Part shown: positions 1 through 64,000 of the stretch, piece by piece
How the letters are laid out: the number at the start of each line of letters is the position of its first letter
Position numbering within the stretch: position 1 is the stretch's first letter
IMG/VR virus record: IMGVR_UViG_3300017987_005501
Length of the DNA: 64,000 nucleotides
Source: a virus
Lineage: Duplodnaviria; Caudoviricetes
Strand: one strand, 5' to 3'
The notes under the pieces: model-generated
Told to the model about the DNA's origin: nothing
Databases searched by the model: none
The model's input: only the letters and a program-made list of their open reading frames with translations
Program-made: the position numbers and the translations under genes

Positions 1-1
1 T

Positions 2-760
2 TTATGATGTTAAGTCATCAAAATCTAAACTTTCAAAATCTTTCTCATTATCTTCCTCGTCTATGATAACAAAGTCTTCGTCCTCTTCATCATCATTTTC
101 GTCGTTTTCCCCTTCGTCATCCCCATCCGTCCCTATGGGTTCTTCGTTTTCTATCTCAATAACTAGATCATCTTCTTCATTAAGTAGGTCATCTGCTTCA
201 TCCTTCTTTGATTGCCCTTTAATTAAAGAAAGATCAGCGTCATTTAAACTTTCATCTACAAGGTCATCCCCGCTATCCTCATTTAGCCCTCCTCCAAGAT
301 TTTTAATTTGAAGATCCATTAAATGTATCATTCTATTAATATCAACCCTCGTATCCTTTAAGTTTGAGAGAGCATTCTCAATCGCTACACAAATCGCGTC
401 GATATCTAATAAGGATTGCTCTAATTCAATTAACTCCAAGATTTTTGCTTTTAAAAGGTTCTCTGCATAAGCCTCCCTTGCTGCTTGGCTTTTTTGTTTT
501 CGAACCTCTTCATTGGTTGCAATTAAAGTATTAAAGTCGAGTTTCTTCATACGTTTTTTTCCAGTTAGAATTCTTTTGGTTGAAACTCGAGCTCTATTAG
601 TCTCCCTTAATATATCTTCCAAAGTATCACATTTTTCTCTAACCTTCGCCAAAATATTATTTATATATTTTGGGCCCATTAAATAAGCATCTTTTGGTAA
701 TTTAACAGACGACTTGTCTAGGAGTTCGTAAATTTCGTCTATTCTTTTTGAATCCAACAT
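2..760 (-). CDS. Hypothetical helical/coiled-coil protein with a long acidic C-terminal tail (possibly a UvsY-like recombination mediator)
   Basis: Complete 252-aa ORF with phage-like composition and a D/E-rich tail, downstream of recD2. The UvsY resemblance is weak. Confidence 0.6.
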   Translation of the reverse strand: MLDSKRIDEIYELLDKSSVKLPKDAYLMGPKYINNILAKVREKCDTLEDILRETNRARVSTKRILTGKKRMKKLDFNTLIATNEEVRKQKSQAAREAYAENLLKAKILELIELEQSLLDIDAICVAIENALSNLKDTRVDINRMIHLMDLQIKNLGGGLNEDSGDDLVDESLNDADLSLIKGQSKKDEADDLLNEEDDLVIEIENEEPIGTDGDDEGENDENDDEEDEDFVIIDEEDNEKDFESLDFDDLTS

Positions 761-834
761 AAGAACCTCATGACTTCTTTTTATATTAATACAAATTTGT
801 AGCAGTTTTTATCTAATCTTTTATTTTTTGTCTC

Positions 835-3054
835 TTAAATGGGGCTCAACCTTTTTGACAATAAAGTATTTCTCTGATGCACTTCGTTGTTGTTAATCGC
901 TTCGTTGAACGCATTTTGGTCCCCGAAAATAATTACCTTCTTTTTAGCACGCGTAATTGCCGTATATAGCAGTTTGCGATATAACATTCTTCCGAATGTT
1001 TTCGAAATTGGCAATAATATGATATCATACTCGTTACCCTGTACCTTATGGATAGTTAAGCAGTAGGATAATTTTAAGTATTCCCGAGCTTCCGAGAAAC
1101 TAAACTCGATTTCCTTATTCGCATCGGTTATCCAAATAAATATTTTCTTATTTTCCTTGTCGAAATACCGGACAATCCCTTCTTCCCCATTAAAAACAAT
1201 CTTTTCATAATTATTTTTTGTAACAACAACTTTATCCCCTACTCTTAAGGAGAATCCTTGTAAATCAATTTCTTCATTATCAGCAGAAGGGGGGTTTATA
1301 ATTTCTCTTGCTTCCGCATTTAGACGATCAACCCCAATATCCGACCTATACATTGGGCTAATTAGTTGGATATCCTTATCCTTGAGCTGGCTTATAAACT
1401 TCTTAATCTTATTTAGTACCAGCAAATCATCTTTTTCTGAAATAAAGACAACATCACTTTTGCTATGCATCTCTTTTAGAGATGGAAATTCCCCTTTATT
1501 TAACTTATGTGAGAGCAAAATAATTTCAGAAGTATCTTCTTGCCTTAGAATTTCCGTTAATTTTGTAACATGAATAGCATTACTTTCAACTAGATCTCCT
1601 AATACATTGCCAGCGCCCACTGATGGAAGCTGGTCGGAGTCCCCAATCATAATTAGAAAACTTTGATCGGGGATTGCATCTAATAGATGATAGAAAACAA
1701 ATTGGTCTATCATACTTATCTCGTCTATAATAAATACATCTGCAGGGTATGGGTGTATGTGGTTAAAACCCCAAATAAAATCGTATTCTGGGTCTCTATC
1801 TGAATCATTCCCATCCCATCTTAAAGTTCTATGAATTGTTCCGCTATCTTCCCCCGTTAGTTGGTTTAGTTTCTTAGCAGCGATTCCAGTAGGGGCTAGA
1901 AGAGCATTTTTTAACCCTTTCTCCTTAAAAAATTGAACTAGGGCTTTAACTAAAAAGCTTTTCCCTGTTCCAGGATTTCCCGTTATAATCAAAACTCTAC
2001 TAGTTGCCATCGATAGAAGAGCGTCCCTTTGTTTTTTGGTGAAAGTAACTCCGTATTCCTTTTCATATGAATCGACCCAAGAGTTAATTTCCTTAGAGGT
2101 AAATGGAGACTCGAGATTTAAAAGTTGCCTAATTTTCTGAGCTGATTCCAACTCGGCTCTATGATTAAATTTTGGATAGATTAAGGTCTTATCTTTTAAG
2201 TCTTCCTTAAAGATTTTGCCTTCGGCAGCTAGTAGAGTTAATTGGTTTAGTAAGATCGGGTTTGTTAAATAGTACGGCTCGATTTTTTGAGAACTGAAAA
2301 ACTTTTTAATCCCTGATTTTAATTTTCCTACCGTAATATAAAGATGTCCTCCTTTAAAACAGGAATCCTTAAGCACTTGGAGAATATTTGCCCTTATCCT
2401 CTCTTCACAATTTAGGCTAAAATTAAGATCTTTTGCAATTGTATCAACTAAAGAAAAAGGGGACCCACAGATATCCACAAGCAAGTAGGGATTAGTCCGA
2501 ATAACCCTTTCAGAGCCATCCTTAAAAATATTATATATTTTTTTAATTGAATTGGTTGGGATATTATAGGTCTGCAAGAAAATGGATAAGTTATGAAAAG
2601 ACCTATTAATTTTCCATGCCTCGATTAAATCGTACCTTTTATTCTCTGAGAGTATTTCCGAATCTTCTAGTAATTCGGGGGATTGGTCAAGGATTTTAAT
2701 TAAATCTAAACCATACTCTTCTACTAAATTTTTAACCGTTTTATATCCGAGACCTTGAACCAGAGAAGTTATATATTTAACTAAACCTTCTTTTGTGTCG
2801 GGAGAAACCTCTTTATATTTTGAAACATTAAACTCCCAGCTCTTATATTTATCGTTAAATTCAAATTTTCCGTGGACCTCTATCCTAGCGCCTTTATATG
2901 GTTGTAACCCTGGGAAAAGCCCTTTTACCACAATTTTCTTTTTAAATTCCGGAACATAAAGTTTTAAAATATAATAATCAGTTTCTGGTTTAGTCTGTTT
3001 AGGAAACAAGACATAATCCAGCTCTCCAATACATTTTGTTTTTGTATAATCCAT
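835..3054 (-). CDS. recD2: RecD2/TraA-family SF1B helicase
   Basis: N-terminal OB and HhH-like region (VQGLGYKTVK), Walker A GNPGTGKS, LLAPTGIAA, IIDEISM, IGDSDQLPSVGAG, YCLTIHKVQGNEY, LLYTAITRAK. Confidence 0.92.
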   Translation of the reverse strand: MDYTKTKCIGELDYVLFPKQTKPETDYYILKLYVPEFKKKIVVKGLFPGLQPYKGARIEVHGKFEFNDKYKSWEFNVSKYKEVSPDTKEGLVKYITSLVQGLGYKTVKNLVEEYGLDLIKILDQSPELLEDSEILSENKRYDLIEAWKINRSFHNLSIFLQTYNIPTNSIKKIYNIFKDGSERVIRTNPYLLVDICGSPFSLVDTIAKDLNFSLNCEERIRANILQVLKDSCFKGGHLYITVGKLKSGIKKFFSSQKIEPYYLTNPILLNQLTLLAAEGKIFKEDLKDKTLIYPKFNHRAELESAQKIRQLLNLESPFTSKEINSWVDSYEKEYGVTFTKKQRDALLSMATSRVLIITGNPGTGKSFLVKALVQFFKEKGLKNALLAPTGIAAKKLNQLTGEDSGTIHRTLRWDGNDSDRDPEYDFIWGFNHIHPYPADVFIIDEISMIDQFVFYHLLDAIPDQSFLIMIGDSDQLPSVGAGNVLGDLVESNAIHVTKLTEILRQEDTSEIILLSHKLNKGEFPSLKEMHSKSDVVFISEKDDLLVLNKIKKFISQLKDKDIQLISPMYRSDIGVDRLNAEAREIINPPSADNEEIDLQGFSLRVGDKVVVTKNNYEKIVFNGEEGIVRYFDKENKKIFIWITDANKEIEFSFSEAREYLKLSYCLTIHKVQGNEYDIILLPISKTFGRMLYRKLLYTAITRAKKKVIIFGDQNAFNEAINNNEVHQRNTLLSKRLSPI

Positions 3055-3058
3055 ATTA

Positions 3059-3385
3059 TTATTCTAGTATCTGAAAAAAGAACCCTTCGAATTCAGAAAC
3101 CGGTATTTCCAAATCCCCAATTTTAAATACTAATAAATGGCGGTCGTTTCTAACTAATTCGTAGCGCGATTCGGATTGTTGCAACTGAATAGAATGATGT
3201 TTAAAAGCTTTAAATGTTAAAACTCCTTTTTTCTCAATGCGTTTTAGATGGGAATGTACTGCAGCATTTGTTATACTAAACCGTCTTGCTATTTCAGCCT
3301 GTGCCGGAGAGATACCGTTTTTTCTACGGTATTCCTTAATAAAATTAACAATTTCCTTTTGTCTTTTCGTTAAACTTCTTGCCAT
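3059..3385 (-). CDS. LexA-like winged-helix DNA-binding protein lacking the S24 peptidase domain
   Basis: LTKRQKEIVNFIKEYRRKNGISPAQAEIARRF...VHSHLKRIEKKGVL matches the LexA N-terminal domain. The protein is only 108 aa. Confidence 0.8.
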   Translation of the reverse strand: MARSLTKRQKEIVNFIKEYRRKNGISPAQAEIARRFSITNAAVHSHLKRIEKKGVLTFKAFKHHSIQLQQSESRYELVRNDRHLLVFKIGDLEIPVSEFEGFFFQILE

Positions 3386-3387
3386 TT

Positions 3388-4017
3388 TTAGGCCAAGCCC
3401 TCTTCTTTTAAGATTTCAACTATACAGTTATGAATCCTATCGGGGGTCGTATCATTATCTATTTCAATCACGGAGTGAGTTTTAAAAATACCTAGCGGGT
3501 ACGATTCACTCATTAATAATTTTTTATAATTGTCCCTCAACTGGACCATAAAATCTAGGCCCCTGGTCTCAAACCTATCTGTTTCCGAAACTCTATCTTT
3601 AGCAATATTGGGGTCTAAATCAAGATAAATTAAATGGTCTATTTCCCAATGCCGAACTAATTTCATATAAAAAGAGATTAAGGACTCTACCAGCGAAAGG
3701 CTAAATCCTTGATAACAAATTGTTGAGGCAATAGTCCGGTCTAGTATAAAAATAGTTCCTTCTTCTTCTTTTTGGCCCAACTTTAAAATACCATGTACAT
3801 GAGAAGCTAAAAATAAAGTTAGATCCGTTTCGTTAAAAATCTCTTCGTTATTAAGGACAATTTCCCTAATTTTTTCTCCTAATTTTGTATAGCCCGGTTG
3901 CCGAGCAATTATAACCTTATGCCCTAGCTTTTCGTAATAGGATTTTAACTTATTAATTTGAGTTGTTTTGCCAGACCCGTCTAATCCTTCAAAAGCGATG
4001 TATTTCGATTTTCGCAT
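3388..4017 (-). CDS. tmk: Thymidylate kinase
   Basis: YIAFEGLDGSGKTTQ P-loop, RQPG, ILDRTIASTICYQG, DRFETRGLDF. Confidence 0.92.
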   Translation of the reverse strand: MRKSKYIAFEGLDGSGKTTQINKLKSYYEKLGHKVIIARQPGYTKLGEKIREIVLNNEEIFNETDLTLFLASHVHGILKLGQKEEEGTIFILDRTIASTICYQGFSLSLVESLISFYMKLVRHWEIDHLIYLDLDPNIAKDRVSETDRFETRGLDFMVQLRDNYKKLLMSESYPLGIFKTHSVIEIDNDTTPDRIHNCIVEILKEEGLA

Positions 4018-4091
4018 TTTAATTCCATGTAAAAAAGATAAGTTTAGTATATAAATAATACCAAAGAAACCGTTAAAATAAGTAAAAGAAA

Positions 4092-4688
4092 ATGGATAAA
4101 AGATTAGTCCTAGTTGATATAGATAATTATCTAATAAGAAACAGTTTACAACTAAATCAATTTGCGCTTCAAAACCTTTTCAAGATTAAATTCCGGTTGA
4201 ATATTTGGAAGAAAATACAATACGAGGAAACCGATTCTTTTATCTTTCAAAAAATTTGTCAAACCTTTCAGCTAAACCTTTCAACGGAACAGTTATCTAA
4301 TCTAAAAAGAGATTATGTTCTCGAATTATTTAAGCTAATCAAGAATAATCGGAATTCGGCACAACTAGACCCCATCAGCTATAATAATATAAAAGAACTT
4401 CTTGAACAGAAAATTATTATAGGCAGTTTTGCTTCCAGCTTTTTCGATAATATTAGAATGAAGCTTATTCCCCTTAATATATTCCATCATTTCCAATTTG
4501 GGGCTTTCGGAGAAGACGCAACCTCAGTCACACAATTAATTGAAGTTGCAAAAGAAATCTTAAAAATCCAAACAAAAGAAACTTTTTCCGAAACGTACTA
4601 CTTATCTGAAAAAAATTATAAGGTAAAAGATATTCAGTGGCTTAATAATAACACTTTGGGTTCGATTTTACAAAAAAAAGAATTTTGA
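4092..4688 (+). CDS. HAD-superfamily-like protein (degenerate)
   Basis: N-terminal LVLVDIDNYLI (DxD motif I) and FQFGAFGED. The C-terminal motif IV is not evident. Confidence 0.55.
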   Translation: MDKRLVLVDIDNYLIRNSLQLNQFALQNLFKIKFRLNIWKKIQYEETDSFIFQKICQTFQLNLSTEQLSNLKRDYVLELFKLIKNNRNSAQLDPISYNNIKELLEQKIIIGSFASSFFDNIRMKLIPLNIFHHFQFGAFGEDATSVTQLIEVAKEILKIQTKETFSETYYLSEKNYKVKDIQWLNNNTLGSILQKKEF

Positions 4689-4823
4689 GAGTAAAAAACT
4701 TTTAATCCAAGATGTATTATTAGTGACTGAACGAGAACGCTATAAGCCATATGACCTAGCTCAAAGTAGCACTGTCCAAGGCCTAAAGCACATTTTTTAA
4801 CGTCCTAAAAAAGGAGAAAGCAG

Positions 4824-5537
4824 ATGTCAGATCTTATCAAACAAGCCGGTTTCGATGATGACGCAGTTCCAAGTTCCCGCCCAGATAATTACAAAGCAAA
4901 AGAAGGAAAGCAAGACCGCATTGCAATGGCATGGGTCGCAGATGAGATCAGTAAAAAAACTGGGAAAAGAGACCCTCAGTTTATTTTTGCTCCCACCTTC
5001 TATGTTCCAGGAAACGGTTATATCCTAGCCAAGCCTGGATTTGACAAGCTAATTGGGAAACAACCCAAGAAACGTTTTGCTACCGTCGTAATTGTTTACC
5101 AAACTGATAAGGAAGGGGAACTATTTAAGGATGAAGATGGAAAGCCTATTTTAAGCTATTCCATTAAGCCTTGGTTCTTCTCAGAGCAAAAGTATCGCGA
5201 TCTTAAGAGCCTGCACAATAAGTGGGATCTTTCCAAGCACGATCTTGATATTAGCTGTATTGAGGAACAATACCAGAATATCACCATCCAACCGCACCCT
5301 AATTCCTACCTAGAAAAGATGATGCAAAAAGAGAAGTATAAGGAAAAGTTAATGGCTCAAATTGAAGCCACTATTCAAACTCTTCCAAATTCTCTTGGTA
5401 GGGATTTAACAGAAGAAGAGCTTAGGGAAGATGTTCTTGAAGAGGAAGAGCAAAGTGTGACTGATGATAGCACTGAAGAATTTTCCAATTCGGACTCTGA
5501 TGAAATTATGAACGATATCCTTGACGATATTGAGTAA
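4824..5537 (+). CDS. Single-stranded DNA-binding protein (gp32-like, acidic tail)
   Basis: Aromatic-rich core (WFFSEQKY, KWDLSKHDL..C..EQYQNITI), very acidic C-terminus, AAGGAG RBS, recombination-gene context. Confidence 0.65.
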   Translation: MSDLIKQAGFDDDAVPSSRPDNYKAKEGKQDRIAMAWVADEISKKTGKRDPQFIFAPTFYVPGNGYILAKPGFDKLIGKQPKKRFATVVIVYQTDKEGELFKDEDGKPILSYSIKPWFFSEQKYRDLKSLHNKWDLSKHDLDISCIEEQYQNITIQPHPNSYLEKMMQKEKYKEKLMAQIEATIQTLPNSLGRDLTEEELREDVLEEEEQSVTDDSTEEFSNSDSDEIMNDILDDIE

Positions 5538-5551
5538 TAGTTTTTACCCCT

Positions 5552-5583
5552 AAAAAAAACTCAGCTTCGTGCTGGGTTTTTTT
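5552..5583. terminator. Bidirectional intrinsic terminator between convergent SSB and ruvC-like genes
   Basis: AAAAAAAACTCAGC-ttcgt-GCTGGGTTTTTTT: stem-loop with A-run on one side and T-run on the other. Confidence 0.8.
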
Positions 5584-6289
5584 ATCGTTTCCGTTCTTTT
5601 TTTGCCTTTTTAATATCTTTTGATTTGCGGCGGGCCTTAGAATCTGAGAACCGATAAAAATGTTCATACTCTCTATATAGAATACCTTCTTCTCCAACTT
5701 TGGGTTTTCCCGCCTTAATTCCCCTTTTATAATAAGGGCGGGCCGCAAAGGCTTCCTGTTCGACTTTTGTTAAATCTGAAACTTCAACTTTCTGATCATG
5801 TAGATTCCAAAAATTAGAAGCAAAATAAGAGACATGGAAAGCATCAGCAATGTCTCCTTGGATTTTAACACCGTTAATTACGGCTTTTTCTAATCCTAGT
5901 TTTTTCTTCATCGATTTAATCATATCACTTTTCGTAACTTTAGTGTTAGATGAAATTCTAGCGAGTTTTTTAAGTTGCATAGGGGCAAAATAAACGACAT
6001 CTACCTTCTTTTTAAATAACATTGATTTAATAAAAGAATACAAGGCAAACATATTTTCAGATTGGATAGCATGAAAAATGGGAGATTCTGATCCACACCG
6101 AACAATTTTATATTTTTTAATTAAGGCAGCTAGCTTTTTTGCGATTGTTTCATATCTCAAAATCTCAAGCATAGCTTCGCTTGTTTGGATTAACCCAACC
6201 TCGACTACCGACTCTGGTCCTGTTTTTTCATTATCTAAGACGCAAAAGCCAGTATTTGTTAGAGAGGGGTCAATTCCTAATATATGCAT
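5582..6289 (-). CDS. ruvC: RuvC-like Holliday junction resolvase
   Basis: ILGIDPSLTNTGFCV, ESP motif, APMQLKK, TKSDM, DIADAFH: RNase H-fold RuvC acidic residues. Confidence 0.8.
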   Translation of the reverse strand: MHILGIDPSLTNTGFCVLDNEKTGPESVVEVGLIQTSEAMLEILRYETIAKKLAALIKKYKIVRCGSESPIFHAIQSENMFALYSFIKSMLFKKKVDVVYFAPMQLKKLARISSNTKVTKSDMIKSMKKKLGLEKAVINGVKIQGDIADAFHVSYFASNFWNLHDQKVEVSDLTKVEQEAFAARPYYKRGIKAGKPKVGEEGILYREYEHFYRFSDSKARRKSKDIKKAKKERKR

Positions 6290-6361
6290 GCTTCTTCCTT
6301 ATAGGGTTCTTTATATATATTTACAGTTACAAAAGACTTTTCTTGGCACTCTTGTTTCTCC

Positions 6362-6427
6362 CATCTGGAACTTCCTCATGAAATTGACCATCATTACTAT
6401 CTTATTAATGATTTATATTGCTATTAG
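6362..6427. repeat. Left arm of a perfect 66-bp inverted repeat
   Basis: CATCTGGAACTTCC...GCTATTAG is the exact reverse complement of 6812..6877 (checked base by base). Confidence 0.97.
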
Positions 6428-6811
6428 CTAAATCGCTTTATGTAAACATAAAACAAGGAATATATATAAACATATATTCAATTTAAAAATAGGTTTAAAA
6501 ATAAAGGTTAATATGTTAAACTGCTTTTGGGGAATATAGAATGGCTTTAAAGTAAAATAAAAAAGTATTTTAAAATCAGGTTGAGTTTTCAGGATTTAAA
6601 TCTATTTGAACTATTTAAAAAAGATTTTCATCCCCATTGATCCGAAGACTCGCTTGTATAAAGATCTGAAGGTAGCGAAAATTAGGAATTAATATCCTGT
6701 CTAGGTCGTAATGCTCCTAGAATAAAAAAAGGCGCTGTTATACTGCAAGTTTAACTCCTGCTACCCTAAAAATCAACTGGAATAGCTTGCAGGCTACTAC
6801 TACTAATGGCA

Positions 6812-6877
6812 CTAATAGCAATATAAATCATTAATAAGATAGTAATGATGGTCAATTTCATGAGGAAGTTCCAGATG
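6812..6877. repeat. Right arm of a perfect 66-bp inverted repeat
   Basis: CTAATAGC...GGAAGTTCCAGATG is the exact reverse complement of 6362..6427. The spacer is 384 bp. Confidence 0.97.
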
Positions 6878-7044
6878 AAAATAATGGTACTAGCTTGGTT
6901 GAGAAGTTGGTTGAGAACCGCAAGTGGTTGTTTGATCCCAAAAGCATACCCTCAAAAACTTCCCATCTTAGGAATCAAAGCTCCCCTATCTTGTATTAAT
7001 AATTGTTATGTGCCGAAGTCTAAAATCACTTAGGAGACTAAATT

Positions 7045-9687
7045 ATGGCAAAAAAGAAAAAAGAATTGGAATCAGCAACTAGCAAAGCGAAATCAAAGAT
7101 TGCAGGGAAGATTGATGAGGATTACGTAGATCTTTCAGGTAGTTTTCAAAGAAACTACGATGTAATCAATTCTGGGTCAGTTATTATTAATAAAGTAATC
7201 GGATGCGGAGGCATTCCTAGAGGGAGAATTACTGAAATATTCGGCCCGCCTAGCAGTGGAAAGTGTTTGGTAGGGGATTCTCTTCTTTTTACCCCACAGC
7301 AAGGAATTATAAAAATAGAGAAATTATATCATTCTCTAAAGGATAAACCGGGTCCGGATTCAGCAGTGGAATACCAGGAAAAGATTCTTGGAAAGGATGG
7401 TATTAAAACTACCTCACATTTTTATAATGGAGGCGTTAAAAAAACCAAAAAAATTAAATCTAGATATGGTTACGAGGTTGAAGGGACCCGGGTACATCCT
7501 ATTCTTGTAATGGAAAAATCTGGAAAACAGGTTTGGAGAAAATTAAAGGATGTAAAAAAAGGGGACTATATTTGTATTCAGAGAAATCAGCAATGTTTTG
7601 GAAAAGAATATATAAAATTAGATTGGGAATATAAAAAAGAATCCAGATGGGAAACTAGCACCAAGAAATATAAAATTCCTACTTCTATTGATGAGAAGTT
7701 AGCTTCTTTCTTAGCTTATGTTATAGCAGAAGGAACAACAACATATAAAACTTCTATGGGAATTTCACAAAAAGAAACTGAAGTTGCAAATATTATTAAA
7801 AAATTAGCAAAAAGTCTTTTTGGAAAAGAATTGGTTCTAAAAAAAGAATCTCTTAAGGATTATAATTTTAGTTCGAAACAAATTAGGTCCTTTTTATATG
7901 AAGCGTTAGGGGTTAATTATGTTAAATCGAATAAAAAGGAAATTCCAGATCTTATTCTTCAATCCCCCAAATCTGTTCAACAAGCGTTTCTTCGTTCTTA
8001 TTTCGAAGCAGAGGGATCAGTAACAAGCGACTGGGTTGAAATTTCTTCAGCGAGTAAGTGGTTGGTTCACCAATTACAGGTAATGCTTCTTAACCTAGGA
8101 ATTATTGCTAACCAACGAATTATTCATAATTCCGCGACAAACAGTTCAAACCCTGTTGAAAGAGACTACTATAGTCTTTGTTTAACGGGAAATAATATTA
8201 ACATCTTTGCTAAAGAAATTGGTTTTGAATCCACACGGAAGACACAAAAACTCGATTCCTTAGTAAAACAACGTAATTCTTTAATGGAAAGATCTAATGT
8301 CGAATCTATTCCATACCAAAAAGAGTTAGTCCTTGCTTTTAAGGATGAAGTGATTAGCGAGCAAGGGACAGGCCGAGGGGGGAATTTCCCTCGAAAGGGC
8401 TTTAAAAATGTATATGGAAATAATCTCGTTAAAAGATTAGAGGCTATTAAATACCGGGGGGATAATCTATCTTATCTGACCTGGAAAAGAATAAAAGAAC
8501 AAGCTCCAAAGGAACATCAGGAATTAAATTCTTTTTCTAAGATTGAGCGAAATATTGAAAACCAATTCTTTTATGATCTAGTAACAGAAATTACAGAATC
8601 GGAAGCTCAAGTTTATGATTTAACTATTCCAGATGGGCATAATTTTACATCAAATGGAATTATTTCGCATAATACGACACTGGCTACCTCTATCTGTATC
8701 CAAGCACAAAGAGAAGGCCATTCTTGTTTATATCTGGATTACGAACATGCTTTTGATCCTAGTTATGGAAAAGCAATTGGGCTAGACTTAGATCCCAATA
8801 AATTTGCACTGTATCAACCCAACTTTTTAGAAAAAGGTCAAGAACTAATTACAAGAGCACTAGCAACCCATACTCTAGTGAAGTCTACAGGGGCTAAAAA
8901 ACAAATCCCAGATAATGAAAGAGGAATTTGGATTGATCAAAAGAAGGGTATTGGCATTGGGGTCCCAGTAGTTATTATAATTGACTCTGTTGCAGCCTTG
9001 ATTCCAAAGAAGGAATACGAAGGCGAACATGATACAATGGAAATCGGGCTCTTACCTAGATTATTGTCAAGGTATCTAAGAAAGCTCGTAAGCCTTATTA
9101 AAGCTTCCAATTGTGCGATTGTTTTAGTTAATCAAGAAAGAACTAACATTAAAATGGGTCCTTTTGCTGCCGCAGGACCTGATTATGAAACTACTGGCGG
9201 TAAGGCAGTTAAATTTTATGCTAGTGTAAGGCTAAGATTAAAGTTGAAGAAAAAGGAAAAAGCTCGCGTCTTTAATGAGATTCAAGGAACAAAGGAAGAA
9301 CTTCCTATCCAGAATGTTATTAAATGTACAGCTGTTAAAAATAAGGTGGGAATGCCCTATAGAACTGGGGATTTCGTAATCCGCTTTGGGGAAGGGGTTG
9401 ATAATGTCCGTAGCATTGTTGACATTGCTATCAATGCTGGAATTATTAATAAAGGTGGGGCCTGGTTTGATTATAAATCTCTAGTAGATGAGGCCCACAA
9501 TTTTAGGGTTCAGGGAATGGAGAAAGTTCGAGATATCGTAATTGAAAAAGATTACCTTATTGACGAATTACAAGAAAGGCTAGAATCCTATTTTAATCAG
9601 GGCGATAAGAAGGAAACAGCCTCGGACCTAGAAAAAATGGAAGACATTGAATTAATTAGCGAAGAATATGGGGACGATGACGATTAA
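7045..9687 (+). CDS. recA: RecA recombinase with an intein in the P-loop
   Basis: GGIPRGRITEIFGPPSSGK|intein|TTLA, YLDYEHAFDP, IIIDSVAAL, VLVNQER, TTGGKAVKFYASVRL, KNKVGMPYR, AGIINKGGAWF. Confidence 0.95.
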   Translation: MAKKKKELESATSKAKSKIAGKIDEDYVDLSGSFQRNYDVINSGSVIINKVIGCGGIPRGRITEIFGPPSSGKCLVGDSLLFTPQQGIIKIEKLYHSLKDKPGPDSAVEYQEKILGKDGIKTTSHFYNGGVKKTKKIKSRYGYEVEGTRVHPILVMEKSGKQVWRKLKDVKKGDYICIQRNQQCFGKEYIKLDWEYKKESRWETSTKKYKIPTSIDEKLASFLAYVIAEGTTTYKTSMGISQKETEVANIIKKLAKSLFGKELVLKKESLKDYNFSSKQIRSFLYEALGVNYVKSNKKEIPDLILQSPKSVQQAFLRSYFEAEGSVTSDWVEISSASKWLVHQLQVMLLNLGIIANQRIIHNSATNSSNPVERDYYSLCLTGNNINIFAKEIGFESTRKTQKLDSLVKQRNSLMERSNVESIPYQKELVLAFKDEVISEQGTGRGGNFPRKGFKNVYGNNLVKRLEAIKYRGDNLSYLTWKRIKEQAPKEHQELNSFSKIERNIENQFFYDLVTEITESEAQVYDLTIPDGHNFTSNGIISHNTTLATSICIQAQREGHSCLYLDYEHAFDPSYGKAIGLDLDPNKFALYQPNFLEKGQELITRALATHTLVKSTGAKKQIPDNERGIWIDQKKGIGIGVPVVIIIDSVAALIPKKEYEGEHDTMEIGLLPRLLSRYLRKLVSLIKASNCAIVLVNQERTNIKMGPFAAAGPDYETTGGKAVKFYASVRLRLKLKKKEKARVFNEIQGTKEELPIQNVIKCTAVKNKVGMPYRTGDFVIRFGEGVDNVRSIVDIAINAGIINKGGAWFDYKSLVDEAHNFRVQGMEKVRDIVIEKDYLIDELQERLESYFNQGDKKETASDLEKMEDIELISEEYGDDDD
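7264..8673 (+). mobile_element. Intein with LAGLIDADG homing endonuclease in RecA (470 aa)
   Basis: Starts CLVGDS after GK and ends ISHN before Thr. Block B TRVHPILV; LAGLIDADG-like helices FLAYVIAEGT and FLRSYFEAEGSV; block F VYDLTIP. Confidence 0.93.
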
Positions 9688-9715
9688 TTCGGTTTAAACA
9701 GTACTTTTAAGAGAG

Positions 9716-9741
9716 GCACCCTTTTCAGGGTGCTTTTTTTA
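9716..9741 (+). terminator. Intrinsic terminator after recA
   Basis: GCACCCT-tttc-AGGGTGC followed by a T-run. Confidence 0.8.
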
Positions 9742-9808
9742 TTTGTAATAGTCTTTTTTTCCGTTTTATTTATATAGGATCAAATTCTTTTATTAAAGGA
9801 GTTTCCCC

Positions 9809-10096
9809 ATGTCCCCTCTTTTATATTTCGCCGTCGTACTTCTCGAGAGTTTACTTATTATTGGAGCCATTTCTATATTTTTAACCCGAGCTATTATTGT
9901 TTATGGCAAACTTAAAATGTATAAAACCCTTCATATTCCGAAGAATTACGAGTTTAAGGTTATTAATCTTAAGCATAAGGGAAAAATTAAATGGCAAACT
10001 AATTTCGGATCAGACCAAAGATGGAAAATCTGTGCGCTGGAAAATATTAATGGTCGAGCGCTTTTAATTTATGCCCGAGAAAAAATAGGGCATTAA
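9809..10096 (+). CDS. Small membrane protein, N-terminal TM helix plus DUF4177-like domain
   Basis: AGGAG RBS, hydrophobic N-terminus, YEFKV...G.DQRWKICA...LLIYAR. Confidence 0.6.
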   Translation: MSPLLYFAVVLLESLLIIGAISIFLTRAIIVYGKLKMYKTLHIPKNYEFKVINLKHKGKIKWQTNFGSDQRWKICALENINGRALLIYAREKIGH

Positions 10097-10108
10097 TATA
10101 AGGAGAAA

Positions 10109-10384
10109 ATGATGAACTTAGTTAGTTTAATTGCTCTAGTAGGATGTGGTATTTTAGCTTTGTTAATTCTAGGGTTCAGTATTTTCTTTATGTTCTATTC
10201 CCTAAAATCTGAAACTAAATCTAAAAATTCTGCAGAGAAATTCAGCTACAAAACTACAGAAGTAGAAACATACGAAGAGTTTAATTCTTTGTTGGAAGCC
10301 GGCTCCGATGATGATTGGGTGATTTGTGCAACTTGCAAATTTGGAGAAGGTTGGATCGTAATCTATTCAAAACCTAGGGTTTAG
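10109..10384 (+). CDS. Small membrane protein, paralog of the preceding gene
   Basis: AAGGAG RBS, TM helix, YKTTEV...GSDDDWVICA...IVIYSKP. Confidence 0.6.
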   Translation: MMNLVSLIALVGCGILALLILGFSIFFMFYSLKSETKSKNSAEKFSYKTTEVETYEEFNSLLEAGSDDDWVICATCKFGEGWIVIYSKPRV

Positions 10385-10565
10385 ATCTAATAGCAATTGT
10401 TAAAGTTGTAATATCGCTTGGAATAAGTTTTATACAGTTTCCATCTTTATCCCGAATTTCTTCTGCGATAGGGCGATTTTCTTCCCAACTAATAATTTTT
10501 CCTTTGTGTAGCTCTTCTAAGTAATCCCACGTTTTTTGAGATAGTTTTAAATCATAGGGCTCCAT
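10374..10565 (-). CDS. Hypothetical protein (63 aa)
   Basis: GAGGAG RBS upstream of the ATG; phage-like composition. Confidence 0.55.
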   Translation of the reverse strand: MEPYDLKLSQKTWDYLEELHKGKIISWEENRPIAEEIRDKDGNCIKLIPSDITTLTIAIRSKP

Positions 10566-10679
10566 TTAGTTTCTCCTCGAAAAAGTTACATTATATTAAA
10601 TATACACCTTAAAAGAAAGAGATTTTTCCTCTTTCTTTTTGTAATAATTATAAAGAATCTCTGTCTGAGGGGTAGAATA

Positions 10680-11843
10680 ATGCCAATAGACGTAAGAATA
10701 AAGAACGCACAAGCAATCGAAGATGTATCTTTTCAGATTAATGGGTTTACTTGTCTTGTTGGTAAAAGCAATATCGGAAAAAGTAGCGTTTTAAGATCCC
10801 TCCAATCAATGTTTAAGAATTCTGGGGGTTTGGTTAGGCATGGAAAAGACTCCTGCGAGGTTTTTTATAATGACGGAGATCTTAATATCCACTGGACAAG
10901 AGGGAAAGAAAACAAATACAAGATTAATGAAACCGAGTATCAAACTGGAAGGGATATACCCCCTCCGATCTTAGACGCAGGAATTAAAGAATTAATTATT
11001 GGAAACTCTTCTACCAAACAAAAGATTGATGTTCAAACGAACGGCCAACATTCCCCATTATTCCTTATAGATAAGAATAAAAGAGAGGCTGCTGAAATTA
11101 TCTCTGCAATCTCTCGGCTAGATGTAATCTCAAAAGCATCAAAAGAATGTAACAGGGACCTTAAACAGTATAAGGGTAAGTTAAAATTACGGGAATCGGA
11201 TAGGGACGCAGTATCGCAACAGCTAAAGAAATTTGAAAATCTTGAAAACCTTAAAAATTCCTTCAGCTCCCTTCTTTCTTCCTTAACTAAAACACAAGAG
11301 GGATTTAATAAGGTAACGGAATTAAAATTAAAGTTAAAAAAATTAAAAGATTTAAGTAAGAGAAAAGAACTGTATGATAAAATAAAATTAATAGAAATTC
11401 CAGAATTTGTTTTGGATTTGTCCCAAAATAGGATTGAAAAATTAAAAGGGATCAGCGACAACCTTTCCTTAATAAAAGCTGAGATTAAAATTCTTAAAAG
11501 AATTAAAACACTAAAAATTCCAACTTTTAATGAGGACGAACATAGAAAATTATTATCCTTAACTGTAAAGTTAGAAGAAATTAAAGCATTGTCAAAGAAA
11601 ACGTTATTAAGGGAAGAACTAGAAAAAATAAAGATGGTTTCTTTGTCCTCCCTGGAAGGAACCGTTCAGCAATTAGAAGTTTTTAAGGAAATTAAAAACC
11701 GTCTTAATGAAATAAATAAGAGTATAGAAGAAACAGAGGAAGAAATCGGGAAGTTGAAGGATAAGCTTTTAAAGTTAAAAGAAGGTAAAGCGAAGATAGA
11801 GAAAAATCTAGGATCTTGCCCAATTTGTGGAAAGGAATTTTAG
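10680..11843 (+). CDS. SbcC/Rad50-like ATPase, N-terminal half (Walker A, coiled coil, zinc hook)
   Basis: IKNAQAIED...GKSNIGKSS Walker A, Q-loop region, long coiled coil ending CPICGKEF-stop. No Walker B in this ORF. Confidence 0.85.
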   Translation: MPIDVRIKNAQAIEDVSFQINGFTCLVGKSNIGKSSVLRSLQSMFKNSGGLVRHGKDSCEVFYNDGDLNIHWTRGKENKYKINETEYQTGRDIPPPILDAGIKELIIGNSSTKQKIDVQTNGQHSPLFLIDKNKREAAEIISAISRLDVISKASKECNRDLKQYKGKLKLRESDRDAVSQQLKKFENLENLKNSFSSLLSSLTKTQEGFNKVTELKLKLKKLKDLSKRKELYDKIKLIEIPEFVLDLSQNRIEKLKGISDNLSLIKAEIKILKRIKTLKIPTFNEDEHRKLLSLTVKLEEIKALSKKTLLREELEKIKMVSLSSLEGTVQQLEVFKEIKNRLNEINKSIEETEEEIGKLKDKLLKLKEGKAKIEKNLGSCPICGKEF

Positions 11844-12878
11844 GTGTTTAATTTTATAACAGTTGGGGATGTTCATTCAGCAGATAAAAATCCAGGCGCG
11901 AGGGTTGGGGATTATTTTATAGACACATTCGATAAGCTAGATCAAATTGCTATTATTGCTGAAAAGGTTAAAGCTGATGCCGTTTTTTTCTTGGGAGATA
12001 TATTTCATATTAAACAACAAAAAGAAAATAGTTGTAAGTTAATAGCCAATTGGATCGAACTCCTAAAAACTTACCCTCCAACTATAGGAATCGCTGGCAA
12101 CCATGACGAATCTTTTAATAACCCGGAGACAATCCCAAACCAACCAATTGGGGTTTTAGAAGCTAGCGGACACTTAACCCTTTTAGATGAAAAATTAGAT
12201 AAACATTATATCTTTGAGAAAGCTGGAATTAAGATTAGGGTTGCAGGATATCCTTATGAAAAGAAACTAGGAATATCAGCTTGTGATATTAAGAAAAAGG
12301 ATGAGGATATATTAATTGCCCTAGCCCATATTTATGCCGGCCCAAAAGAAAAGGATCTTTTCGGGGAAACAATTTATGGATACGATAAGATGGTTTCTTT
12401 TAATCCTGATATCTTTTGTTTTGGCCATTACCACGTCGACCAAGGGGTTCGAAAAAAAGGTACTAAATATTTTATAAACCTTGGTGCCATAACGAGAGGG
12501 TCCATTTCAAAAGATGACCTAGAAAGAAAACCTAAGGTTGGTTGGATAAGTATTAACGAGAAAAGAGAAATAACAATTAAACAAATTAAATTAAAAGTAA
12601 AACCTTCTAATGAGATCTTTAACCTTGAATTAAAAGAAGAGATTGAATCGGAAAATGATCAAATTAACGCCTATATAGAAAAATTAAAATCAGAAATCGA
12701 AGGGACGAAGGTTGAGGCTAATATTGCGAAACAAATTGGAAGCCTGGACCTTTCCACAGAAGTAAAAGATATGGTTTACCATTATCTTGAAAAAGCCGGG
12801 CTAGAAAAAGGAGAGATAGAGTCCTCCGATATTTTAGCAAATATTACATTAAAAGGAGAAAATGATGGCGACAGTTGA
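11844..12878 (+). CDS. sbcD: SbcD/Mre11-like metallophosphoesterase nuclease
   Basis: GDVH, LGDIFH, AGNHD, AH, FGHYH, NLGAITR; adjacent to the SbcC N-half. Confidence 0.85.
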   Translation: MFNFITVGDVHSADKNPGARVGDYFIDTFDKLDQIAIIAEKVKADAVFFLGDIFHIKQQKENSCKLIANWIELLKTYPPTIGIAGNHDESFNNPETIPNQPIGVLEASGHLTLLDEKLDKHYIFEKAGIKIRVAGYPYEKKLGISACDIKKKDEDILIALAHIYAGPKEKDLFGETIYGYDKMVSFNPDIFCFGHYHVDQGVRKKGTKYFINLGAITRGSISKDDLERKPKVGWISINEKREITIKQIKLKVKPSNEIFNLELKEEIESENDQINAYIEKLKSEIEGTKVEANIAKQIGSLDLSTEVKDMVYHYLEKAGLEKGEIESSDILANITLKGENDGDS

Positions 12879-13350
12879 AATTAATACAACAGAAATTGGG
12901 AAATCGAATCTTATAAAGAAGATAACAGAAGTTTTATCTATTATAACCGCTTGCCCGGATAATATGGTATTTAAGATAAAATTAGAACTTGACGGGGTGG
13001 ATATGCGTCTTACAAAAGCCGCCATGGACTTTGTAGAACAACAGCAAAAAAACCAAGAGGAGCCTGAAGATGAAGAAGAAAAACTAGAAGAAGCTGCTCC
13101 AACCCCCACACAATTAACTGACTTTCTACAAAGAATGCAATTTGGGGACTTAGATAAAGTTTCAGACTTTCTAAAAGAGAAATTTGGGGTTGAAGAAAAC
13201 TTAAAGTTGGGACCAGAGATGACCCAAAAAGAAACTTTATCCCATTTAAAGGACCAAATGATTGGTAAAAAGGATGATCACGATCAAGTTATTGACGATA
13301 TTTTAAAACCTCGAAAATTAAAGGAAGAGGAAGGGAATGAAAAAGACTAA
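12862..13350 (+). CDS. Hypothetical protein
   Basis: AAAGGAG RBS; overlaps both neighbours in operon fashion. Confidence 0.65.
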   Translation: MMATVEINTTEIGKSNLIKKITEVLSIITACPDNMVFKIKLELDGVDMRLTKAAMDFVEQQQKNQEEPEDEEEKLEEAAPTPTQLTDFLQRMQFGDLDKVSDFLKEKFGVEENLKLGPEMTQKETLSHLKDQMIGKKDDHDQVIDDILKPRKLKEEEGNEKD

Positions 13351-14119
13351 AATCAGTTGGTCTTCTTTTGATTTATGGCGATTATGTCCCCATGCCTATG
13401 ATCTTTTCTATCTGGAAGAAAAAGGATTCGATTTAGATGAAAAACAAGATCGCTTCTTCGCAATTATTGGTTCTGTAATTCAAGAGATTTTTTCTAGGTT
13501 TTATAATGATCAACTTTGGAGACTAAAAAAAGAAGCTATCCCCTATTTAACAGATACGCTACTGCCCAAAGTTTGGCCTTTTGTTCTCGATGGTTTTACT
13601 GTTAACTGGGAGAATCATGATAAATCCGAAAAAGAATTATATGAAGAAGCAAAAGGGATGATACCCAAGGTTACCAAGCTTCTATTAGGCGAAAAGCTTC
13701 TATTTCCAAATGGATTACAGCGGGCTGAAGTAAAGCATATGCTTCCTTTTAATGAAGAAAATGGAATCTACCTAATGGGAAAGGTCGATTTCTTATTTAA
13801 GGACTCCGAAGTAATTATTTTAGATGGAAAAGCCACCCATAATGTTAAGGACGATCAACTATATTTCTATAGCTACCTCTATGAATTAATTAATGGGGAA
13901 TTGCCTGATAAAATTGGATATATCTATTACGATACAGCAGAAGTCTCGTATATTAAATTTAGTGCTAGGAAGTATAATAGATTAAAGAAGGAAATAAACG
14001 AATTAGTTCAAGCAATAGATAAAAAGGATTTTCCTGCTAAACCTGAGTTAAATAAATGTGAAGCTTGTACATTAAAATCAATTTGTTCAAAAAAGGAGTT
14101 AAATAATGCCACGGCGTAA
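13337..14119 (+). CDS. PD-(D/E)xK nuclease, Cas4/RecB/AddB-like, probable Fe-S
   Basis: SWSSFDLWRLCP, GKVDFL...ILDGKA, QLYFY, C-terminal CEACTLKSIC (four Cys in the AddB/Cas4 arrangement). Confidence 0.85.
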   Translation: MKKTKISWSSFDLWRLCPHAYDLFYLEEKGFDLDEKQDRFFAIIGSVIQEIFSRFYNDQLWRLKKEAIPYLTDTLLPKVWPFVLDGFTVNWENHDKSEKELYEEAKGMIPKVTKLLLGEKLLFPNGLQRAEVKHMLPFNEENGIYLMGKVDFLFKDSEVIILDGKATHNVKDDQLYFYSYLYELINGELPDKIGYIYYDTAEVSYIKFSARKYNRLKKEINELVQAIDKKDFPAKPELNKCEACTLKSICSKKELNNATA

Positions 14120-14420
14120 AAATACAGAAGCTGAGAAAAAAATTGAGCCGTTAGAAGAGGAGAAGGAAAAACAAAGGAAGAAAGAGACAAAGGAAGAAAA
14201 ACAGAATCTCCCAAAATTTGTTTTGGTTAGCGAAGATGGTTCAATTCAAAAAACTAAAGTTATTATCAATGGGAAAATTATTAAGGACTTTTCCCAGTTT
14301 GATTTAGTTGCGGAAGAAGGACAAATTACATTTAACTATATCAAGTCTGGGTCTATTAACTTAAACGAAGTTGATGATCTATTCCCTCCAGACGAAGGAG
14401 GTGCGGAAAATGACAGTTAA
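14106..14420 (+). CDS. Hypothetical protein
   Basis: AAGGAG RBS; overlapping operon arrangement. Confidence 0.6.
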   Translation: MPRRKNTEAEKKIEPLEEEKEKQRKKETKEEKQNLPKFVLVSEDGSIQKTKVIINGKIIKDFSQFDLVAEEGQITFNYIKSGSINLNEVDDLFPPDEGGAENDS

Positions 14421-14811
14421 AAAATATGATGGTGGCAGTGGGTCGCCTGGAGAAGCCGAACGTCCGATGAAGAGAAAAGTTAAGGTACCAAGAGATAAAG
14501 ATGGGAGGACTATTTTGACTGGAAATGTTAAGGTGCCTAAGGATGGAGAAGATTTTGGAGATTCTGGTGAAGATTTACCACCCCCAGGAGAGGATGAATC
14601 CCCCCGCCCAAGAAGAACCCGAGAAAGAAGACGGGAAGGGAAAGAAACTCCAAAAAGATTGATTCTTCCTGAGGAAGAATATGAAGACGAAGTCGACACA
14701 AAAGACGGAATTCTCCAGATAATGACCAATGGGACTTCGGAGGGAACCGTAGTTACGTTAAATGGAAAAAAATTAAATGTTAAAGTTATCCTAAATTTAA
14801 TGATAGTTTAG
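14410..14811 (+). CDS. Hypothetical low-complexity protein
   Basis: GGAGG RBS before ATG 14410. C-terminal ILQIMTNGTSEGTVVTLNGKKL resembles the TKVIINGKII segment of the upstream protein. Confidence 0.55.
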   Translation: MTVKKYDGGSGSPGEAERPMKRKVKVPRDKDGRTILTGNVKVPKDGEDFGDSGEDLPPPGEDESPRPRRTRERRREGKETPKRLILPEEEYEDEVDTKDGILQIMTNGTSEGTVVTLNGKKLNVKVILNLMIV

Positions 14812-14881
14812 GGATCATTTTTAAATCCGGCTTTTTTATTCGTATATAAAAAGGAATATAAAAAGGAATAGGATAATTTTA

Positions 14882-15154
14882 ATGGCAGACTTAACAGAAA
14901 AACTTTTAGAGCTTAAAAAGTTAAGAGAAAAGATCTCTGATAAAAAGAATCGTCTTGAAGGAAAACTTGATGCCGATCAAAAGGCATTAAAAAAGCTTGA
15001 AGCTGAGCTTGAGGAAGAGGGGATACAGCCCGCTGAGTTAGAAACAGAAATTAATAAACTAGAAACGAAGCTAACGCGGGAGTATGAAAGATTGGAGAAA
15101 GAATTAAACGCAATTAGCAAAGAAGTAACCGATATTGAATCACAGTGTTCTTAA
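14882..15154 (+). CDS. 90-aa coiled-coil protein (candidate middle piece of the split SbcC)
   Basis: Heptad pattern throughout; lies between the two SbcC halves. Confidence 0.65.
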   Translation: MADLTEKLLELKKLREKISDKKNRLEGKLDADQKALKKLEAELEEEGIQPAELETEINKLETKLTREYERLEKELNAISKEVTDIESQCS

Positions 15155-15179
15155 TTAATTAGAAAAGGAGATTGCTGAA

Positions 15180-16415
15180 ATGGCAAAATTTAAGATTAAA
15201 AAAGAAGCATTATTAGATAACTTAAATCTAGCTTCTCTTGCGATAAATCGAAGGGAAGAAGATATTACAAGTAACTTTGTTTTTAAGGTTGAGGATGAAA
15301 AACTTGTAATTTTAGCAACTGATAATACTTCAATTGCAAAAGTAAAGGTTGGAAAAATTAGTCTAGAGGGCGATGATAATGAATCCTTTTCTTTTACCTT
15401 AAAAGCTCAAAAAGTTTTAGGGTTGTTAGGGACCTTAAAAAAGGATAACGAAGTCGAGTTTAATTTTAATAAGGCAGATATGAATGTCGTTATTAATGAA
15501 ACTTATGATTTTCCTTCTCTTGATCCAGACGATTTCCCAGAATTTAATAGTGAAATTGAAAAGGCAGAGTCTATTTCGGAAATAAAAATTGATGCATTGA
15601 GTAATGCCCTAAAATATATTAATGGGTTTATTGGGAATGACCCTCAAGGCCGTCCAGAATTAACTATTGGTTTAATTAAGGATAATACTTTCTTGGCGAG
15701 TAATGGAAAAACCTTTGGGGTATATGAATCTAAGGACCTTAAAGCAGATGGGTTTGAAGTAAGCTACAACGTTATTGGAAATATCCAGAAGTTTACTAAG
15801 GGTTTTGAAACCCCTATTGTTGTTGAGCCTAAAGATAAAAATAAGGACGACGACTCTAAGGACGACGACTCTAAGGACGACGACTCTAAGGACGACGACG
15901 GAGCGGTTGTCCCCTCTAAAAAGATAAAGCTACTGAAAAGTTCTAACTTTTTCATTATTGCTTCCCCCGACGAGTTAAACTACTATGGGTTTAGAAAGTG
16001 CGACTATAAATTCCCAGCTCAAAAGCTTCAAACGCAAATTGAGAAGGGAAAGGACGCAGAAACAAAATGCAAAATTTCTCGAGTTGAACTTTCGGAAGTC
16101 ATTAACCGTTTATCTTTCTGTATCGATGAAACAAGCAATAGGATGTCTTTTGTATTAACTGGGGATTCAGACGAGGCAGAGTTAGAAATCTCTGTTATTG
16201 GTTCCCATAAAAGGACAACTACAGAAAAAATGAAGGTCTCAAGACTTTCAGGCGAAGAGGATATTACTTTTAGCCTAAACTTTAACCACTTAACTAAAGT
16301 TTTACCCCTTTATGACAGCCCTGAAATAATCCTATCAGAAAATAAAGCTATTATGTTATCAGACGAACTTGACGACCACAATCTTTATGGGATGATTGCA
16401 GTTTTAAGGAGTTAA
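15180..16415 (+). CDS. dnaN: DNA polymerase III beta-like sliding clamp
   Basis: Size and three-domain beta-clamp pattern: KFKIKKEALLDNLN, LVILATDN, YDFPSLDPDDFP, FLASNGKTFG, ITFSLNFNHLTKVL. delta, delta' and tau genes occur in the same window. Confidence 0.8.
   Translation: MAKFKIKKEALLDNLNLASLAINRREEDITSNFVFKVEDEKLVILATDNTSIAKVKVGKISLEGDDNESFSFTLKAQKVLGLLGTLKKDNEVEFNFNKADMNVVINETYDFPSLDPDDFPEFNSEIEKAESISEIKIDALSNALKYINGFIGNDPQGRPELTIGLIKDNTFLASNGKTFGVYESKDLKADGFEVSYNVIGNIQKFTKGFETPIVVEPKDKNKDDDSKDDDSKDDDSKDDDGAVVPSKKIKLLKSSNFFIIASPDELNYYGFRKCDYKFPAQKLQTQIEKGKDAETKCKISRVELSEVINRLSFCIDETSNRMSFVLTGDSDEAELEISVIGSHKRTTTEKMKVSRLSGEEDITFSLNFNHLTKVLPLYDSPEIILSENKAIMLSDELDDHNLYGMIAVLRS
15842..15899 (+). 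repeat. Perfect 15-bp tandem repeat (about 3.8 copies) encoding KDDDS inside the clamp gene
   Basis: AAGGACGACGACTCT x3 plus AAGGACGACGAC. Confidence 0.95.
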
Positions 16416-17051
16416 ATGTTACAAACATTAACATCCCAAGCTGATGACCTAAAAATAAAGATTTCTAAAGTCGAGGGAGTAAAATCTCAATTAGTAAATC
16501 AAAGGTCAAAGCTTGATTTAGAAATAGAAACTTTAAAACAGGGGGCAGTTGTTAGAGAAAAAACTGTCTCTTTGTTTAAACAGCTTCTGGATAAGTTAAT
16601 CGACGAAAATGTAACTACCCTAAGTAAACTAGTTACGGAAGGTTTAAAAATCGTAATTCCAGACCAACAAGTTGAATTTAGTGCAACTATTGAACAGAAG
16701 AAAGACCTCTGGATTAGGTTTACTACTATAGAAAATGGGGTTGAAGGAGACGTGATTAACTCTTTTGGGGGAATGATAGTTGCTTTGGAATCATTTATTC
16801 TAAGAGTTTTGTGTATATTAAAGTTAAAATTGAAACGGATACTAATTTTGGATGAAGTATTTGCGCATGTTAGCACTGAATACCTAGAAAATACTTCATA
16901 CCTAATAAAGAAATTATGTGATGATTTTGGGATAGACCTATTATTAGTTACACATAAAAAGCAGTTATTAAAGTATGCGGATACCGTATATTATGCTAAA
17001 TCTGAGAATGAAAAAGGATTAAAAAGATTGGTTCTAGAAAAAGGAGAATGA
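16416..17051 (+). CDS. SbcC/Rad50-like ATPase, C-terminal half (signature, Walker B, H-loop)
   Basis: N-terminal coiled coil, NSFGGM signature-like motif, ILILDEVFAHVS (Walker B/D-loop), LLLVTH. No Walker A. Confidence 0.85.
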   Translation: MLQTLTSQADDLKIKISKVEGVKSQLVNQRSKLDLEIETLKQGAVVREKTVSLFKQLLDKLIDENVTTLSKLVTEGLKIVIPDQQVEFSATIEQKKDLWIRFTTIENGVEGDVINSFGGMIVALESFILRVLCILKLKLKRILILDEVFAHVSTEYLENTSYLIKKLCDDFGIDLLLVTHKKQLLKYADTVYYAKSENEKGLKRLVLEKGE

Positions 17052-17518
17052 AAATGTCAACATTTGTAGCAGTAGATATTCAAAATGTCTTTTTCCACGC
17101 GAAGAAGCTAAAGAAAAGACTTAATTTTCAGAAGCTACACGAACTATTTCAGGAAGAAGAAGATTTATTAACTTGTAATGCTTATGTTGCGACAAGCCCA
17201 TTTACCGAAACAAGTTATCTAATTAACACCTTAAAAGGAATTGGTTTTAATGTAATAGCTTGCGAACAAAAAAAGGAAAGAAAGCACTTAAAATTTAATA
17301 ATAGATCTGTTGGAATTACCCTAGACGTTGTCCGAAATCAAGAACATTTTGATAAGCTAGTCGTTGTCACAATGGATGAAGGCATTGTTGATTTGTTAGA
17401 CCACCTTAGAGACGAAGGAATTAAAGTTGAGATTTGGTCTTTAACAAATAACGAAACCCTAAAAGACCATGCGGACGAATTTAATCTTTTTGAACAGGAG
17501 CACTACGTAAAACGTTAA
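17048..17518 (+). CDS. NYN/LabA-DUF88 (PIN-like) domain protein
   Basis: FVAVDIQNVF, VGITLDVV, VVVTMDEG..DL...LRDEGIKVEI, LKDHADEF. Confidence 0.8.
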   Translation: MKMSTFVAVDIQNVFFHAKKLKKRLNFQKLHELFQEEEDLLTCNAYVATSPFTETSYLINTLKGIGFNVIACEQKKERKHLKFNNRSVGITLDVVRNQEHFDKLVVVTMDEGIVDLLDHLRDEGIKVEIWSLTNNETLKDHADEFNLFEQEHYVKR

Positions 17519-17519
17519 A

Positions 17520-18239
17520 ATGCTGGCTAAAGAAAAAATAGTTCAAAGGATAGAGAAGCTTAAATTAAAGTACCTTAAAAAATATTATAAAAAATATTTT
17601 TCGAGAATTCCCGAGAACTGTAAATATAACCACCAGCAAAAGCAATTGCGTAAAACAACTGGGGAAGTTCTAATTGACCCTGACACGTTAAAACCAATTA
17701 CTGTTGGTTTATGTATGATGGGTTGTAATAAACCGGATGATTGGAAGGGCAGCTTCTGTATGTATAAAGAAACAGCAGAAAGCTGCCCTTTCTTTACCGA
17801 TAAATACAGTAAGACCCAAATCCGAAGTAAATTTGAGGAAGAGCTACGTAACCGTAATATACGGGCCGAAAAGTATAAAGACTTACATGAGTTGTATTTA
17901 ATAATAAAACCAGGGGAAGAAGACGAAGACCTCTTTAGAGTTGATAATCTTTTATCCGAAATAGATTCGTTACAAAACGAAGAGCTAACTGATTTAAGGG
18001 AAATGATAATAGCTGAGGTCAAGGCAAGGGACTTGGAACAAAAAGTTACTCCAAATTTTGATTTCCAATCTTTTTTTAATATAATAGAAACGGACGATCT
18101 TAGGAAATTAGCTCAACTAATTATATCTAGTCTTGAAAAAAGAGACGATTCAGATATAGACCAGCACCTTCTAAATAAAGATATCTGGAAAACGGAAGAT
18201 CCCGCCGAGGAAGATTCCCTTTTTGAAAACGGACTTTAA
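17520..18239 (+). CDS. Hypothetical Cys-containing protein
   Basis: Long ORF in the operon with five spaced Cys and an acidic C-terminus ending EDSLFENGL. Confidence 0.7.
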   Translation: MLAKEKIVQRIEKLKLKYLKKYYKKYFSRIPENCKYNHQQKQLRKTTGEVLIDPDTLKPITVGLCMMGCNKPDDWKGSFCMYKETAESCPFFTDKYSKTQIRSKFEEELRNRNIRAEKYKDLHELYLIIKPGEEDEDLFRVDNLLSEIDSLQNEELTDLREMIIAEVKARDLEQKVTPNFDFQSFFNIIETDDLRKLAQLIISSLEKRDDSDIDQHLLNKDIWKTEDPAEEDSLFENGL

Positions 18240-18246
18240 ATCTAAT

Positions 18247-18260
18247 AATAATCTGTTACT
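18247..18260 (+). promoter_or_regulatory. Recurrent upstream motif AATAATCTGTTACT (candidate late promoter)
   Basis: Near-copies upstream of 44584, 56692, 58411, 60836 and 61387; about 50 bp before ATG 18312. Confidence 0.45.
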
Positions 18261-18311
18261 AAATCGGATTTTTGATAAGCAACTTCTAGTTTCGTAGAAA
18301 AAGTCTGAGTT

Positions 18312-18827
18312 ATGGCAAAACAAGATATAATCGATACATCTGACGTAATTGTGAGGATTTGGGGTTATAGATACCCAGTTAGCCTCGGGGGGACTTTATT
18401 AAATCAATCCTGGAGAGGTGGCCAGTTTGTTACCTTTATTGATGACTGGACTGTTGATGTTGCGGATCCAATAAATTGGGAAGGGTTTTTAGTTAGAAGT
18501 TCCTTTGGAGAAGAAGGATGTATGCGCTTACAATCTTGGAACCCCCAGGTTACTAAGGGTATCCCAATGATTATTTATGGTTCCTATGATTTCATGTTTT
18601 ACGAAACAATGAGCGTAAATATGAGAAGGGCAGCACAAGGTTTACCTCCTTTAGGGCCCCCAGCACTTCCAGCACAAATACTAACCTATAATATTTCAGA
18701 TCCTGTTTATGTAAGTTTGAACGGATTATTAACAAACGAACAGGAGCTTCCTGGAGCGGAGAGAGCAGGAACTGCTGCTGCGCTTCCTGCTACAAATAGA
18801 GGTTATTTAGGATTTATATTCTCATAG
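18312..18827 (+). CDS. Hypothetical protein, probable virion/decoration protein
   Basis: Low-lysine, G/P/T-rich composition unlike its neighbours; preceded by the candidate late motif. Confidence 0.55.
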   Translation: MAKQDIIDTSDVIVRIWGYRYPVSLGGTLLNQSWRGGQFVTFIDDWTVDVADPINWEGFLVRSSFGEEGCMRLQSWNPQVTKGIPMIIYGSYDFMFYETMSVNMRRAAQGLPPLGPPALPAQILTYNISDPVYVSLNGLLTNEQELPGAERAGTAAALPATNRGYLGFIFS

Positions 18828-18836
18828 GATTCTTAA

Positions 18837-19157
18837 ATGTACGGATACTACGCAACAAAAAAACCAATTAAAGAAGTAGTCCGGGAATTAGAGAAAGACT
18901 TTAAAGGCCAATATCAAATAACGGCTACGCAGGTCTATGACTGGACAATTAAACACTACCCTTATAATGCATATCTTTTAGCCCCCGAAATAATTGGTTA
19001 CTTTTGGAGGTATGTTAAAAATCATAATATCAATGTTTTAGCTTCCACCAAATCTTCCAGGATTAAGAGTAGTATAATTAATAGACTAAATAAAATTAGT
19101 AAAGTTCTGGAAAGATTAAATGAGCACGCAAGAGAAAATAAAATCATTCATCGATAA
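18837..19157 (+). CDS. Hypothetical protein
   Basis: ORF fills the gap between two genes and overlaps the primase start. Confidence 0.6.
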   Translation: MYGYYATKKPIKEVVRELEKDFKGQYQITATQVYDWTIKHYPYNAYLLAPEIIGYFWRYVKNHNINVLASTKSSRIKSSIINRLNKISKVLERLNEHARENKIIHR

Positions 19158-19824
19158 AGCCCACCGCAAGCTTCTTAGATCCCAAGAAGCATTATCCTAC
19201 TTAGAAAAGCGTGGAGTTACTAAAGAGCAAATTGAGAGATATAAATTTGGTTTCTCTTTAACCAAAAAAATGGGTATCCCCGAATTTGATAAATGGTCTT
19301 TTAATGGGGATCGGTTAAAAAATCGCCTAATTTTCCCAATTAAAAATTCTCTAGGGGATTATAAAGCTTTTGGAACAAGGCTTAATAATAAAGATTCTGG
19401 GGGATACCAGTATTTTTATTTTGATAAGATAGAAGCAACCTTCTTTGGGATGGAAAACTTAAAATCTATTTGGGAAAAAGGGTACTGTTATATAACAGAA
19501 GGTATTTTTGATCACCTAGTTTTAGAACATTTATACGATAACTGTATTTGCCCTCTTACCGCAAACTTGAAACAAGGCAGACTTAAGTTTTTAAGTAGGT
19601 TTGCGGATACAATTATTTTTGCGTTTGATGCTGACAGTACCGGTATTGAGAAAATTAAGCAAATTTCTCAAAACGAGGACTTGAACCATTTAACCTTTTA
19701 TCAATTTTCAAACTACAGAAGTGTCGGGGAAAATGTTAAAGACTTAAATAACATATGGCAGGTACTCGGGGAGAGTAAATTTAAGGATTTTATCGAAAGA
19801 CAAAATGATTTATTTGTTTTTTAG
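19120..19824 (+). CDS. dnaG: DnaG-type primase catalytic core (no zinc-binding domain)
   Basis: YLEKRGVT..QIERYKFGF, NRLIFPIKN...AFGTR, TOPRIM YITEGIFD and FAFDADSTG, KDLN. Confidence 0.85.
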   Translation: MSTQEKIKSFIDKAHRKLLRSQEALSYLEKRGVTKEQIERYKFGFSLTKKMGIPEFDKWSFNGDRLKNRLIFPIKNSLGDYKAFGTRLNNKDSGGYQYFYFDKIEATFFGMENLKSIWEKGYCYITEGIFDHLVLEHLYDNCICPLTANLKQGRLKFLSRFADTIIFAFDADSTGIEKIKQISQNEDLNHLTFYQFSNYRSVGENVKDLNNIWQVLGESKFKDFIERQNDLFVF

Positions 19825-19896
19825 GGAAGTTTAAGCTCTTTTCATGTAAAATAATTACGGATACCTATATTCTACAATCGTTTAGAGATCTATATA

Positions 19897-20322
19897 ATGA
19901 CTATTGACGAAGTTTTCGAACTGCTCGGCATTAAAAAAACAAAAAGGATGTTAAAAGAAGCAAGAGATAATATTAAAACCTTAAACGATGACCTTTTTGA
20001 GCTTGAAAAACAGAAAAGGAAGGCAGCGTCTGAATTAAAAGCCAGAGAATTAATTATGAAGAGAGATATAGCGATGGAAATTGAACCAGGAACGCAAAAC
20101 AAGAAAGCTTTTACTAATGATTCATTGCGAGACGCAGAGTTTATTATGAGGTCAGCTGCTGATAAAAATATAGCAGACTTAAGAGATGAGCTCGACCTTT
20201 TAGTTGCAGGTATTTTTCAAAAAAAGATTTCTTTGCAAATTGAAGGGGAAGCTAATAAAGAATTACTTCTTGACTATAAAATGGCGATATCGCTAATTCC
20301 TTATCTGAATACAGAGGACTAG
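19897..20322 (+). CDS. Hypothetical coiled-coil protein
   Basis: Helical 141-aa ORF within the operon. Confidence 0.65.
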   Translation: MTIDEVFELLGIKKTKRMLKEARDNIKTLNDDLFELEKQKRKAASELKARELIMKRDIAMEIEPGTQNKKAFTNDSLRDAEFIMRSAADKNIADLRDELDLLVAGIFQKKISLQIEGEANKELLLDYKMAISLIPYLNTED

Positions 20323-20328
20323 TAACCC

Positions 20329-20748
20329 ATGATCATCAACCTTTTCGAAGATAAGATCGAAGAAATTTTAGATAAGCATAATGTTGCTGCTTCAAATTAT
20401 GATAAATTAAAAACGGACTTAGTAAATGCTTTTGTAGAAAGCCATTTAGCAACAAATAAACGACTTTCTACCCCTCCTAAGCACTTTCTTGAGTTTATGA
20501 AGAAAGAAAAGATAGAGAACCCCGATGTAATCTATAAAACTTTTTATAAGTGGGTTACAAAAACAGAAGAGGGTGAAAAATGGCTTTGTTCTACCCTCGG
20601 GGTCACTAGAGATGTTCTAACGGCAGATCTTGCTATTCAATATATGCAATCTGGTGGGAAAAAGGTCCATCTCAAACCATTACAGACTACAATTTATTAC
20701 CGTGGAAAACCTAAGCAAAAAACACGGAAAAAGAAAAAGAATACATAA
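20329..20748 (+). CDS. Hypothetical protein
   Basis: GAGG RBS; basic C-terminus. Confidence 0.65.
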   Translation: MIINLFEDKIEEILDKHNVAASNYDKLKTDLVNAFVESHLATNKRLSTPPKHFLEFMKKEKIENPDVIYKTFYKWVTKTEEGEKWLCSTLGVTRDVLTADLAIQYMQSGGKKVHLKPLQTTIYYRGKPKQKTRKKKKNT

Positions 20749-21424
20749 AAAAAACTTTGAGAAGGGCACTCAAAACTTATTTTACTTTTTAAGGAATAGC
20801 GTTCTTGACGCGAACTTAAAATCGGCGAAGATGTTTTTAGGGCTTTTAAAGCAAAATTACAATATAAGCCCCTCATTGTTTAGAGAAAGTTTAGCCGATT
20901 GGCAAAAAGAGGAATTTGCAAAACTAAAAAAACAAGTCCTCGCTAATAACCTTCTAAATGAGATTAATATCCTTGAAGAAGAATATTGCAGTATTAAATC
21001 AGAAACAGACCCAATTCCAGAAAGAGAAATTCCAGATCTTTTACTTCAGGGGCAACTTAAAAGCCTAACCAAAGTACTGGGAATAGTCCAACCTAAGTGG
21101 GGTGGCAAAGAGATCCCTATTAATGTTGGAAATACCGGAAAGAATTATGTAGATTTAATTCTTGACGATTTAGGGGATGAAAGAAAAAGCAAATATATTA
21201 TAGAGATAAAAACTCATCGCGCTGATCACAACGTTATCGGGCAAATTAAAAAGTACGAGTTGTTTTACCAAAAAAAATTAATCTACCGGCTATGGCACAA
21301 TGTTATCCCCGTGGTAATTGCACATGGGTATGATAAAACTACAAGAACAGAACTTAAGAAACAAAACGTTCGGACCCTTATCTACGAATCCCCAAGAGAT
21401 AAAATTAGTTTTATGGAAGTTTAA
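20630..21424 (+). CDS. NucS/EndoMS C-terminal-like PD-(D/E)xK endonuclease (start uncertain; ATG 20831 possible)
   Basis: KEIPI...YVDLIL...IIEIKTHRADHNVIGQIKKY...VIPVVIAH resembles the NucS (DUF91) nuclease domain. Confidence 0.7.
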   Translation: MLFNICNLVGKRSISNHYRLQFITVENLSKKHGKRKRIHKKNFEKGTQNLFYFLRNSVLDANLKSAKMFLGLLKQNYNISPSLFRESLADWQKEEFAKLKKQVLANNLLNEINILEEEYCSIKSETDPIPEREIPDLLLQGQLKSLTKVLGIVQPKWGGKEIPINVGNTGKNYVDLILDDLGDERKSKYIIEIKTHRADHNVIGQIKKYELFYQKKLIYRLWHNVIPVVIAHGYDKTTRTELKKQNVRTLIYESPRDKISFMEV

Positions 21425-21488
21425 AATTATGCTGGGGACAAAAGCAGTATAATAACTAATTACATGTTTGCTGTAAAGGAAACCTAGC

Positions 21489-22019
21489 ATGAAAGATTTA
21501 TCCAAAGCTAAATGGACCGATAGCGATAAGCGGAATTGGAAAGAAACTATCAAAAGTTTTTATAATATAGAACACGTAACTTCAATTCAAAAATATAATC
21601 CATCAGATACAATTTTCCTCACCCGTTGTTCCTCTGCCAAATCCGGAAAAGTCCGTGGGACCCCTTCCCAAATGTATTGGGGGGCTATTAATAAAAAGTT
21701 CTACCGTATGCTGGATAAGTTTGAGTTATACTACGGGGTATGTAGCGACTTTCTAGGGGTTGTTTTTAAGGACGAAGAATTTGATAACTATGATGTTCAT
21801 CCCGCCGATATTACAGACGAGGACAAGAGAAAACTTGGAGAAATAATTAGTACTAAAATAAAGGAAAAGGGCTTTAAAAATGCCTATTTCTTTAATACTA
21901 GCCCTCTTTTATCGAGGCCCTATTTTGAGATGCTATATTATTCACAAATTCCTGTAAAATATTTCTCGGATTTACAAATTGTTAGGGAAGCATTTGAAGT
22001 TGAAGATGATTTACTCTAG
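21489..22019 (+). CDS. CSxxK-motif protein (DUF6884/DUF5591-like), first gene of the deazaguanine cluster
   Basis: FLTRCSSAKS...P..MYWG...KKFY...YYGVCSDFLGVV..DEEFDNYD matches the recalled DUF6884 pattern. Ends EDDLL. Confidence 0.55.
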   Translation: MKDLSKAKWTDSDKRNWKETIKSFYNIEHVTSIQKYNPSDTIFLTRCSSAKSGKVRGTPSQMYWGAINKKFYRMLDKFELYYGVCSDFLGVVFKDEEFDNYDVHPADITDEDKRKLGEIISTKIKEKGFKNAYFFNTSPLLSRPYFEMLYYSQIPVKYFSDLQIVREAFEVEDDLL

Positions 22020-22028
22020 GAGGTAGTT

Positions 22029-23507
22029 ATGTGTTCCATTTTTGGATTTTTTAAACCGTCCGGTGCTATTGGGGACTCATTCGAAGAAAATGGCTTCAAA
22101 ATCCCCTGGAAAAGCTTATTCCATAAAATCACAGAAAATTCTAGCGAGAGAGGCAAGGATGCCTTCGGTTATGTCAAATTTGGAAGAGGCGCACCCATTG
22201 TAAATAAGTGGTCGTTGAAAAATTATTCAACACATCAAAAAGAAAATGCATACTACGGGTGGGGTGTTGACGAAGACTCGTGGGGACTTTTAGCAAATAA
22301 TAGGGCAGAACCAGAAACAGAATTCCAAAAAGATTTTCAGGAAAAGGATTTTCAACCTTTTACCAGCCCTACCCTTAGTGGAAATACTGTCCATGTTGTG
22401 CATAATGGGTTGGTAAGTAACGATGCAGAAATCCGGGAAAGATTAAAATTAAACCTTGACACGGAAACTGATTCAGCAGTTCTTCCCTATGTTTTTCGCC
22501 AAGCTACCTATTTTCAGGGATTTTTAAGGGATATTAAATACAAACTAAAAGGTAGCTATGCCCTTGCCGTATATAATACCCTAAGCCCAGACAAGCTCTT
22601 TCTCTATAGAGATTTCAACCCGTTAACTGTTCTATATAATAAACAAGAAAATGTATATATCTTTGCTTCCTTTGAAAAATACGTAAGAGAAGCTATTTCT
22701 AAATGCAAGGGAAACCAACTTAATTGGGCAACCATAGATATCCCTCCCTATTCTGGAGCTGTAATTTCTAAAAAAGGAATTGAAATAGCATCTATCGACT
22801 CCGTTGACGATTCTCAAAAGAAAGAACCGGTCCAAGAACTTTTCTTTGGAAAAAAGGCATTAATCGTAATGAGTGGGGGCCTTGATAGCGTTGTTGCTGC
22901 TATTATGATGAAAAATATGGGGTTTAAATTAGATTTCTTACATTTCTCCTACGAAGGGAGAGCACAGGAAAAAGAAATCTCTGCTGTTAAAGACCTAGCA
23001 GAACATTTTAATGCTAATCTTGAAATTTTCAAATTCGACCTATTTAAAAATTTAGGAGGAAGCAGCTTAGTTGACAGAAATATTGACTTAGCTGATGGGA
23101 AAGAGGGGGCGGAACATGCTAAAGATTGGATTCCCGCCCGAAATACTGTCTTTACCGCTATTGCCGCTGCATACGCAGATAGGTTTAAGTACGATGCCAT
23201 TGTCTTAGGATTAAATTTATCAGAGGGGATGACCTTCCCGGACAATACAACGGAATATTTTGAAACTTTCTCTAGGGTTCTCAGTCTCGGGACAATGCAA
23301 AGACCTAAAATTATTTGTCCCTTAAGTAATATGACTAAACATGAGTTAGTATTATACGGTATGAGAGAAGACCCAGATGCTATAAAACTTAGCTATAGTT
23401 GCTATACAGGAAACGATAAACACTGTGGCACATGTGCAAGCTGCTACCTTAGAAAAATTGCTTTCAAGATGAACAACTTAAACGATCCGGCTGATTTTGA
23501 GGATTAA
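22029..23507 (+). CDS. queC: Gat-QueC: class II glutamine amidotransferase fused to 7-cyano-7-deazaguanine synthase
   Basis: N-terminal MCSIFG (Ntn Cys), RGKDAFG, HNG, TDSAVL, GSYA; then MSGGLDS, HFSYEGRA..E, WIPARN, PDNT, CYTG..KHCGTCASCYLR. Confidence 0.92.
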   Translation: MCSIFGFFKPSGAIGDSFEENGFKIPWKSLFHKITENSSERGKDAFGYVKFGRGAPIVNKWSLKNYSTHQKENAYYGWGVDEDSWGLLANNRAEPETEFQKDFQEKDFQPFTSPTLSGNTVHVVHNGLVSNDAEIRERLKLNLDTETDSAVLPYVFRQATYFQGFLRDIKYKLKGSYALAVYNTLSPDKLFLYRDFNPLTVLYNKQENVYIFASFEKYVREAISKCKGNQLNWATIDIPPYSGAVISKKGIEIASIDSVDDSQKKEPVQELFFGKKALIVMSGGLDSVVAAIMMKNMGFKLDFLHFSYEGRAQEKEISAVKDLAEHFNANLEIFKFDLFKNLGGSSLVDRNIDLADGKEGAEHAKDWIPARNTVFTAIAAAYADRFKYDAIVLGLNLSEGMTFPDNTTEYFETFSRVLSLGTMQRPKIICPLSNMTKHELVLYGMREDPDAIKLSYSCYTGNDKHCGTCASCYLRKIAFKMNNLNDPADFED

Positions 23508-23510
23508 ATT

Positions 23511-24731
23511 ATGACAGAGAAGAAACCAGAAAAGAAACAAAAACAACACGGAGTTGCCGAAGATATGAATACTCCACCGGAGCTAAGCGACACGAAGAAG
23601 CATACTCTTTATAAAACTTTGGAAGTCGCAAGAGAAAAAGTCACAACGGAAATTAAAGATAAATGTGAAGGGAAGAAGAAGTTCGTTATTTGGATTGCAC
23701 AAATCGACCCCGATGCCATTGGGTCCGCTATGGTTATTAGGTACTACCTAATGGTTTGCTTAAATATCGACCCTAGTTATATCCAAATTTATTATGGTGG
23801 GGCCGTTTCCCACGCACAAAACCGGTGCATCTTTAATATTTTCGAGTTAGATAATTTATTCCAGCGAATATCTTGCGAAGAAGTGCCTCATAAGGAAGAG
23901 GAGGAAATTTGGTTTTTAGTAGATTCTAACGACCTTAATGATTCCAGGTTTTCTGGCATGGACTTATCAGATATTGATATTATTATTGATCATCATAGGA
24001 TATCTGCTAAACAAAAAACCGAGGATAAAATTTATTTTATCGATTCAATTGGGTCTGCTTCAACTTTAACAGTTGAACTCTTGGAAACAGAATGTTCTGG
24101 TTTAGAAAATTTACCTTCTGATTCCGACCGAGAGAAAGTTTTAACCCTAGCATCAATTGGAATTCGAAATGACACAAACAACTTTACGTCAGCATTAACC
24201 CATACGAGGGACACAGAAGCACTTAATAAATTAATTCCTTTTATTGATAATGATTTAACAATCCAAGTTGAAAATTACCCCCTGGATAATAACTATTTCT
24301 CTATACTATCTAATGTCCTTGAAACAAGAAAAGTTAAAGGAATTAGAGCAATCGCCTCCGCTGGCTATATTTACGAGGAGGATGGGGACCAATTAGCAGA
24401 AGCTTGTAATCTGTTAATTCGGGAAGCCCGCGTTAGCATTGCTGTTGTTTGGGGGATTATTTTAGAAACGGGAAGGGTGCGACTTAGTATTCGAAGCAAA
24501 GATGTTTCTCTAAACCTTGATTCAAAATTAAAAGAGGTTTTCGAAGGAAAAGGAGGCGCAAAACAAACTAAGGGGGTTGCAGAAGGTGGAGTACATTTAG
24601 ATATGGGAGATTTCGTACCTTCTGGGCCACTTAAGGATGATGAGACGTATAAGGAATATTGGAGAAACATTATAGAGGCAAATATTACAGGTAAAATTTC
24701 ACTTATGTTAAAAGACAGTGGAGAAGATTAA
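23511..24731 (+). CDS. DHH-family phosphoesterase (NrnA/GdpP-like, with DHHA1-like C-terminus)
   Basis: DPDAIGS, LVDSN, IIIDHH, GSAST, RNDT, RLSIRS, GGAK. Confidence 0.88.
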   Translation: MTEKKPEKKQKQHGVAEDMNTPPELSDTKKHTLYKTLEVAREKVTTEIKDKCEGKKKFVIWIAQIDPDAIGSAMVIRYYLMVCLNIDPSYIQIYYGGAVSHAQNRCIFNIFELDNLFQRISCEEVPHKEEEEIWFLVDSNDLNDSRFSGMDLSDIDIIIDHHRISAKQKTEDKIYFIDSIGSASTLTVELLETECSGLENLPSDSDREKVLTLASIGIRNDTNNFTSALTHTRDTEALNKLIPFIDNDLTIQVENYPLDNNYFSILSNVLETRKVKGIRAIASAGYIYEEDGDQLAEACNLLIREARVSIAVVWGIILETGRVRLSIRSKDVSLNLDSKLKEVFEGKGGAKQTKGVAEGGVHLDMGDFVPSGPLKDDETYKEYWRNIIEANITGKISLMLKDSGED

Positions 24732-24732
24732 A

Positions 24733-25584
24733 ATGAATTTAAGATACTATGGTTTCCAGCCCGAAATTAAAGAATACGTTGATAATACGCTCCGCCCAGG
24801 GGTGTATAAGACAGAACTTCCCTATATAATTTCATTTATTGGGGAAGCTAACGTTTCAAAAGATGGTCTTTGTGACTTAGCCGACATCCATGGAAGCGAG
24901 GCTTTTATTGAAGGAAATATGCTTCATTTTATCGCAGAGTTCCCAGATAATATTTCGCCTCACGAAATGGTTTTATATCAAAGAAGATTTATTACTATTG
25001 TAAAACAAAAAATTGAGGGCTTAGGAGATATTAAACTAACACAAGGTGGGGACGATTTATATTATAAAGGAAGGAAACTAAGCGTATCAATTGTTGCTCC
25101 TTCGACTGTCGGCACCTATCTTATGCACGCAGCATTTAATATCACAAACAAGTGTAAGCTTAACATCTCTTGGCTGGACGAATTCATAGATACGGATTAT
25201 GAATCATTAGTTAACCTATCCTTGGATTTAATGGGACAATTTAAGAATGAACTAGATTCGATAAATTATGCTGTACATAAGGTTAAACCCATTTATCCAG
25301 ATGGGCATTTCCTTAACCTAGAAAAAGCAATTGAAAACGCAAGTTTTAGAGTTTCTAATTTACAAAAGATCATCAGAGACTTATATAAGGAAGTTACCTC
25401 AACCTTGCCTTACGAAGAAAAGAAAGATAAAGCCTTGGAGCTTATTAGTCTTTTTCCCCTAAATAAAACAGAGGAATTAAAAGAAGCTTTGTCCTGTTGT
25501 AATGATGATCGCCATTTAGTCGCTTTTGCAGAAGCACTAATTATTAAGCTGCTAAGAGAATCAAAAATCGTCTCTAACTATTAA
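24733..25584 (+). CDS. DUF366-family protein (biotin/lipoate ligase-like fold) with C-terminal helical extension
   Basis: ISFIGEANV...DLADI...MLHFIAEF...YQRR...GDDLYYKGRKLSVSI...MH. GGAG RBS favours ATG 24733. Confidence 0.8.
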   Translation: MNLRYYGFQPEIKEYVDNTLRPGVYKTELPYIISFIGEANVSKDGLCDLADIHGSEAFIEGNMLHFIAEFPDNISPHEMVLYQRRFITIVKQKIEGLGDIKLTQGGDDLYYKGRKLSVSIVAPSTVGTYLMHAAFNITNKCKLNISWLDEFIDTDYESLVNLSLDLMGQFKNELDSINYAVHKVKPIYPDGHFLNLEKAIENASFRVSNLQKIIRDLYKEVTSTLPYEEKKDKALELISLFPLNKTEELKEALSCCNDDRHLVAFAEALIIKLLRESKIVSNY

Positions 25585-25598
25585 GAAGGGTAATTTAT

Positions 25599-27155
25599 AT
25601 GAGTCATTTCTTTAATATTAAGAAGAAAGATATTGGGTACAGCCGGTTTGGAGAAATTGAATGTGTACACGAAAATGTAATTACCCCTTGTTATATTCCC
25701 GTTGTACCTTTTTTAGACTCTTCGGACGATTCAATCAGGACTGAAAATATAACAAAAAGTTTTCCCAAGAAGCCGGGTTTATCCCAGGTTTTGTTGCATA
25801 ATAAAGATGGGAAGCTAAGTAAAAGCCAAAAAGAAAAGTTATCGACAAAAATTCATGAAACTCACCCACAATATGAGGGTGCTTTGTTTCTGGATAGTGG
25901 AGGGTTTAAGTTAATTAGAATGGATATTGAAGATATGCCTTTTAAGGAAGTTTTTGATATCCAGAAAGATGTTGGAGGCGACATCTTCTTCACTTTGGAT
26001 TATCCTATTATTAAGGATATGCCTTTTCCAATGCAGATTAAAAGGGCTAATAAAAGCCTGGATAACGCCATTAAAGCACTTCAATACCGTAAAGACCTTT
26101 GGGGGACTGCAACTGATAAACCTATTGTTTATGTTGCAGTGCATGGCACTTCTACGCAGTTTGTTAGGGACTATTTGGAGGAATTCTTCCGCCTCCTTAA
26201 AAAACACGATCTAGAAGATGTTCCATTTGGTTTCGCTCATGGGTCCTTGGTCCCCTTAAAGCATCGAAGGTATCTAGTATTGGATTTCCTTTACGAGACC
26301 AAAATGGTGTTGAAAGAAAAAGACATGTTAGACAAGGTCCCAATCCACGCATTTGGGATCTCGGGATCTTTAATTCCTCACCTTGGGCTATTAGGAATTG
26401 ATACCTTTGATAGTGCCTCTTATTTACTTTCGGCCGGGAACCACCAAATCTTTGATCCTGAAACATTAGAGACAATTAGTTTTATGGAAAAAGAAGATTC
26501 CGTCGAAAAAGGAAAGTATTGTAAGAGAAGAGGGATCGACCCCACGAAGTTTAAGAATCTAAAAGAAGCGTGGGGCTGTGATTGTATGTGGTGCGAGAAA
26601 GTAAAAAATGCATATCCTCCTGCGAAGGAAAATCTTGTTGATTTCGCACGAATTATCCAAAGAGTTGTGCCTCAAGAAGGGGGTTGGAGAGAGGATAAGG
26701 ATTTCTTACAATATCTAAAAGACCGAAATTTCGCATTTATGGACTATTTATATGTTCATATGATTTGTCACAACCTGACAGTCACTAATAATCTTGTTTC
26801 TAAAATGCATGAACATCTTAGGGCTGGGACATATGAAGGATTTTTCTTTGACTTCCTTAATAAAGTCCACCAAGGGAATTCTAAAAAACAAGTTAAGCAG
26901 ATAAGATTCCTCAATTCTATTTTGAAGGACCAACCAAAATTTTATGATCTAGCAGCAAAACACGTTCCCCAAATTAAAGGTAGGGAGCTACTAGAAACTA
27001 ACTCATCTCCTAAGAGACCAAAACTCGTGGACTTTAAAATGGACACTTCTGGAATCGGTTTGCACCCAGGGAAACATAAAAAAGCGGAGAAGAAAATTGC
27101 AGCAGAGAGAAGAATGAAAAAGGAGCAAACCTATTTTGAAGATGACCTTCTTTAA
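25599..27155 (+). CDS. Archaeal-type tRNA-guanine transglycosylase-like protein (arcTGT/DpdA family), no PUA domain
   Basis: SRFGEI...ITPCYIPV, DSGGF, FTLDYP, GSLVPL, IHAFG, DTFDSASY, zinc site CDCMWC...HN. Confidence 0.88.
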   Translation: MSHFFNIKKKDIGYSRFGEIECVHENVITPCYIPVVPFLDSSDDSIRTENITKSFPKKPGLSQVLLHNKDGKLSKSQKEKLSTKIHETHPQYEGALFLDSGGFKLIRMDIEDMPFKEVFDIQKDVGGDIFFTLDYPIIKDMPFPMQIKRANKSLDNAIKALQYRKDLWGTATDKPIVYVAVHGTSTQFVRDYLEEFFRLLKKHDLEDVPFGFAHGSLVPLKHRRYLVLDFLYETKMVLKEKDMLDKVPIHAFGISGSLIPHLGLLGIDTFDSASYLLSAGNHQIFDPETLETISFMEKEDSVEKGKYCKRRGIDPTKFKNLKEAWGCDCMWCEKVKNAYPPAKENLVDFARIIQRVVPQEGGWREDKDFLQYLKDRNFAFMDYLYVHMICHNLTVTNNLVSKMHEHLRAGTYEGFFFDFLNKVHQGNSKKQVKQIRFLNSILKDQPKFYDLAAKHVPQIKGRELLETNSSPKRPKLVDFKMDTSGIGLHPGKHKKAEKKIAAERRMKKEQTYFEDDLL

Positions 27156-27224
27156 AAAGGAGTTAATAGCCCAGATCATACTTAGATTATGGGCTATTTC
27201 TCTGTAATAAAAAGAAAAAGATTT

Positions 27225-28145
27225 ATGTCTACCCTAGAATTAAATACAGAACAATTTGATTTAAGAGTTCTTGAAAAACTTTTCGAAGAGGAGCCTTACC
27301 CTAATAGTGTGATCCTCGTAGGAAAAAAAGGGGTAGGAAAAAAAACTCTTGCAAAAAAGATTTGTTATCAGGTAAACAAGGAGAACCCTAAAGTCTTAAA
27401 AGGGAATTTTCCAGATTTACATTGTTATGGCCCTACCTTTAGCGGGAAAAATGTTTTCCAAAAAGCAGAGATCGAGGAAATTATTGAAAAAAGCTATATA
27501 AGGCCCATAGAAGGCCCTTATAAAGTATTTATAATGGACCAAATAACCACTTTTTCTTGGGGAGCGGGAGAAGCCTTTCTTAAAGTATTAGAGGAGCCCC
27601 CACCGAAAAATTTATATATTATGACAGCTGATTCATTATCCGGGATAATCCCTACGATTAAATCCCGTGCGATTAATATTAAGATTAAGGACTTACCTTC
27701 TCAGGAAATTATTCCAATTCTTAAAAATAGATACCCTGATAGCGATAAATTAGAAATTATTTCGAAATTATCAAATGGAAGTATTGGAACGGCGATTGAT
27801 ATTGTTAACCATAATTTATTAAGAATTCGGAATAAATTAAACGAACTATTGAAATCCCCAAATATTCTGCCTTATGATCTTATCAATACAACTCAGTGGT
27901 CTGAATTTCCAGAGGATTGGGAACAAAAAGATAAGGTTAAATTAATCCTACATTTCTTAAAAACATTTTGCGTAGACTCGCACAGGCCCTTTATTAATTC
28001 TGATTTAGAAGACATAAATATTCCTAACGTGGGAAAAATTATTAATCTAATATATCTGTTTGAGACAAAATTTCATCACGAGTATAATTTTCAAGTTCAT
28101 TTATTATCCTTTTGGATGGATCTGCATTATTTATTAAAATTATGA
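27225..28145 (+). CDS. holB: Clamp loader delta-prime-like subunit
   Basis: ILVGKKGVGKKTLA, FPDL, YKVFIMD, AFLKVLEEPP, IIPTIKSR, KLSNGSIGTA. Confidence 0.85.
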   Translation: MSTLELNTEQFDLRVLEKLFEEEPYPNSVILVGKKGVGKKTLAKKICYQVNKENPKVLKGNFPDLHCYGPTFSGKNVFQKAEIEEIIEKSYIRPIEGPYKVFIMDQITTFSWGAGEAFLKVLEEPPPKNLYIMTADSLSGIIPTIKSRAINIKIKDLPSQEIIPILKNRYPDSDKLEIISKLSNGSIGTAIDIVNHNLLRIRNKLNELLKSPNILPYDLINTTQWSEFPEDWEQKDKVKLILHFLKTFCVDSHRPFINSDLEDINIPNVGKIINLIYLFETKFHHEYNFQVHLLSFWMDLHYLLKL

Positions 28146-29137
28146 GTTATAAGACATTTGAAAAGAATTTAAAAGCATTTCGGGATAACAAAAAGAAGAG
28201 TCTTTTCGCTGTTTGTGGAGAAGAATCCTATTTTCGTGAGTTATATATTCAAGTCATTCGAAATTTATACGAAGACTTGCCCACACAGCGAATAAATGCT
28301 GAAAAAGTTTCCGAATCGGAACTTATTTCAAGTTTTGAGTCCGATGACTTGTTATCAGATACGAGTTTCCTGGAAATAACCAATATCGAAAAAATAAAAA
28401 ATTGTGAAAAAATTCTAAAAAAATTCCTGGATAGCCCTGAAGGCCTTGTTGTTTTATTCATATCCGAAAAGAATAATAAGAAAAACAAGATTTATAAGGT
28501 TTTAAGTGGCCATAAAAATGTTTTGTACCTCCCGGCAGAAAGTTTAACCCTTTATAACGATGATGTTGATTTATTTATCGATCGACTTTGCACTGTTAAA
28601 CGATTCAAAATAGAATCGAAAGCAAAGAAAATTATCAAAGAATACTATGGGGCAAACTTATACGCGATTGCGAATGAATTGGAAAAATTATTCATTTTTT
28701 GTGAAGAGAAAAAATCTATTAATCTTGAGGATACATTAAGAACGGTCACACAGTTAGAGCGTGACAACGTCTTCGAGATTGTTGATTACATTTTAAAAGC
28801 AGACCTACAGCAGGCATTAAAAAAGACAACAAGTCTTTTTAACTTTGAGTCAAACGCTGAAATGATGATTACGTATACTTTGGGAAAACATCTTGAAAAA
28901 ATAGTGGTTGTAAAATCCTTATTGAAGAAGACGGCAGACGTTGGGGAAATTGCTAAGACTCTAAACCTCTCCCCATTTATTTTAAAAAAGCAGTATATTC
29001 CAGCTGCAAAAAAATTGAAACTCAGTAAAATTCGTGAAATCATAAGGGAGTTGTCAAACTTGGACATCCAATTTAAATCAATGAGGTATTCTCATCAAGT
29101 CTTGATGGAGAATTTCTTAACTAAAATTTGTAGGTAA
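28142..29137 (+). CDS. holA: Clamp loader delta-like subunit
   Basis: LFAVCGEESYF, DLLSD, GANLYAIANELEKL, NVFEIVD, LSNLDIQFK. Confidence 0.82.
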   Translation: MSYKTFEKNLKAFRDNKKKSLFAVCGEESYFRELYIQVIRNLYEDLPTQRINAEKVSESELISSFESDDLLSDTSFLEITNIEKIKNCEKILKKFLDSPEGLVVLFISEKNNKKNKIYKVLSGHKNVLYLPAESLTLYNDDVDLFIDRLCTVKRFKIESKAKKIIKEYYGANLYAIANELEKLFIFCEEKKSINLEDTLRTVTQLERDNVFEIVDYILKADLQQALKKTTSLFNFESNAEMMITYTLGKHLEKIVVVKSLLKKTADVGEIAKTLNLSPFILKKQYIPAAKKLKLSKIREIIRELSNLDIQFKSMRYSHQVLMENFLTKICR

Positions 29138-29171
29138 ATAGAATAAGCTCGAAGAGAAGAGAGGTTATATC

Positions 29172-32100
29172 ATGCAGACATCGACAGCAGTAATCCAGGA
29201 TTCCATATTCAGTACCCAAATGGCTTATGAAAATTGGATAAGCAAATACCGGTATAAACAAGAAAACCCAATCGATACTTTTAGAAGAGTTGCAAAAGAG
29301 TTAGCAAAAATAGAAGCTCCAGATAAAAGAGAATATTGGGAAGATAAATTTTTCCATGCAATGGTTAAAGTGGAAAACGGAATAGCAGTCGGGCTAAAAT
29401 GTACTCCTGGCGGAAGAATCACATCAAACGCAGGAGCGAAAGATAAAAATAAGGGAGGAAAAGCAACCCTTTTTAATTGTTTTATTAATGGCCCCGTAAC
29501 AAACGCAAATATTAATTATTCAAAGGATATCCAGAACGAAAAGGTAGCATTTAAACTTAAGACCTCCGATTCCCCGGATGACCTTAATAATATTTTTCTA
29601 ACTATCCTAGAGCAAGCAAAAACACTTGCATCCGAAGGTGGTTATGGAATTAATTTTGATTTTATTCGTCCTCGAGGTTCTGTTATTAAGGGAACGAAAA
29701 TTAAGCATCCTGGAGTCTTATCCTATATGAATGTTTGGGATACGGTTGCAGCGATGATTATCAAGGGGGATAACGATGGCTATGCTGATACCCTCAAAAA
29801 TTATTTAACGGAAGAAGAACAAGAACGCTGGGAAGCGGAATTTGAAAACTTAAAGAGGGCACCTCGCAAAGGTGCTATGATGGGATGTTTAACCGTATCA
29901 CACCCTGATATCGAAGAGTTTGTGCGTGCCAAACAAACTCCAGGAGTTTTGACAAAGTTTAACATCTCAGTTGTTGTAACAGATGAGTTTATGACAGCAG
30001 TTGCAGAAGACAACCTTTTCGAATTAAAATTTAATGGTAAAGTTTATAAAAGAATCAAAGCTCGCGACCTTTTTGACCTCATTATGAAAAGTACCTATAA
30101 CCGGGCAGAACCAGGGATTCTTTTCTACGATAATATGCAGAGAAATAACCCGATTAGTTACCTAGGAAAGGTTAATGCAACGAACCCGTGTTTTACTGGG
30201 GAAATGCGTCTTCATACCAACAAAGGGCTTATAACATTTAAGCAGCTGCATGAGAATGGGAAGAAAAATATCGTTGTCGTAGACGAAAGAGTTTATGACG
30301 AAGGTAAAATCGATACTGAAAATTTAGGAACTTCCTTAAAAAGGGCATCGGAAGTTGTACTAACGGAGAAAAAAGCTAAAATTTTAAGGATTACAACTTT
30401 GGATGGCCGAGAACTTAGAGTTACCCCCTACCATAGATTCCCTACCCTTACGGGATTTAAGGAAGCTAAAGACCTATCAATCAACGATCCTATTTATTTG
30501 CAATCGGAGGAGGGGCGATGGGGGAAAAAAGGATCCTTTGAGTATGGGATTTTAGTGGGGCTACTTACTGGGGATGGCACTTTCTCCCAAGACATTGATT
30601 ATAGAACTGAAAGTAATTATTCCTCGGACCGTGCAATTATTTCCTTATGGAACGAGGATACGGACACTATTAATCGGGTTCGGGGTTTCCTTAAAGTTCT
30701 GTTTAATAAGGAGTTGAAAGGAAATCTTAAAAAGAATGCTTCTATTAATGGGTATTCAAGATTTAATTTCTCCTCAAATCTTCTTTACTCAAAAATTAAA
30801 TTAGACCTGGATGAAGAAAATCCAAGACTTATTAAAGCTCGGGTTCCAGATTTCGTTTTCAAGGGAAGTCGCGAGATGATCGTGGGATACCTCCAAGGTT
30901 TATTTTATGCAGATGGTAGTGTGAATTTTAGCGATAAAAAAAGAGATTTAACACTTCGGCTTGCTCAAAGCAATAAAAAGCTTTTACAAGATGTCCAAAA
31001 TTTACTTTCTAGTTTTGGCATTAACGCAAAGCTACGAAAAGCCCGAGACGAAAACGAAACAATGCTTCCTGATGGAAGAGGGGGTTATAAGGCATATTCC
31101 TGTAAAGCTAATTATGAGCTTATTCTAAATAGGTTTAACACCATAAGGTTTAAGGAAAGAATTGGCTTATTCGGAAAAGCAAAAAATAAGAAATTAGATA
31201 ATGCTTTACAAACATTCCAAAAAAACCCATATAAAGAAAAATTTGAAACGAAAATTATTTCAATCGAAGAAGATGGGGAAGAGGACGTTTATTGCCTAAA
31301 CCAACCAGAAAACGAGTCCATTATTGTAAATGGAGTTTTAACTGGAAATTGCGGAGAGATTCCGGGAAATCCAACTATCTCAACAACTTGTTTATTAGGG
31401 AACTTAAACCTAACTGCCTATGTGAGAAAAGATAGAACATTCGATTATGAGTCTTTTAAGGAAGACGTAAAAACATTTGCTAGGTTATTGGATAATGTAA
31501 ATGATATTTCTTTTTTGCCTCTTTCAAGATATGAAAATGCTGTTAAGTCATTAAGGCAATATGGAATGGGTCTAAATGGTCTTGGTTCTGCCTTAATCAT
31601 GATGGGAATCCCCTATAATTCCCCGGAAGGAATTGCTTTTGCCGAAGAATTGGCATATCTTAAAGAAAATATTACGATGCAAACCAGTGCCTTACTCGCA
31701 AAAGAAAAAGGCGCTTTTCCTTATTATTGTGAGGATTTTCTAGATACGGATTATTTTAAGTCTGATAGGCTAACAAGCGAAACAAAGGCTTTAGTTAAAA
31801 AGTATGGAGTTAGAAACGCAAAAACAACAACGAACCCACCCAATGGAAATACTTCCATTATCTGTGATATTGTCTCAAACGGAATTGAACCTGTGTTCAT
31901 GCTTGAATACGAGCGATTTAGAATGGCGGACGACTGGCCAGAAGGATTAAATCTCGATAATGTTAAAACTTTACTGGATGAAATCAAGATTGGAGATGCT
32001 ATTGCTTGGAGAGGAAAATATAAAGGATCTGAATATTATTTCGAGCCCCAAAATAGAGGTCTTTGTATTGTAGAACCAGTCCGAGACTATGGGTATCAGT

Positions 32101-32924
32101 GGGTTCTAGATAATTATCCAGACGACAAAAAGAAAAAGTACCTAGTAACAACAGAAAAATTAAAGGTTGAAGATCATATTAGTATGCAAGCTGCCGTTCA
32201 ATATTATTGTAACCAGTCAATCTCAAAAACAATTAACCTTCCGAACGACTATAAATTTGAAAATTTTAAGAAAGTTTACGTTAAAGGTTGGGAGGCTGGA
32301 TTATTGGGAGTTACAACCTATAGAGCGGGTACGATGGAAGCTGTTATCAAGGAAAAAGACAAGAAAGAAGAAGAAAAGGTTATGTGGGATAGTGTAAAAC
32401 TTCCCAAGAAATTCCTAAATGGGGCAACACACGTAATTAAACGTGAAGGAATGAAATTTTATATTCATTTTTCTTTCCTCCCTGCGGATGTTGAGAATAA
32501 AAAACCTGTTGCAATCTGGATTAACTCTAACCATAAACCAAAACACGAGTCGGCACAAACAAGAAAGATGATTAGTATTATCGCAGATTTATGTAAGGAA
32601 AAGGGAGTAAATCCAGATATTGTTGATCAGTACATGGAAAAAATTATGAAAAATGATTTACATGTGCGTCTTGCTAAAATCGCGTCTCTTGCTTTAAGAC
32701 ATAACGTAACTCCTAAGGAGATTGTCGAAACATCTAGAGATATCCCTAACTTAGACGTAACAACTTTAGTTTATGCCGTAAGAAAATTCCTTAGCGCACA
32801 TATTAAAAATGGAACTCCAGTCCAAGATAAGGTTTGCGAAAATAAAAAATGTAAATCAACAAACCTTATTTATGAGAGTGGCTGTATTAAATGTCTAGAT
32901 TGTGGAACTTCCGGTTGCGATTAA
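29172..32924 (+). CDS. nrdJ: Class II (B12-dependent) ribonucleotide reductase with intein and C-terminal zinc ribbon
   Basis: TPGGRITSNAG, NCF, GGYGINFDFIRPRG, RKGAMM, HPDIEEF, FNISV, AEPGILF, ATNP|intein|CGE, CLLGNLNL, GMGLNGL, PNGNTS, SISKTIN, TTYRAGT; C-terminal YESGCIKCLDCG. Confidence 0.93.
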   Translation: MQTSTAVIQDSIFSTQMAYENWISKYRYKQENPIDTFRRVAKELAKIEAPDKREYWEDKFFHAMVKVENGIAVGLKCTPGGRITSNAGAKDKNKGGKATLFNCFINGPVTNANINYSKDIQNEKVAFKLKTSDSPDDLNNIFLTILEQAKTLASEGGYGINFDFIRPRGSVIKGTKIKHPGVLSYMNVWDTVAAMIIKGDNDGYADTLKNYLTEEEQERWEAEFENLKRAPRKGAMMGCLTVSHPDIEEFVRAKQTPGVLTKFNISVVVTDEFMTAVAEDNLFELKFNGKVYKRIKARDLFDLIMKSTYNRAEPGILFYDNMQRNNPISYLGKVNATNPCFTGEMRLHTNKGLITFKQLHENGKKNIVVVDERVYDEGKIDTENLGTSLKRASEVVLTEKKAKILRITTLDGRELRVTPYHRFPTLTGFKEAKDLSINDPIYLQSEEGRWGKKGSFEYGILVGLLTGDGTFSQDIDYRTESNYSSDRAIISLWNEDTDTINRVRGFLKVLFNKELKGNLKKNASINGYSRFNFSSNLLYSKIKLDLDEENPRLIKARVPDFVFKGSREMIVGYLQGLFYADGSVNFSDKKRDLTLRLAQSNKKLLQDVQNLLSSFGINAKLRKARDENETMLPDGRGGYKAYSCKANYELILNRFNTIRFKERIGLFGKAKNKKLDNALQTFQKNPYKEKFETKIISIEEDGEEDVYCLNQPENESIIVNGVLTGNCGEIPGNPTISTTCLLGNLNLTAYVRKDRTFDYESFKEDVKTFARLLDNVNDISFLPLSRYENAVKSLRQYGMGLNGLGSALIMMGIPYNSPEGIAFAEELAYLKENITMQTSALLAKEKGAFPYYCEDFLDTDYFKSDRLTSETKALVKKYGVRNAKTTTNPPNGNTSIICDIVSNGIEPVFMLEYERFRMADDWPEGLNLDNVKTLLDEIKIGDAIAWRGKYKGSEYYFEPQNRGLCIVEPVRDYGYQWVLDNYPDDKKKKYLVTTEKLKVEDHISMQAAVQYYCNQSISKTINLPNDYKFENFKKVYVKGWEAGLLGVTTYRAGTMEAVIKEKDKKEEEKVMWDSVKLPKKFLNGATHVIKREGMKFYIHFSFLPADVENKKPVAIWINSNHKPKHESAQTRKMISIIADLCKEKGVNPDIVDQYMEKIMKNDLHVRLAKIASLALRHNVTPKEIVETSRDIPNLDVTTLVYAVRKFLSAHIKNGTPVQDKVCENKKCKSTNLIYESGCIKCLDCGTSGCD
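30189..31349 (+). mobile_element. Intein with LAGLIDADG endonuclease in NrdJ (387 aa)
   Basis: Starts CFTGEM after TNP and ends LTGN before the catalytic Cys (CGE). VTPYHRF, GLLTGDG, YLQGLFYADGSV, VYCL. Confidence 0.92.
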
Positions 32925-32946
32925 ATAATTAAAATAAACTGGAACT

Positions 32947-32974
32947 AAAAAAGCCCAACCCCTTTTGGGCTTTT
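32947..32974 (+). terminator. Intrinsic terminator after nrdJ
   Basis: AAAAGCCCA...TGGGCTTTT stem followed by T-rich sequence. Confidence 0.7.
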
Positions 32975-33032
32975 GCCTTTTTAAAAGTAATTTGAATTCC
33001 TCCTATTGTATTATTATAGAAAAGGGGGAAAA

Positions 33033-33851
33033 ATGCATAAGAAATACGCAAAAGAAAACCTTCCTAGCTTTATAATTATTGGGGCACAGAAAGCGGGGAC
33101 AACTTCTTTATATAACGATATAACACAACACCCAAAAATTTTTAGGGCGAAGGATAAGGAACCTTCTTATTTCAATGTTTTTTATGATAAAGGTCTAGAC
33201 TGGTATAAGTCTTTTTTTAAAAATAGAAAACCAACAAAAGTTCCCGATATAAGAAATGGGGGGATCATGGATCCTCTTAGATATGGGAGCCGGGACCAAA
33301 TTACAGGGGAAGCAACTCCTCTATATTTAACGGATGAAGTTCAAACAAGAATTAAAGACTTAATCCCTCACGTTAAAATAATAGCCCTCCTTAGAGACCC
33401 TATTAAAAGAGCTTGGTCCGGGTATCAACATAATAGATATTATCGCCCGAAATCTGAAAATAGGGACTTTTTAACTGCGGTTTCCTGGGAACTTCCCGAC
33501 ACCTATTTAGAGGAAAAAAAGAATTTCAAGGGAAGAAAATTCCCCTATCTCTCAACGGGACTCTATGCCGAACATCTAAAAAGATGGTACCAAGTTTTCG
33601 ATAAGGAACAAATCTTAGTTATTGACAGCGAGCGTTATTTTAAGAATAGGCTTAAATGTTGTCATCTAGTTCTCGAATTTTTAGGTCTCGAAAAATTTAA
33701 TCCCATGATTGGGTTCCATCACATGAAGGGGAAGGGGCCTCAAATAAATCAAGAAGACTATTTGAAATTAAAAAACTTTTATATAGAGGCTAATAAAGAA
33801 TTAAAAACTCTTATTGGGGAATTTAGCTGGATGAAAAATTATGAACATTAA
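33033..33851 (+). CDS. PAPS-dependent sulfotransferase (Sulfotransfer_1 / heparan-sulfate-type fold)
   Basis: PSFIIIGAQKAGTTSLY (5'-PSB loop), KEPSYF, GEATPLY, LLRDPIKRAWS (3'-PB), GLYAEHLKRW. Confidence 0.9.
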   Translation: MHKKYAKENLPSFIIIGAQKAGTTSLYNDITQHPKIFRAKDKEPSYFNVFYDKGLDWYKSFFKNRKPTKVPDIRNGGIMDPLRYGSRDQITGEATPLYLTDEVQTRIKDLIPHVKIIALLRDPIKRAWSGYQHNRYYRPKSENRDFLTAVSWELPDTYLEEKKNFKGRKFPYLSTGLYAEHLKRWYQVFDKEQILVIDSERYFKNRLKCCHLVLEFLGLEKFNPMIGFHHMKGKGPQINQEDYLKLKNFYIEANKELKTLIGEFSWMKNYEH

Positions 33852-34539
33852 TCTTGACGATTATTCATTTGTTACTAATTGCAGCCCTCTATGGGGTAGA
33901 AAATATAATAATTGGCTATTATATAAGAGAGAGTCCAAGTTAATAGAAACATCCTATTTAGTTCACCCAGAAACGCAAGAGCATACCCCAGTTAAGTTAG
34001 TTCAAAAAGAATATGCTTTTAAATGGAACCTTCCTGCAAAATTTGTTATCGAGGAAGATTGGATTATTGAATTTTCTGACGAAAAAAGAAAACTTGGGCT
34101 ATACAGATTTCCGTTAATGAAAGAAGGAAAAACTTTTAAGGAGCAATCTGATATTCTTTATAATGTTTCTCCCGAAGACGTGGACAAGGTCGCCCCTGGG
34201 TTTGATTTTGATTTTACAAATACAAAAGTTGTGTCCTTTGACATTAACAAAATAAAAGCAATCTGCTTTGAATTAAAAGAAATCCCAGAAACGGAACTAA
34301 AACGGGTTGAAAAAGAATGGAAAGAAATTAGCAAAAAACAAATTATGATAGAAGAGGAATTAGGTTCAGTTAGCTTATTAATGGAATCTAATTATGAAGC
34401 GCAAATCAACACAGCTAAAAAAGTTGCGGCTCTTCAACCCCGCTACGAGGACATCCTAAGAGACCTCTTATTGAGTAAAATTAACATTGACAACGCAAGC
34501 GAATTAACGGATAACATTATTACCAAAGAAATTTTATAA
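33841..34539 (+). CDS. Hypothetical protein
   Basis: Overlapping operon ORF, 232 aa. Confidence 0.65.
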   Translation: MNINLDDYSFVTNCSPLWGRKYNNWLLYKRESKLIETSYLVHPETQEHTPVKLVQKEYAFKWNLPAKFVIEEDWIIEFSDEKRKLGLYRFPLMKEGKTFKEQSDILYNVSPEDVDKVAPGFDFDFTNTKVVSFDINKIKAICFELKEIPETELKRVEKEWKEISKKQIMIEEELGSVSLLMESNYEAQINTAKKVAALQPRYEDILRDLLLSKINIDNASELTDNIITKEIL

Positions 34540-34907
34540 TGCCAAAAAATCTAATCTTGTTATATAAGGATTTAGACCTAGAGCTTTATTCAATAAAAGG
34601 GATTCCCAAAGATATAAAAAATGTTTCTTTAGATGCCCTTGCCTCCGTGGTAATTCGGCATTGCTCGTTTAGTTTAGGAGAAGATGCCCCGGAGTTATCA
34701 AATATAATAATAGCAGAAGACCCAACAAAAGAAGAAATTAAAGAGGTTCATAAAATTTATAAACAGATTTTACAAGTAAAAATAGATAGCGGATATCTCG
34801 CAGTAAATTTAAGCGGAAGGGAGTTTGACAGTGGAGAATCTTCTCACGAAAAAAGAAGCGAAACTATTAGCGAAAATCTACCGGAAAATGCCGGATTTGA
34901 GCCTTAG
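34539..34907 (+). CDS. Hypothetical protein
   Basis: Stop/start-coupled ORF. Confidence 0.55.
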   Translation: MPKNLILLYKDLDLELYSIKGIPKDIKNVSLDALASVVIRHCSFSLGEDAPELSNIIIAEDPTKEEIKEVHKIYKQILQVKIDSGYLAVNLSGREFDSGESSHEKRSETISENLPENAGFEP

Positions 34908-35433
34908 CTGCCCGGCAGAGGAAGGCACAAAGAAGATTCTTCAGCTTGGGGAAGAGGAAATTCCTCCATGTAAAAAACATTGCTGTAATAGCCAAATTTT
35001 ATTAACTTTTATTGAGTTTGCTTATGCCTTTGACTACGTGAGGAACCTATTACAGAGTTATCCGGACATACTAAATGATATCTTGAATAGCTCAAATGAG
35101 CCCTATTGTATTTTCTTAAGCGACGAAAAACGTTGTTTAGTTTACGAAGCTCGCCCCTATGCCTGTAGATGCTTTCACCGCACAGACTTAAAAAACCCAG
35201 ATAAATGTGAAGTGAAACATCTTAATAAGACTGCAAAAAATATCGATCGATTAAATAGGGCAGTTAAACAACAAACAAAAGAAGTCGTTAATCTTTTAGA
35301 TAAGGGCACGAAAAAGAAGATTGGGACGAAAGAAATGATTTTAAACTATTCTTCCCCCCAGGTGCAGGCAACTTTTGAGGGGTGGATTGCTCTTTTGGGG
35401 AAGGTTATAGAGGAACAAAAAGAATGCAGCTAG
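34825..35433 (+). CDS. YkgJ-family Cys-cluster (Zn/Fe-S chelating) protein
   Basis: CKKHCC, CIFL...CLVYEARPYACRCF. Confidence 0.8.
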   Translation: MTVENLLTKKEAKLLAKIYRKMPDLSLSCPAEEGTKKILQLGEEEIPPCKKHCCNSQILLTFIEFAYAFDYVRNLLQSYPDILNDILNSSNEPYCIFLSDEKRCLVYEARPYACRCFHRTDLKNPDKCEVKHLNKTAKNIDRLNRAVKQQTKEVVNLLDKGTKKKIGTKEMILNYSSPQVQATFEGWIALLGKVIEEQKECS

Positions 35434-35948
35434 CCGACGAAGATAAATTAAAAATAAAAAGTTCCCTTCTCTCCGAGGAAGAAATGCGAAGCCCTTTATT
35501 TAAGGGTTATATTAAAGAAATGCTCAAGGTTATGCAGGAGTTATTCGCAACAGGAATTACTGCAAATCAAATTGGGTGGGCAAAAAAAGTTATTATAATC
35601 GGAGCAAAAGATCTCTCACGATATGACATCTTTATAAATGCCTCCTATAAACCAATTAAGAAACACGGGACTTATAATAGTATAGAAGGTTCTATTAGTT
35701 TCCCGAAGAAACAATTCTCTCTTACAAGATGGAATACAATTAAAGTAACTTATAGTGGAATCATTAATAATAGATGGCAAACTTTTTGTAAAAAATTTAG
35801 GCTTGAGAGCAATTTACAGCAGCTGATTGATTTAACAGATGGAATCTCCTTAAAAAATAAAGGGTCCTATTTTGGAGAATACCTACCAGATATAGACATT
35901 CCAAGTAAAACGTATCTGAAATATTATGGGGAGGATTTAAATGGATGA
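35424..35948 (+). CDS. Peptide deformylase-like protein with degenerate metal ligands
   Basis: GITANQIG (cf. GxGLAAxQIG), FINAS, EGSIS (cf. EGCLS), RWNTIKVTY, QQLIDLTDG (cf. QHEIDHLxG). Confidence 0.75.
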   Translation: MQLADEDKLKIKSSLLSEEEMRSPLFKGYIKEMLKVMQELFATGITANQIGWAKKVIIIGAKDLSRYDIFINASYKPIKKHGTYNSIEGSISFPKKQFSLTRWNTIKVTYSGIINNRWQTFCKKFRLESNLQQLIDLTDGISLKNKGSYFGEYLPDIDIPSKTYLKYYGEDLNG

Positions 35949-36519
35949 ATATGAATTTATTTTATGTGATTGTAAACACCCAGAGCACATCATACAACTA
36001 TCATATGACGATGAGGTTAACTTTATTTATTTAGCAGTTAAGCTTAACCCCCACAAAGGTTTTTTTAGGCGGTTAATTCATGCAATTAAATATATTTTTG
36101 GGTATAACTCCAGGTATGGGGCCTTTGATGAATTTGTAATTAATAAAGAGTCTTCAGAGCAAATTAAACAGGTTTTAAATAAAATTAAAACAGATGAATA
36201 TCTTGCAAAGTCGGCTCTTGAAATAGTTTCTTATTTATATCCAACAGCAGTAGAAGAAATTAAACTTAAATATGCGGCAGCCATTCTTAAACAATTTAAA
36301 CCATATGAGGTTTCGAGGTTTTTAATAAGGATGAAACAAATTAATAGAAGCGACCCAGACTTAACAATTAAAAAAGCGAAAAAGGCTTTAAAATTTTCAA
36401 ACTTGACCCACCCAAACGATCCAGAGTTACAGTTACTACAATCGTTAGACCTAATGGATCTTCCTGAATCCAAAATTGAAGAACAAATTAATAAATTAAA
36501 TCAAAAAACAGAGGAATAA
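35941..36519 (+). CDS. Hypothetical protein (N-terminal CDC..PEH small phage domain plus helical domain)
   Basis: GGAGG RBS; operon-coupled. Confidence 0.65.
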   Translation: MDEYEFILCDCKHPEHIIQLSYDDEVNFIYLAVKLNPHKGFFRRLIHAIKYIFGYNSRYGAFDEFVINKESSEQIKQVLNKIKTDEYLAKSALEIVSYLYPTAVEEIKLKYAAAILKQFKPYEVSRFLIRMKQINRSDPDLTIKKAKKALKFSNLTHPNDPELQLLQSLDLMDLPESKIEEQINKLNQKTEE

Positions 36520-36520
36520 A

Positions 36521-37045
36521 ATGGACTTACAAGAGCTGTTTAACCTTCAAACGAAATTAAATAATGAAACTTTCTTGAAAAATGACTGTTACCTCTATCA
36601 AGTTAACTCCCCCCGACTTGAAATTTTAACAGGAACTTTCGAGCAACTAGTAACTCATATTAAGACCAAACCTACTAGTATCGTCCGGGTACGGATTCCC
36701 CAATTCAACTCCGGGGCTTGGCTAGATATTGATGGCCCGGAAAGTTGGGGTATCGTGCAAGATTGGTGGCTAAATTCGTATAATTTAGCACAGAGACAAG
36801 AAACTTCAGAATTTACAGATACTACGAATTGGAAATGGTGGAGGTCAAAGGTTAATAAAAAAGATGCAAATCACGCAAGAGTTGAAGCCATAGATGAGCT
36901 GCATTTTTGGATGAGTAAATGTATTCTTTTAGGGTTAAATGCTGAGGACATCGACCGAATCTATAAAAAAAAGAACGAAGTTAATTTGAATAGGCAAGAG
37001 GAAGGTTACTTAACTAAAAAGGATGATGAGAAGGAGATTAAATAA
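36521..37045 (+). CDS. dut: Dimeric (all-alpha) dUTPase-family NTP pyrophosphatase
   Basis: LFNLQTKLN, QETSEF...WKWW, VEAIDELHF, YKKKNEVNLNRQEEGY. Confidence 0.85.
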   Translation: MDLQELFNLQTKLNNETFLKNDCYLYQVNSPRLEILTGTFEQLVTHIKTKPTSIVRVRIPQFNSGAWLDIDGPESWGIVQDWWLNSYNLAQRQETSEFTDTTNWKWWRSKVNKKDANHARVEAIDELHFWMSKCILLGLNAEDIDRIYKKKNEVNLNRQEEGYLTKKDDEKEIK

Positions 37046-38095
37046 ATGTACGACACATTAAAAGACCCAGAAGTTACATTAGAAACTTTGGAAGAAACAG
37101 ATAAAAATACGGCAGAAGATAGTGTTACTCTATCTGGTTTTACCTATGAGTTTGACCAGGGGGAGGACGAACCACATCTAACTGATGGTTTTAATAAATA
37201 TTATTTCGATATTGAAAATACGTTCGCCCTTGAACAGCTTTGTACCTGGTTAAAAATTAAGCAATTCAAGTTTTTCAATAAACGTTCTAAGGAACTTCAG
37301 CAAGATATTGTTAAAGAGTGTATTGGAGACATTTCAAAAGGGAGAAATAACACTCTTTTGAAACTTCGGAATGGTGGAACAAAGTCCTATATTAGGGCAG
37401 TCCTGCATTCTAAGCATACCCCTGTTAAAAATTCAGAGGTTTTAGCTGCTTGCCAAGAAAATGTTGCGAAAAAGGATCTACATGCCTTTAGATGCAGAGG
37501 CTATGGCCTAGATGAACCTTCTGTGAATTTTATCTATACCCTAAAAGATTTCATTGAAGTTAATAATAAAAAATTCTATCTTGGTTTTGACATAATTTCC
37601 TCAGAGTTAGGGGATTACAAGTTCGAATTAAATGCAAATCTTTACGACGAAACAGAAGATGTTTATTATAAAATTACTTTTAATAAGGATTCCTACCTAA
37701 CTTGGAAATATAAAAAGGATGAACCCGACTTCCCCGGAATTATTGGGGACCTGGTAGCCACTTTACAAAGCAGGAAAAACGAGATTAAGAAGGGGCTAGA
37801 GGAGATGTTTGAGGAATTCTACCAAAACAATGAGGAATTACATAAGTATTTTGACTACCTCGAGTTAAATAAGGTAGGCCCTGAGAAGGTTATTAAGGAA
37901 TTAAAGAGAATTGTATTTGACGACCCTCAATATTACAAAACCAAGTACGATTTGGCAAACTTTATAAGCCACTTAGCCACCGAGGTGGAGCCAAGCGATA
38001 AGGATAATAAGTTTTGGCGCGGAAAAACTCTCGCAAAAGTCAATAAAATTGAAACTTTTGCAGGAACTATTATGTGCCTAGACCTTAACCTTTAG
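37046..38095 (+). CDS. DUF932-like protein
   Basis: ALEQLC..L.I, IRAVLHSKHTPVKNSEVL, LGFDIISSELG: recalled DUF932/945 pattern. Confidence 0.55.
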   Translation: MYDTLKDPEVTLETLEETDKNTAEDSVTLSGFTYEFDQGEDEPHLTDGFNKYYFDIENTFALEQLCTWLKIKQFKFFNKRSKELQQDIVKECIGDISKGRNNTLLKLRNGGTKSYIRAVLHSKHTPVKNSEVLAACQENVAKKDLHAFRCRGYGLDEPSVNFIYTLKDFIEVNNKKFYLGFDIISSELGDYKFELNANLYDETEDVYYKITFNKDSYLTWKYKKDEPDFPGIIGDLVATLQSRKNEIKKGLEEMFEEFYQNNEELHKYFDYLELNKVGPEKVIKELKRIVFDDPQYYKTKYDLANFISHLATEVEPSDKDNKFWRGKTLAKVNKIETFAGTIMCLDLNL

Positions 38096-38104
38096 GGGGA
38101 AATT

Positions 38105-38353
38105 ATGGGAGAAATTCCACTTTTTGGCAAACAAAATGTTAGAATAATTAAATTGGGAGACTTTGAAGTTGCCCTTCCAGAAAACGACTCGGCGTCTTTC
38201 CTGGTATTATTGATATCCTTAATCGAGCTCAATGACCCAAAAGTCAATAATGTTTTACTTAAGTGTGGTGTTTCCTTTAGCGACATTAAGGGAAAACAAT
38301 ATTTCCCAAGGGACGATACCAAATTACCGGAGGAGATAAATGGCAGCAATTAA
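38105..38353 (+). CDS. Hypothetical protein
   Basis: GGGGG RBS; overlaps the next gene. Confidence 0.55.
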   Translation: MGEIPLFGKQNVRIIKLGDFEVALPENDSASFLVLLISLIELNDPKVNNVLLKCGVSFSDIKGKQYFPRDDTKLPEEINGSN

Positions 38354-39200
38354 TGCATTTTATGTCGTTCCTGGAAATGGGGAAGCCAGAAAGGAATTCA
38401 AAGTTTTTAGGAAACTGAAAACTTTGGCAAAAAAAATCTCCATACAAACATCCCCTAAACAATATAAAAATTTTGGCTTCAGTCTTTTAAAAGATGATGG
38501 GTCAACTATATCACACCCCGATACGCTAGAAGACAATACAAAACCTTTATCAAAGATCTGGGATGAGGACCTTAAAGATTTGGAGTTTGACGAAACTTTA
38601 AGAATCTTTTTATCTAAAACCTCTGAAAATTTACATAACGAACCCTTTGTTTATAAAAGTATATACTCTATTGTTTTAGGAGACACAGCATACTTTGAAC
38701 CTAAAGAAAATCCGAGTAAGGTTATTTCAGAAGAAGGTTTTTTAACTGGAATTTCAAAACTACGAGAGGAATCCCCGAGCGCGTCAGCTGACTTTAATAT
38801 TATTTCGTTTGATGCTGACAAGCCAAATAGAATTGAGGTTTACCGGGGACTACGGCCCTTAAACGTCATTTATAGTTTAGCCTGGGGATGTTTTATTTTC
38901 TCAAGTAACCATTCTAATAAACCTATTCTTGCAAAAGAGGATTTATTATCTCGCCAGCCTTTTCTCCCGCTTGACCTAGACCCATATAGTGCATATTTAA
39001 TTACAGAAGATAAAATTCATCACGCTGACCAAAACTTGGAGTATGGGGAGGATCTTTGTTGTGGAGAATTAAAAAGTGCTGTTAAAGCGAAAAAGTTACT
39101 TTTAGATTTTGACAATAAAAAGGTTTACCATCCAAATGACCTTTTGTACTACTCTTATTGCCCTTTTTGTGGTTTAGATATTAGGGACTTAATAGAATAG
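38340..39200 (+). CDS. Degenerate class II GATase (Ntn) domain, paralog of the Gat-QueC N-terminus, with C-terminal Cys motif
   Basis: MAAINAF vs MCSIFGF; FNIISFDADKPNRIEVYRGLRPLNVIY...FIFSS vs YALAVYNTLSPDKLFLYRDFNPLTVLY...YIFAS; LDLDPYSAYLI vs IDIPPYSGAVI; C-terminal CC...CPFCG. Confidence 0.7.
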   Translation: MAAINAFYVVPGNGEARKEFKVFRKLKTLAKKISIQTSPKQYKNFGFSLLKDDGSTISHPDTLEDNTKPLSKIWDEDLKDLEFDETLRIFLSKTSENLHNEPFVYKSIYSIVLGDTAYFEPKENPSKVISEEGFLTGISKLREESPSASADFNIISFDADKPNRIEVYRGLRPLNVIYSLAWGCFIFSSNHSNKPILAKEDLLSRQPFLPLDLDPYSAYLITEDKIHHADQNLEYGEDLCCGELKSAVKAKKLLLDFDNKKVYHPNDLLYYSYCPFCGLDIRDLIE

Positions 39201-39207
39201 AGGAAAA

Positions 39208-39720
39208 ATGAAACCTTTTGTATCCGACTGGAAACAATTTAAAACAGACTGTAAAATTCTAGCCGACGAAATATTAAAAAACCCTATTAAAGATTTGCCA
39301 AAACCTAAAAGCATTTTAAGTCTTAATACGGGAGGGGCAGAAGTTGCAAAAGAGCTTAAAAAACTAATTCCTTCCATAAAAAAAGAATACTACCTTGAGG
39401 CTAATCCCGAGAAAATAATTCTTCCTCTTAAGTCCCCTGATAAGATTAAAGGCCCCGCTATTTTAGTTGCAGCTATACAAGATACGGGGAAAACTATAAG
39501 AAAGGCGTTGGAATATTTAGAAATAACATTCGAAAAATATGACTTGGATATAACAATTGCCGTGTTATATGATAAATTAAGAAAAGATTTCGTAACTTAC
39601 GTTTTGCCAACTTACTGTGGGGTAGGGTTTGCTATGGGGGAGACCGTGTGGGTTAACTTCCCTTGGGAAACCTTTGATATAACCAACGAGGAGCAGGATG
39701 AACAGCAAAAAGAAATTTAA
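39208..39720 (+). CDS. Type I phosphoribosyltransferase (Gpt/Hpt-like)
   Basis: SDWKQF...LA..I, ILSLNTGG, ILVAAIQDTGKTIR (PRPP loop variant), IAVLYDK, WVNFPWE. Confidence 0.8.
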   Translation: MKPFVSDWKQFKTDCKILADEILKNPIKDLPKPKSILSLNTGGAEVAKELKKLIPSIKKEYYLEANPEKIILPLKSPDKIKGPAILVAAIQDTGKTIRKALEYLEITFEKYDLDITIAVLYDKLRKDFVTYVLPTYCGVGFAMGETVWVNFPWETFDITNEEQDEQQKEI

Positions 39721-40657
39721 AATTTTCTGCGGGAATGCGAATAAAACATTAGCGAGAGAAATTTGCGATGATTTAGGAATTTCCTTAGGTAAGTGTTTGG
39801 TTGACCGGTTTTCGGATGGGGAAGTTAGAGTTGAACTTTTAGAAAATGTTCGTGGACATGATATTTTTGTTGTTCAACCAACTCAACCTAAAGCAGAAAA
39901 CATTATTGAGCTTATTCTCCTCCTTGACGCCCTAAAAAGGGCCTCAGCAAATTACATAACAGCAGTAATTCCTTATTTTGGATATGCACGGCAGGATAGA
40001 AAAGACAAAGGGAGAATCCCAATTAGTGCAAAGGCAATAGCAAAAACAATTCAGACCTTAGGAGCTGACCGGGTTCTTACTATGGATTTACATGCCTCCC
40101 AAATTCAAGGGTTCTTTGATATTCCGGTTGACCATATTTATGGATCTTCTATTCTTGTACCCTATTTTAGAAATTTGCTTCGGGAGGAAGATCCAAAAAA
40201 TTGGGCAATCTGCGCCCCAGACGCAGGTAGCATTAAAATGGCGCGAGCATATGCAAAACATCTTGATGTTAGTTTAGTTGCAATTGATAAAAGAAGAGAA
40301 AAGGTTAACCAATCTGAGGTTATGCATATTTTGGGGGACCCAGTTCAGGGCAAAAAAGTTATTATCATGGATGACATGATCGACACAGCGGGAACCATTG
40401 TTAATGCTGCCTACGCAGTTCATAATAAAGGGGCGAAAACGATTTATGCAGCCTGTACTCATGGAATTTTAAGTGGTCCTGCTGTATCTCGGATAACAAA
40501 AAGCCCTATCTCTAAAATTATAACCTTAAATACCGTTCCCCATGACTTTTCAAGCCTAAACGGAAGGGCAACCCAATTAAGTTCTGCCCGACTTTTTTCG
40601 GAGGCTATTAGTGGAATTTACCATGAAGAATCGGTTAGTAGCCTATTCCTTGATTAG
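39698..40657 (+). CDS. prs: Ribose-phosphate pyrophosphokinase (PRPP synthetase)
   Basis: RFSDGEVRV, VRGHDIF, PYFGYARQDRK, DLHASQIQGFF, PDAG, DDMIDTAGT, THGILSG. Confidence 0.96.
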   Translation: MNSKKKFKIFCGNANKTLAREICDDLGISLGKCLVDRFSDGEVRVELLENVRGHDIFVVQPTQPKAENIIELILLLDALKRASANYITAVIPYFGYARQDRKDKGRIPISAKAIAKTIQTLGADRVLTMDLHASQIQGFFDIPVDHIYGSSILVPYFRNLLREEDPKNWAICAPDAGSIKMARAYAKHLDVSLVAIDKRREKVNQSEVMHILGDPVQGKKVIIMDDMIDTAGTIVNAAYAVHNKGAKTIYAACTHGILSGPAVSRITKSPISKIITLNTVPHDFSSLNGRATQLSSARLFSEAISGIYHEESVSSLFLD

Positions 40658-40695
40658 TTTATTCGTATAAGGATTAAACGGAGAATTATTTAGCA

Positions 40696-42120
40696 GTGAA
40701 AAGATTAGATCTAAAATACAGACCAAAAAACTTTGAAGAAGTAATCGGACAAGAATTTGTTTGTACTGTTTTGAAGAAAAATATTGCAAGCAATAATATT
40801 GCCGATGGTTATATTTTTTCTGGGTCTCATGGTTCTGGAAAAACAACTTTGAGCCGTATTTTTGCTTCCGCCGTTCTATGTCCGGATAGAAAAGAAGATG
40901 GCAATCCTTGTGGAAATTGTGATAGTTGTTTATCAATTCTAGAACAGAAAAATCTAAATTATCGGGAAGAAGACGGTGGGTCTAGGGGAAAGATTGACCA
41001 GATCCGGGAGATTCTAGAAGAATCGAAGTATAAAGCATTAGATGGGGCCACTAAAAAGATAGTAGTGTTTGATGAGGCGCATGGGATTTCAAAAGCAGGG
41101 CAAAATGCTTTATTAAAAGAATTGGAAGAGGGTGGAAATACTATATATATTTTCTGCACTACTGAACCTGAAAAGTTATTGCCAACTATCCAATCTAGAT
41201 GCCAAACGAATACAATTAGAAAAGCATCTAAAGAAGATATTATTAAAAGACTTACTTATGTTTGTGGGCAAGAAGAAATTAAGTTTGACCCGGAAGCACT
41301 TGAAATAATTATATCAGCAAGTAAATATCATATACGGGATTGTCTAAAAGAGCTCGATAAACTTTCTTGTTTGGGTGACGTAACCCTTGACTTAGTACAT
41401 GATTACCTTGATTTTGATCTCCAGCAAACTTTCTTTGAGATTTTATATGACTTAGAAGAGAATCTCGGGAAAGCAATTGAAAAAGCAGAAAACTTATTAA
41501 CAAGACTAAATGCTGCTGAGGTCTATGATGGATTAGCAAACGCTAGCTTGGATGCTTTTAGAAATAATTTAGGGCAAGATCTAATTCTTCTTGTTCCTAA
41601 TAAAACGATAGTGACAGATGTTTGGAACAAGTATGGAGAAAATGTTTTAAAAATATCTGAATTTTTATTAAAAAGAAGACTAGTTACGATTGATAATATA
41701 TTATTATTTAATGATCTATTTGTTTTATCTGAAAAAGCTAAATCAAAATTTGCAGAAAAGGTTAAAGTTATTCAGGAGACTGTAGAAACTAGGGTGGGGG
41801 ATAATACGGTTGTCGACCCTACAAAAGTTCAAGCGAGTGTTGCAAATGATCCAAGCATTTCTTTATTTGATAACGAAAATAAAGGGATGCTTTCAGAATT
41901 AAAATATATGGATAGCTCGAAGTCCGAACTTCAAAGAAAAGGAACGGCTAAAAAATATTATCATCCAGATTTACGTAAACAATCTGTTGCGGAGCCAGTT
42001 AAGAAAAAGGTTAAGGTCTTGCGGAGTAAGTTTGAAATTTTAACTCCAAAAGAATTTACTCAAGAGATCCTAGGGGGAATCAGCTTTGAAAAAGGAACAG
42101 AAAAAGAATCGCAAGACTAA
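40696..42120 (+). CDS. dnaX: Clamp loader gamma/tau-like subunit
   Basis: KYRPKNFEEVIGQ, GSHGSGKTT, C...PCGNCDSC zinc site, DEAH, NALLKELEE, TTEPEKLLPTIQSRC. Confidence 0.92.
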   Translation: MKRLDLKYRPKNFEEVIGQEFVCTVLKKNIASNNIADGYIFSGSHGSGKTTLSRIFASAVLCPDRKEDGNPCGNCDSCLSILEQKNLNYREEDGGSRGKIDQIREILEESKYKALDGATKKIVVFDEAHGISKAGQNALLKELEEGGNTIYIFCTTEPEKLLPTIQSRCQTNTIRKASKEDIIKRLTYVCGQEEIKFDPEALEIIISASKYHIRDCLKELDKLSCLGDVTLDLVHDYLDFDLQQTFFEILYDLEENLGKAIEKAENLLTRLNAAEVYDGLANASLDAFRNNLGQDLILLVPNKTIVTDVWNKYGENVLKISEFLLKRRLVTIDNILLFNDLFVLSEKAKSKFAEKVKVIQETVETRVGDNTVVDPTKVQASVANDPSISLFDNENKGMLSELKYMDSSKSELQRKGTAKKYYHPDLRKQSVAEPVKKKVKVLRSKFEILTPKEFTQEILGGISFEKGTEKESQD

Positions 42121-42643
42121 AAAGCCTCCTCAGCAATGGGCAGTTCTCGCACTAAATACTTTAGGGGAGAAAGAGGAGGACCTTGATTTAATAATCGAGG
42201 ACATAAAAAGGCTAAACGAAAAAGTAGAGGTTTTTATTCCCATTCATTGGTGTAAAGATCAACAATTTCAAAAGAAAATAAAACTCGTTGAAGGTTACAT
42301 TTTTGTTACTGGTGCAAGTCTTCCCGGAGAGTATTACATATTAGAATCTTCAAAATATGTATTATCAGTTGTTTCTCATGAAGCAACGAAAGGCAGGTGT
42401 CCCGATTTAATTCCGGATGGGGAAGTTCAGACCTTAAAAAAGAAATTACAAAAACTATTAAAGAGAGAATTTAAAAAGGAAGATACAGTAAATATTTTGG
42501 ACGGGGACTATAAGAACCTTACGGGAATGATCCTATCAAACCTTAATGAAAAAGAAGTCTCAATTCAAATCTTAGGAATTAAAAGTGCCGATGTAATAGT
42601 TCGAATTCAAAAAATATTCTTAGAAAAGATGGAAGAGGAATAA
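42086..42643 (+). CDS. nusG: NusG-like antitermination factor (NGN plus KOW)
   Basis: QWAVL, VFIP, LVEGYIFV, FKKEDTVNILDGDYKNLTG (KOW). Confidence 0.75.
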   Translation: MKKEQKKNRKTKKPPQQWAVLALNTLGEKEEDLDLIIEDIKRLNEKVEVFIPIHWCKDQQFQKKIKLVEGYIFVTGASLPGEYYILESSKYVLSVVSHEATKGRCPDLIPDGEVQTLKKKLQKLLKREFKKEDTVNILDGDYKNLTGMILSNLNEKEVSIQILGIKSADVIVRIQKIFLEKMEEE

Positions 42644-42812
42644 ACCACGCTTTTATAGGTTCTCTTTTGTTTTAATTTAGATAAAGACGAGACACCCCCT
42701 ACCTAAAAAGTATCAAAAAAGTAATAAATTATTAATTCCTTGATACTTTTTGAGGGGAAAGTCTTGTAATTTCTATATAAAGGAATTATTAAAATTACCC
42801 AAACATAAAAAT

Positions 42813-43730
42813 ATGGCTAAAACAAACTTTCTTATAGACGGTTCAAATCTTGCTTATCGCCAATATTATGGAATTCAAAAATCTCTTTCAACTTCTGTTG
42901 GAGACCCCTCAGATATTATATTTGGGTTTTTTAGAAGTCTCTTAAAGCTAAAGAGGGAATTCAAACAAGCAGATTTTTGGGTTGCATGGGATGGCGTCAA
43001 TAATGAAAGGCGCCGTTTATTTAGTGGCTATAAGGCACAAAGAAAAACAACGGACGATAAGAAAATTATCCACGAACAGATTGAAATTCTAAAGAAACTT
43101 ATACCTTTTTGCGGTATTGGCAGTGTTTATTTAGAAGACCAGGAAGCAGATGATATAATAGCAGCTTTAGCCGTCAAGTATTTTAAGGGCGGCTTAAATT
43201 ATATCTATGCCAATGATAAAGATTACCTCCAACTCGTAAAAGACGGGTCTATTATTGTTCTAATGCCTCGGAAAGGAGAAAATAGGGCATATGACGAAGA
43301 CGCCGTATTAGAAGAATTTAATGTTCCAGTTGAACAGGTTTTACACTTTAGAGCTCTTGATGGAGATTCCTCCGACAATATTCCAAGAGTCCCTTATCTA
43401 AAAAAAGCGACAATTGTTGATATTATTAAAAGATACGATACGATTGATATTTTATATAATAGCACTTTTTCAGGCATTAAAATTTCAGATTATAATAAGC
43501 TTAAAGGATTTGAAAAGCAAGCCAAGACAAATCTTCAATTAATGAGGTTAAACACCTCCTTAGAGCTTGAAGATCAAATCGAGAAGCCACCATTCAACTT
43601 AAAAGAATTAGAAGCAGCATTCGAAAAATACGAATTAAAAACTCTCCTCATTAAGATAGACGAGTTTGCTCGCGAATTTGGTGGTATGGATGGATTCATG
43701 AAAACAGGGATCCAACAAATCTCCTTATAA
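42813..43730 (+). CDS. 5'-3' exonuclease / flap endonuclease (PolA N-terminal-like)
   Basis: LIDGSNLAYR, VAWDG, YKAQR, EADDIIA, DKDYLQL, ALDGDSSDNIP. Confidence 0.93.
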   Translation: MAKTNFLIDGSNLAYRQYYGIQKSLSTSVGDPSDIIFGFFRSLLKLKREFKQADFWVAWDGVNNERRRLFSGYKAQRKTTDDKKIIHEQIEILKKLIPFCGIGSVYLEDQEADDIIAALAVKYFKGGLNYIYANDKDYLQLVKDGSIIVLMPRKGENRAYDEDAVLEEFNVPVEQVLHFRALDGDSSDNIPRVPYLKKATIVDIIKRYDTIDILYNSTFSGIKISDYNKLKGFEKQAKTNLQLMRLNTSLELEDQIEKPPFNLKELEAAFEKYELKTLLIKIDEFAREFGGMDGFMKTGIQQISL

Positions 43731-43751
43731 TAAAATAAGAGAAAGAATCTA

Positions 43752-44507
43752 ATGGGGAATAACTTTCGTTTTATTCAAAATATTGATCCGCAAGAATTTG
43801 CTTCCCGTTTTTCCGAAAAAATCGACTTAGACCAGTACGAAAAAAGAGACTTAGGCTTTTCATTTGACGACTTAAAACCCTATCTCGAAAAACTGCCATT
43901 ACGGGAACAAGATTTAATTATTATGTATTTCCACTTAAATAAGGACCAAGCGGAAATTGCGACTATTTTTAGTATTTCTCAAGGTGCCGTAAGCCATAGA
44001 TTAAGAAAAGCATTAAAAAGATTAAAATTTCTGGTTGCCCTTCCAGATATATCAAAAGATGAAATGATTAGCGATTTAACCGAGTTTTTCTATAAAGGCG
44101 GGCCCGAAACTTTTTGTTGTGACTGTAAGACTACCTACGAAGGGCTTCATGAAAAGTGTCCTGGGTTTAAGAAAAACGAAAAGAAAAAAGAAATTCTAAA
44201 TAGCAAGGGGAAGAAAATCCCTTGCAAGTCTAAGAGCCTAATACATAATATTGATGTTCAAATTATGACTCTTATGTGGGAAACGACATGCCAAAGCGAA
44301 GTTAGGGACCGCCTTGGGTTAACACAAATTAAGGTTCGTCATAAATTTCTAAAAAATATTGAAAAACTTGAAAAATCCTCAAAACAAGACGAAAACCTCA
44401 AAAAATATGTCAAGGGGTTTAAGCTAATAAGCGAAAACTATAACGTATTAAGAGAAGTTAAACTTCCAAAATGGGATAATCGGCAGACTAGTTTCCTCCG
44501 AGTCTAA
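43752..44507 (+). CDS. Sigma-70 region-4-like HTH protein (tandem HTH, Cys-rich insert)
   Basis: LEKLPLREQDLIIMYF..KDQAEIA..F.ISQGAVSHRLRKALKRLK; CCDC...C...C insert; second HTH-like QSEVRDRLGLTQIKVRH. Confidence 0.75.
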   Translation: MGNNFRFIQNIDPQEFASRFSEKIDLDQYEKRDLGFSFDDLKPYLEKLPLREQDLIIMYFHLNKDQAEIATIFSISQGAVSHRLRKALKRLKFLVALPDISKDEMISDLTEFFYKGGPETFCCDCKTTYEGLHEKCPGFKKNEKKKEILNSKGKKIPCKSKSLIHNIDVQIMTLMWETTCQSEVRDRLGLTQIKVRHKFLKNIEKLEKSSKQDENLKKYVKGFKLISENYNVLREVKLPKWDNRQTSFLRV

Positions 44508-44526
44508 TTGAAAATACTTTTAAAGT

Positions 44527-44540
44527 AATAATTCATTTGT
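44527..44540 (+). promoter_or_regulatory. Recurrent upstream motif variant AATAATTCATTTGT
   Basis: Precedes the 44584-51016 operon. Confidence 0.35.
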
Positions 44541-44583
44541 CATTAGTTACTTTTAGACTATAGTCTCTTTCTGGATTTATGTT

Positions 44584-45288
44584 ATGTTAAAGCAAGCAAT
44601 AGATAGTATAGTATTAAACCATTTAAAATTCGTGCTTGGGTACCGCCAGGTTAGAAGCGATAAGAAGATTGAAGTTTTCAGGGCGATTTCCTACGATAAA
44701 CTTTATTCAGTCCTTAAAAATAAAAGGATTGTAGAAAGAAACGTCGCGAAAGGAATTCAAGAAGTTATAGATAACATTAAAAGTAAAATTGATGATTATC
44801 TTCCAGATTTTAAGTATAGCCTTGAAAAAGACCCCTGGTCACATTCCATTCTTTTTACTTTTACGTTAACTCCAAAATTACTTTTGGAATATGATCATGG
44901 GGAGTTAATTAAGTATTTCACAATTATCAACCTCGAGCTTGACGAAATTAGGGAGAAAATTTATCGCTTATTTAAGCAATTAAATCGTATTTCCCGAAAT
45001 AAAGAAAAAGTAATTAAGATTCTTAAGGATTATGGCTTTAAAAAGGTTTTTGATGAGTTTGATTCAATCTTCTCAAAGCGTCTAACCCTGAAAGGGTTCC
45101 TTTCCGAATCTGATATCTTAGAAGATTTTATTAAGAATTACGAAAATTTGGCGTTAAAAACTGAAAGAACTAGGGACTACCTAACCGTAGATATTAAAGT
45201 AACTGGGTATGAGCTGCCAGATGAGCTAGAACATTTCTTGCGGATCATTGACCAGTATTTTGAAGAATACAGAGGCGGAGTAAAATAA
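44584..45288 (+). CDS. Hypothetical protein
   Basis: 234-aa ORF at the head of an operon. Confidence 0.65.
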   Translation: MLKQAIDSIVLNHLKFVLGYRQVRSDKKIEVFRAISYDKLYSVLKNKRIVERNVAKGIQEVIDNIKSKIDDYLPDFKYSLEKDPWSHSILFTFTLTPKLLLEYDHGELIKYFTIINLELDEIREKIYRLFKQLNRISRNKEKVIKILKDYGFKKVFDEFDSIFSKRLTLKGFLSESDILEDFIKNYENLALKTERTRDYLTVDIKVTGYELPDELEHFLRIIDQYFEEYRGGVK

Positions 45289-45582
45289 GTGATCATAGCC
45301 CGTAAATTCCGCGTGAGAGTTGGCAACGACCCAAATGCGTATTATTTTACAATTGCTCAGGACGAATGGGGACATTTATCTGTTACAGAGATTGTAACCC
45401 CCCATGGACCTATGAAGTATTGTTTACCTTTGCCACAGAATGTTGTAACTGCAATGTGTGATGCTATGGCAATTGTTGAATCTGGGGCAGGATGTATTGA
45501 CCCTATCAATGGAAGCACTGGAGTTACAGGAGTAACAAGCGTAACCGGAAACCAAGGATGTTCAGGTTTCACTTTCTTGTAA
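45289..45582 (+). CDS. Hypothetical protein, possible virion protein
   Basis: GTG start abutting the previous stop; G/T/V-rich. Confidence 0.55.
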   Translation: MIIARKFRVRVGNDPNAYYFTIAQDEWGHLSVTEIVTPHGPMKYCLPLPQNVVTAMCDAMAIVESGAGCIDPINGSTGVTGVTSVTGNQGCSGFTFL

Positions 45583-45594
45583 AGGTACTAGATA

Positions 45595-45822
45595 ATGTGT
45601 AATATTAATAGAATTCCATTAAAACCAACAGAAGTTAAAGGGGAAATTCTTGGAAACCCCGACACTATTGAAATTATTCAGGTAAACTCCTTATATGCTT
45701 CCCAAATGTCCTTGCCTGTCTCATCTGGCGCATCTGGGACTTATCTATTGGCATCTAGTTGTAGCCTATTCGCAACAAACCCAGGCTTTTTAATGAATGT
45801 GACTCAAAGATTTAGATTCTAA
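45595..45822 (+). CDS. Hypothetical protein, possible virion protein
   Basis: Fills the operon gap. Confidence 0.5.
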   Translation: MCNINRIPLKPTEVKGEILGNPDTIEIIQVNSLYASQMSLPVSSGASGTYLLASSCSLFATNPGFLMNVTQRFRF

Positions 45823-45823
45823 A

Positions 45824-46879
45824 ATGAGAGTTTTCTTTTATCGGGAAAGCGTGAACGCATGTAGCTATTACCGATGTATTTTACCTCATAAATATTTAAG
45901 TCGGGATCCTGAAATAACTAGCAAAATATCGGACTCTTTAACCGAACAGGATATAGAAGAGTCCGATATTTTTATTTTTCAGAAGAAACACTCCAGCAAC
46001 GACTTCGCTCTTCTTAATAAAATTAAAGCCTTTGGGAAAAAAATCGTTTACGAAATCGATGATAATATTTTCGATGTTCCAATTTGGAATCCAAGCTATG
46101 CCGCCATTAACCAAATAAAAGCAAAAATTAAATATTTTATTGAAAAAGTAGATCTAGTTACGGTAACGTGCAAACATTTAAGGAAAGAGCTTTTAAGATT
46201 CAATAAAAATATTGCAGTTCTTCCTAATTCTTTAGACTTTGAAAAAATTGATAGGGGCGAAACTATAAAGCCCCAAATTCTTAATAAAAATCTCCAGCAG
46301 GTTGATTGGGAAGAATTGAAAGGTAAACTCAAGGGAAAAATTATTATTGGTTGGTCTGGGTCCCCAACACACAAGGAAGACTTAAAAATAGTAACAAAAC
46401 CTTTACTCCGGCTTCTATCTCAAAATAAAAATATTGTGCTTTTTATGGTTTTAGGGGCTATTAAGGAACTAGTCATAAGAAGCCCAGAAGACCAAATTTT
46501 CTGTGTTGGAGCAGTAAAATTAGAAGACTACTACGCACTACTCCGTACCTTAAATTGGGACATTGGATTAGCTCCTTTGGATTTTTCAAATTTTAATAAT
46601 TCGAAAAGTAATTTAAAGATCTTGGAATATATGAGTCTTGGAATTATCCCAGTCGCAACGAAAATAGAAAATTACGCAAATACTCTGGAAATTCGGTTTA
46701 ATAATCTACTAATTAATGCTAATAATAAGTCCCTCTGGTTTGATAAAATTAATGAATTAAGCCAGTCTAATTTAACTGTTTTGAGGGATAAAGTAATATC
46801 GTTTACAAAAGAAAATTACGACATTAAAAACAATATAGAACTCTGGAAAAGTACATATAGAAAACTCTTGGAAAGTTAA
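45824..46879 (+). CDS. GT-B fold glycosyltransferase
   Basis: SYYRCILP, IVYEIDDNIF, VTVTC..L, VLPNSLD, IGWSGSPTH..DL, DIGLAPL...NNSKSNLKILEY. Confidence 0.87.
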   Translation: MRVFFYRESVNACSYYRCILPHKYLSRDPEITSKISDSLTEQDIEESDIFIFQKKHSSNDFALLNKIKAFGKKIVYEIDDNIFDVPIWNPSYAAINQIKAKIKYFIEKVDLVTVTCKHLRKELLRFNKNIAVLPNSLDFEKIDRGETIKPQILNKNLQQVDWEELKGKLKGKIIIGWSGSPTHKEDLKIVTKPLLRLLSQNKNIVLFMVLGAIKELVIRSPEDQIFCVGAVKLEDYYALLRTLNWDIGLAPLDFSNFNNSKSNLKILEYMSLGIIPVATKIENYANTLEIRFNNLLINANNKSLWFDKINELSQSNLTVLRDKVISFTKENYDIKNNIELWKSTYRKLLES

Positions 46880-46881
46880 TT

Positions 46882-49137
46882 ATGGAAACAGAAATTCGTA
46901 AATTACAAAGAATCGCTAATAAAATTGCGTCCTATATAAAAAGAAGTGCGAAATCTTATATAGAAGGAGCAACAACGGCAGAGGCCAGATTTTACGATGC
47001 TCTTTTATTTAAGGTTTGGTACCTCTTATATACCAAGAAAGACCCAAAAAGAGCAGCCGACCAAAACTTTATCGCGGATGCCTTAAGAGCTTTTCGCTTT
47101 AATGGCATCCCCTCTAGGGAAGGGATTGTTGATGTTGGAGAAAGCTTTCAGGATATTCCAAGAGCTGGGGCAGGCCTAGAAGATAAGTTACATATGATTT
47201 ATAGTCTTGCAGAACAAGAAGAAGAGGATACGGAAGAGGATACGGAAGAGGAAAAGGAAAGGCTTCTAAAGGAAAGGGAAGCAGAAAAGCAACATAGGGA
47301 AAAAGAGTTAGCAGCGTTAATGGAAGCTTCCGACGAAGAAAATATTGAAGCGATGTACGATTTCCTTGATAATGATGAAGAGGATAGGGACGAAGAGGAT
47401 AGGGACGACGATGACGAGGAGGAGGACGAAGAGGAAGACGAGCACCTTGAAGAGGAGGAAGAAGAAAAGAAAAGCGAAGTAGGATACTACTACGAAGGAG
47501 AGAATGCGGAAGAAGAAAAGAAGGATGGGGATGGCCCTAAAAGACAATTTGCAGTTGGAAAAGAAAGAAGATTTTTCTTTGGGGAACCCCATGGATTTGA
47601 CTTAAAATCAGGGGCCACAACTTCCCCTAAAGATATTGTTAAGGAAGTATTATCTTCTAAGTTTGTTGAAGACGGTGGTCTTTTTGAACATGTTTCTCCT
47701 TCCGGGGATATTTACTCGAATTTATTAGCTTTAACCTATAGTTACTTAAAAAGATACAATTGCTGGCCCCTAGGAATGACCCTTCAAGATATGGCGAGTT
47801 ATGTTCTCGATACCTTAATCTATACGACTGCATTAAAGAATTTTGAACCAGTTAAATCCTCTTCTGGTTTTATTCGTGAAGATATTGAAGAGGCATTAGA
47901 GCATTTTAGGAAGGAAGTTGAAACGGTTGGCTTGGAGCAGGCTATTAATAACACTTCCCCCGCACAGCTGGAAAAAATTAACGTTGGTTCAATAGAAGAT
48001 ATTTCAGAGGGGGAATTAGGAGAATTAATTCCCCGAGAATGGATAACGGGATCAGCAGGAATAAACTATGTTGGGCAATATTTAAGCACTTTAGTTAATA
48101 ATGCTGTGAGAAGGGAAAGACAACTAAGGAAAAAAGAGACAGAGGGACAACAATCTATTGTACCCTCCCAGAAAGATATGGAAGAGCTACGGCCTGGAGA
48201 GGTACAAGAAAGCCAACTTGCGGGGAAAGGCGAGTTAGAGCCCGAAACAATTAAAAACGAAGACCAAGCATTTAAGGTGATCCTAAATCTTTTAGGTAAC
48301 GAAACTGTTAAATCATACCTTTCTACCCTATCCGGGTTAGATAAAATTATTAAAGAAGACGGGGAGGAGGAGGAATTCAGCTGTTTAGCCCGAATTAAGC
48401 ACTTCCTTAGGGCATCGACCCGGTCAGAAGACTTATTAACTAAAAAATTAGAAGCTTTTGCTGCTTTATATCAACCCATGATTTTGGAAGTTATAAAAAA
48501 TGGCTATAATAGAAATGATCTTCCCCTTGTTACGGAGGAGCAACGAATTGGGGATACCTATTGGAAAAAATTAATTAGAAAGATGAATAACCCATTAGCA
48601 ACTTTATCGGTCTTAACAGAACATAAGGATAAAGCGCGAGTTGTTTATCTTAAAATGCTTTATGATTTAATAGAGAAACTAATTCCCGAAGGACTAACCT
48701 GGAAAAAGCTCCAACGAGAATTAATAAGGGCACGACATAGAGGCGACGATGTAAGAGCAAAAGAACTAGAAGAAGAAATTGAAAAAAGAAGAAAAAATGA
48801 TAAGCTGTTTAAGGTAGAAGTAACAGAAAAAGGAAAAAAATTAATTCCTGCCCTATCAAAAGAGGAACAAAAAGTAATCGAGGAAAATCTTCATTTCACT
48901 GACACCGCGAAAGATTTAGTAAGGTTATTTGATTCGGGATCTTTGAAAGGTAAGATAAAACAACCTCTAGTACGAATTATGTCTGCCTTAGCGAATGCCG
49001 CGGATAAAGAGAGTGAAAACTATAATGAGAAAATAGCAAATATGATTTCACCGGAGATTAAAAATTTCCTTATAACTTTTAGGGATAATCCTGCTTTACA
49101 AAAAAGTTTTTTGGATCCGAAAGAATTAAGGAAGTAA
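46882..49137 (+). CDS. Large hypothetical protein with acidic tract (probable internal head protein)
   Basis: 751 aa; N-terminal RIANKIAS; long D/E run. Confidence 0.65.
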   Translation: METEIRKLQRIANKIASYIKRSAKSYIEGATTAEARFYDALLFKVWYLLYTKKDPKRAADQNFIADALRAFRFNGIPSREGIVDVGESFQDIPRAGAGLEDKLHMIYSLAEQEEEDTEEDTEEEKERLLKEREAEKQHREKELAALMEASDEENIEAMYDFLDNDEEDRDEEDRDDDDEEEDEEEDEHLEEEEEEKKSEVGYYYEGENAEEEKKDGDGPKRQFAVGKERRFFFGEPHGFDLKSGATTSPKDIVKEVLSSKFVEDGGLFEHVSPSGDIYSNLLALTYSYLKRYNCWPLGMTLQDMASYVLDTLIYTTALKNFEPVKSSSGFIREDIEEALEHFRKEVETVGLEQAINNTSPAQLEKINVGSIEDISEGELGELIPREWITGSAGINYVGQYLSTLVNNAVRRERQLRKKETEGQQSIVPSQKDMEELRPGEVQESQLAGKGELEPETIKNEDQAFKVILNLLGNETVKSYLSTLSGLDKIIKEDGEEEEFSCLARIKHFLRASTRSEDLLTKKLEAFAALYQPMILEVIKNGYNRNDLPLVTEEQRIGDTYWKKLIRKMNNPLATLSVLTEHKDKARVVYLKMLYDLIEKLIPEGLTWKKLQRELIRARHRGDDVRAKELEEEIEKRRKNDKLFKVEVTEKGKKLIPALSKEEQKVIEENLHFTDTAKDLVRLFDSGSLKGKIKQPLVRIMSALANAADKESENYNEKIANMISPEIKNFLITFRDNPALQKSFLDPKELRK

Positions 49138-49205
49138 TACCTCGTATTATAATTAAGTAGAGTGTATCTATATATAGAAAATATCCATATAAAAAGGAGA
49201 TTAGA

Positions 49206-49556
49206 ATGACAGAAGAAAAGAATGAAACTCAACTAAGCGAAGAGGAACAAAAAGCTTTACGGATCGCAAAAAGATTTATTGAAGAAGAGGATCTCGCTTT
49301 TCTTCAAGAATTAGACAGGAAGGTCCAGGAAGGGCTTCTCCAGGTAGGTGCCTTGGAAGACCAAAAAATGATGGTTCTTGGTGCCGTCCAAAAATTAAGG
49401 GAAGACCGGGACGGAAAAGTTAAGCAAATGGAAATTAAATACAATATTCCAGAAGGAGCAAGATGGAATATTGATGGCCGCGAGAAAAAGATCGTTTTCT
49501 TAAATGAGAATAACGAAGTCATAGACGGGCCAGCACAAGAGGAGAAAAAAGAATAA
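49206..49556 (+). CDS. Hypothetical coiled-coil protein
   Basis: AAGGAG RBS. Confidence 0.65.
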   Translation: MTEEKNETQLSEEEQKALRIAKRFIEEEDLAFLQELDRKVQEGLLQVGALEDQKMMVLGAVQKLREDRDGKVKQMEIKYNIPEGARWNIDGREKKIVFLNENNEVIDGPAQEEKKE

Positions 49557-49567
49557 GAAAGTAGCCT

Positions 49568-51016
49568 ATGGGCTTTACAATGCCCCGGAGGGAAAAGGTC
49601 ATCTGGCCTGATATTCCCAATGGTTATCCGCATCCACCTCGTAACGTTATTATAACATCTCCTTATACCGAGGGAGCTCTCGATATAAGATGGGATAACC
49701 CTGCCCATATTCCAGAGAATGTGGGCACATTCTTTTTAAATATCTTTGGCGTAAATATTTATAGATCAAGGGAAAGTCAATTTGGCCCTTGGGAAAAAAT
49801 TAATGATGCTCCGGTAGGAGCTTTGACCTTTAGAGATGAAACCCAACATCAATTGGTTTTAAATGAAGATGTTACTGGGATGTTTATTTCTAAGGATAAC
49901 CAAACAGATACAGAGAACGACCCGAACCAAACATTAACATTCACTGTAAAAAATCCTCCAATAACCCAACCAAACCCAAGAGCTAACGAAGTAAGCGATT
50001 ATTCCCAAGTAAAAGTAACTTTCACTGATAGTTCCGGGGAGGTCAAGGAGGCCGTTGTTGGTAACATTGATTGGTTGACCGGTAGGATTTCTCTTGTAAC
50101 TAAAGCATACCTTGATGCGATATCCCTAAGAATGGTCGAGCCAAACATTCCTGACCTTAATAACCCGGCAACAAGGGTTTATTGCACATATTATAGATTA
50201 GAAAACTTTGTGGATACAACCTTAGATAGAAGAACCCATTATAAACTAACAACAGTTGCTGAAGATAAAAAAGGCAATTTTGTAGAAACTCCCATCGAGT
50301 ATGCAATTGCAGAAGACTCGCTACAATTTGAAAAACTAGATTATATGTGGAGGGAAGCAACAAGAAGAAATAAATGGATTCTAGAGCAAGGTGGGGAACG
50401 GGTCAAAGTTATGGTCCGAAAATGGATTGGAGAGCCTTGTAAATGTGAAAGTGGGAACCCACATTCAGAAGTAAATAACTTTCCGCGCCATAAATGTAAA
50501 GTTTGTTTTGGGACTGGCGTTATTGGAGGGTATGAGGGGCCGTTCGATCTATTAATTCCCCCTCCAGATACAGAAAGACAAATAAATCCAACCGAAAGAG
50601 GATTGAGATTAATTTATACTTATGAATGTTGGACCGGCCCAACGCCAAGACTTACGGAAAGGGATATTCTAATTAAACCTAATGGAGAAAGATATATTTT
50701 AGGTCCAGTATCCCCTGTAGTTGTTCGCGGAGTGATGATCCAACAAAGTTTTTCTGTCCAATATGTTGAGGTGGACGATATTATTTATAAAGTCCCACTA
50801 GGCGGAAAAATTCAACACCCAGTCGCAAAGAAACAAGAAGACAAACTTAAAGTTTTAGATACTTCCGCAAATCCAGACGCAATTCCAGACCCACAAATAG
50901 GGAAGAAAGCTTTCAGGCCAAGCGAGCTCTCCCCTTATATCTCGGATCATTGTAGAAAACCACCCTCTTTAGAACAAAAGGGTAGGACTAAGACTTGGGA
51001 AAATATTACCTACTAA
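49568..51016 (+). CDS. Probable neck/head-closure virion protein (FN3-like N-terminus, CxC...CxxCxGTG zinc finger)
   Basis: PPRNV...IRWDNP...GVNIYRS...WEKIN; RKWIGEPCKC...CKVCFGTGVIGGYEGP. Confidence 0.55.
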   Translation: MGFTMPRREKVIWPDIPNGYPHPPRNVIITSPYTEGALDIRWDNPAHIPENVGTFFLNIFGVNIYRSRESQFGPWEKINDAPVGALTFRDETQHQLVLNEDVTGMFISKDNQTDTENDPNQTLTFTVKNPPITQPNPRANEVSDYSQVKVTFTDSSGEVKEAVVGNIDWLTGRISLVTKAYLDAISLRMVEPNIPDLNNPATRVYCTYYRLENFVDTTLDRRTHYKLTTVAEDKKGNFVETPIEYAIAEDSLQFEKLDYMWREATRRNKWILEQGGERVKVMVRKWIGEPCKCESGNPHSEVNNFPRHKCKVCFGTGVIGGYEGPFDLLIPPPDTERQINPTERGLRLIYTYECWTGPTPRLTERDILIKPNGERYILGPVSPVVVRGVMIQQSFSVQYVEVDDIIYKVPLGGKIQHPVAKKQEDKLKVLDTSANPDAIPDPQIGKKAFRPSELSPYISDHCRKPPSLEQKGRTKTWENITY

Positions 51017-53133
51017 ACGTTCCAATTGCTTCCAACATTCCAAGCCGCGCCTTGGTTTAGGTTATAACCATTCTTGTAAAGAATTCCCGTAAGAGAGCAA
51101 TTATTATTTCCAGCGAAGTTAAAAAGTGTATATGTTGGAGCGACAGGTCCGTCTATGCTAAAATTAGAGAATGCTAAAAATTGGTTATTGGCATTTCCAA
51201 CTGCAATAGGATGGTCAGAAAGATCCCAGGTAGTTACGTTAGAGATTGTACCCCGCAAACATGTGTTAAACTCAAAATCAGCCCAACCTTTGTTAGCACT
51301 AGTAATATTAGTTATTGTAAAAGGATTTGCTCCAGTTAAAGCGAATCCAATATGAACAGTATCAAGTTGAATATTCGCAATATTAAGGTTACGGATAGGA
51401 TCAGAGTTTCTAAATACAAGAGGTGCGTTAAAAAAGAAGCTATCGGTTAAAGAGAAGTTATCCCCTCCTAGAATTTCAATAGCTGCCCCAGACGTTACTC
51501 CATTTATAGAAGCATAGATATCCCTAATTTGAATTCCCTCATGGGTAAAAGCGGGGTCTCCTCCCTGGAGAAGAACTCTAGTTAATTTATTTGCGCTTGA
51601 GCCCCAATCCCCCTTAGTTCTAATATTTTCTATTTTTAGGTTTCGCAGAATATTTGAATCATCGTTAACAAAACTAGCAAGAACCCCACTATCGCTCCCC
51701 GCGTATGATGGGAAAACGCTGCGGGAACAATTATCAATTAAAACATTCTTAATAGTAATCTCTTCAATATTATTGGTATCCCCTACAGTATCATAGCTAA
51801 CCAAAAACTGTAGGTATTCCATCTCAATAGAGTCAAATTCTAGATTACTAATCGGGGTAGCTGCTATATTAAAGCCCCCTTGGGCATTTAGTCCCGTATT
51901 ATCATAGCTAGTCCCAATAAATTTACAATTAAAGAACTTCCAGTCCTCAATACTAGCAGTATTAAACGCACCGACATGAGATCCTCCCGCCACGGAAGCT
52001 TTTGGAACGCATGTTAGGTCCTCTACATAACCATGAGAGGAGTTAATATCAAAACCGTCTTGCCCAAAAGTTCCAACTTCTATTTCAAGTTGCTTAAAGG
52101 AACTGTATTCCCCGGAAACTTTAATGGTCCCAGTGACATATAAGTCTTTGAAAATATTATAATCCCCAGAAAGGTCTATCTTTGTTGGATGAGCTTGTGT
52201 TGCAAGAGCACATTTAATATCTTCACATATATTCCGATTACCTGTAACCTCTAAAATAGTTCCAATGGAATTAACTTCATCAATATTTTTAATAAAGTTT
52301 CCATTCCCTGCAACTAGAAGAGCCGTATTACTGCCAGAAAGATCAAACATGCAATTATTAACTTCACAATTATCGGAATTAATTTGAATTCCATAACCAC
52401 CAGAGGCTAATCCAACAGTAATTCCCATTATAACAGAACCACTAGAGCCCAAACCAAAGGTTATTGGAGCATTATTGCTCACAATATTATAATTTTTAGA
52501 CCCCATAATATAGACAGGGTCAGAAAAAGTTATTGATCCCTCAACAATATTTCCAACAACCGCAAAATGTCTGTGTCCTGAATTATAGGCAGAAGATAAT
52601 GTCGGGAAGAAAGCCCCAGACCCAACCTCTGCAAATCCCATTATGCTACCACTTGCAGTAAGCCCTTTAGACCCAACGTATCTATAGAAACTAATCTTCG
52701 CTGGTGGGGTTTTTCCGCTTGGGAAACCATCGTAAAAAGTTAATACTCCCCCTTCGGGGTCTAAAACCCAATCCCCTTCTCCAAAAGCAATTGAAGCCCC
52801 AAGGTTATCTGTCACCTGATAGTTATATGAGCCATCCCCAAAGTTAAAAGGGATCGCATCCTGAAGATCCGCATGATAAAAAGATCCATTAGAGGTACCA
52901 GCTACAGCAGACAACGTAAGACCTGACTTAAACTGGACCACTCCAGAAACTGCGTCAGGGGCTAGGGTAGGCGCGGTAGATGGAATTTGGTCGCTTTGAG
53001 CCCAAATCTGAGCTGTATAGACAGCATTTCTGCTATTTATAGGCTCTTCAAAGAAGGCCCTTGAATCAGCAGTGCTTGATTTACCTAAGAATCTTTTAAA
53101 TAAAATATTTGATCTTTCGTCGGATGATACCAT
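51013..53133 (-). CDS. Tail spike/virion protein with right-handed beta-helix (pectin lyase-like)
   Basis: N/I/G-rich parallel beta-helix repeats after residue ~170. Confidence 0.65.
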   Translation of the reverse strand: MVSSDERSNILFKRFLGKSSTADSRAFFEEPINSRNAVYTAQIWAQSDQIPSTAPTLAPDAVSGVVQFKSGLTLSAVAGTSNGSFYHADLQDAIPFNFGDGSYNYQVTDNLGASIAFGEGDWVLDPEGGVLTFYDGFPSGKTPPAKISFYRYVGSKGLTASGSIMGFAEVGSGAFFPTLSSAYNSGHRHFAVVGNIVEGSITFSDPVYIMGSKNYNIVSNNAPITFGLGSSGSVIMGITVGLASGGYGIQINSDNCEVNNCMFDLSGSNTALLVAGNGNFIKNIDEVNSIGTILEVTGNRNICEDIKCALATQAHPTKIDLSGDYNIFKDLYVTGTIKVSGEYSSFKQLEIEVGTFGQDGFDINSSHGYVEDLTCVPKASVAGGSHVGAFNTASIEDWKFFNCKFIGTSYDNTGLNAQGGFNIAATPISNLEFDSIEMEYLQFLVSYDTVGDTNNIEEITIKNVLIDNCSRSVFPSYAGSDSGVLASFVNDDSNILRNLKIENIRTKGDWGSSANKLTRVLLQGGDPAFTHEGIQIRDIYASINGVTSGAAIEILGGDNFSLTDSFFFNAPLVFRNSDPIRNLNIANIQLDTVHIGFALTGANPFTITNITSANKGWADFEFNTCLRGTISNVTTWDLSDHPIAVGNANNQFLAFSNFSIDGPVAPTYTLFNFAGNNNCSLTGILYKNGYNLNQGAAWNVGSNWNV

Positions 53134-53141
53134 TTTTCACC

Positions 53142-56100
53142 TTATGCTGAAGTTATTGTTACACTTCCAAATCTTATTGTACTACCTTGTTTAATTCCAA
53201 CCCTAACATAAACAGTTCCTGTTTGAGTTGCTGCCCCAAAAGTTATTCTTCTAGAGGTTGTAGTCGAAGCCCCTAGGTCTAATGCGGGGTCACCATTATT
53301 TGTTGGATTTCCAACCCCAGGATAAGCAGAATCCCCATCAACCCACCCTGTTGTTGCTGGCCCATCAACATATAAAGCAAAGTTAGTTAATCCATCTTGT
53401 ATTGTTGGGAAATTGCTTGTATTATTAAAATCAATTCTAATTGCAGTATTAGCAGATGCTGTAAATGTAAATGTTACCCATCTAAAGTTATTAAATGTTC
53501 CTCCCCCGATTGCCGAATAATTTGGTCCTGCAGTTGGAACATTTGAACTATAGTTAACTGCTGGTGGGAATTGATACTGTCCATTTAACATTTGGAGTTC
53601 TTCAGTATATGCCCCGACTAGAGAAGTGGTTGAAACATAGGCACCACCATAACCCCCACCTGGATATTGCCCCGCCCCGGATAAAACTCTTGCGGACTCA
53701 TTACTGTTTGTATCAATTCTAACGTTATTTGTCACATCCGAACTCCCCGAATTCCCCTTAGAGTTATAACCATAACAAGAAATAGAAACATCTTCTGTAT
53801 ACTTACTAGCTTCAACAGTAACAGAAATAGAAGCTATGTGGCTTCCTCCGTAAATATAACCACCCGTTGGGGCTTCGTTTGTATCAGTTGTTTGATCCGA
53901 CTGAGCTCTAGCAATTCTTGTCGCGTTGTAATAAGTGTATATTGCGTTATTAACTGTAAAATCAGCAGTAATTGCTTCTCCGGTATCCATTGTTGGGACG
54001 CCAGAATAATAAGTTGTTCCCGTTCCGCCTGCGGGCGTAATACTTGCTCCCGCAATTGTTGGGGCTTGTGGGTCATCTACCCCGAATGTTAGTTGAGTGC
54101 TACCAGTAACCGAGTGAGTCATCTTGGCAACATGATTTCCAAAGATTAAATTATGTGTCGGCTCTATTTGAGCCCCTAAAGCAAACCAGAAGTTTTCTTT
54201 TCCTGCTACCCCAGAATAATAGTCATAATCTGCTAAAACCAATAAACTATCTGAAGAAACCCCGGTATCGTCTCCAGTTGTCAAAGTTATTGTCCCCGAA
54301 GCAATACTATCAATAAAAGCAGATAAAGTTCCATCAGAAGCATCCCAGAAACCATCCCCTGGAGGGATAAAATCTGTTCCCGTTACAACTGTTGGGGTTT
54401 GATCATCTATAACTGCATTAACTAAAGAATCGTCAGCAGTTAATAGCGCGGAGTAGGAGCCAACAATCTCCATAAGAATATCAGCTAGGTTTGGCGGTTT
54501 GGCAGGAGCAAGTTTTCCTAAAATTAAATCTAATTTATCGAGCGCATCCTCAACCCTATCCCCTTGTTGAAGCCCAGCAATTGACCCAGAAGCCGTCCCA
54601 TAGTGCCCATCGGTGGGTAGCCCAATCTTAAAATCTGACCCAGAAGCAACAATCCTATTAGCTCCAACATATAGAACTGCACCCGAAATCCCAGAAGATA
54701 ACCAAAGGGTATTTCCATTTCCAGGATTTCCTCCTTGTAGAGTTAACTCTAACCCAGTTGGATCAATTAGCCCGTCAACAGTAAGTTTCCCTGGGATGTA
54801 AACCCCACCACCGGAAATAACGAGGGTTGGGTTTGTTATTAAAGCACCAGATGCGGCAAATCTAAACTTTCCATTGGATAAGAAGTCCGGCCCTAAAGCT
54901 CCAGAAGCAGGATTTAAAGGAATATTACCATAATATAATTCTCCCGTTATCTGATTCGCCCAAAGGGTATATGTATTTCCAGGATTTAATGTTTGAGGAT
55001 CAAACTGAAAACCAGTTGGGTCTACTAGCCCATCAACAGTAAGTTTCCCTGGGATATAAATGCCGCCACCCGAAATATAAAGGCTTGCAGAAGCAATAGA
55101 CTTTCCTTCTGGGGCAAATCTAAAAATAGAATCAGACAAGAAATCACTAATTTGTAAGCTACTTCCCGAGGGGAATTCTATGCCTCCGCTAGAAATAAGG
55201 ATATCCCCATTCCCGGTAGTTAAGGTAATGTAGTTATTAACTGTTAGGCCGTAGCGTGCATCAACAATATCCCCTGGTAAGGTGGGAAAAAGAGAGCCAG
55301 AAGCATCCCGATCCCACCAAGAAGCTCCAAGGCCAACATCAAATTTAATCCAAGGGTCGTCGGGGTCTGACCCAATTGTAAAATCTATAGAATTTCCAGC
55401 GATTAAGCGAATCTCTGATTTATTTCCAGTTGGGTTTCCCGTTGCATTTGAAATTTGAGGGAAAGTTAATAATTCAGAAGCCCCAGAAGAATACTCAAAA
55501 CGTAAGCCTAGTTGATTAAGCCTATATCCATCAATGGTTGTTTCTGTTGTAGTATTAATATATTCCGAGGCAAGCAATAAACCTTTTGTGTTTTTAAGAG
55601 TAGCACTTCCATCAGAACCAAAGAGAAGATAATTAGAAGAATCCCTTTTAAGAACAACATAATCAGAAAGTATTAATTCTTTTTCCCCAAGGTTACAAGT
55701 CAAAACGCTAGAGGTAGAGCTAAGGCTTAAAAAGTTTGTGGGGCTAACCCCGAAAAATCCTTGGTCTTGTGCCAAGAGAATATATCTCGACGCGCTATTC
55801 GCTAAAATTGTATAATCGTCATCTAGGAAAAGCCCGTTAAGGTTAAACCTTTTATGATAAAAAGAAGTTTGGTTTGAAGAGAAGCTATAACCTCTTTCTA
55901 GGCTATAACGTAGCAGAGAATCTGTCGCTTGCGAAAACTTAAATCCAAGGTCACCATTAAAAGTACCAGTGAATTCATCCTGGGAAAAAGTTAAAATACT
56001 TCCATTCCTCTTATAGTTTAACCCTACGTCATTAAGAACAAGATAATTATTATCCAGTTCCTTTTGTAGGAGGACATACTCTGGAAGAATATCTAATTTT

Positions 56101-56546
56101 TGGTTCCCTACCTGAAGGTTAATTGTTGTATCTGTTACTGTTAATCCATAAGTTCCCAATAATAGGTGTGCCCCAGTCTCTGATAAAAGAAGTTGTCCTT
56201 CATTTTTATAAAGGGCTCGGGCATAGGAATCTGTGACTGAGAATTCAAAGCCACTAACAGAGATAATATATCCGTTTGAATCAAAAACTTGGTAGGAATC
56301 TCCAAAATCTAATCTCAGCTCTGTATTAGAAATAATTACCTTTTCTGTATCAGAGTAGGATAAGATAGCTCCATTTGCAGAGAGCTGCAGAGTTGTATCA
56401 CCCCTAAAAAAATTAATTACACTAGAAGTATTAGCATAATCTATTTCTAGGGATGCCCCAAGGCTAGTTAACGTAAAAATACTGTTTGCAGGGTCATCAT
56501 CAATTATTTGTGCCCCATAAGGTGCTGAGATGAATTCTCCGGCCAT
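53142..56546 (-). CDS. Large tail fibre/baseplate-like virion protein
   Basis: 1134 aa, S/G/T-rich, low Lys; internal duplicated unit containing IPGKLTVDGLxDPTG. Confidence 0.65.
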   Translation of the reverse strand: MAGEFISAPYGAQIIDDDPANSIFTLTSLGASLEIDYANTSSVINFFRGDTTLQLSANGAILSYSDTEKVIISNTELRLDFGDSYQVFDSNGYIISVSGFEFSVTDSYARALYKNEGQLLLSETGAHLLLGTYGLTVTDTTINLQVGNQKLDILPEYVLLQKELDNNYLVLNDVGLNYKRNGSILTFSQDEFTGTFNGDLGFKFSQATDSLLRYSLERGYSFSSNQTSFYHKRFNLNGLFLDDDYTILANSASRYILLAQDQGFFGVSPTNFLSLSSTSSVLTCNLGEKELILSDYVVLKRDSSNYLLFGSDGSATLKNTKGLLLASEYINTTTETTIDGYRLNQLGLRFEYSSGASELLTFPQISNATGNPTGNKSEIRLIAGNSIDFTIGSDPDDPWIKFDVGLGASWWDRDASGSLFPTLPGDIVDARYGLTVNNYITLTTGNGDILISSGGIEFPSGSSLQISDFLSDSIFRFAPEGKSIASASLYISGGGIYIPGKLTVDGLVDPTGFQFDPQTLNPGNTYTLWANQITGELYYGNIPLNPASGALGPDFLSNGKFRFAASGALITNPTLVISGGGVYIPGKLTVDGLIDPTGLELTLQGGNPGNGNTLWLSSGISGAVLYVGANRIVASGSDFKIGLPTDGHYGTASGSIAGLQQGDRVEDALDKLDLILGKLAPAKPPNLADILMEIVGSYSALLTADDSLVNAVIDDQTPTVVTGTDFIPPGDGFWDASDGTLSAFIDSIASGTITLTTGDDTGVSSDSLLVLADYDYYSGVAGKENFWFALGAQIEPTHNLIFGNHVAKMTHSVTGSTQLTFGVDDPQAPTIAGASITPAGGTGTTYYSGVPTMDTGEAITADFTVNNAIYTYYNATRIARAQSDQTTDTNEAPTGGYIYGGSHIASISVTVEASKYTEDVSISCYGYNSKGNSGSSDVTNNVRIDTNSNESARVLSGAGQYPGGGYGGAYVSTTSLVGAYTEELQMLNGQYQFPPAVNYSSNVPTAGPNYSAIGGGTFNNFRWVTFTFTASANTAIRIDFNNTSNFPTIQDGLTNFALYVDGPATTGWVDGDSAYPGVGNPTNNGDPALDLGASTTTSRRITFGAATQTGTVYVRVGIKQGSTIRFGSVTITSA
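54754..55080 (-). repeat. Internal in-frame duplication (period 258 bp / 86 aa) in the fibre gene
   Basis: CCAGTTGG...CAACAGTAAGTTTCCCTGGGAT at 54754 and at 55012. Confidence 0.8.
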
Positions 56547-56601
56547 CTGATTATTTCCTTATAAGTTGACTTTATATCGTTTCTTAATTTAAAACAAAAT
56601 A

Positions 56602-56643
56602 ATTAACATTTTATTACTGTTTAGACAGAAATAATCTGTTAAT
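56602..56643. promoter_or_regulatory. Back-to-back copies of the recurrent motif in the divergent intergenic region
   Basis: AATAAAATGTTAAT on the minus strand (56602-56615) and AATAATCTGTTAAT on the plus strand (56630-56643), each about 50 bp from a start codon. Confidence 0.5.
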
Positions 56644-56691
56644 TCTATCCTATTAGAAAGAGTGTATAAATAACAAAAAGGTATTATTCTT

Positions 56692-58263
56692 ATGGAAGGT
56701 CTATTTTCACAACCAAATTTTTATCTCAATATTATTCAAGAAATTCTTAATAGCTTAAAAGAGGAAAAACCTACTGTTGATTTGCTAAAGCAATTTAAGA
56801 TTTCAGAACTACACAGAGCTGCTATAATGTTCCGAGATTTAGACCCAAAGTATCAGCCTATTAAAAATAAGGTATCTAAAGCAGTTAAACGGCTCCTTAC
56901 CAATTCAAAAGGATATAAAGCTAATAGGGAAGGGTTTAAAAAGGCATTAGTTACTCTTTATAACCTTGATAAAAAATTAAATGCGGATGTTATTAATGAT
57001 ACTGCTACCCTAATTAGCACAGCAAAACCCAAAAAGGACGAGGGAGAAGCAAATTATTGGGAGGATACAGAAAGAATAAATACTTCTCTCAAAGTATCTG
57101 TCTATAATTGGAGGGATGTTCTTAAGTTTGCGGCAAAAAAGAAAAAGAAAAATCTTGGCGAATTAGAGACCAAACTTAAAAAAGATAAAAATTTAGGTGG
57201 GGCTCTTGATCTATCCGGAGAGGCGGCGGAAGCAATAAAGCCGAAGGTAGAACCAGAAGCTGAAGAGGTAGAAAAACCAAAAAAGCTGGATATCGAAATT
57301 AAAGAAGAAGAAAAACCAGAAGATCCTTTGGAGACGACGGAACAAAAAGAGGAAGAAACAGAATCCGATAATAAATACGAAGAGTTTAAGGATCACTTAG
57401 ATAAATTAAACCCAAATAGGGCAGCAATAAAGAAAATCTTAAAAGAAAAAGACTGGGAAGACCTATTAGATATCGCTTTGGACGAAGAGGCACCCCCAGA
57501 GATCAAGGGTGAAGTTATTCCTGCTCTCTTTGAACGCCCCGAGAGCGATATTCTTCAATTCTCTAAATCTGAAAAACTAGATTCAGGTATATTAAGAGCT
57601 CTCTATAACCAAGCTTCTAATTATGAACGAAATTGGAGGGTTCGAAAAGCAGTGGCTGAACATAAAAATGCACCCAAAGAAGTTATTTTAAAAGCTGCCC
57701 AAGATAACGATTACAGAGTTAGGCTTGGAGCTGCGGGAAACCCAGAGCTTGATAATCCAGAAATTATTAAAAAATTAATAAAAGACACAAATTCGGAGGT
57801 AAGAGAAGAGTTAATTCGTAACCCGCATACCCCGGAAAAGTTTATTTCTAAATTATATGATCGGATTCGCGGCCAAAAAGGTATTCAGTCCTACGAAGAC
57901 AAAGTAATTTTATTATCTCAACATAAGAATTTATCAGGGGAGCAGCTCCTCGAGCTTTTAATTGATGCTGCGGAAGATCTAAAATTAGATAAAAAATTAA
58001 GATGGAAAGACCCTAAACTCCGCTCTGTAAGAAAAGACTCCATTTCTCTCCAAATTGTAATTAATATTGCTAATAATTCTGGATTAGACCCAAGGGTTTA
58101 CGCAATACTCGGAACTAGTATACGGCCAGAAATTAAAATGGCTGTTGCTAATAATGCAGCAGCACCAAAACACCTATTAGAAACATTAACAAAAGATTCT
58201 GACCTTGGGGTTTCTGCTGCCGCAAAGCAAACTCTTGAAAAAATTACAGAAAATAAGGGCTAG
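56692..58263 (+). CDS. Hypothetical protein with HEAT/LRV-like repeats
   Basis: VRKAVAEHKNAP, VRLGAAGNP, VREELIRNPHTP, IKMAVANN..AP. Confidence 0.72.
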   Translation: MEGLFSQPNFYLNIIQEILNSLKEEKPTVDLLKQFKISELHRAAIMFRDLDPKYQPIKNKVSKAVKRLLTNSKGYKANREGFKKALVTLYNLDKKLNADVINDTATLISTAKPKKDEGEANYWEDTERINTSLKVSVYNWRDVLKFAAKKKKKNLGELETKLKKDKNLGGALDLSGEAAEAIKPKVEPEAEEVEKPKKLDIEIKEEEKPEDPLETTEQKEEETESDNKYEEFKDHLDKLNPNRAAIKKILKEKDWEDLLDIALDEEAPPEIKGEVIPALFERPESDILQFSKSEKLDSGILRALYNQASNYERNWRVRKAVAEHKNAPKEVILKAAQDNDYRVRLGAAGNPELDNPEIIKKLIKDTNSEVREELIRNPHTPEKFISKLYDRIRGQKGIQSYEDKVILLSQHKNLSGEQLLELLIDAAEDLKLDKKLRWKDPKLRSVRKDSISLQIVINIANNSGLDPRVYAILGTSIRPEIKMAVANNAAAPKHLLETLTKDSDLGVSAAAKQTLEKITENKG

Positions 58264-58288
58264 AAGTAAAACTCTTTTCGAATTTGCT

Positions 58289-58302
58289 AATAATCCATTA
58301 AT
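58289..58302 (+). promoter_or_regulatory. Recurrent upstream motif AATAATCCATTAAT
   Basis: Upstream of 58411. Confidence 0.45.
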
Positions 58303-58410
58303 AAAATTCCCCTATTTGAAGAATTTATGCGTCGAATTTTTCATCGGGGGCAGCTCTAAAGTGTTTCAACTACACTCCTTGAACTTCTATATTAGGAGGA
58401 TTAAGTTGCA

Positions 58411-58908
58411 ATGAAAAATAAAGTAGCAAGCCTAATTAATCAAATCCGGAAGTGTGCTGCGGATTTAGAATATTTAGCAGAAGAAGAGGAACTAGGATTC
58501 ACTGCTGGGATTAAGGAACAAGAAGAAAAAATTGCTAAGCGAATCGAAAGAATTGCTGGCGAATTTGAAGACATGGACCTTGATATCAGTAGCCTAGGTG
58601 AAAATGCTTCTTCAGAAGAGGAAGAAGTTGTCAAAGAGGAAGAAGAAGTCGTTGAAGACGAAGTCGTTGAAGACGAAGACGAGGTCCTCTCTGATGATGG
58701 AACCGAAGATGAAGAAAAAACCGTAAAGGAAGCAAGCCAGAACTATGTTAAAGTTGCTTGTGTCTGCACACGTTGCAATAGTAAAGAAGTTGTTGCAATG
58801 ACCAACGATGAGCTCGGAGAGCTTAAGAGCGACATCGAAACAAATTCTGGGGAAATTTTCGGGCCAGAATGCGAAGCTTGCGATGGAGAGTTAATCCCAG
58901 AAGAGTAA
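58411..58908 (+). CDS. Acidic protein with C-terminal zinc ribbon
   Basis: AGGAGG RBS; CVCTRC...CEAC. Confidence 0.7.
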   Translation: MKNKVASLINQIRKCAADLEYLAEEEELGFTAGIKEQEEKIAKRIERIAGEFEDMDLDISSLGENASSEEEEVVKEEEEVVEDEVVEDEDEVLSDDGTEDEEKTVKEASQNYVKVACVCTRCNSKEVVAMTNDELGELKSDIETNSGEIFGPECEACDGELIPEE

Positions 58909-58940
58909 AAACCCCGAAATTAACATATACATATAAATAG

Positions 58941-58969
58941 GACTGGCTATAATGCCAGTCTTATTTTTT
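58941..58969 (+). terminator. Intrinsic terminator
   Basis: GACTGGC-tataat-GCCAGTC followed by TTATTTTTT. Confidence 0.75.
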
Positions 58970-58990
58970 GTATAATTGAAAAAAGGAAAA

Positions 58991-59584
58991 ATGTTTAAAA
59001 AAGGCCAACTAGTTTATTATAAGTCTAAAGGCTGTGTCGCTATTTATGATGCAGAGATAGATACAGCATCCCTTCTAGGAACAAAATGCTATGGGATCCA
59101 AGCCTACCAAGAGAAAGATAATCTCTTTTTACCAACCTTTGTTCAGCATTTTGAAATAGAAGAAATCCCTACGGTTCAACTTAAGGCTCTTTTAACCCAC
59201 AATAACCAAACTCTTCGGAAAACTGCAAAAGATAATCTCTCGGGTCGCGAGTTTACAACAATAGAGGTTTCAGATGAAATTGATATTGGGCTCGTTTTAG
59301 AGCTTTTTACTGAATCCTATATCCAAAAAGCTAAAAATAGACGGAATCTAGAGGAAACAAAAGATAAATTAGCAACCCTCTTTGCTAATATGATGAAACA
59401 GGACTTACAGCCTACCCAAATTTTAGCAGGGTGTAATGCTTGGAGTTGCTTAAAACAAATAGCTAGGGAATCTGATCCTCTTGGAAAAAGTAGCAGTACC
59501 CAACATTTCGTTTGGGGCGTTGAATTTAAGTTTGAAAAATCATTAGGTCCTTGGGAAATCGAAGCAAAAAGCGAACTACTCTAA
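58991..59584 (+). CDS. Hypothetical protein with CarD-like N-terminal domain
   Basis: MFKKGQLVYYKSKGCVAI...YGI...LFLPT resembles the CarD RNAP-interaction domain; the remainder is divergent. Confidence 0.5.
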   Translation: MFKKGQLVYYKSKGCVAIYDAEIDTASLLGTKCYGIQAYQEKDNLFLPTFVQHFEIEEIPTVQLKALLTHNNQTLRKTAKDNLSGREFTTIEVSDEIDIGLVLELFTESYIQKAKNRRNLEETKDKLATLFANMMKQDLQPTQILAGCNAWSCLKQIARESDPLGKSSSTQHFVWGVEFKFEKSLGPWEIEAKSELL

Positions 59585-60724
59585 TAACCAAGGCAACTCT
59601 ATCTCTTTTAAAACTAAGGTTGGGGAAAGAAAAGCTAAATGCCCCCCAGGAGCGCCCGAGGTTTGGATTTTCAGTTGCTTTTCAATTGGAAGCTCAATCA
59701 TATCCCCTGGTTTATAAAGATTCCCATTAATCCAAATTTCAATATCATTCTTTATTCCCGTATCTAAAATAACAGGCTGCGTCTTAAAAGACTTAAAAAA
59801 AGGTGGTAGGTCGTATAAAACACTGCTTCCCGCGTGCATATACATAGCATCGGTTACGAATTCATCCTGGTATTTAGAGGGATAATAATTAAACCTGTCT
59901 TTATAACAATAAGTTTCGTGCTCTAATACCCCCCAAGAAATAAATTTATCAACAGGAGTGAATTGAGATAAGTTTATATCGCCAAGGCTCTCTTTTGATT
60001 TTTCTAAAAAGAATTTTAAAGCGGGTAGCCTAGTTCGCATCCCCATTAAGTGGCAAGCACTATGCCCTAAAATCCAATCTATTATTTTAGGAACATTCTC
60101 TCCTCCAGTAATTAAGCACTTAATCCCTTTAATATATTCAATTTTTCCATAAAAAGCAGCAAAGAAGACGCCTTGATCATGCAAAATATTAAAAGGGTTT
60201 TCAATGTGTATTTGAAGTTTTTCTAGCAAGGCAGGTAAGTCTTTTTTAGTGAAAGACGCAATTCCAGTATTAGAGTTCGGAGTGACTGAGTCTTCGTAAA
60301 CTCCAAATAATTCCTTATACTTATCCCCGTTGGGGCCTAGACTGCTTCCCCAGTCCCGTAGACAGGTTACATCAGACATACAAATTTTTCTGAGGTCTGC
60401 TTCCCAATTGTTATAAAAAAAGATATCTGAATCAAAAACAATTACTCTTTCAGCCCCATATTTTTCAAACCCCAATTTAAACCCATCTAATTTAGATAAA
60501 ACGATATTCCGGTCTATTGGTAGATCGTAGGGGGATATATTTTCAATAAAGATATTTGGTAATTCTTTAAGAGAGGCAATATCTTCTTCTGTCAACGACC
60601 CATCATTTAGAATGAGATGCGGTAAATCAAACCCCTTCTCCAAATGATAGCGCATTGCAAACCAATTAAACTTAAAAATTTCACAATCGCGATGGCACAG
60701 TAATGTTGCAAATAAAGGTTTCAT
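59576..60724 (-). CDS. GT-A fold glycosyltransferase (GT8-like) with possible C-terminal carbohydrate-binding domain
   Basis: ILNDGSL, VFDSDIFF (DxD), NTG, HDQG. Confidence 0.72.
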   Translation of the reverse strand: MKPLFATLLCHRDCEIFKFNWFAMRYHLEKGFDLPHLILNDGSLTEEDIASLKELPNIFIENISPYDLPIDRNIVLSKLDGFKLGFEKYGAERVIVFDSDIFFYNNWEADLRKICMSDVTCLRDWGSSLGPNGDKYKELFGVYEDSVTPNSNTGIASFTKKDLPALLEKLQIHIENPFNILHDQGVFFAAFYGKIEYIKGIKCLITGGENVPKIIDWILGHSACHLMGMRTRLPALKFFLEKSKESLGDINLSQFTPVDKFISWGVLEHETYCYKDRFNYYPSKYQDEFVTDAMYMHAGSSVLYDLPPFFKSFKTQPVILDTGIKNDIEIWINGNLYKPGDMIELPIEKQLKIQTSGAPGGHLAFLSPTLVLKEIELPWLLE

Positions 60725-60767
60725 TTATAGACTCCTGCTTGGTGAATATAAGATACAAAAGATTAAG

Positions 60768-60781
60768 AATAATCTATTAAT
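60768..60781 (+). promoter_or_regulatory. Recurrent upstream motif AATAATCTATTAAT
   Basis: About 55 bp upstream of 60836. Confidence 0.45.
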
Positions 60782-60835
60782 AATCAGTGCTTATTGAAGT
60801 TAAAATCAAACTCTTATAAATAAAAGGTATCCCAA

Positions 60836-61192
60836 ATGACTAAGAAAAAACTTTCAACTATGCTCTTTCGAATCGCATCTGCTATTGAAGCTGATTTCGG
60901 GGTAATAGTTCCACCAATGGCACAACCTGTTAATGAAATTGATTTTATCCGGGACCAAACAGGACCGCATGGGCAGGGGATGGGCCCAGGAAAAGGTCAA
61001 GGTTGTGGTTGTACACAAATGGAAGAAGCAGTGGAAGATGTTGGGACTTTAAGGATTAGGGAACAAGTAACTAATACCTTAAATAAATACGGAATTGATT
61101 GGAGCCAAGATATGGTTAACGAATTAGTTAATTTAATGAAACAGCCCGAAATAGAAGAACCTGTTATTCCAGCAAATCCCCTTGAACTATAG
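60836..61192 (+). CDS. Hypothetical head-region protein
   Basis: FRIAS motif; GPHGQGMGPGKGQGCGC segment. Confidence 0.6.
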   Translation: MTKKKLSTMLFRIASAIEADFGVIVPPMAQPVNEIDFIRDQTGPHGQGMGPGKGQGCGCTQMEEAVEDVGTLRIREQVTNTLNKYGIDWSQDMVNELVNLMKQPEIEEPVIPANPLEL

Positions 61193-61312
61193 AAAAAACT
61201 TTTACCTCTAAACCCTTTCTAGTTTATCCCTGGTCTATTCAATTCTCTGCCTTTTCTAAAGCATCCAAAATTTGTTTGTTACTAAATTGATCGTATTTTG
61301 ACATTTCTTTTT

Positions 61313-61326
61313 AATAATTCATTAAT
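61313..61326 (+). promoter_or_regulatory. Recurrent upstream motif AATAATTCATTAAT
   Basis: About 60 bp upstream of ATG 61387. Confidence 0.45.
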
Positions 61327-61386
61327 ACTTTGTTTGTTTTAAATGAGATTCCGTCTCTAAATAATACTCGAGAAAAGGAAAGAAGT

Positions 61387-62376
61387 ATGAGTTTTATAAA
61401 AACTGCAGCAGCAAAAATCGTTAAAGGTCATGAGAGTATCTCAGTTGAGGATTGGCTAAAAATAGCGGGTAAAGGATCCTTTAATAGTAGAGTTGCTTCT
61501 AGAGTTATTAAAAATTACGATCCAGATAAATATCTATTAACCCATTGCACGATCATCGCCTCGGTGAACATAGATGATCGTGTCCCCCATTATATTACCC
61601 CAGAGACTGAACAGTTTGTTAATAACAATTATGATAGCTGGGAATCAGGACTTTTATCGAAGCCAGATGTCTATAAGTCTTTTGAAGGCGCGTACAACTA
61701 TTTGGAGCATGTACAAGTCCCCAGCCTCGCAAAAGGAAAAGTTATCGGAGCAGCCCTAAGAGAGGTGCCTCTCGATAATACAAAGGATCCGGTTTATTTT
61801 GTCGATATCTTAGTTGCTACCGATAAGAAGCATTCTGGCTTAATCAGCAAAATTAGCTCGGGCCAACTTAATACCTTATCAATGGGTTGCCAAGTTGCCT
61901 ATACATATTGCTCTAAATGTGGGCATAAAGCTTTCGATGAAACCGATTTATGTAATCATATTAAGTACCAAAAAGGAAATCATTTTATTGATGAATTTGG
62001 TAAGAGGAGAATTATTGCAGAGCTTTGTGGGCATAAAAAAGACCCTTCTTCCGTAAGATTTATCGAGGCTTCTTGGGTAGCTATCCCTGCTTTTTCTGGA
62101 GCTGTTTTAAGAAATATTTTAACATTCCAAAATAATGAAGTTGGAAAAGTAGCAAAACAAAAATATGCAAGGTTAATTGAAGATGCATATAGCATAGACC
62201 CAACAGAAGGATTAGAAAATCTTATGAAAGCTGCTTCTACCGTTAAGGTGGCTTCGACTTCAAATCCTGCAGATCTCGTTCGAAAACTAGAAAATGTTTT
62301 CAACAGCCTTAATAATAGAACTCTCCCAAATAAGCTAGCAAGCATAGCATCTGAGATTACGAAATTCAAAGGATAA
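61387..62376 (+). CDS. Prohead (capsid maturation) protease with zinc-finger insert
   Basis: YLEH...KG, VDILVATD, LSMGCQVAYTYCSKCG...CNH, FIEASWVAIPAF..A: HK97/herpes-type protease pattern. Confidence 0.72.
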   Translation: MSFIKTAAAKIVKGHESISVEDWLKIAGKGSFNSRVASRVIKNYDPDKYLLTHCTIIASVNIDDRVPHYITPETEQFVNNNYDSWESGLLSKPDVYKSFEGAYNYLEHVQVPSLAKGKVIGAALREVPLDNTKDPVYFVDILVATDKKHSGLISKISSGQLNTLSMGCQVAYTYCSKCGHKAFDETDLCNHIKYQKGNHFIDEFGKRRIIAELCGHKKDPSSVRFIEASWVAIPAFSGAVLRNILTFQNNEVGKVAKQKYARLIEDAYSIDPTEGLENLMKAASTVKVASTSNPADLVRKLENVFNSLNNRTLPNKLASIASEITKFKG

Positions 62377-62379
62377 AAT

Positions 62380-64000
62380 ATGAAAAAGATTCAAGCTCGG
62401 AGAATTAAAACTGCTCAACCTCCAGAAGAAGCCGCACCAGACCTTGGTGGAGAAGGAGGAGATCTTGATCTCGGGGGTGGTGAATTAGATCTTGGAGGTC
62501 TCGGGGGTGGTGGTCTTGATTTAGGTGGGGGAGGAGAAGAACCCCCAGCAGAATCAGAAGCTCCCTCCGAAGAAGGCTCCGAAGTTGAAAATATAATGTC
62601 AAAGCTCGAGGAGAAGCTTCTTAAACGAGTAATGAATCGTATCCTCGAAGCTTTAGCTACAGACGAAGCTAAGAATCAATTCTCAGACGCTCTCTTTAGC
62701 GTCGATAGGATTAATGATTCTTTAGTCGTTTCTAGCGAAAACGTGTTAAAGCAACTTAGACCTTATAGATCCGTATTTAAGTATATAAAGAGAGATGGAA
62801 TTAGACCTACTCTTGAAAACCTTAAACCGCAACATCTTAAAAGATTTGCTTCCTTAATTAATAAACTTGATTCTTACTTTGGGGCGAAACACATGGATAT
62901 TAAAACTGCAGCTAAGAACCTAAATAATTTAAGCGCGAAACTCAAGAGAATTGCAGCTTATCAAGATTATGACCCAATTCCAGAGGATGCTTTATCCGAT
63001 AGACAAAAATTAAAACTTGATAACGTCTGGACACTAATCACCCATCGCTTTAGAAGTGGGGAAGGGCCAGATTATGTTGTTCTTAAAGGGCCACCAGCCG
63101 GGAAAGAAACGGTTTGGCTTGAAAACCTAGATAACCTTGGAACAGAACAACAGCTTCACCCAGCATTATTTCATGGAAGAGCAGCACCAGGTGCCCAATT
63201 TAAGAGTGATGTGAAACCAGTTGGTCTCCATGACGTTAAAGACGAATCTGGAAAGACTAAACAAATTGGGATTAATTTCTCAGAACAAGCAGTTAATCGC
63301 CTTAGAGGCAAGATCCATGACATTTACAAACAAGATCCTTTTATTGCCCATTCTTTTAATCAAATTAATACCTTTAATACTTTGATGAATGAGTATATGC
63401 GGATGATTGAAGTACCACGTATTTTTGAAGAATGGAAAAAATTAAGAGAAGTTTTCAAAATTGTGAAAGAAGGAGGAGAAGCATTAAAGGGAGCAGAAAA
63501 GACCCTCGAAAAGATTATGGGTTGGCACCTCCAGCGTAATTCTACTTCAGAAAAAGAAAGAAAACGCTATCAAAAGGGAGATTTTAAAACTAAGAACATG
63601 CTTTATATTAAAAAAGCAGTTGATGAGCTTAAACAAGCGATTCGAAAGTTAGTCACGCCCCCAACAACAGATTTCAAAGCAATTAATCGTCTATATAAAG
63701 AATTCTATCCAAGGATAAACCTACGTCTTTTGGATAAAGAAGAAAAAAACCCAGTCACAGAAATAAATAATCTCCTAGAGGTTATTGGTGCCCTCCAACA
63801 AGCATGGCTCGAATGGTTCTCAGACCTTCGTAGATATGAAATTAAAGAGTTAATCCTTGGCGAAAGGCCACTCACAGAGCTTACAGAACCTTTTGGAGAG
63901 CTCGCTGGAGAAGTTTCTCAATACCTAGAAACAAGTAAAAAACCCTTAGCAGAAGCTAGGGGAGGTGGAGACTGGTTTAAAAGTTATAAATATTATGAGA
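62380..64000 (+). CDS. Partial ORF (over 540 aa, runs off the window), probable head/scaffold-region protein; absent from the supplied ORF track
   Basis: Manual translation from ATG 62380 (MKKIQARRIKTAQPPEEAAPDLGGEGGDLDLGGG...) is open to the last base. Confidence 0.85.
   Translation, partial: MKKIQARRIKTAQPPEEAAPDLGGEGGDLDLGGGELDLGGLGGGGLDLGGGGEEPPAESEAPSEEGSEVENIMSKLEEKLLKRVMNRILEALATDEAKNQFSDALFSVDRINDSLVVSSENVLKQLRPYRSVFKYIKRDGIRPTLENLKPQHLKRFASLINKLDSYFGAKHMDIKTAAKNLNNLSAKLKRIAAYQDYDPIPEDALSDRQKLKLDNVWTLITHRFRSGEGPDYVVLKGPPAGKETVWLENLDNLGTEQQLHPALFHGRAAPGAQFKSDVKPVGLHDVKDESGKTKQIGINFSEQAVNRLRGKIHDIYKQDPFIAHSFNQINTFNTLMNEYMRMIEVPRIFEEWKKLREVFKIVKEGGEALKGAEKTLEKIMGWHLQRNSTSEKERKRYQKGDFKTKNMLYIKKAVDELKQAIRKLVTPPTTDFKAINRLYKEFYPRINLRLLDKEEKNPVTEINNLLEVIGALQQAWLEWFSDLRRYEIKELILGERPLTELTEPFGELAGEVSQYLETSKKPLAEARGGGDWFKSYKYYE

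Follow-up and report, generated by a model that had tools for sequence, protein, structure and literature searches.

Why does a phage genome carry the same 66 bp, exact and in mirror image, ahead of its divergent genes for a Holliday-junction resolvase (ruvC) and a strand-exchange protein (recA)? The question is raised by a 516-bp element, two arms and a spacer, in an uncultured marine jumbo phage of about 283 kb (283.5 kb), of which we analysed one stretch of 64 kb, here called the window. A preliminary description of the locus had offered three readings, namely an invertible segment operated by the flanking RecA and RuvC, a cruciform-forming origin, and a duplicated promoter or leader that co-regulates the two recombination genes. 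The anatomy of the arms fits the last of these best, on sequence grounds only, and we propose that one 66-bp 5' control/leader segment was duplicated in inverted (mirror) orientation to give the element, a tentative reading to which we assign a probability of roughly 0.4. The repeat itself, its reality, copy number and layout, its absence from distant relatives and the break in synteny at its position are all observed outright.

Structure and genomic setting of the repeat

The repeat lies between the leftward and rightward units of a replication/recombination module, where the two diverge, within a non-coding gap of 755 bp (6290-7044) that is the longest in an otherwise tightly packed window. 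The main features of the locus are:

5582..6289, minus strand: ruvC, RuvC-like Holliday-junction resolvase gene, 235 aa (Pfam PF02075, E 1.5e-8; phrog_159, E 4.6e-21)
6362..6427: left arm of the exact 66-bp inverted repeat, outward reading (to ruvC) on the minus strand, present as a 2x-depth unitig
6428..6811: spacer, 384 bp, non-coding, strongly asymmetric, left half very AT-rich, right half 32-40% GC
6429..6628: AT-richest 150-200 nt of the 64-kb window, 20% GC
6812..6877: right arm of the exact 66-bp inverted repeat, outward reading (to recA) on the plus strand
7045..9687, plus strand: recA, 880 aa (Pfam RecA, E 7.5e-50; Intein_splicing; LAGLIDADG_3)

As first described, the two arms (6362-6427 and 6812-6877) are reverse complements of each other without a mismatch over 66 nt (100% complementary) and enclose 384 nt. 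Identity breaks off sharply at all four edges, and the same 66 bp does stand ahead of both divergent units: its outer end is 73 bp away from the start codon of ruvC (ATG at 6289, minus strand) and 168 bp away from that of recA (ATG at 7045). Two claimed absences also held up. The outer edges (left flank ...TTGTTTCTCC, right flank AAAATAATGG...; ...TTTCTCC / AAAATAA...) have no direct repeat in common and hence no target-site duplication, and searches of the approximately 60 window ORFs, covering 64 of ~283 kb, against Pfam (including Resolvase and Phage_integrase) and PHROGs found no transposase and no serine or tyrosine recombinase. There is no third copy of the arm in the 64-kb window (matches of at least 12 nt with a meaningful E-value), and the arm has no match in phages (blastn), viral_contigs, metagenome_contigs or genome_contigs, where a 27-mer and a 40-mer taken from it are likewise absent. 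The perfect identity of the arms had been read as a sign of ongoing homogenisation. This does not follow, since all the available assemblies differ from one another by only about 1 SNP per 10 kb, and a young duplication explains the identity equally well.

Besides the two flanking genes, the window encodes RecD2, thymidylate kinase, SbcCD-like proteins, a Cas4-like nuclease, a sliding clamp, clamp-loader subunits, a primase, RNR, dUTPase, a 5'-3' exonuclease and a sigma-like protein, and unannotated, probably virion, genes come after the replication/recombination module. The recA gene contains a LAGLIDADG intein of roughly 470 aa right after its Walker A motif GPPSSGK (GPPSSGK/C, around residue 74). 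An intein is also present in the recA of the relative L001 (821 aa; only 56% identical), which indicates that the intein is old in this phage group. A protein of 108 aa encoded at 3059-3385 has a LexA-type DNA-binding domain alone, without the S24 peptidase domain. This LexA-DBD-only protein, whose place beside tmk and recD2 is kept in every relative, is a candidate for the regulation of the recombination genes.

Authenticity and copy number

The element is present in an independent assembly, the 88.8-kb JGI contig L009, which is identical to the window over 10.6 kb bar one SNP and has the same 755-bp gap, repeat, spacer and spacer orientation. Logan contigs (k=31) from three public runs of different studies break at the 66-bp arms, in the pattern required of a k=31 de Bruijn graph at a 66-bp inverted repeat: the left-flank contig stops 30 nt inside the arm, and a 444-nt spacer piece shares 30 nt with each arm. 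In all three runs the arm forms a separate 66-nt unitig at a depth of 21.9-24.4, as against ~10 (9.3-10.7) for the flanks and the spacer. An arm at about twofold and a spacer at onefold depth mean two arm copies and one spacer copy per genome, which rules out a chimera and a multi-copy element alike. In run X5, a low-coverage Logan contig (6311-6527) joins the left flank, the arm and the spacer in the reference orientation. We therefore rejected an assembly or amplification chimera, the outcome that the preliminary description had named as fatal to the repeat, on the strength of the identical contig L009, the doubled unitig depth in three runs and the spacer unitig that overlaps both arms. The phage was found in sediment and seawater metagenomes of six studies (2017-2021), and the element is fixed in these samples.

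The sole difference between the window and the other assemblies and runs over these 10.6 kb is T>A at 5946, within ruvC. The A variant of RuvC is carried by eight contigs, and the window's own variant has no exact product on record.

Sequence content of the arms

Read outward, each arm comprises 10 nt, TATAAATCATTAAT, an overlapping 23-bp near-palindrome, GAGGAAG, 6 nt, and an ATG that is its last triplet. In coordinates, these elements are:

6822..6835, plus strand: TATAAATCATTAAT, with a TATAAAT box, a 12/14 match to the genome's recurrent AATAATYYRTTAAT; mirror copy at 6404-6417, minus strand
6827..6849: near-palindrome of 23 bp, ATCATTAATA-AGA-TAGTAATGAT, 9/10 pairs around a 3-nt centre; mirror copy at 6390-6412
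6862..6877, plus strand: SD-like GAGGAAG (6862-6868), 6-nt gap and ATG (6875-6877); mirror copy at 6362-6377, minus strand

Part of this layout speaks for a control cassette. A near-palindrome of such quality has a chance of only about 1% per 66 nt, and it is a candidate operator for a dimeric protein. The spacing from GAGGAAG to ATG is akin to that at the GGAG-type ribosome sites of real window genes, and an arm that ends exactly on an ATG after a box, a palindrome and an SD counts in the same direction, as do the boxes of the TATAAATA type that stand before four other genes, at 21-44 nt. Other properties count against it. The preliminary description had noted the 12/14 match of the outward TATAAATCATTAAT to AATAATYYRTTAAT; the match itself is there, its significance is not, as matches of 12/14 quality number 34 in the window against 20.2 expected by chance, which is not significant, and the TATAAATCATTAAT 14-mer is not enriched either (35 matches vs 37 expected, at most three mismatches). 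A simple sigma-70 scan found no outward sigma-70 promoter or -35 in the arms, the arm hairpin is no more stable than those of shuffled sequences (z +0.2 and -0.1), and ruvC seems to own a proximal TGTAAATAT-type box outside the arm. The arm palindrome has no further site elsewhere in the 64-kb window, so that no regulon is demonstrable. Inward, each arm has a weak TTGACC-17-AATGAT (9/12), a class of sites that is scarcer than in shuffles (3 vs 7.7).

The terminal ATGs open two short outward reading frames:

6875..7033, plus strand: 52-codon ORF from the terminal ATG of the right arm, its TAG stop overlapping the recA ribosome site
6311..6364, minus strand: 17-codon ORF from the terminal ATG of the left arm, ending 21 nt before the ruvC ATG

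The recA-side frame stops 12 nt before the recA start codon. Both have a codon score like that of non-coding DNA (-0.07 vs 0.33 for genes), have no homologues and were not picked by gene callers, nor is a gene called there in L009; a real gene in this position (the 62/52-aa ORF) was rejected on these grounds. The frames would thus be leader ORFs at most, and with non-coding codon usage and no homologues the SD and ATG of the arm could be a coincidence.

Facing inward from each arm is a very hydrophobic small ORF (MKLTIITILLMIYIAIS...), of 31 aa on the right (6766-6861, minus strand) and 17 aa on the left (6379-6431, plus strand). The right copy is without a ribosome site and has a borderline codon score (0.16 on 31 codons). 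One idea is that MKLTIITILLMIYIAIS... might encode a small membrane peptide or type I toxin.

Sequence content of the spacer

We found no gene in the spacer. An RNA gene in spacer or arms was rejected, as ARAGORN reported no tRNA or tmRNA there, Rfam gave no hit at gathering thresholds (a permissive scan returned only chance-level matches, E 2-4.5, far below gathering scores), and the spacer folds no better than shuffles (z-scores -1.0 and -0.5). A hidden gene under another genetic code was likewise rejected: the spacer has no ORF of at least 45 aa under table 11, TAG=Q or table 4, and neither TAG=Q nor table 4 yields a credible one. An extended -10-like box, TGTTATACT, lies at 6735-6743. The cumulative GC skew of the window has its minimum at 6454, in the AT-rich left half of the spacer, and its maximum at 50,792, another strand switch. 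The sign of the skew tracks the coding strand at every strand switch of the window, turning negative again over the minus-strand genes at 51-56.5 kb. Since the skew follows gene strand, the minimum at 6454 is what any divergent junction would give, and is not independent evidence of an origin.

Comparison with related phages

The preliminary description had suggested related genomes as a check, and by that check the repeat shows no conservation. RuvC identity to the closest relatives is 49-65%, and all of them lack the repeat; at no more than 65% protein identity, they are too distant to show selection either way. Protein-pattern scans of viral_contigs and metagenome_contigs for closer relatives found none in viral_contigs (single protein), where alignment gave only relatives of 24-46% identity, and none in metagenome_contigs. 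One side of ruvC is conserved among the relatives, with a 237-aa gene, tmk, the lexA-DBD gene and recD2. On the upstream side the gene order differs in every relative. In L001 a release-factor-like gene, two small genes and an M23 peptidase lie between ruvC and the intein-bearing recA, in L004 and L005 the gene found there is co-directional and encodes about 200-220 aa, and the P0006 contig has another, different divergent gene. The repeat thus sits at a recombination/synteny breakpoint and, being absent from relatives with different genes upstream of ruvC, is a lineage-specific feature.

The relatives with a divergent ruvC also have a large gap (483 bp in L001, 474 bp on the P0006 contig), and nothing in these gaps is alignable to that of the window, only low-complexity A/T words being held in common. 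The gap upstream of ruvC in L001 contains a promoter-like, A/T-rich 27-nt direct repeat (7658-7684 and 7872-7898, 96% identical). A weak resemblance links the 3' half of the arm to the region of ruvC translation initiation in L003, both being aligned in the same register relative to the start codon, with a score reached by 10 of 500 shuffles (p about 0.02 before correction for six targets), and this hints that the arm block derives from a ruvC-type 5' region. A parallel exists within the same genome. On contig L007, about 5 kb past the end of the window, two direct-repeat blocks (18832-18914 vs 20150-20257) are 89-97% identical, and each consists of a promoter-like motif, an RBS and first codons placed before one of two unrelated minus-strand genes (221 and 408 aa). 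Regulatory cassettes are therefore duplicated recurrently in this genome.

Several smaller features were noted in these regions. A second common block on L007 (18156-18206 vs 18913-18963) is 94% identical, and the cassettes there adjoin a LAGLIDADG endonuclease gene. The second 27-nt copy in L001 is flanked by a 10-bp perfect inverted repeat, ATTCCCTATT/AATAGGGAAT. The release-factor-like protein of L001 (6450-7517), situated between ruvC and recA, is of class I (PCRF and RF-1 domains), has no counterpart in the window, and could be linked to stop-codon recoding in the L001 lineage. In the window, a 198-aa ORF (4092-4688) 1.7 kb from the repeat belongs to no Pfam or PHROG family, and tblastn with the genes that neighbour this place in the relatives L001, L003 and L004 revealed no counterpart to it; it looks like a lineage-specific insertion.

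Alternative explanations

The element may have no selected function as yet, being either a neutral young rearrangement scar or a foldback-type insertion that happened once; a 516-bp stretch bounded by long terminal inverted repeats would have arrived, or formed, in a gap of ~239 bp through illegitimate recombination or a template switch. Such an origin, which we regard as somewhat unlikely, would agree with a lineage-specific element that sits at a synteny breakpoint and is missing from the relatives, and with the size of the gap once the element is subtracted (72+167 = 239 bp), which is ordinary for divergent genes. Phage, viral, metagenome and genome collections contain no homologue of any part of the element, and none of its putative signals is statistically firm. 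An accident does not, however, readily account for arms that finish exactly on an SD and ATG, for 516 useless bases, unusual in a tightly packed genome, that form part of the longest gap in the window, or for an element fixed in the samples of six studies from 2017-2021. Of the marks of a MITE or foldback element, terminal inverted repeats are present, whereas target-site duplication and multiple copies are not, and two arm copies with one spacer copy per genome leave no multi-copy MITE. Replication could also start here, with the AT-rich left half of the spacer as the unwinding element and the arms as initiator sites, or as inward promoters that open or prime it. The stretch at 6429-6628 is indeed the AT-richest 150-200 nt of the window and the cumulative skew minimum does fall at 6454, and the origin proposed in the preliminary description draws its support from these two features; as the skew tracks gene orientation throughout the window, it fails as an independent sign. 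The surroundings are suitable, in a module with clamp, clamp loader, primase, RecD2 and SbcCD-like genes, each arm has its inward TTGACC-17-AATGAT, and divergent-ruvC relatives keep a large gap as well (483 bp in L001, 474 bp on the P0006 contig). Yet the inward promoter matches are at chance level (3 vs 7.7 in shuffles), the relatives' gaps have no sequence in common with this one, no replication initiator gene lies beside the element, and in place of an iteron array there are just two weak two-copy repeats of 12-14 nt (86-92% identity). What is found, in 64 of ~283 kb, is an AT-rich candidate unwinding element, and neither an initiator-repeat array nor a strand switch that is independent of genes. 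At T4 oriF and oriG a promoter and a downstream unwinding element form an R-loop, and in known origins the initiator, itself known, binds contiguous palindromes or arrays of iterons. The element resembles T4 oriF/oriG and the HSV-1 oriL palindrome (between UL29 and UL30) in being AT-rich and easily melted, with dyad symmetry, in a gap between divergent replication genes, but its dyad arms are 384 bp apart, with no iterons and no identified initiator, and we judge an origin unlikely. The cruciform that had been suggested is implausible: by extrusion kinetics it is not expected in duplex DNA with a 384-nt spacer, and in silico the 66-bp stem forms only if the DNA is fully single-stranded.

Inversion of the spacer is a further possibility, and an improbable one. 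Recombination between the arms, by the phage RecA and RuvC or by a recombinase encoded elsewhere, would flip the strongly asymmetric spacer and so place the AT-rich (UP-like) half, or the TGTTATACT box at 6735-6743, upstream of the other gene. Homologous recombination needs a minimal homology of about 50 bp in T4 and 25-75 bp in E. coli, and the 66 bp of perfect homology is at or above that length; with the phage's own RecA, RuvC, RecD2 and SbcCD-like proteins, some flipping is to be expected. Classical invertons (fimS, Hin, the Mu G segment) are similar in being bounded by inverted repeats, in having asymmetric content and in that they could change the DNA upstream of flanking genes; their repeats, however, are 9-34 bp long and are read by a dedicated invertase, whereas here the bounding repeats are exact over 66 bp, no recombinase gene was found nearby (about 60 ORFs in the 64-kb window, no serine or tyrosine recombinase) and one orientation has been seen. 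All three independent readings of orientation agree (the window contig, L009 and the X5 Logan contig at 6311-6527), k=31 contigs otherwise breaking at the arms. Moreover, the content of the arms is independent of orientation, so a flip would alter only distal upstream DNA, and the arrangement is not conserved in relatives. In cyanophages, segments bounded by inverted repeats do coexist as two isomers (10.64898/2026.02.14.705889); there, repeats of 400-700 nt enclose 30 kb of genes (10.64898/2026.02.14.705889), as opposed to 384 bp of non-coding DNA here. Least probable of all, in our estimate, is a device operated by recombination itself, in which the repeat would be turned over or processed by the very RecA/RuvC machinery that the adjoining genes encode, to serve either as a self-referential switch of expression or as a recombination-primed origin. 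If it were true, the state of the DNA in the recombinase's control region would depend in turn on how much recombinase is present.

Discussion

We return to the reading that we prefer, an inverted duplication of a single control/leader segment. What we infer is that the arms act as promoter and operator, that the leaders are translated, that the two genes are co-regulated, and how the arms came about. The ruvC and recA units would each be preceded by the same outward-facing box, operator and leader. The 23-bp near-palindrome that overlaps the TATAAAT box would be a likely site for a dimeric regulator or for a phage sigma factor or activator, through which one factor could switch ruvC and recA together, and the leader ORFs that start at the terminal ATGs may be translationally coupled to both genes. 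The arrangement may have arisen by recombination or a template switch, either at regulatory cassettes or between two of them, at a locus whose gene order is plastic in this phage group, and an event that was young, or arms that were recently homogenised, would leave the arms perfectly identical.

The closest known system is that of the PeSL cassettes of T4-type phages, in which a promoter and a stem-loop overlapping it are followed by an SD with a start codon at the 3' end; these cassettes occupy plastic loci and mediate shuffling (PMC2839356). The arms share with the PeSLs of RB49/phi1 the succession of box, overlapping inverted repeat, SD, and start codon at the 3' extremity, and like them are repeated within one large lytic phage genome at loci that vary in gene content among relatives (PMC2839356; PMC4122927). 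Serving as a substrate for homologous recombination is another trait of PeSLs that the arms may be listed as having in common with them (PMC2839356; PMC4122927). The differences are considerable. PeSLs occur as about 50 diverged copies per genome, mostly direct, that flank ORFans, whereas the arms are two, 100% identical, inverted, and face out of a non-coding spacer; PeSLs have consensus sigma-70 promoters and stable G/C-rich terminator hairpins, whereas the arms have no sigma-70 consensus and a hairpin like that of shuffles. Measured against the PeSL plan, the arms thus have the SD and start codon at the 3' end (GAGGAAG-N6-ATG) and the position at a variable locus, lack a stable stem-loop, and on the promoter side have a TATAAAT without a -35, no outward sigma-70 match and a motif match at chance. 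The element is not a PeSL by membership, and is most likely a variant of a known theme, duplicated phage regulatory cassettes.

If the cassette works, this jumbo phage wires its strand-exchange protein and its junction resolvase to one signal by means of a copied promoter-to-start-codon block, and the shuffling of genomes through regulatory cassettes that is known from T4-type phages extends to an unrelated, huge marine phage. Should it prove to be no more than a scar, a genome that is highly recombinogenic would have produced it as an ordinary by-product. The element marks a recombination hot spot beside the recombination genes themselves, and either way it offers a defined and easily assayed target of 516 bp, and several public samples contain the phage.

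Other motifs in the window

Directly outside the right arm, upstream of recA, lies one further repeated motif:

6895..6917, plus strand: tandem pair TTGGTTGAGAA / TTGGTTGAGAA, exact, period 12

This pair is a possible direct-repeat binding site; elsewhere in the window the motif has no exact copy and only two 1-mismatch matches, at chance level. T4-late-like boxes of the TATAAATA type stand 21-44 nt ahead of four other start codons (window 4050, 56665, 58932 and 60815). At 56630 and 60768, a further 35-47 nt upstream of the TATAAATA box, is the motif AATAATCYRTTAAT, and the repeated arrangement of AATAATCYRTTAAT with a downstream TATAAATA box suggests a two-part promoter.

Follow-up and report, generated by a model that had tools for sequence, protein, structure and literature searches.

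Our analysis suggests, with moderate confidence, that the five-gene module described here (Table 1) encodes a Dpd-like, probably clamp-tethered system for the post-replicative modification of DNA with a 7-deazaguanine, for which the candidate final base would be dADG, dG+ or a new derivative. The logic of the module is that of the modification arm of the bacterial Dpd system, assembled from other parts, and what is new in a phage deazaguanine operon is the combination of an archaeal-type transglycosylase (TGT), a DpdC/ArcS-like finishing enzyme, a DUF366 protein and C-terminal tails shared by two of the enzymes.

Gene content and genomic setting

The window, that is the whole stretch of 64,000 nucleotides that was analysed, comes from an uncultured giant phage with a 283-kb genome. 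The ORF listing of the window shows the genes for the CSxxK protein, Gat-QueC, the DHH protein, the DUF366 protein and the TGT as five tightly packed ORFs on the same strand, separated by gaps of 9, 3, about 1 and 14 nt, as the first-pass annotation had described, and the motifs on which that annotation relied can all be read in the translations (CSSAK; MCSIFG with SGGLDS; IIIDHHR; GDDLY...KLSVSI; and, in the TGT, LDSGGF, LDYP, GSLVPL, DTFDSASY and CDCMWC...HN). The same order of genes occurs again in two related phage contigs and is therefore not due to chance, and a core of CSxxK - Gat-QueC - [variable slot] - DUF366 - TGT was found in three related phages; a failure of the DUF366 and CSxxK genes to co-occur with QueC/TGT in related phages had been named beforehand as evidence against the module, and the co-occurrence is seen.

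Table 1. Position of the module, its candidate docking peptides and the replication genes around it.
Feature	Position	Strand	Length	Evidence or remark
Beta sliding clamp, bacterial-type, DnaN-like, phage-encoded	15180..16415	+		Pfam DNA_pol3_beta N-terminal domain 48.6 bits, C-terminal domain 23.5 bits
Primase (Toprim), upstream of module	19120..19824	+		Pfam and PHROG primase matches
CSxxK protein	21489..22019	+	176 aa	Divergent DUF6884/DpdC-family; remote homologue of ArcS C1 core (DUF5591)
EDDLL tail of CSxxK protein, candidate beta-clamp docking peptide	22002..22016	+		Pattern scan
Gat-QueC, class II glutamine amidotransferase fused to QueC	22029..23507	+	492 aa	Pfam QueC 181 bits, and GATase_6/7
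DHH-family phosphoesterase, NrnA/RecJ-like	23511..24731	+	406 aa	Pfam DHH 39 bits; motif IIIDHHR
DUF366 protein	24733..25584	+	283 aa from ATG (288 aa from GTG at 24718)	Pfam 101 bits, cut-off 29.9
arcTGT-like base-exchange transglycosylase	25599..27155	+	518 aa	Pfam TGT 63 bits
EDDLL tail of TGT, candidate beta-clamp docking peptide	27138..27152	+		Conserved in homologues
Clamp-loader delta' and delta, directly 3' of TGT	27189..29137	+		Pfam DNA_pol3_delta2 82 bits, DNA_pol3_delta_C 61 bits

The module is embedded in a block of replication genes, between the primase and the clamp loader. A ribonucleotide reductase adjoins it, the C-terminal end of the primase (QNDLFVF) resembles the QxDLF clamp motif, and no tRNA genes were found within the window. 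The earlier statement that folE, queD and queE lie outside the window held for folE and queE, neither of which was found in the precomputed Pfam matches (window 1-59 kb); a bimodular QueD-like gene is located 0.3-1.3 kb before the window start.

Synthesis and insertion of the modified base

Gat-QueC contains Cys2, the SGGLDS motif and the C-terminal Cys cluster, is matched full-length by phrog_10428 (E 8e-78) and, with a score of 150.7 to TIGR00364 (cut-off 150.3), clears the threshold of the true QueC equivalog. It shares 31% identity over 100% of its length with Gat-QueC enzymes from Nonagvirus/Queuovirinae and Vibrio phages, which are annotated as 'dPreQ0 and archaeosine synthase', and phages with homologous Gat-QueC have been published as carrying dPreQ0/dG+ in their DNA (PMC10516641). 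Judged by these motifs and homologies, its product would be preQ0 and possibly also the amidine. In the pathway that we propose it would generate preQ0 with glutamine as the nitrogen source, supplied by the QueD-like enzyme encoded shortly before the window start, with FolE and QueE coming from the rest of the genome or from the host.

The DUF366 protein keeps every family-invariant residue, and the ligase fold that had been suggested for it is borne out by an AF2 model (pLDDT 91) with a biotin/lipoate-ligase-like fold, for which Foldseek returned 2DDZ (E 8e-12) followed by biotin and lipoate protein ligases (E about 1e-6). DUF366 is not a decoration specific to phages; the family is conserved in the preQ0 operons of cells. 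Genes of the que group lie beside DUF366 in all 81 of the sampled Firmicutes-type loci, 66 of which have the full queD-queC-DUF366-queE-folE row, in an even sample of 251 Bacillota genomes 19 of the 24 DUF366 genes adjoin QueC, and the linkage to preQ0 genes is also present in one Actinomycetota MAG and one Chloroflexia MAG. No literature naming DUF366 or PF04017 was found, so that the family is without a published function in the literature searched. The protein may act at or beside the QueC step, our best guess being ATP-dependent activation of the CDG carboxylate, or hand-over of the base.

Profile comparisons uphold the earlier reading of the TGT as arcTGT-like rather than DpdA, with the TGT clade scoring 113 bits to arcTGT, about 44 to QTRT, 21 to Cap10 and 16 to bacterial DpdA (7UI4); PADLOC gave no DpdA or Cap10 match, and the best PDB sequence match is arcTGT 1IQ8 (E 4e-12). 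All members of the clade share the catalytic Asp residues, CxCxxC...HN and GS..L, confirming the intact zinc site that had been noted. The Pfam match stops at residue 339, the last 180 residues being linker and tail, and neither a PUA nor C1-C2 C-terminal tRNA-binding domains were found by Pfam or in the translation, again as the annotation had it. Searches by tblastn of 50,697 GenBank phage records revealed no relative of the TGT, the CSxxK protein or DUF366, and IMG/VR held none of the TGT. Closest to it among cellular proteins are bacterial TGT+DUF5591 fusions, which occur singly in ordinary chromosomal surroundings and may be tRNA enzymes. We propose that the phage TGT is a DNA-guanine transglycosylase, a functional analogue of DpdA that would exchange guanine for preQ0 in new phage DNA.

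Conversion of the inserted base

The CSxxK protein had been likened to the Cys-containing domain of ArcS. A remote relation stands, both by hhalign against DUF5591 (probability 88.7%, E 2.6e-6) and by structure, the best PDB match of its AF2 model (pLDDT 95) being AF0587/2Q07 (Z 8.8, rmsd 3.1 A, 112 residues), but the full ArcS motif PC-x3-KPY-x2-S-x2-H is absent, with only Cys-x3-Lys kept, and the better label is a divergent DUF6884/DpdC-family enzyme. It scores 21 bits to Pfam DUF6884, under the 30-bit cut-off, while distant relatives within its family of 139 cluster representatives exceed that cut-off (31-44 bits), and it retains both signature motifs of DUF6884 (C47-x3-K51 and S86-D87-x2-G90), as defined in PMC11701544. 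In an independent phage (L098) a homologue has QueE-FolE-QueC on one side and three DpdA (phrog_887) paralogues on the other. Natural fusions in the family join the CSxxK domain to a TGT (P0235) and to MT-A70 (P0275), a DNA methylase family.

DpdC, which is given as DUF6884 (PMC12235509), turns preQ0-DNA into ADG-DNA in vitro (PMC10164549), DNA binding with flipping of a base has been proposed for DUF6884 (PMC11701544), and the stand-alone ArcS core ArcS2 together with DpdA2 yields dG+ in DNA (PMC10516641). We predict that the CSxxK protein modifies the preQ0 nitrile already in DNA. The cysteine of CxxxK would attack the nitrile of the DNA-bound preQ0, and the outcome could be an amide (dADG, as for DpdC), an amidine (dG+, as for phage ArcS2) or an amino-acid adduct. 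Gat-QueC and a DpdC/ArcS-like enzyme seem partly redundant, so the proposed order of steps may be wrong.

C-terminal tails and the sliding clamp

A pattern scan of all ORFs in the window found acidic xDL[LF]-type ends only in the CSxxK protein and the TGT. The three closest TGT homologues end in EEIDLF, EELDLL and EEVDLI, and QEIDLFE and EEEDLI occupy the same position in the CSxxK proteins of related phages. Ends of the type [LMF][FL] are present in 26 of 83 full-length CSxxK-family representatives compared with 1 of 250 background proteins (p about 4e-21), and the tail is thus a trait of the family. Both of the other phages checked (2/2) have DpdA-type enzymes with similar tails beside a clamp or clamp-annotated gene: in L098 the DpdA paralogues (QNRLF, QTKLF, KLRLL) and a methyltransferase (QKSLF) are encoded directly before the beta-clamp gene, and the DpdA of Nonagvirus FritzHoffmann ends in LQDLFDE, with the next gene annotated as 'DNA polymerase beta subunit'. 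The match of the xDL[LF] tail to QL[SD]LF, the consensus for bacterial clamps, is only partial. As candidate peptides, the tails of the TGT and the CSxxK protein probably dock on the phage's own beta clamp and would hold both enzymes there, in which case modification would follow the replication fork.

The DHH protein

The DHH protein had been counted among the accessory enzymes of the pathway, a role that it probably does not have. Its slot in related phages is taken by DUF4031 and a SAM-MTase-like protein (L001) or by a 163-aa unknown (L096), and the closest homologue examined (47% identical, on a 619-kb contig) has RecR, HNH and Metallophos genes as neighbours, among which there are no que genes. 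Most likely this variable slot is occupied by a nuclease or phosphoesterase that has nothing to do with the pathway.

Alternative explanations

It is unlikely, although worth weighing, that the module modifies phage or host tRNA, with the arcTGT-like enzyme inserting preQ0 and the CSxxK protein and Gat-QueC finishing it to archaeosine, which would mean that a giant phage has imported an archaeal-type tRNA modification. The best solved relative of the TGT is arcTGT, a tRNA enzyme that is also the closest one to have been characterised, and its closest cellular kin are the chromosomal fusions to ArcS-like DUF5591; against this, the TGT is without the PUA or C1-C2 tRNA-binding region and scores 67 to the arcTGT equivalog (cut-off 350). 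The CSxxK protein, moreover, groups with DpdC/DUF6884, whose characterised member acts on DNA, and its family includes a fusion to MT-A70, while the location in a replication block and the clamp-motif-like tails, shared with bona fide phage DpdA-type enzymes, also favour DNA, as does the fact that every phage Gat-QueC system studied so far modifies DNA (PMC10516641).

The chance is slim that the deazaguanine is instead made into a nucleotide before replication, a PRTase-like protein and PRPP synthetase converting the base supplied by Gat-QueC and DUF366, the polymerase incorporating it and the TGT having another role. A PRTase-like ORF (39208-39720) does lie beside a PRPP synthetase gene (39698-40657) 12 kb downstream, and DHH and ribonucleotide reductase adjoin the module, the former being given phosphate trimming or dGTP clearance to do; but the PRTase match (19 bits) is under threshold, the modules of related phages are without DHH, and in all relatives a conserved, catalytically intact TGT lies beside DUF366. 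Published work has moreover concluded that every 7-deazaguanine DNA modification known arises after replication, by way of a transglycosylase (PMC10516641). Type IV CBASS and Qat also pair QueC-like with TGT-like proteins, and the first-pass annotation had raised modification of a protein as a possibility; the present pair would then act on a protein (as in deazaguanylation by Cap9/Cap10) or a signalling nucleotide, in counter-defence or regulation. This we regard as very improbable, for the similarity to QatC is confined to the PP-loop (26-30 bits, cut-off 280) in a Gat-QueC that passes as a true QueC, the TGT prefers arcTGT to Cap10 by the scores given above and has no PADLOC match, and its neighbours are replication genes, with no CD-NTase, effector or QatABD genes nearby.

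Comparison with known systems

In archaea, archaeosine is made by arcTGT and ArcS, or by Gat-QueC in Crenarchaeota. In structure as in sequence, the best template for the phage TGT is the archaeal arcTGT, with which it shares the catalytic Asp residues and zinc site, and the CSxxK fold matches the C-terminal ArcS fragment AF0587; the phage module differs in the missing PUA or C1-C2 region, in its replication-block setting and clamp-motif-like tails and in its likely substrate, which we infer to be DNA. With the DUF366 protein PH0223 (PDB 2DDZ) and its relatives in cellular queD-queC-DUF366-queE-folE operons, the phage protein shares fold, invariant residues and linkage to QueC, but about 95 aa of helical, phage-specific sequence extend the C-terminus of the phage copies, whose gene adjoins that of the TGT in each of the three related phages instead of lying between queC and queE.

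Among phage systems, that of the Queuovirinae (phage 9g, Nonagvirus) consists of FolE-QueD-QueE-Gat-QueC-DpdA1 and that of Vibrio phage nt-1 has DpdA2 and ArcS2 (PMC10516641). The present module shares a full-length Gat-QueC homologue with the former and, with nt-1, the pairing of a transglycosylase with a stand-alone ArcS-core-like enzyme; it likewise lies next to clamp and polymerase genes, and the Nonagvirus DpdA also has an xQDLF-type tail. However, its transglycosylase belongs to none of DpdA1-4, and DUF366 is part of none of the described phage systems. The DpdA-DpdB-DpdC proteins of Salmonella Montevideo (PMC10164549) follow the same logic, in which a TGT-fold enzyme inserts preQ0 and a DUF6884-family enzyme then converts the nitrile on DNA, and the CxxxK and LSxxxG-type motifs of DpdC's family are retained in the CSxxK protein, which scores under the DUF6884 cut-off. 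The phage TGT is no DpdA, and the module is without the DpdB ATPase and the restriction genes dpdD-K; its additions to the Dpd arm are Gat-QueC, DUF366 and the tails at the C-termini.

Gene Order and Genome Setting

The window belongs to an uncultured giant phage. Its TGT protein occurs on two contigs, one of 283 kb and a JGI contig of 88.8 kb, and the window stretch is present in sediment and seawater metagenomes from several studies. The five open reading frames described in the first-pass annotation were borne out, all lying on the plus strand and separated by 9, 3, about 1 and 14 nt, and the motifs quoted for them were all recovered from their translations. Pfam assigned QueC (181 bits) with class II GATase domains, DHH (39 bits), DUF366 (101 bits) and TGT (63 bits), and the first protein, named here the CSxxK protein, gave a sub-threshold DUF6884 match (21 bits). 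A primase and a NucS-like block precede the module; clamp-loader delta' and delta genes and an intein-bearing ribonucleotide reductase follow it. A scan for promoters and terminators returned no signal above chance, and in blastn and tblastn searches GenBank phages gave no match to the region or to its TGT, DUF366 and CSxxK proteins.

Coordinates of the features discussed in the text
Feature	Sequence	Position (nt)	Strand	Remark
RecA	Window	7045-9687		Intein
Beta clamp, bacterial type	Window	15180-16415		DnaN-type
CSxxK protein	Window	21489-22019	+	Module
Gat-QueC	Window	22029-23507	+	Module
DHH protein	Window	23511-24731	+	Module
DUF366 protein	Window	24733-25584	+	Module
TGT	Window	25599-27155	+	Module
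Ribonucleotide reductase large subunit	Window	29172-32924		Intein
Sulfotransferase	Window	33006-33851		PAPS-type
ORF without family match, PRTase-like ORF, PRPP synthetase	Window	38340-40657
T-fold protein	L010 (contig reaching beyond the window start)	1649-2632	-	QueD-like second half
Second TGT paralogue	L001 (related phage contig)	16329-18127
QueE to beta clamp	L098 (independent phage contig)	5157-13923
DpdA	L100 (Escherichia phage FritzHoffmann, MZ501068.1)	10068-12022		Annotated

The expected co-occurrence of DUF366 and the CSxxK protein with QueC and TGT holds in two related phage contigs (L001 and L096), in the order CSxxK, Gat-QueC, X, DUF366, TGT, and the TGTs of these contigs are 61-62% identical to that of the window. 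Slot X is the sole part of the order that varies among the three phages, holding the DHH gene in the window, a DUF4031 protein and a SAM-methyltransferase-like protein in L001 and a 163-aa unknown protein in L096. The core is treated here as four genes, those for the CSxxK protein, Gat-QueC, DUF366 and TGT. Glycosyltransferases and an S1-domain protein adjoin the main TGT in both relatives.

The DHH protein had been counted among the accessory enzymes of the pathway, an assignment that the comparison with relatives makes improbable. The protein has the DHH and DxD motifs and no Pfam match to DHHA1, a domain carried by its distant homologues, which are named nanoRNase/pAp phosphatase. Because slot X varies in the relatives, and because a 47%-identical homologue on a 619-kb contig adjoins RecR, HNH and Metallophos genes but not a que gene, we regard the DHH protein as a passenger that is probably a phosphoesterase of the NrnA/RecJ-like type. 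The same two observations, the gene being missing from the modules of L001 and L096 and its homologue lying away from que genes, do not favor a role as a pathway pyrophosphatase or pAp phosphatase.

Several other genes in the window were also observed. Inteins with a LAGLIDADG endonuclease domain occur in RecA and in the large subunit of ribonucleotide reductase. The PAPS-type sulfotransferase (Sulfotransfer_1, 66 bits) lies within the phage replication and nucleotide-metabolism block; pAp, the by-product of such enzymes, is a classical substrate of NrnA-type DHH enzymes. Further along, a 286-aa ORF without a family match is followed by a weakly PRTase-like ORF (19 bits) and then by PRPP synthetase.

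A Transglycosylase Lineage Resembling the Archaeal tRNA Enzyme

The window TGT retains the catalytic aspartates (LDSGGF, LDYP, DTFDS) and the CxCxxC...HN zinc site; these do not vary within its clade and line up with their counterparts in the archaeal tRNA enzyme (arcTGT) of P. horikoshii (1IQ8; Asp95 and Asp249 equivalents). This arcTGT is the only solved sequence relative found by phmmer (E 4e-12), and the TGT-clade profile scored arcTGT at 113 bits, eukaryotic and bacterial QTRT at about 44, Cap10 (9NTN) at 21 and bacterial DpdA (7UI4) at 16. There was no tblastn match to the window TGT in 50,697 GenBank phage records (E limit 1e-3), none in the IMG/VR scan, and no PHROG or PADLOC match, which places it outside DpdA1-4 and bDpdA; membership of those groups is ruled out by these results together with the 16 bits for DpdA against 113 for arcTGT. 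Nor is it a true arcTGT, since it scored 66.7 bits on TIGR00432 (cut-off 350) over profile positions 1-264 of 441 only, and Pfam found no C1, C2, PUA or other domain after residue 339. The first-pass description of an arcTGT-like enzyme distinct from DpdA, with an intact zinc and catalytic site and no PUA, thus stands as a statement of kinship, but the score is far below the arcTGT equivalog cut-off.

The closest cellular relatives are bacterial proteins of 600-660 aa in which the same type of TGT is fused to DUF5591, the catalytic core of archaeosine synthase (ArcS). These fusions are found in cyanobacteria, Chloroflexi and Poribacteria, their arcTGT-like domain is catalytically intact and lacks a PUA, and they stand alone in ordinary chromosomal settings (L005, L007), one of them adjoining GmrSD and HEPN genes. 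In three phages a TGT fold with the catalytic aspartates adjoins Gat-QueC and DUF366. From this gene context we infer that the window enzyme would swap guanine in DNA. L001 also encodes a second, shorter TGT paralogue (424 aa), which has all catalytic motifs but lacks the tail; the protein encoded next to it (175 aa) has a GGAAWAD motif and matched no family.

The CSxxK Protein and Its Kinship With DpdC

An exhaustive profile search gave a CSxxK family of 139 cluster representatives, most of which stand alone and are about 165-175 aa long. Among 64 family members, C47-x3-K51 is invariant or nearly so and S86-D87-x2-G90 ('ILSDxYG') is nearly invariant, and the family thereby carries both motifs, CxxxK and LSAxxG, that the Pfam curators give as the signature of DUF6884 (PMC11701544). 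The window protein scored 21.1 bits on this model (PF21818), where the gathering threshold is 30, and remoter members of the same HMMER family exceed the cut-off (44, 43, 34 and 31 bits); the window protein is therefore a divergent branch and not a core member. DUF6884 includes DpdC (PMC12235509), which in the one case shown, that of Salmonella, acts on preQ0 that is already part of the DNA and yields the amide ADG, with no need of DpdA or DpdB (PMC10164549).

The family is also related to the ArcS core. A 64-sequence CSxxK alignment matched DUF5591 in hhalign (probability 88.7%, E 2.6e-6, 111 columns) with the Cys-x3-Lys, SD/SG-x-YG and YD blocks in register, a significance reached at that alignment depth, three CSxxK sequences giving a non-significant 1.5%. 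Profile searches against PDB sequences gave chance matches only. The predicted structure (pLDDT 95) found as its best PDB match the C-terminal ArcS fragment AF0587 (2Q07; Foldseek rank 1, E 2e-3), with a VIA comparison at Z 8.8, rmsd 3.1 A over 112 residues and the next row at Z 5.9; 2Q07 is also matched by the DUF5591 part of the bacterial TGT+DUF5591 fusions. The full ArcS motif, PC-x3-KPY-x2-S-x2-H, is absent from the CSxxK protein, in which C-x3-K alone is kept (RCSSAKSGK). The resemblance to the Cys-containing domain of ArcS claimed in the first reading is thus sound at the superfamily level, as hhalign and the AF0587 fold indicate, but the closer kin of the protein is DpdC/DUF6884, whose characterized member acts on DNA. 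A phage ArcS2, itself a stand-alone DUF5591 protein, together with DpdA2 gives dG+ in DNA (PMC10516641).

Two natural fusions, a TGT::CSxxK protein (P0235) whose C-terminal domain is 35% identical to the window protein (E 2e-30) and an MT-A70::CSxxK protein (P0275), tie the family to nucleic-acid base modification. In another protein from the same search (P0353), a CSxxK/DUF6884-like domain is fused to a YaaA domain with HEAT repeats. No CSxxK protein was found in the IMG/VR scan, and a narrower alignment used as scan query returned two metagenome loci only. On the independent phage contig L098, the CSxxK homologue follows QueE-FolE-QueC and a GIY-YIG endonuclease and is followed by a SAM methyltransferase, three tandem DpdA genes (phrog_887) and a beta clamp.

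Proposed Production of the Base and Possible Role of DUF366

By sequence, the second protein of the module is a Gat-QueC, an N-terminal class II GATase (GATase_6/7) fused to QueC, and as such is predicted to yield preQ0, the G+ amidine or both. It carries MCSIFG with Cys2, the SGGLDS PP-loop and a C-terminal C..C..C..C cluster, passes TIGR00364 (150.7 bits, cut-off 150.3), matches phrog_10428 over residues 1-488 and is 31% identical to an annotated Gat-QueC over 100% of its length. As the first-pass annotation stated, folE and queE are absent from the window, and this also applies to its close flanks. The surroundings of the operon yielded one further preQ0-pathway gene, 0.3-1.3 kb before the window start, which encodes a two-module T-fold protein of 327 aa with a QueD-like second half (PTPS 45 bits, CQRLFHGH motif).

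The phage DUF366 protein is well above the cut-off of PF04017 (29.9 bits), retains the family-invariant Y, G, D, E, Q, GDD, K, VSI, H, E and K and has an additional helical tail of about 95 aa. The ligase fold attributed to it was upheld, its model (pLDDT 91) matching PH0223 (2DDZ; TM 0.8, E 8e-12) and then biotin and lipoate protein ligases. Such a fold suggests ATP-dependent activation of a carboxylate, for which CDG, the substrate of QueC, would be the obvious candidate in the pathway. Our literature search found no paper naming DUF366 or PF04017. Cellular copies of the gene lie within preQ0 operons. Que genes lie beside DUF366 in all 81 loci collected (80 obtained by scanning GTDB species genomes, every one from a single broad Firmicutes lineage, and one on a metagenome contig), 66 of which have the full row queD-queC-DUF366-queE-folE, and QueC is the neighbor of 19 of the 24 DUF366 genes detected in 251 evenly sampled Bacillota genomes. 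Outside that lineage, an Actinomycetota MAG carries queC-DUF366-queE, a Chloroflexia MAG carries queD-DUF366, and the family is present in two methanogen control genomes.

In the Bacillota sample, DUF366 was found in 24 genomes, QueC in 68 and QueA, which is nearly universal there, in 245. QueF was present in 1/22 genomes with both DUF366 and QueC and in 29/46 with QueC but not DUF366 (Fisher p 3e-6), whereas QueA occurs in all of these; the QueF pattern is confounded by lineage. That DUF366 stands in place of QueF is a lead only, and as an assignment it was rejected in view of this confounding, the 17 QueC-positive genomes lacking both proteins and a fold with no obvious redox cofactor site. 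QueC copies adjoining DUF366 in the Bacillota sample reach 130-193 bits on the QueC model, below the roughly 200-290 bits of most other copies. In two bacterial contigs (L012 and L095) the same PHP, radical-SAM/TRAM, PRTase, BFN-domain and HGD-D-like genes precede queC-DUF366-queE, L012 also having queD before queC.

C-Terminal Tails and the Sliding Clamp

In a pattern scan of window ORFs of at least 50 aa, acidic xDL[LF]-type ends were found only on the CSxxK protein and the TGT, both of which end in EDDLL; homologues end in EIDLF, ELDLL, EVDLI, QEIDLFE or EEDLI, and the TGT::CSxxK fusion ends in LDKLFG. Among full-length CSxxK-family representatives, 26/83 have [LMF][FL] ends, many of them QNTLF, QTSLF, QGNLF, KSLF or QKSLL, against 1/250 other proteins (per-position frequency 0.8%; p about 4e-21). 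The bacterial clamp-binding consensus is QL[SD]LF. The tails of the window clade (EDDLL, EIDLF, ELDLL, EVDLI) fit only its last three positions, fuller QxxLF ends being found in homologues and in DpdA-type enzymes of other phages; the window primase ends in QNDLFVF. On L098 the methyltransferase ends in QKSLF and the three DpdA paralogues in QNRLF, QTKLF and KLRLL, with the beta-clamp gene directly next. In phage FritzHoffmann, of the genus Nonagvirus, the annotated DpdA ends in ...RLQDLFDE; its gene is directly followed by one with the annotation 'DNA polymerase beta subunit' and then by that for DNA polymerase. A clamp-motif-like tail is therefore also present on a characterized DpdA1-type enzyme lineage, from phages with dG+ in their DNA (PMC10516641).

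Because the tails resemble the consensus and DnaN-type clamps are encoded by both the window phage and L098, we propose from sequence patterns and gene context that the TGT and the CSxxK protein may be tethered to the clamp by these candidate docking tails. When the phage beta clamp (411 aa) was modeled in complex with TGT residues 474-518, the score was 0.24 (mark 0.34), a value that counts neither for nor against tethering. A literature search found no paper that ties DpdA to the sliding clamp, the two being mentioned together only incidentally. A wider proposal, which taken as a whole we consider rather doubtful, is that phages tether base-modifying enzymes (at least two unrelated TGT lineages, DpdC/ArcS-like finishers and methyltransferases) to the clamp via short C-terminal tails, making 7-deazaguanine replacement co-replicative, and that in this phage lineage DNA has become the substrate of an arcTGT-derived enzyme, which along with DUF366 and the CSxxK protein makes a 7-deazaguanine derivative hitherto undescribed in DNA.

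Target of the Module and Relation to Known Systems

The best-supported reading of the module is a Dpd-like DNA modification module in which Gat-QueC and DUF366 would produce the base, the arcTGT-derived enzyme would insert it into DNA behind the fork and the DpdC/ArcS-like CSxxK enzyme would finish the nitrile. The final base may be dADG (amide), dG+ (amidine) or an adduct; the Gat domain and a DpdC/ArcS-like enzyme occurring together would also allow for a new product. The chief alternative is that the module acts on tRNA, as would suit both the arcTGT ancestry of the transglycosylase and the bacterial TGT+DUF5591 fusions. However, the TGT is missing the tRNA-binding domains, the CSxxK protein is kin to DpdC and its family includes the MT-A70 fusion, the module has a replication context and its tails are shared with DpdA-type enzymes elsewhere, including one from the phage lineage with dG+ DNA. 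The first reading had also raised type IV CBASS (Cap9/Cap10) and Qat (QatC) defense, in which QueC and TGT pairs occur, but nothing at the level of Cap10 or QatC was found: the TGT had no PADLOC match and reached only 21 bits with Cap10, QatC scored 26.5 bits in PADLOC and, in NCBIfam, 30 bits where the cut-off is 280, and the neighbors are replication genes with no genes of either system nearby.

Replacement by 7-deazaguanines shields phage DNA from restriction enzymes and Cas9, which is relevant to phage therapy design and to sequencing. Relative to the systems described so far, the proposed Dpd-like module is new in its transglycosylase lineage outside DpdA1-4, in its divergent DpdC/ArcS-like partner and in having DUF366 within a phage module, and it has a candidate replisome-tethering device. 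Searches keyed to DpdA miss this TGT lineage. DUF366 is an unstudied ligase-fold protein in the preQ0 operons of the three bacterial phyla checked, and if our reading holds, the phage copy beside a transglycosylase would make its role in a well-studied pathway directly testable. The common tails would likewise suggest replisome coupling as a route to efficient modification in some phages. On the same reading, a lineage derived from an archaeal tRNA enzyme would join the DpdA subfamilies that are the current signature of such modifications, and the CSxxK family would join DpdC (DUF6884) and the ArcS core (DUF5591) in one nitrile-activating superfamily.
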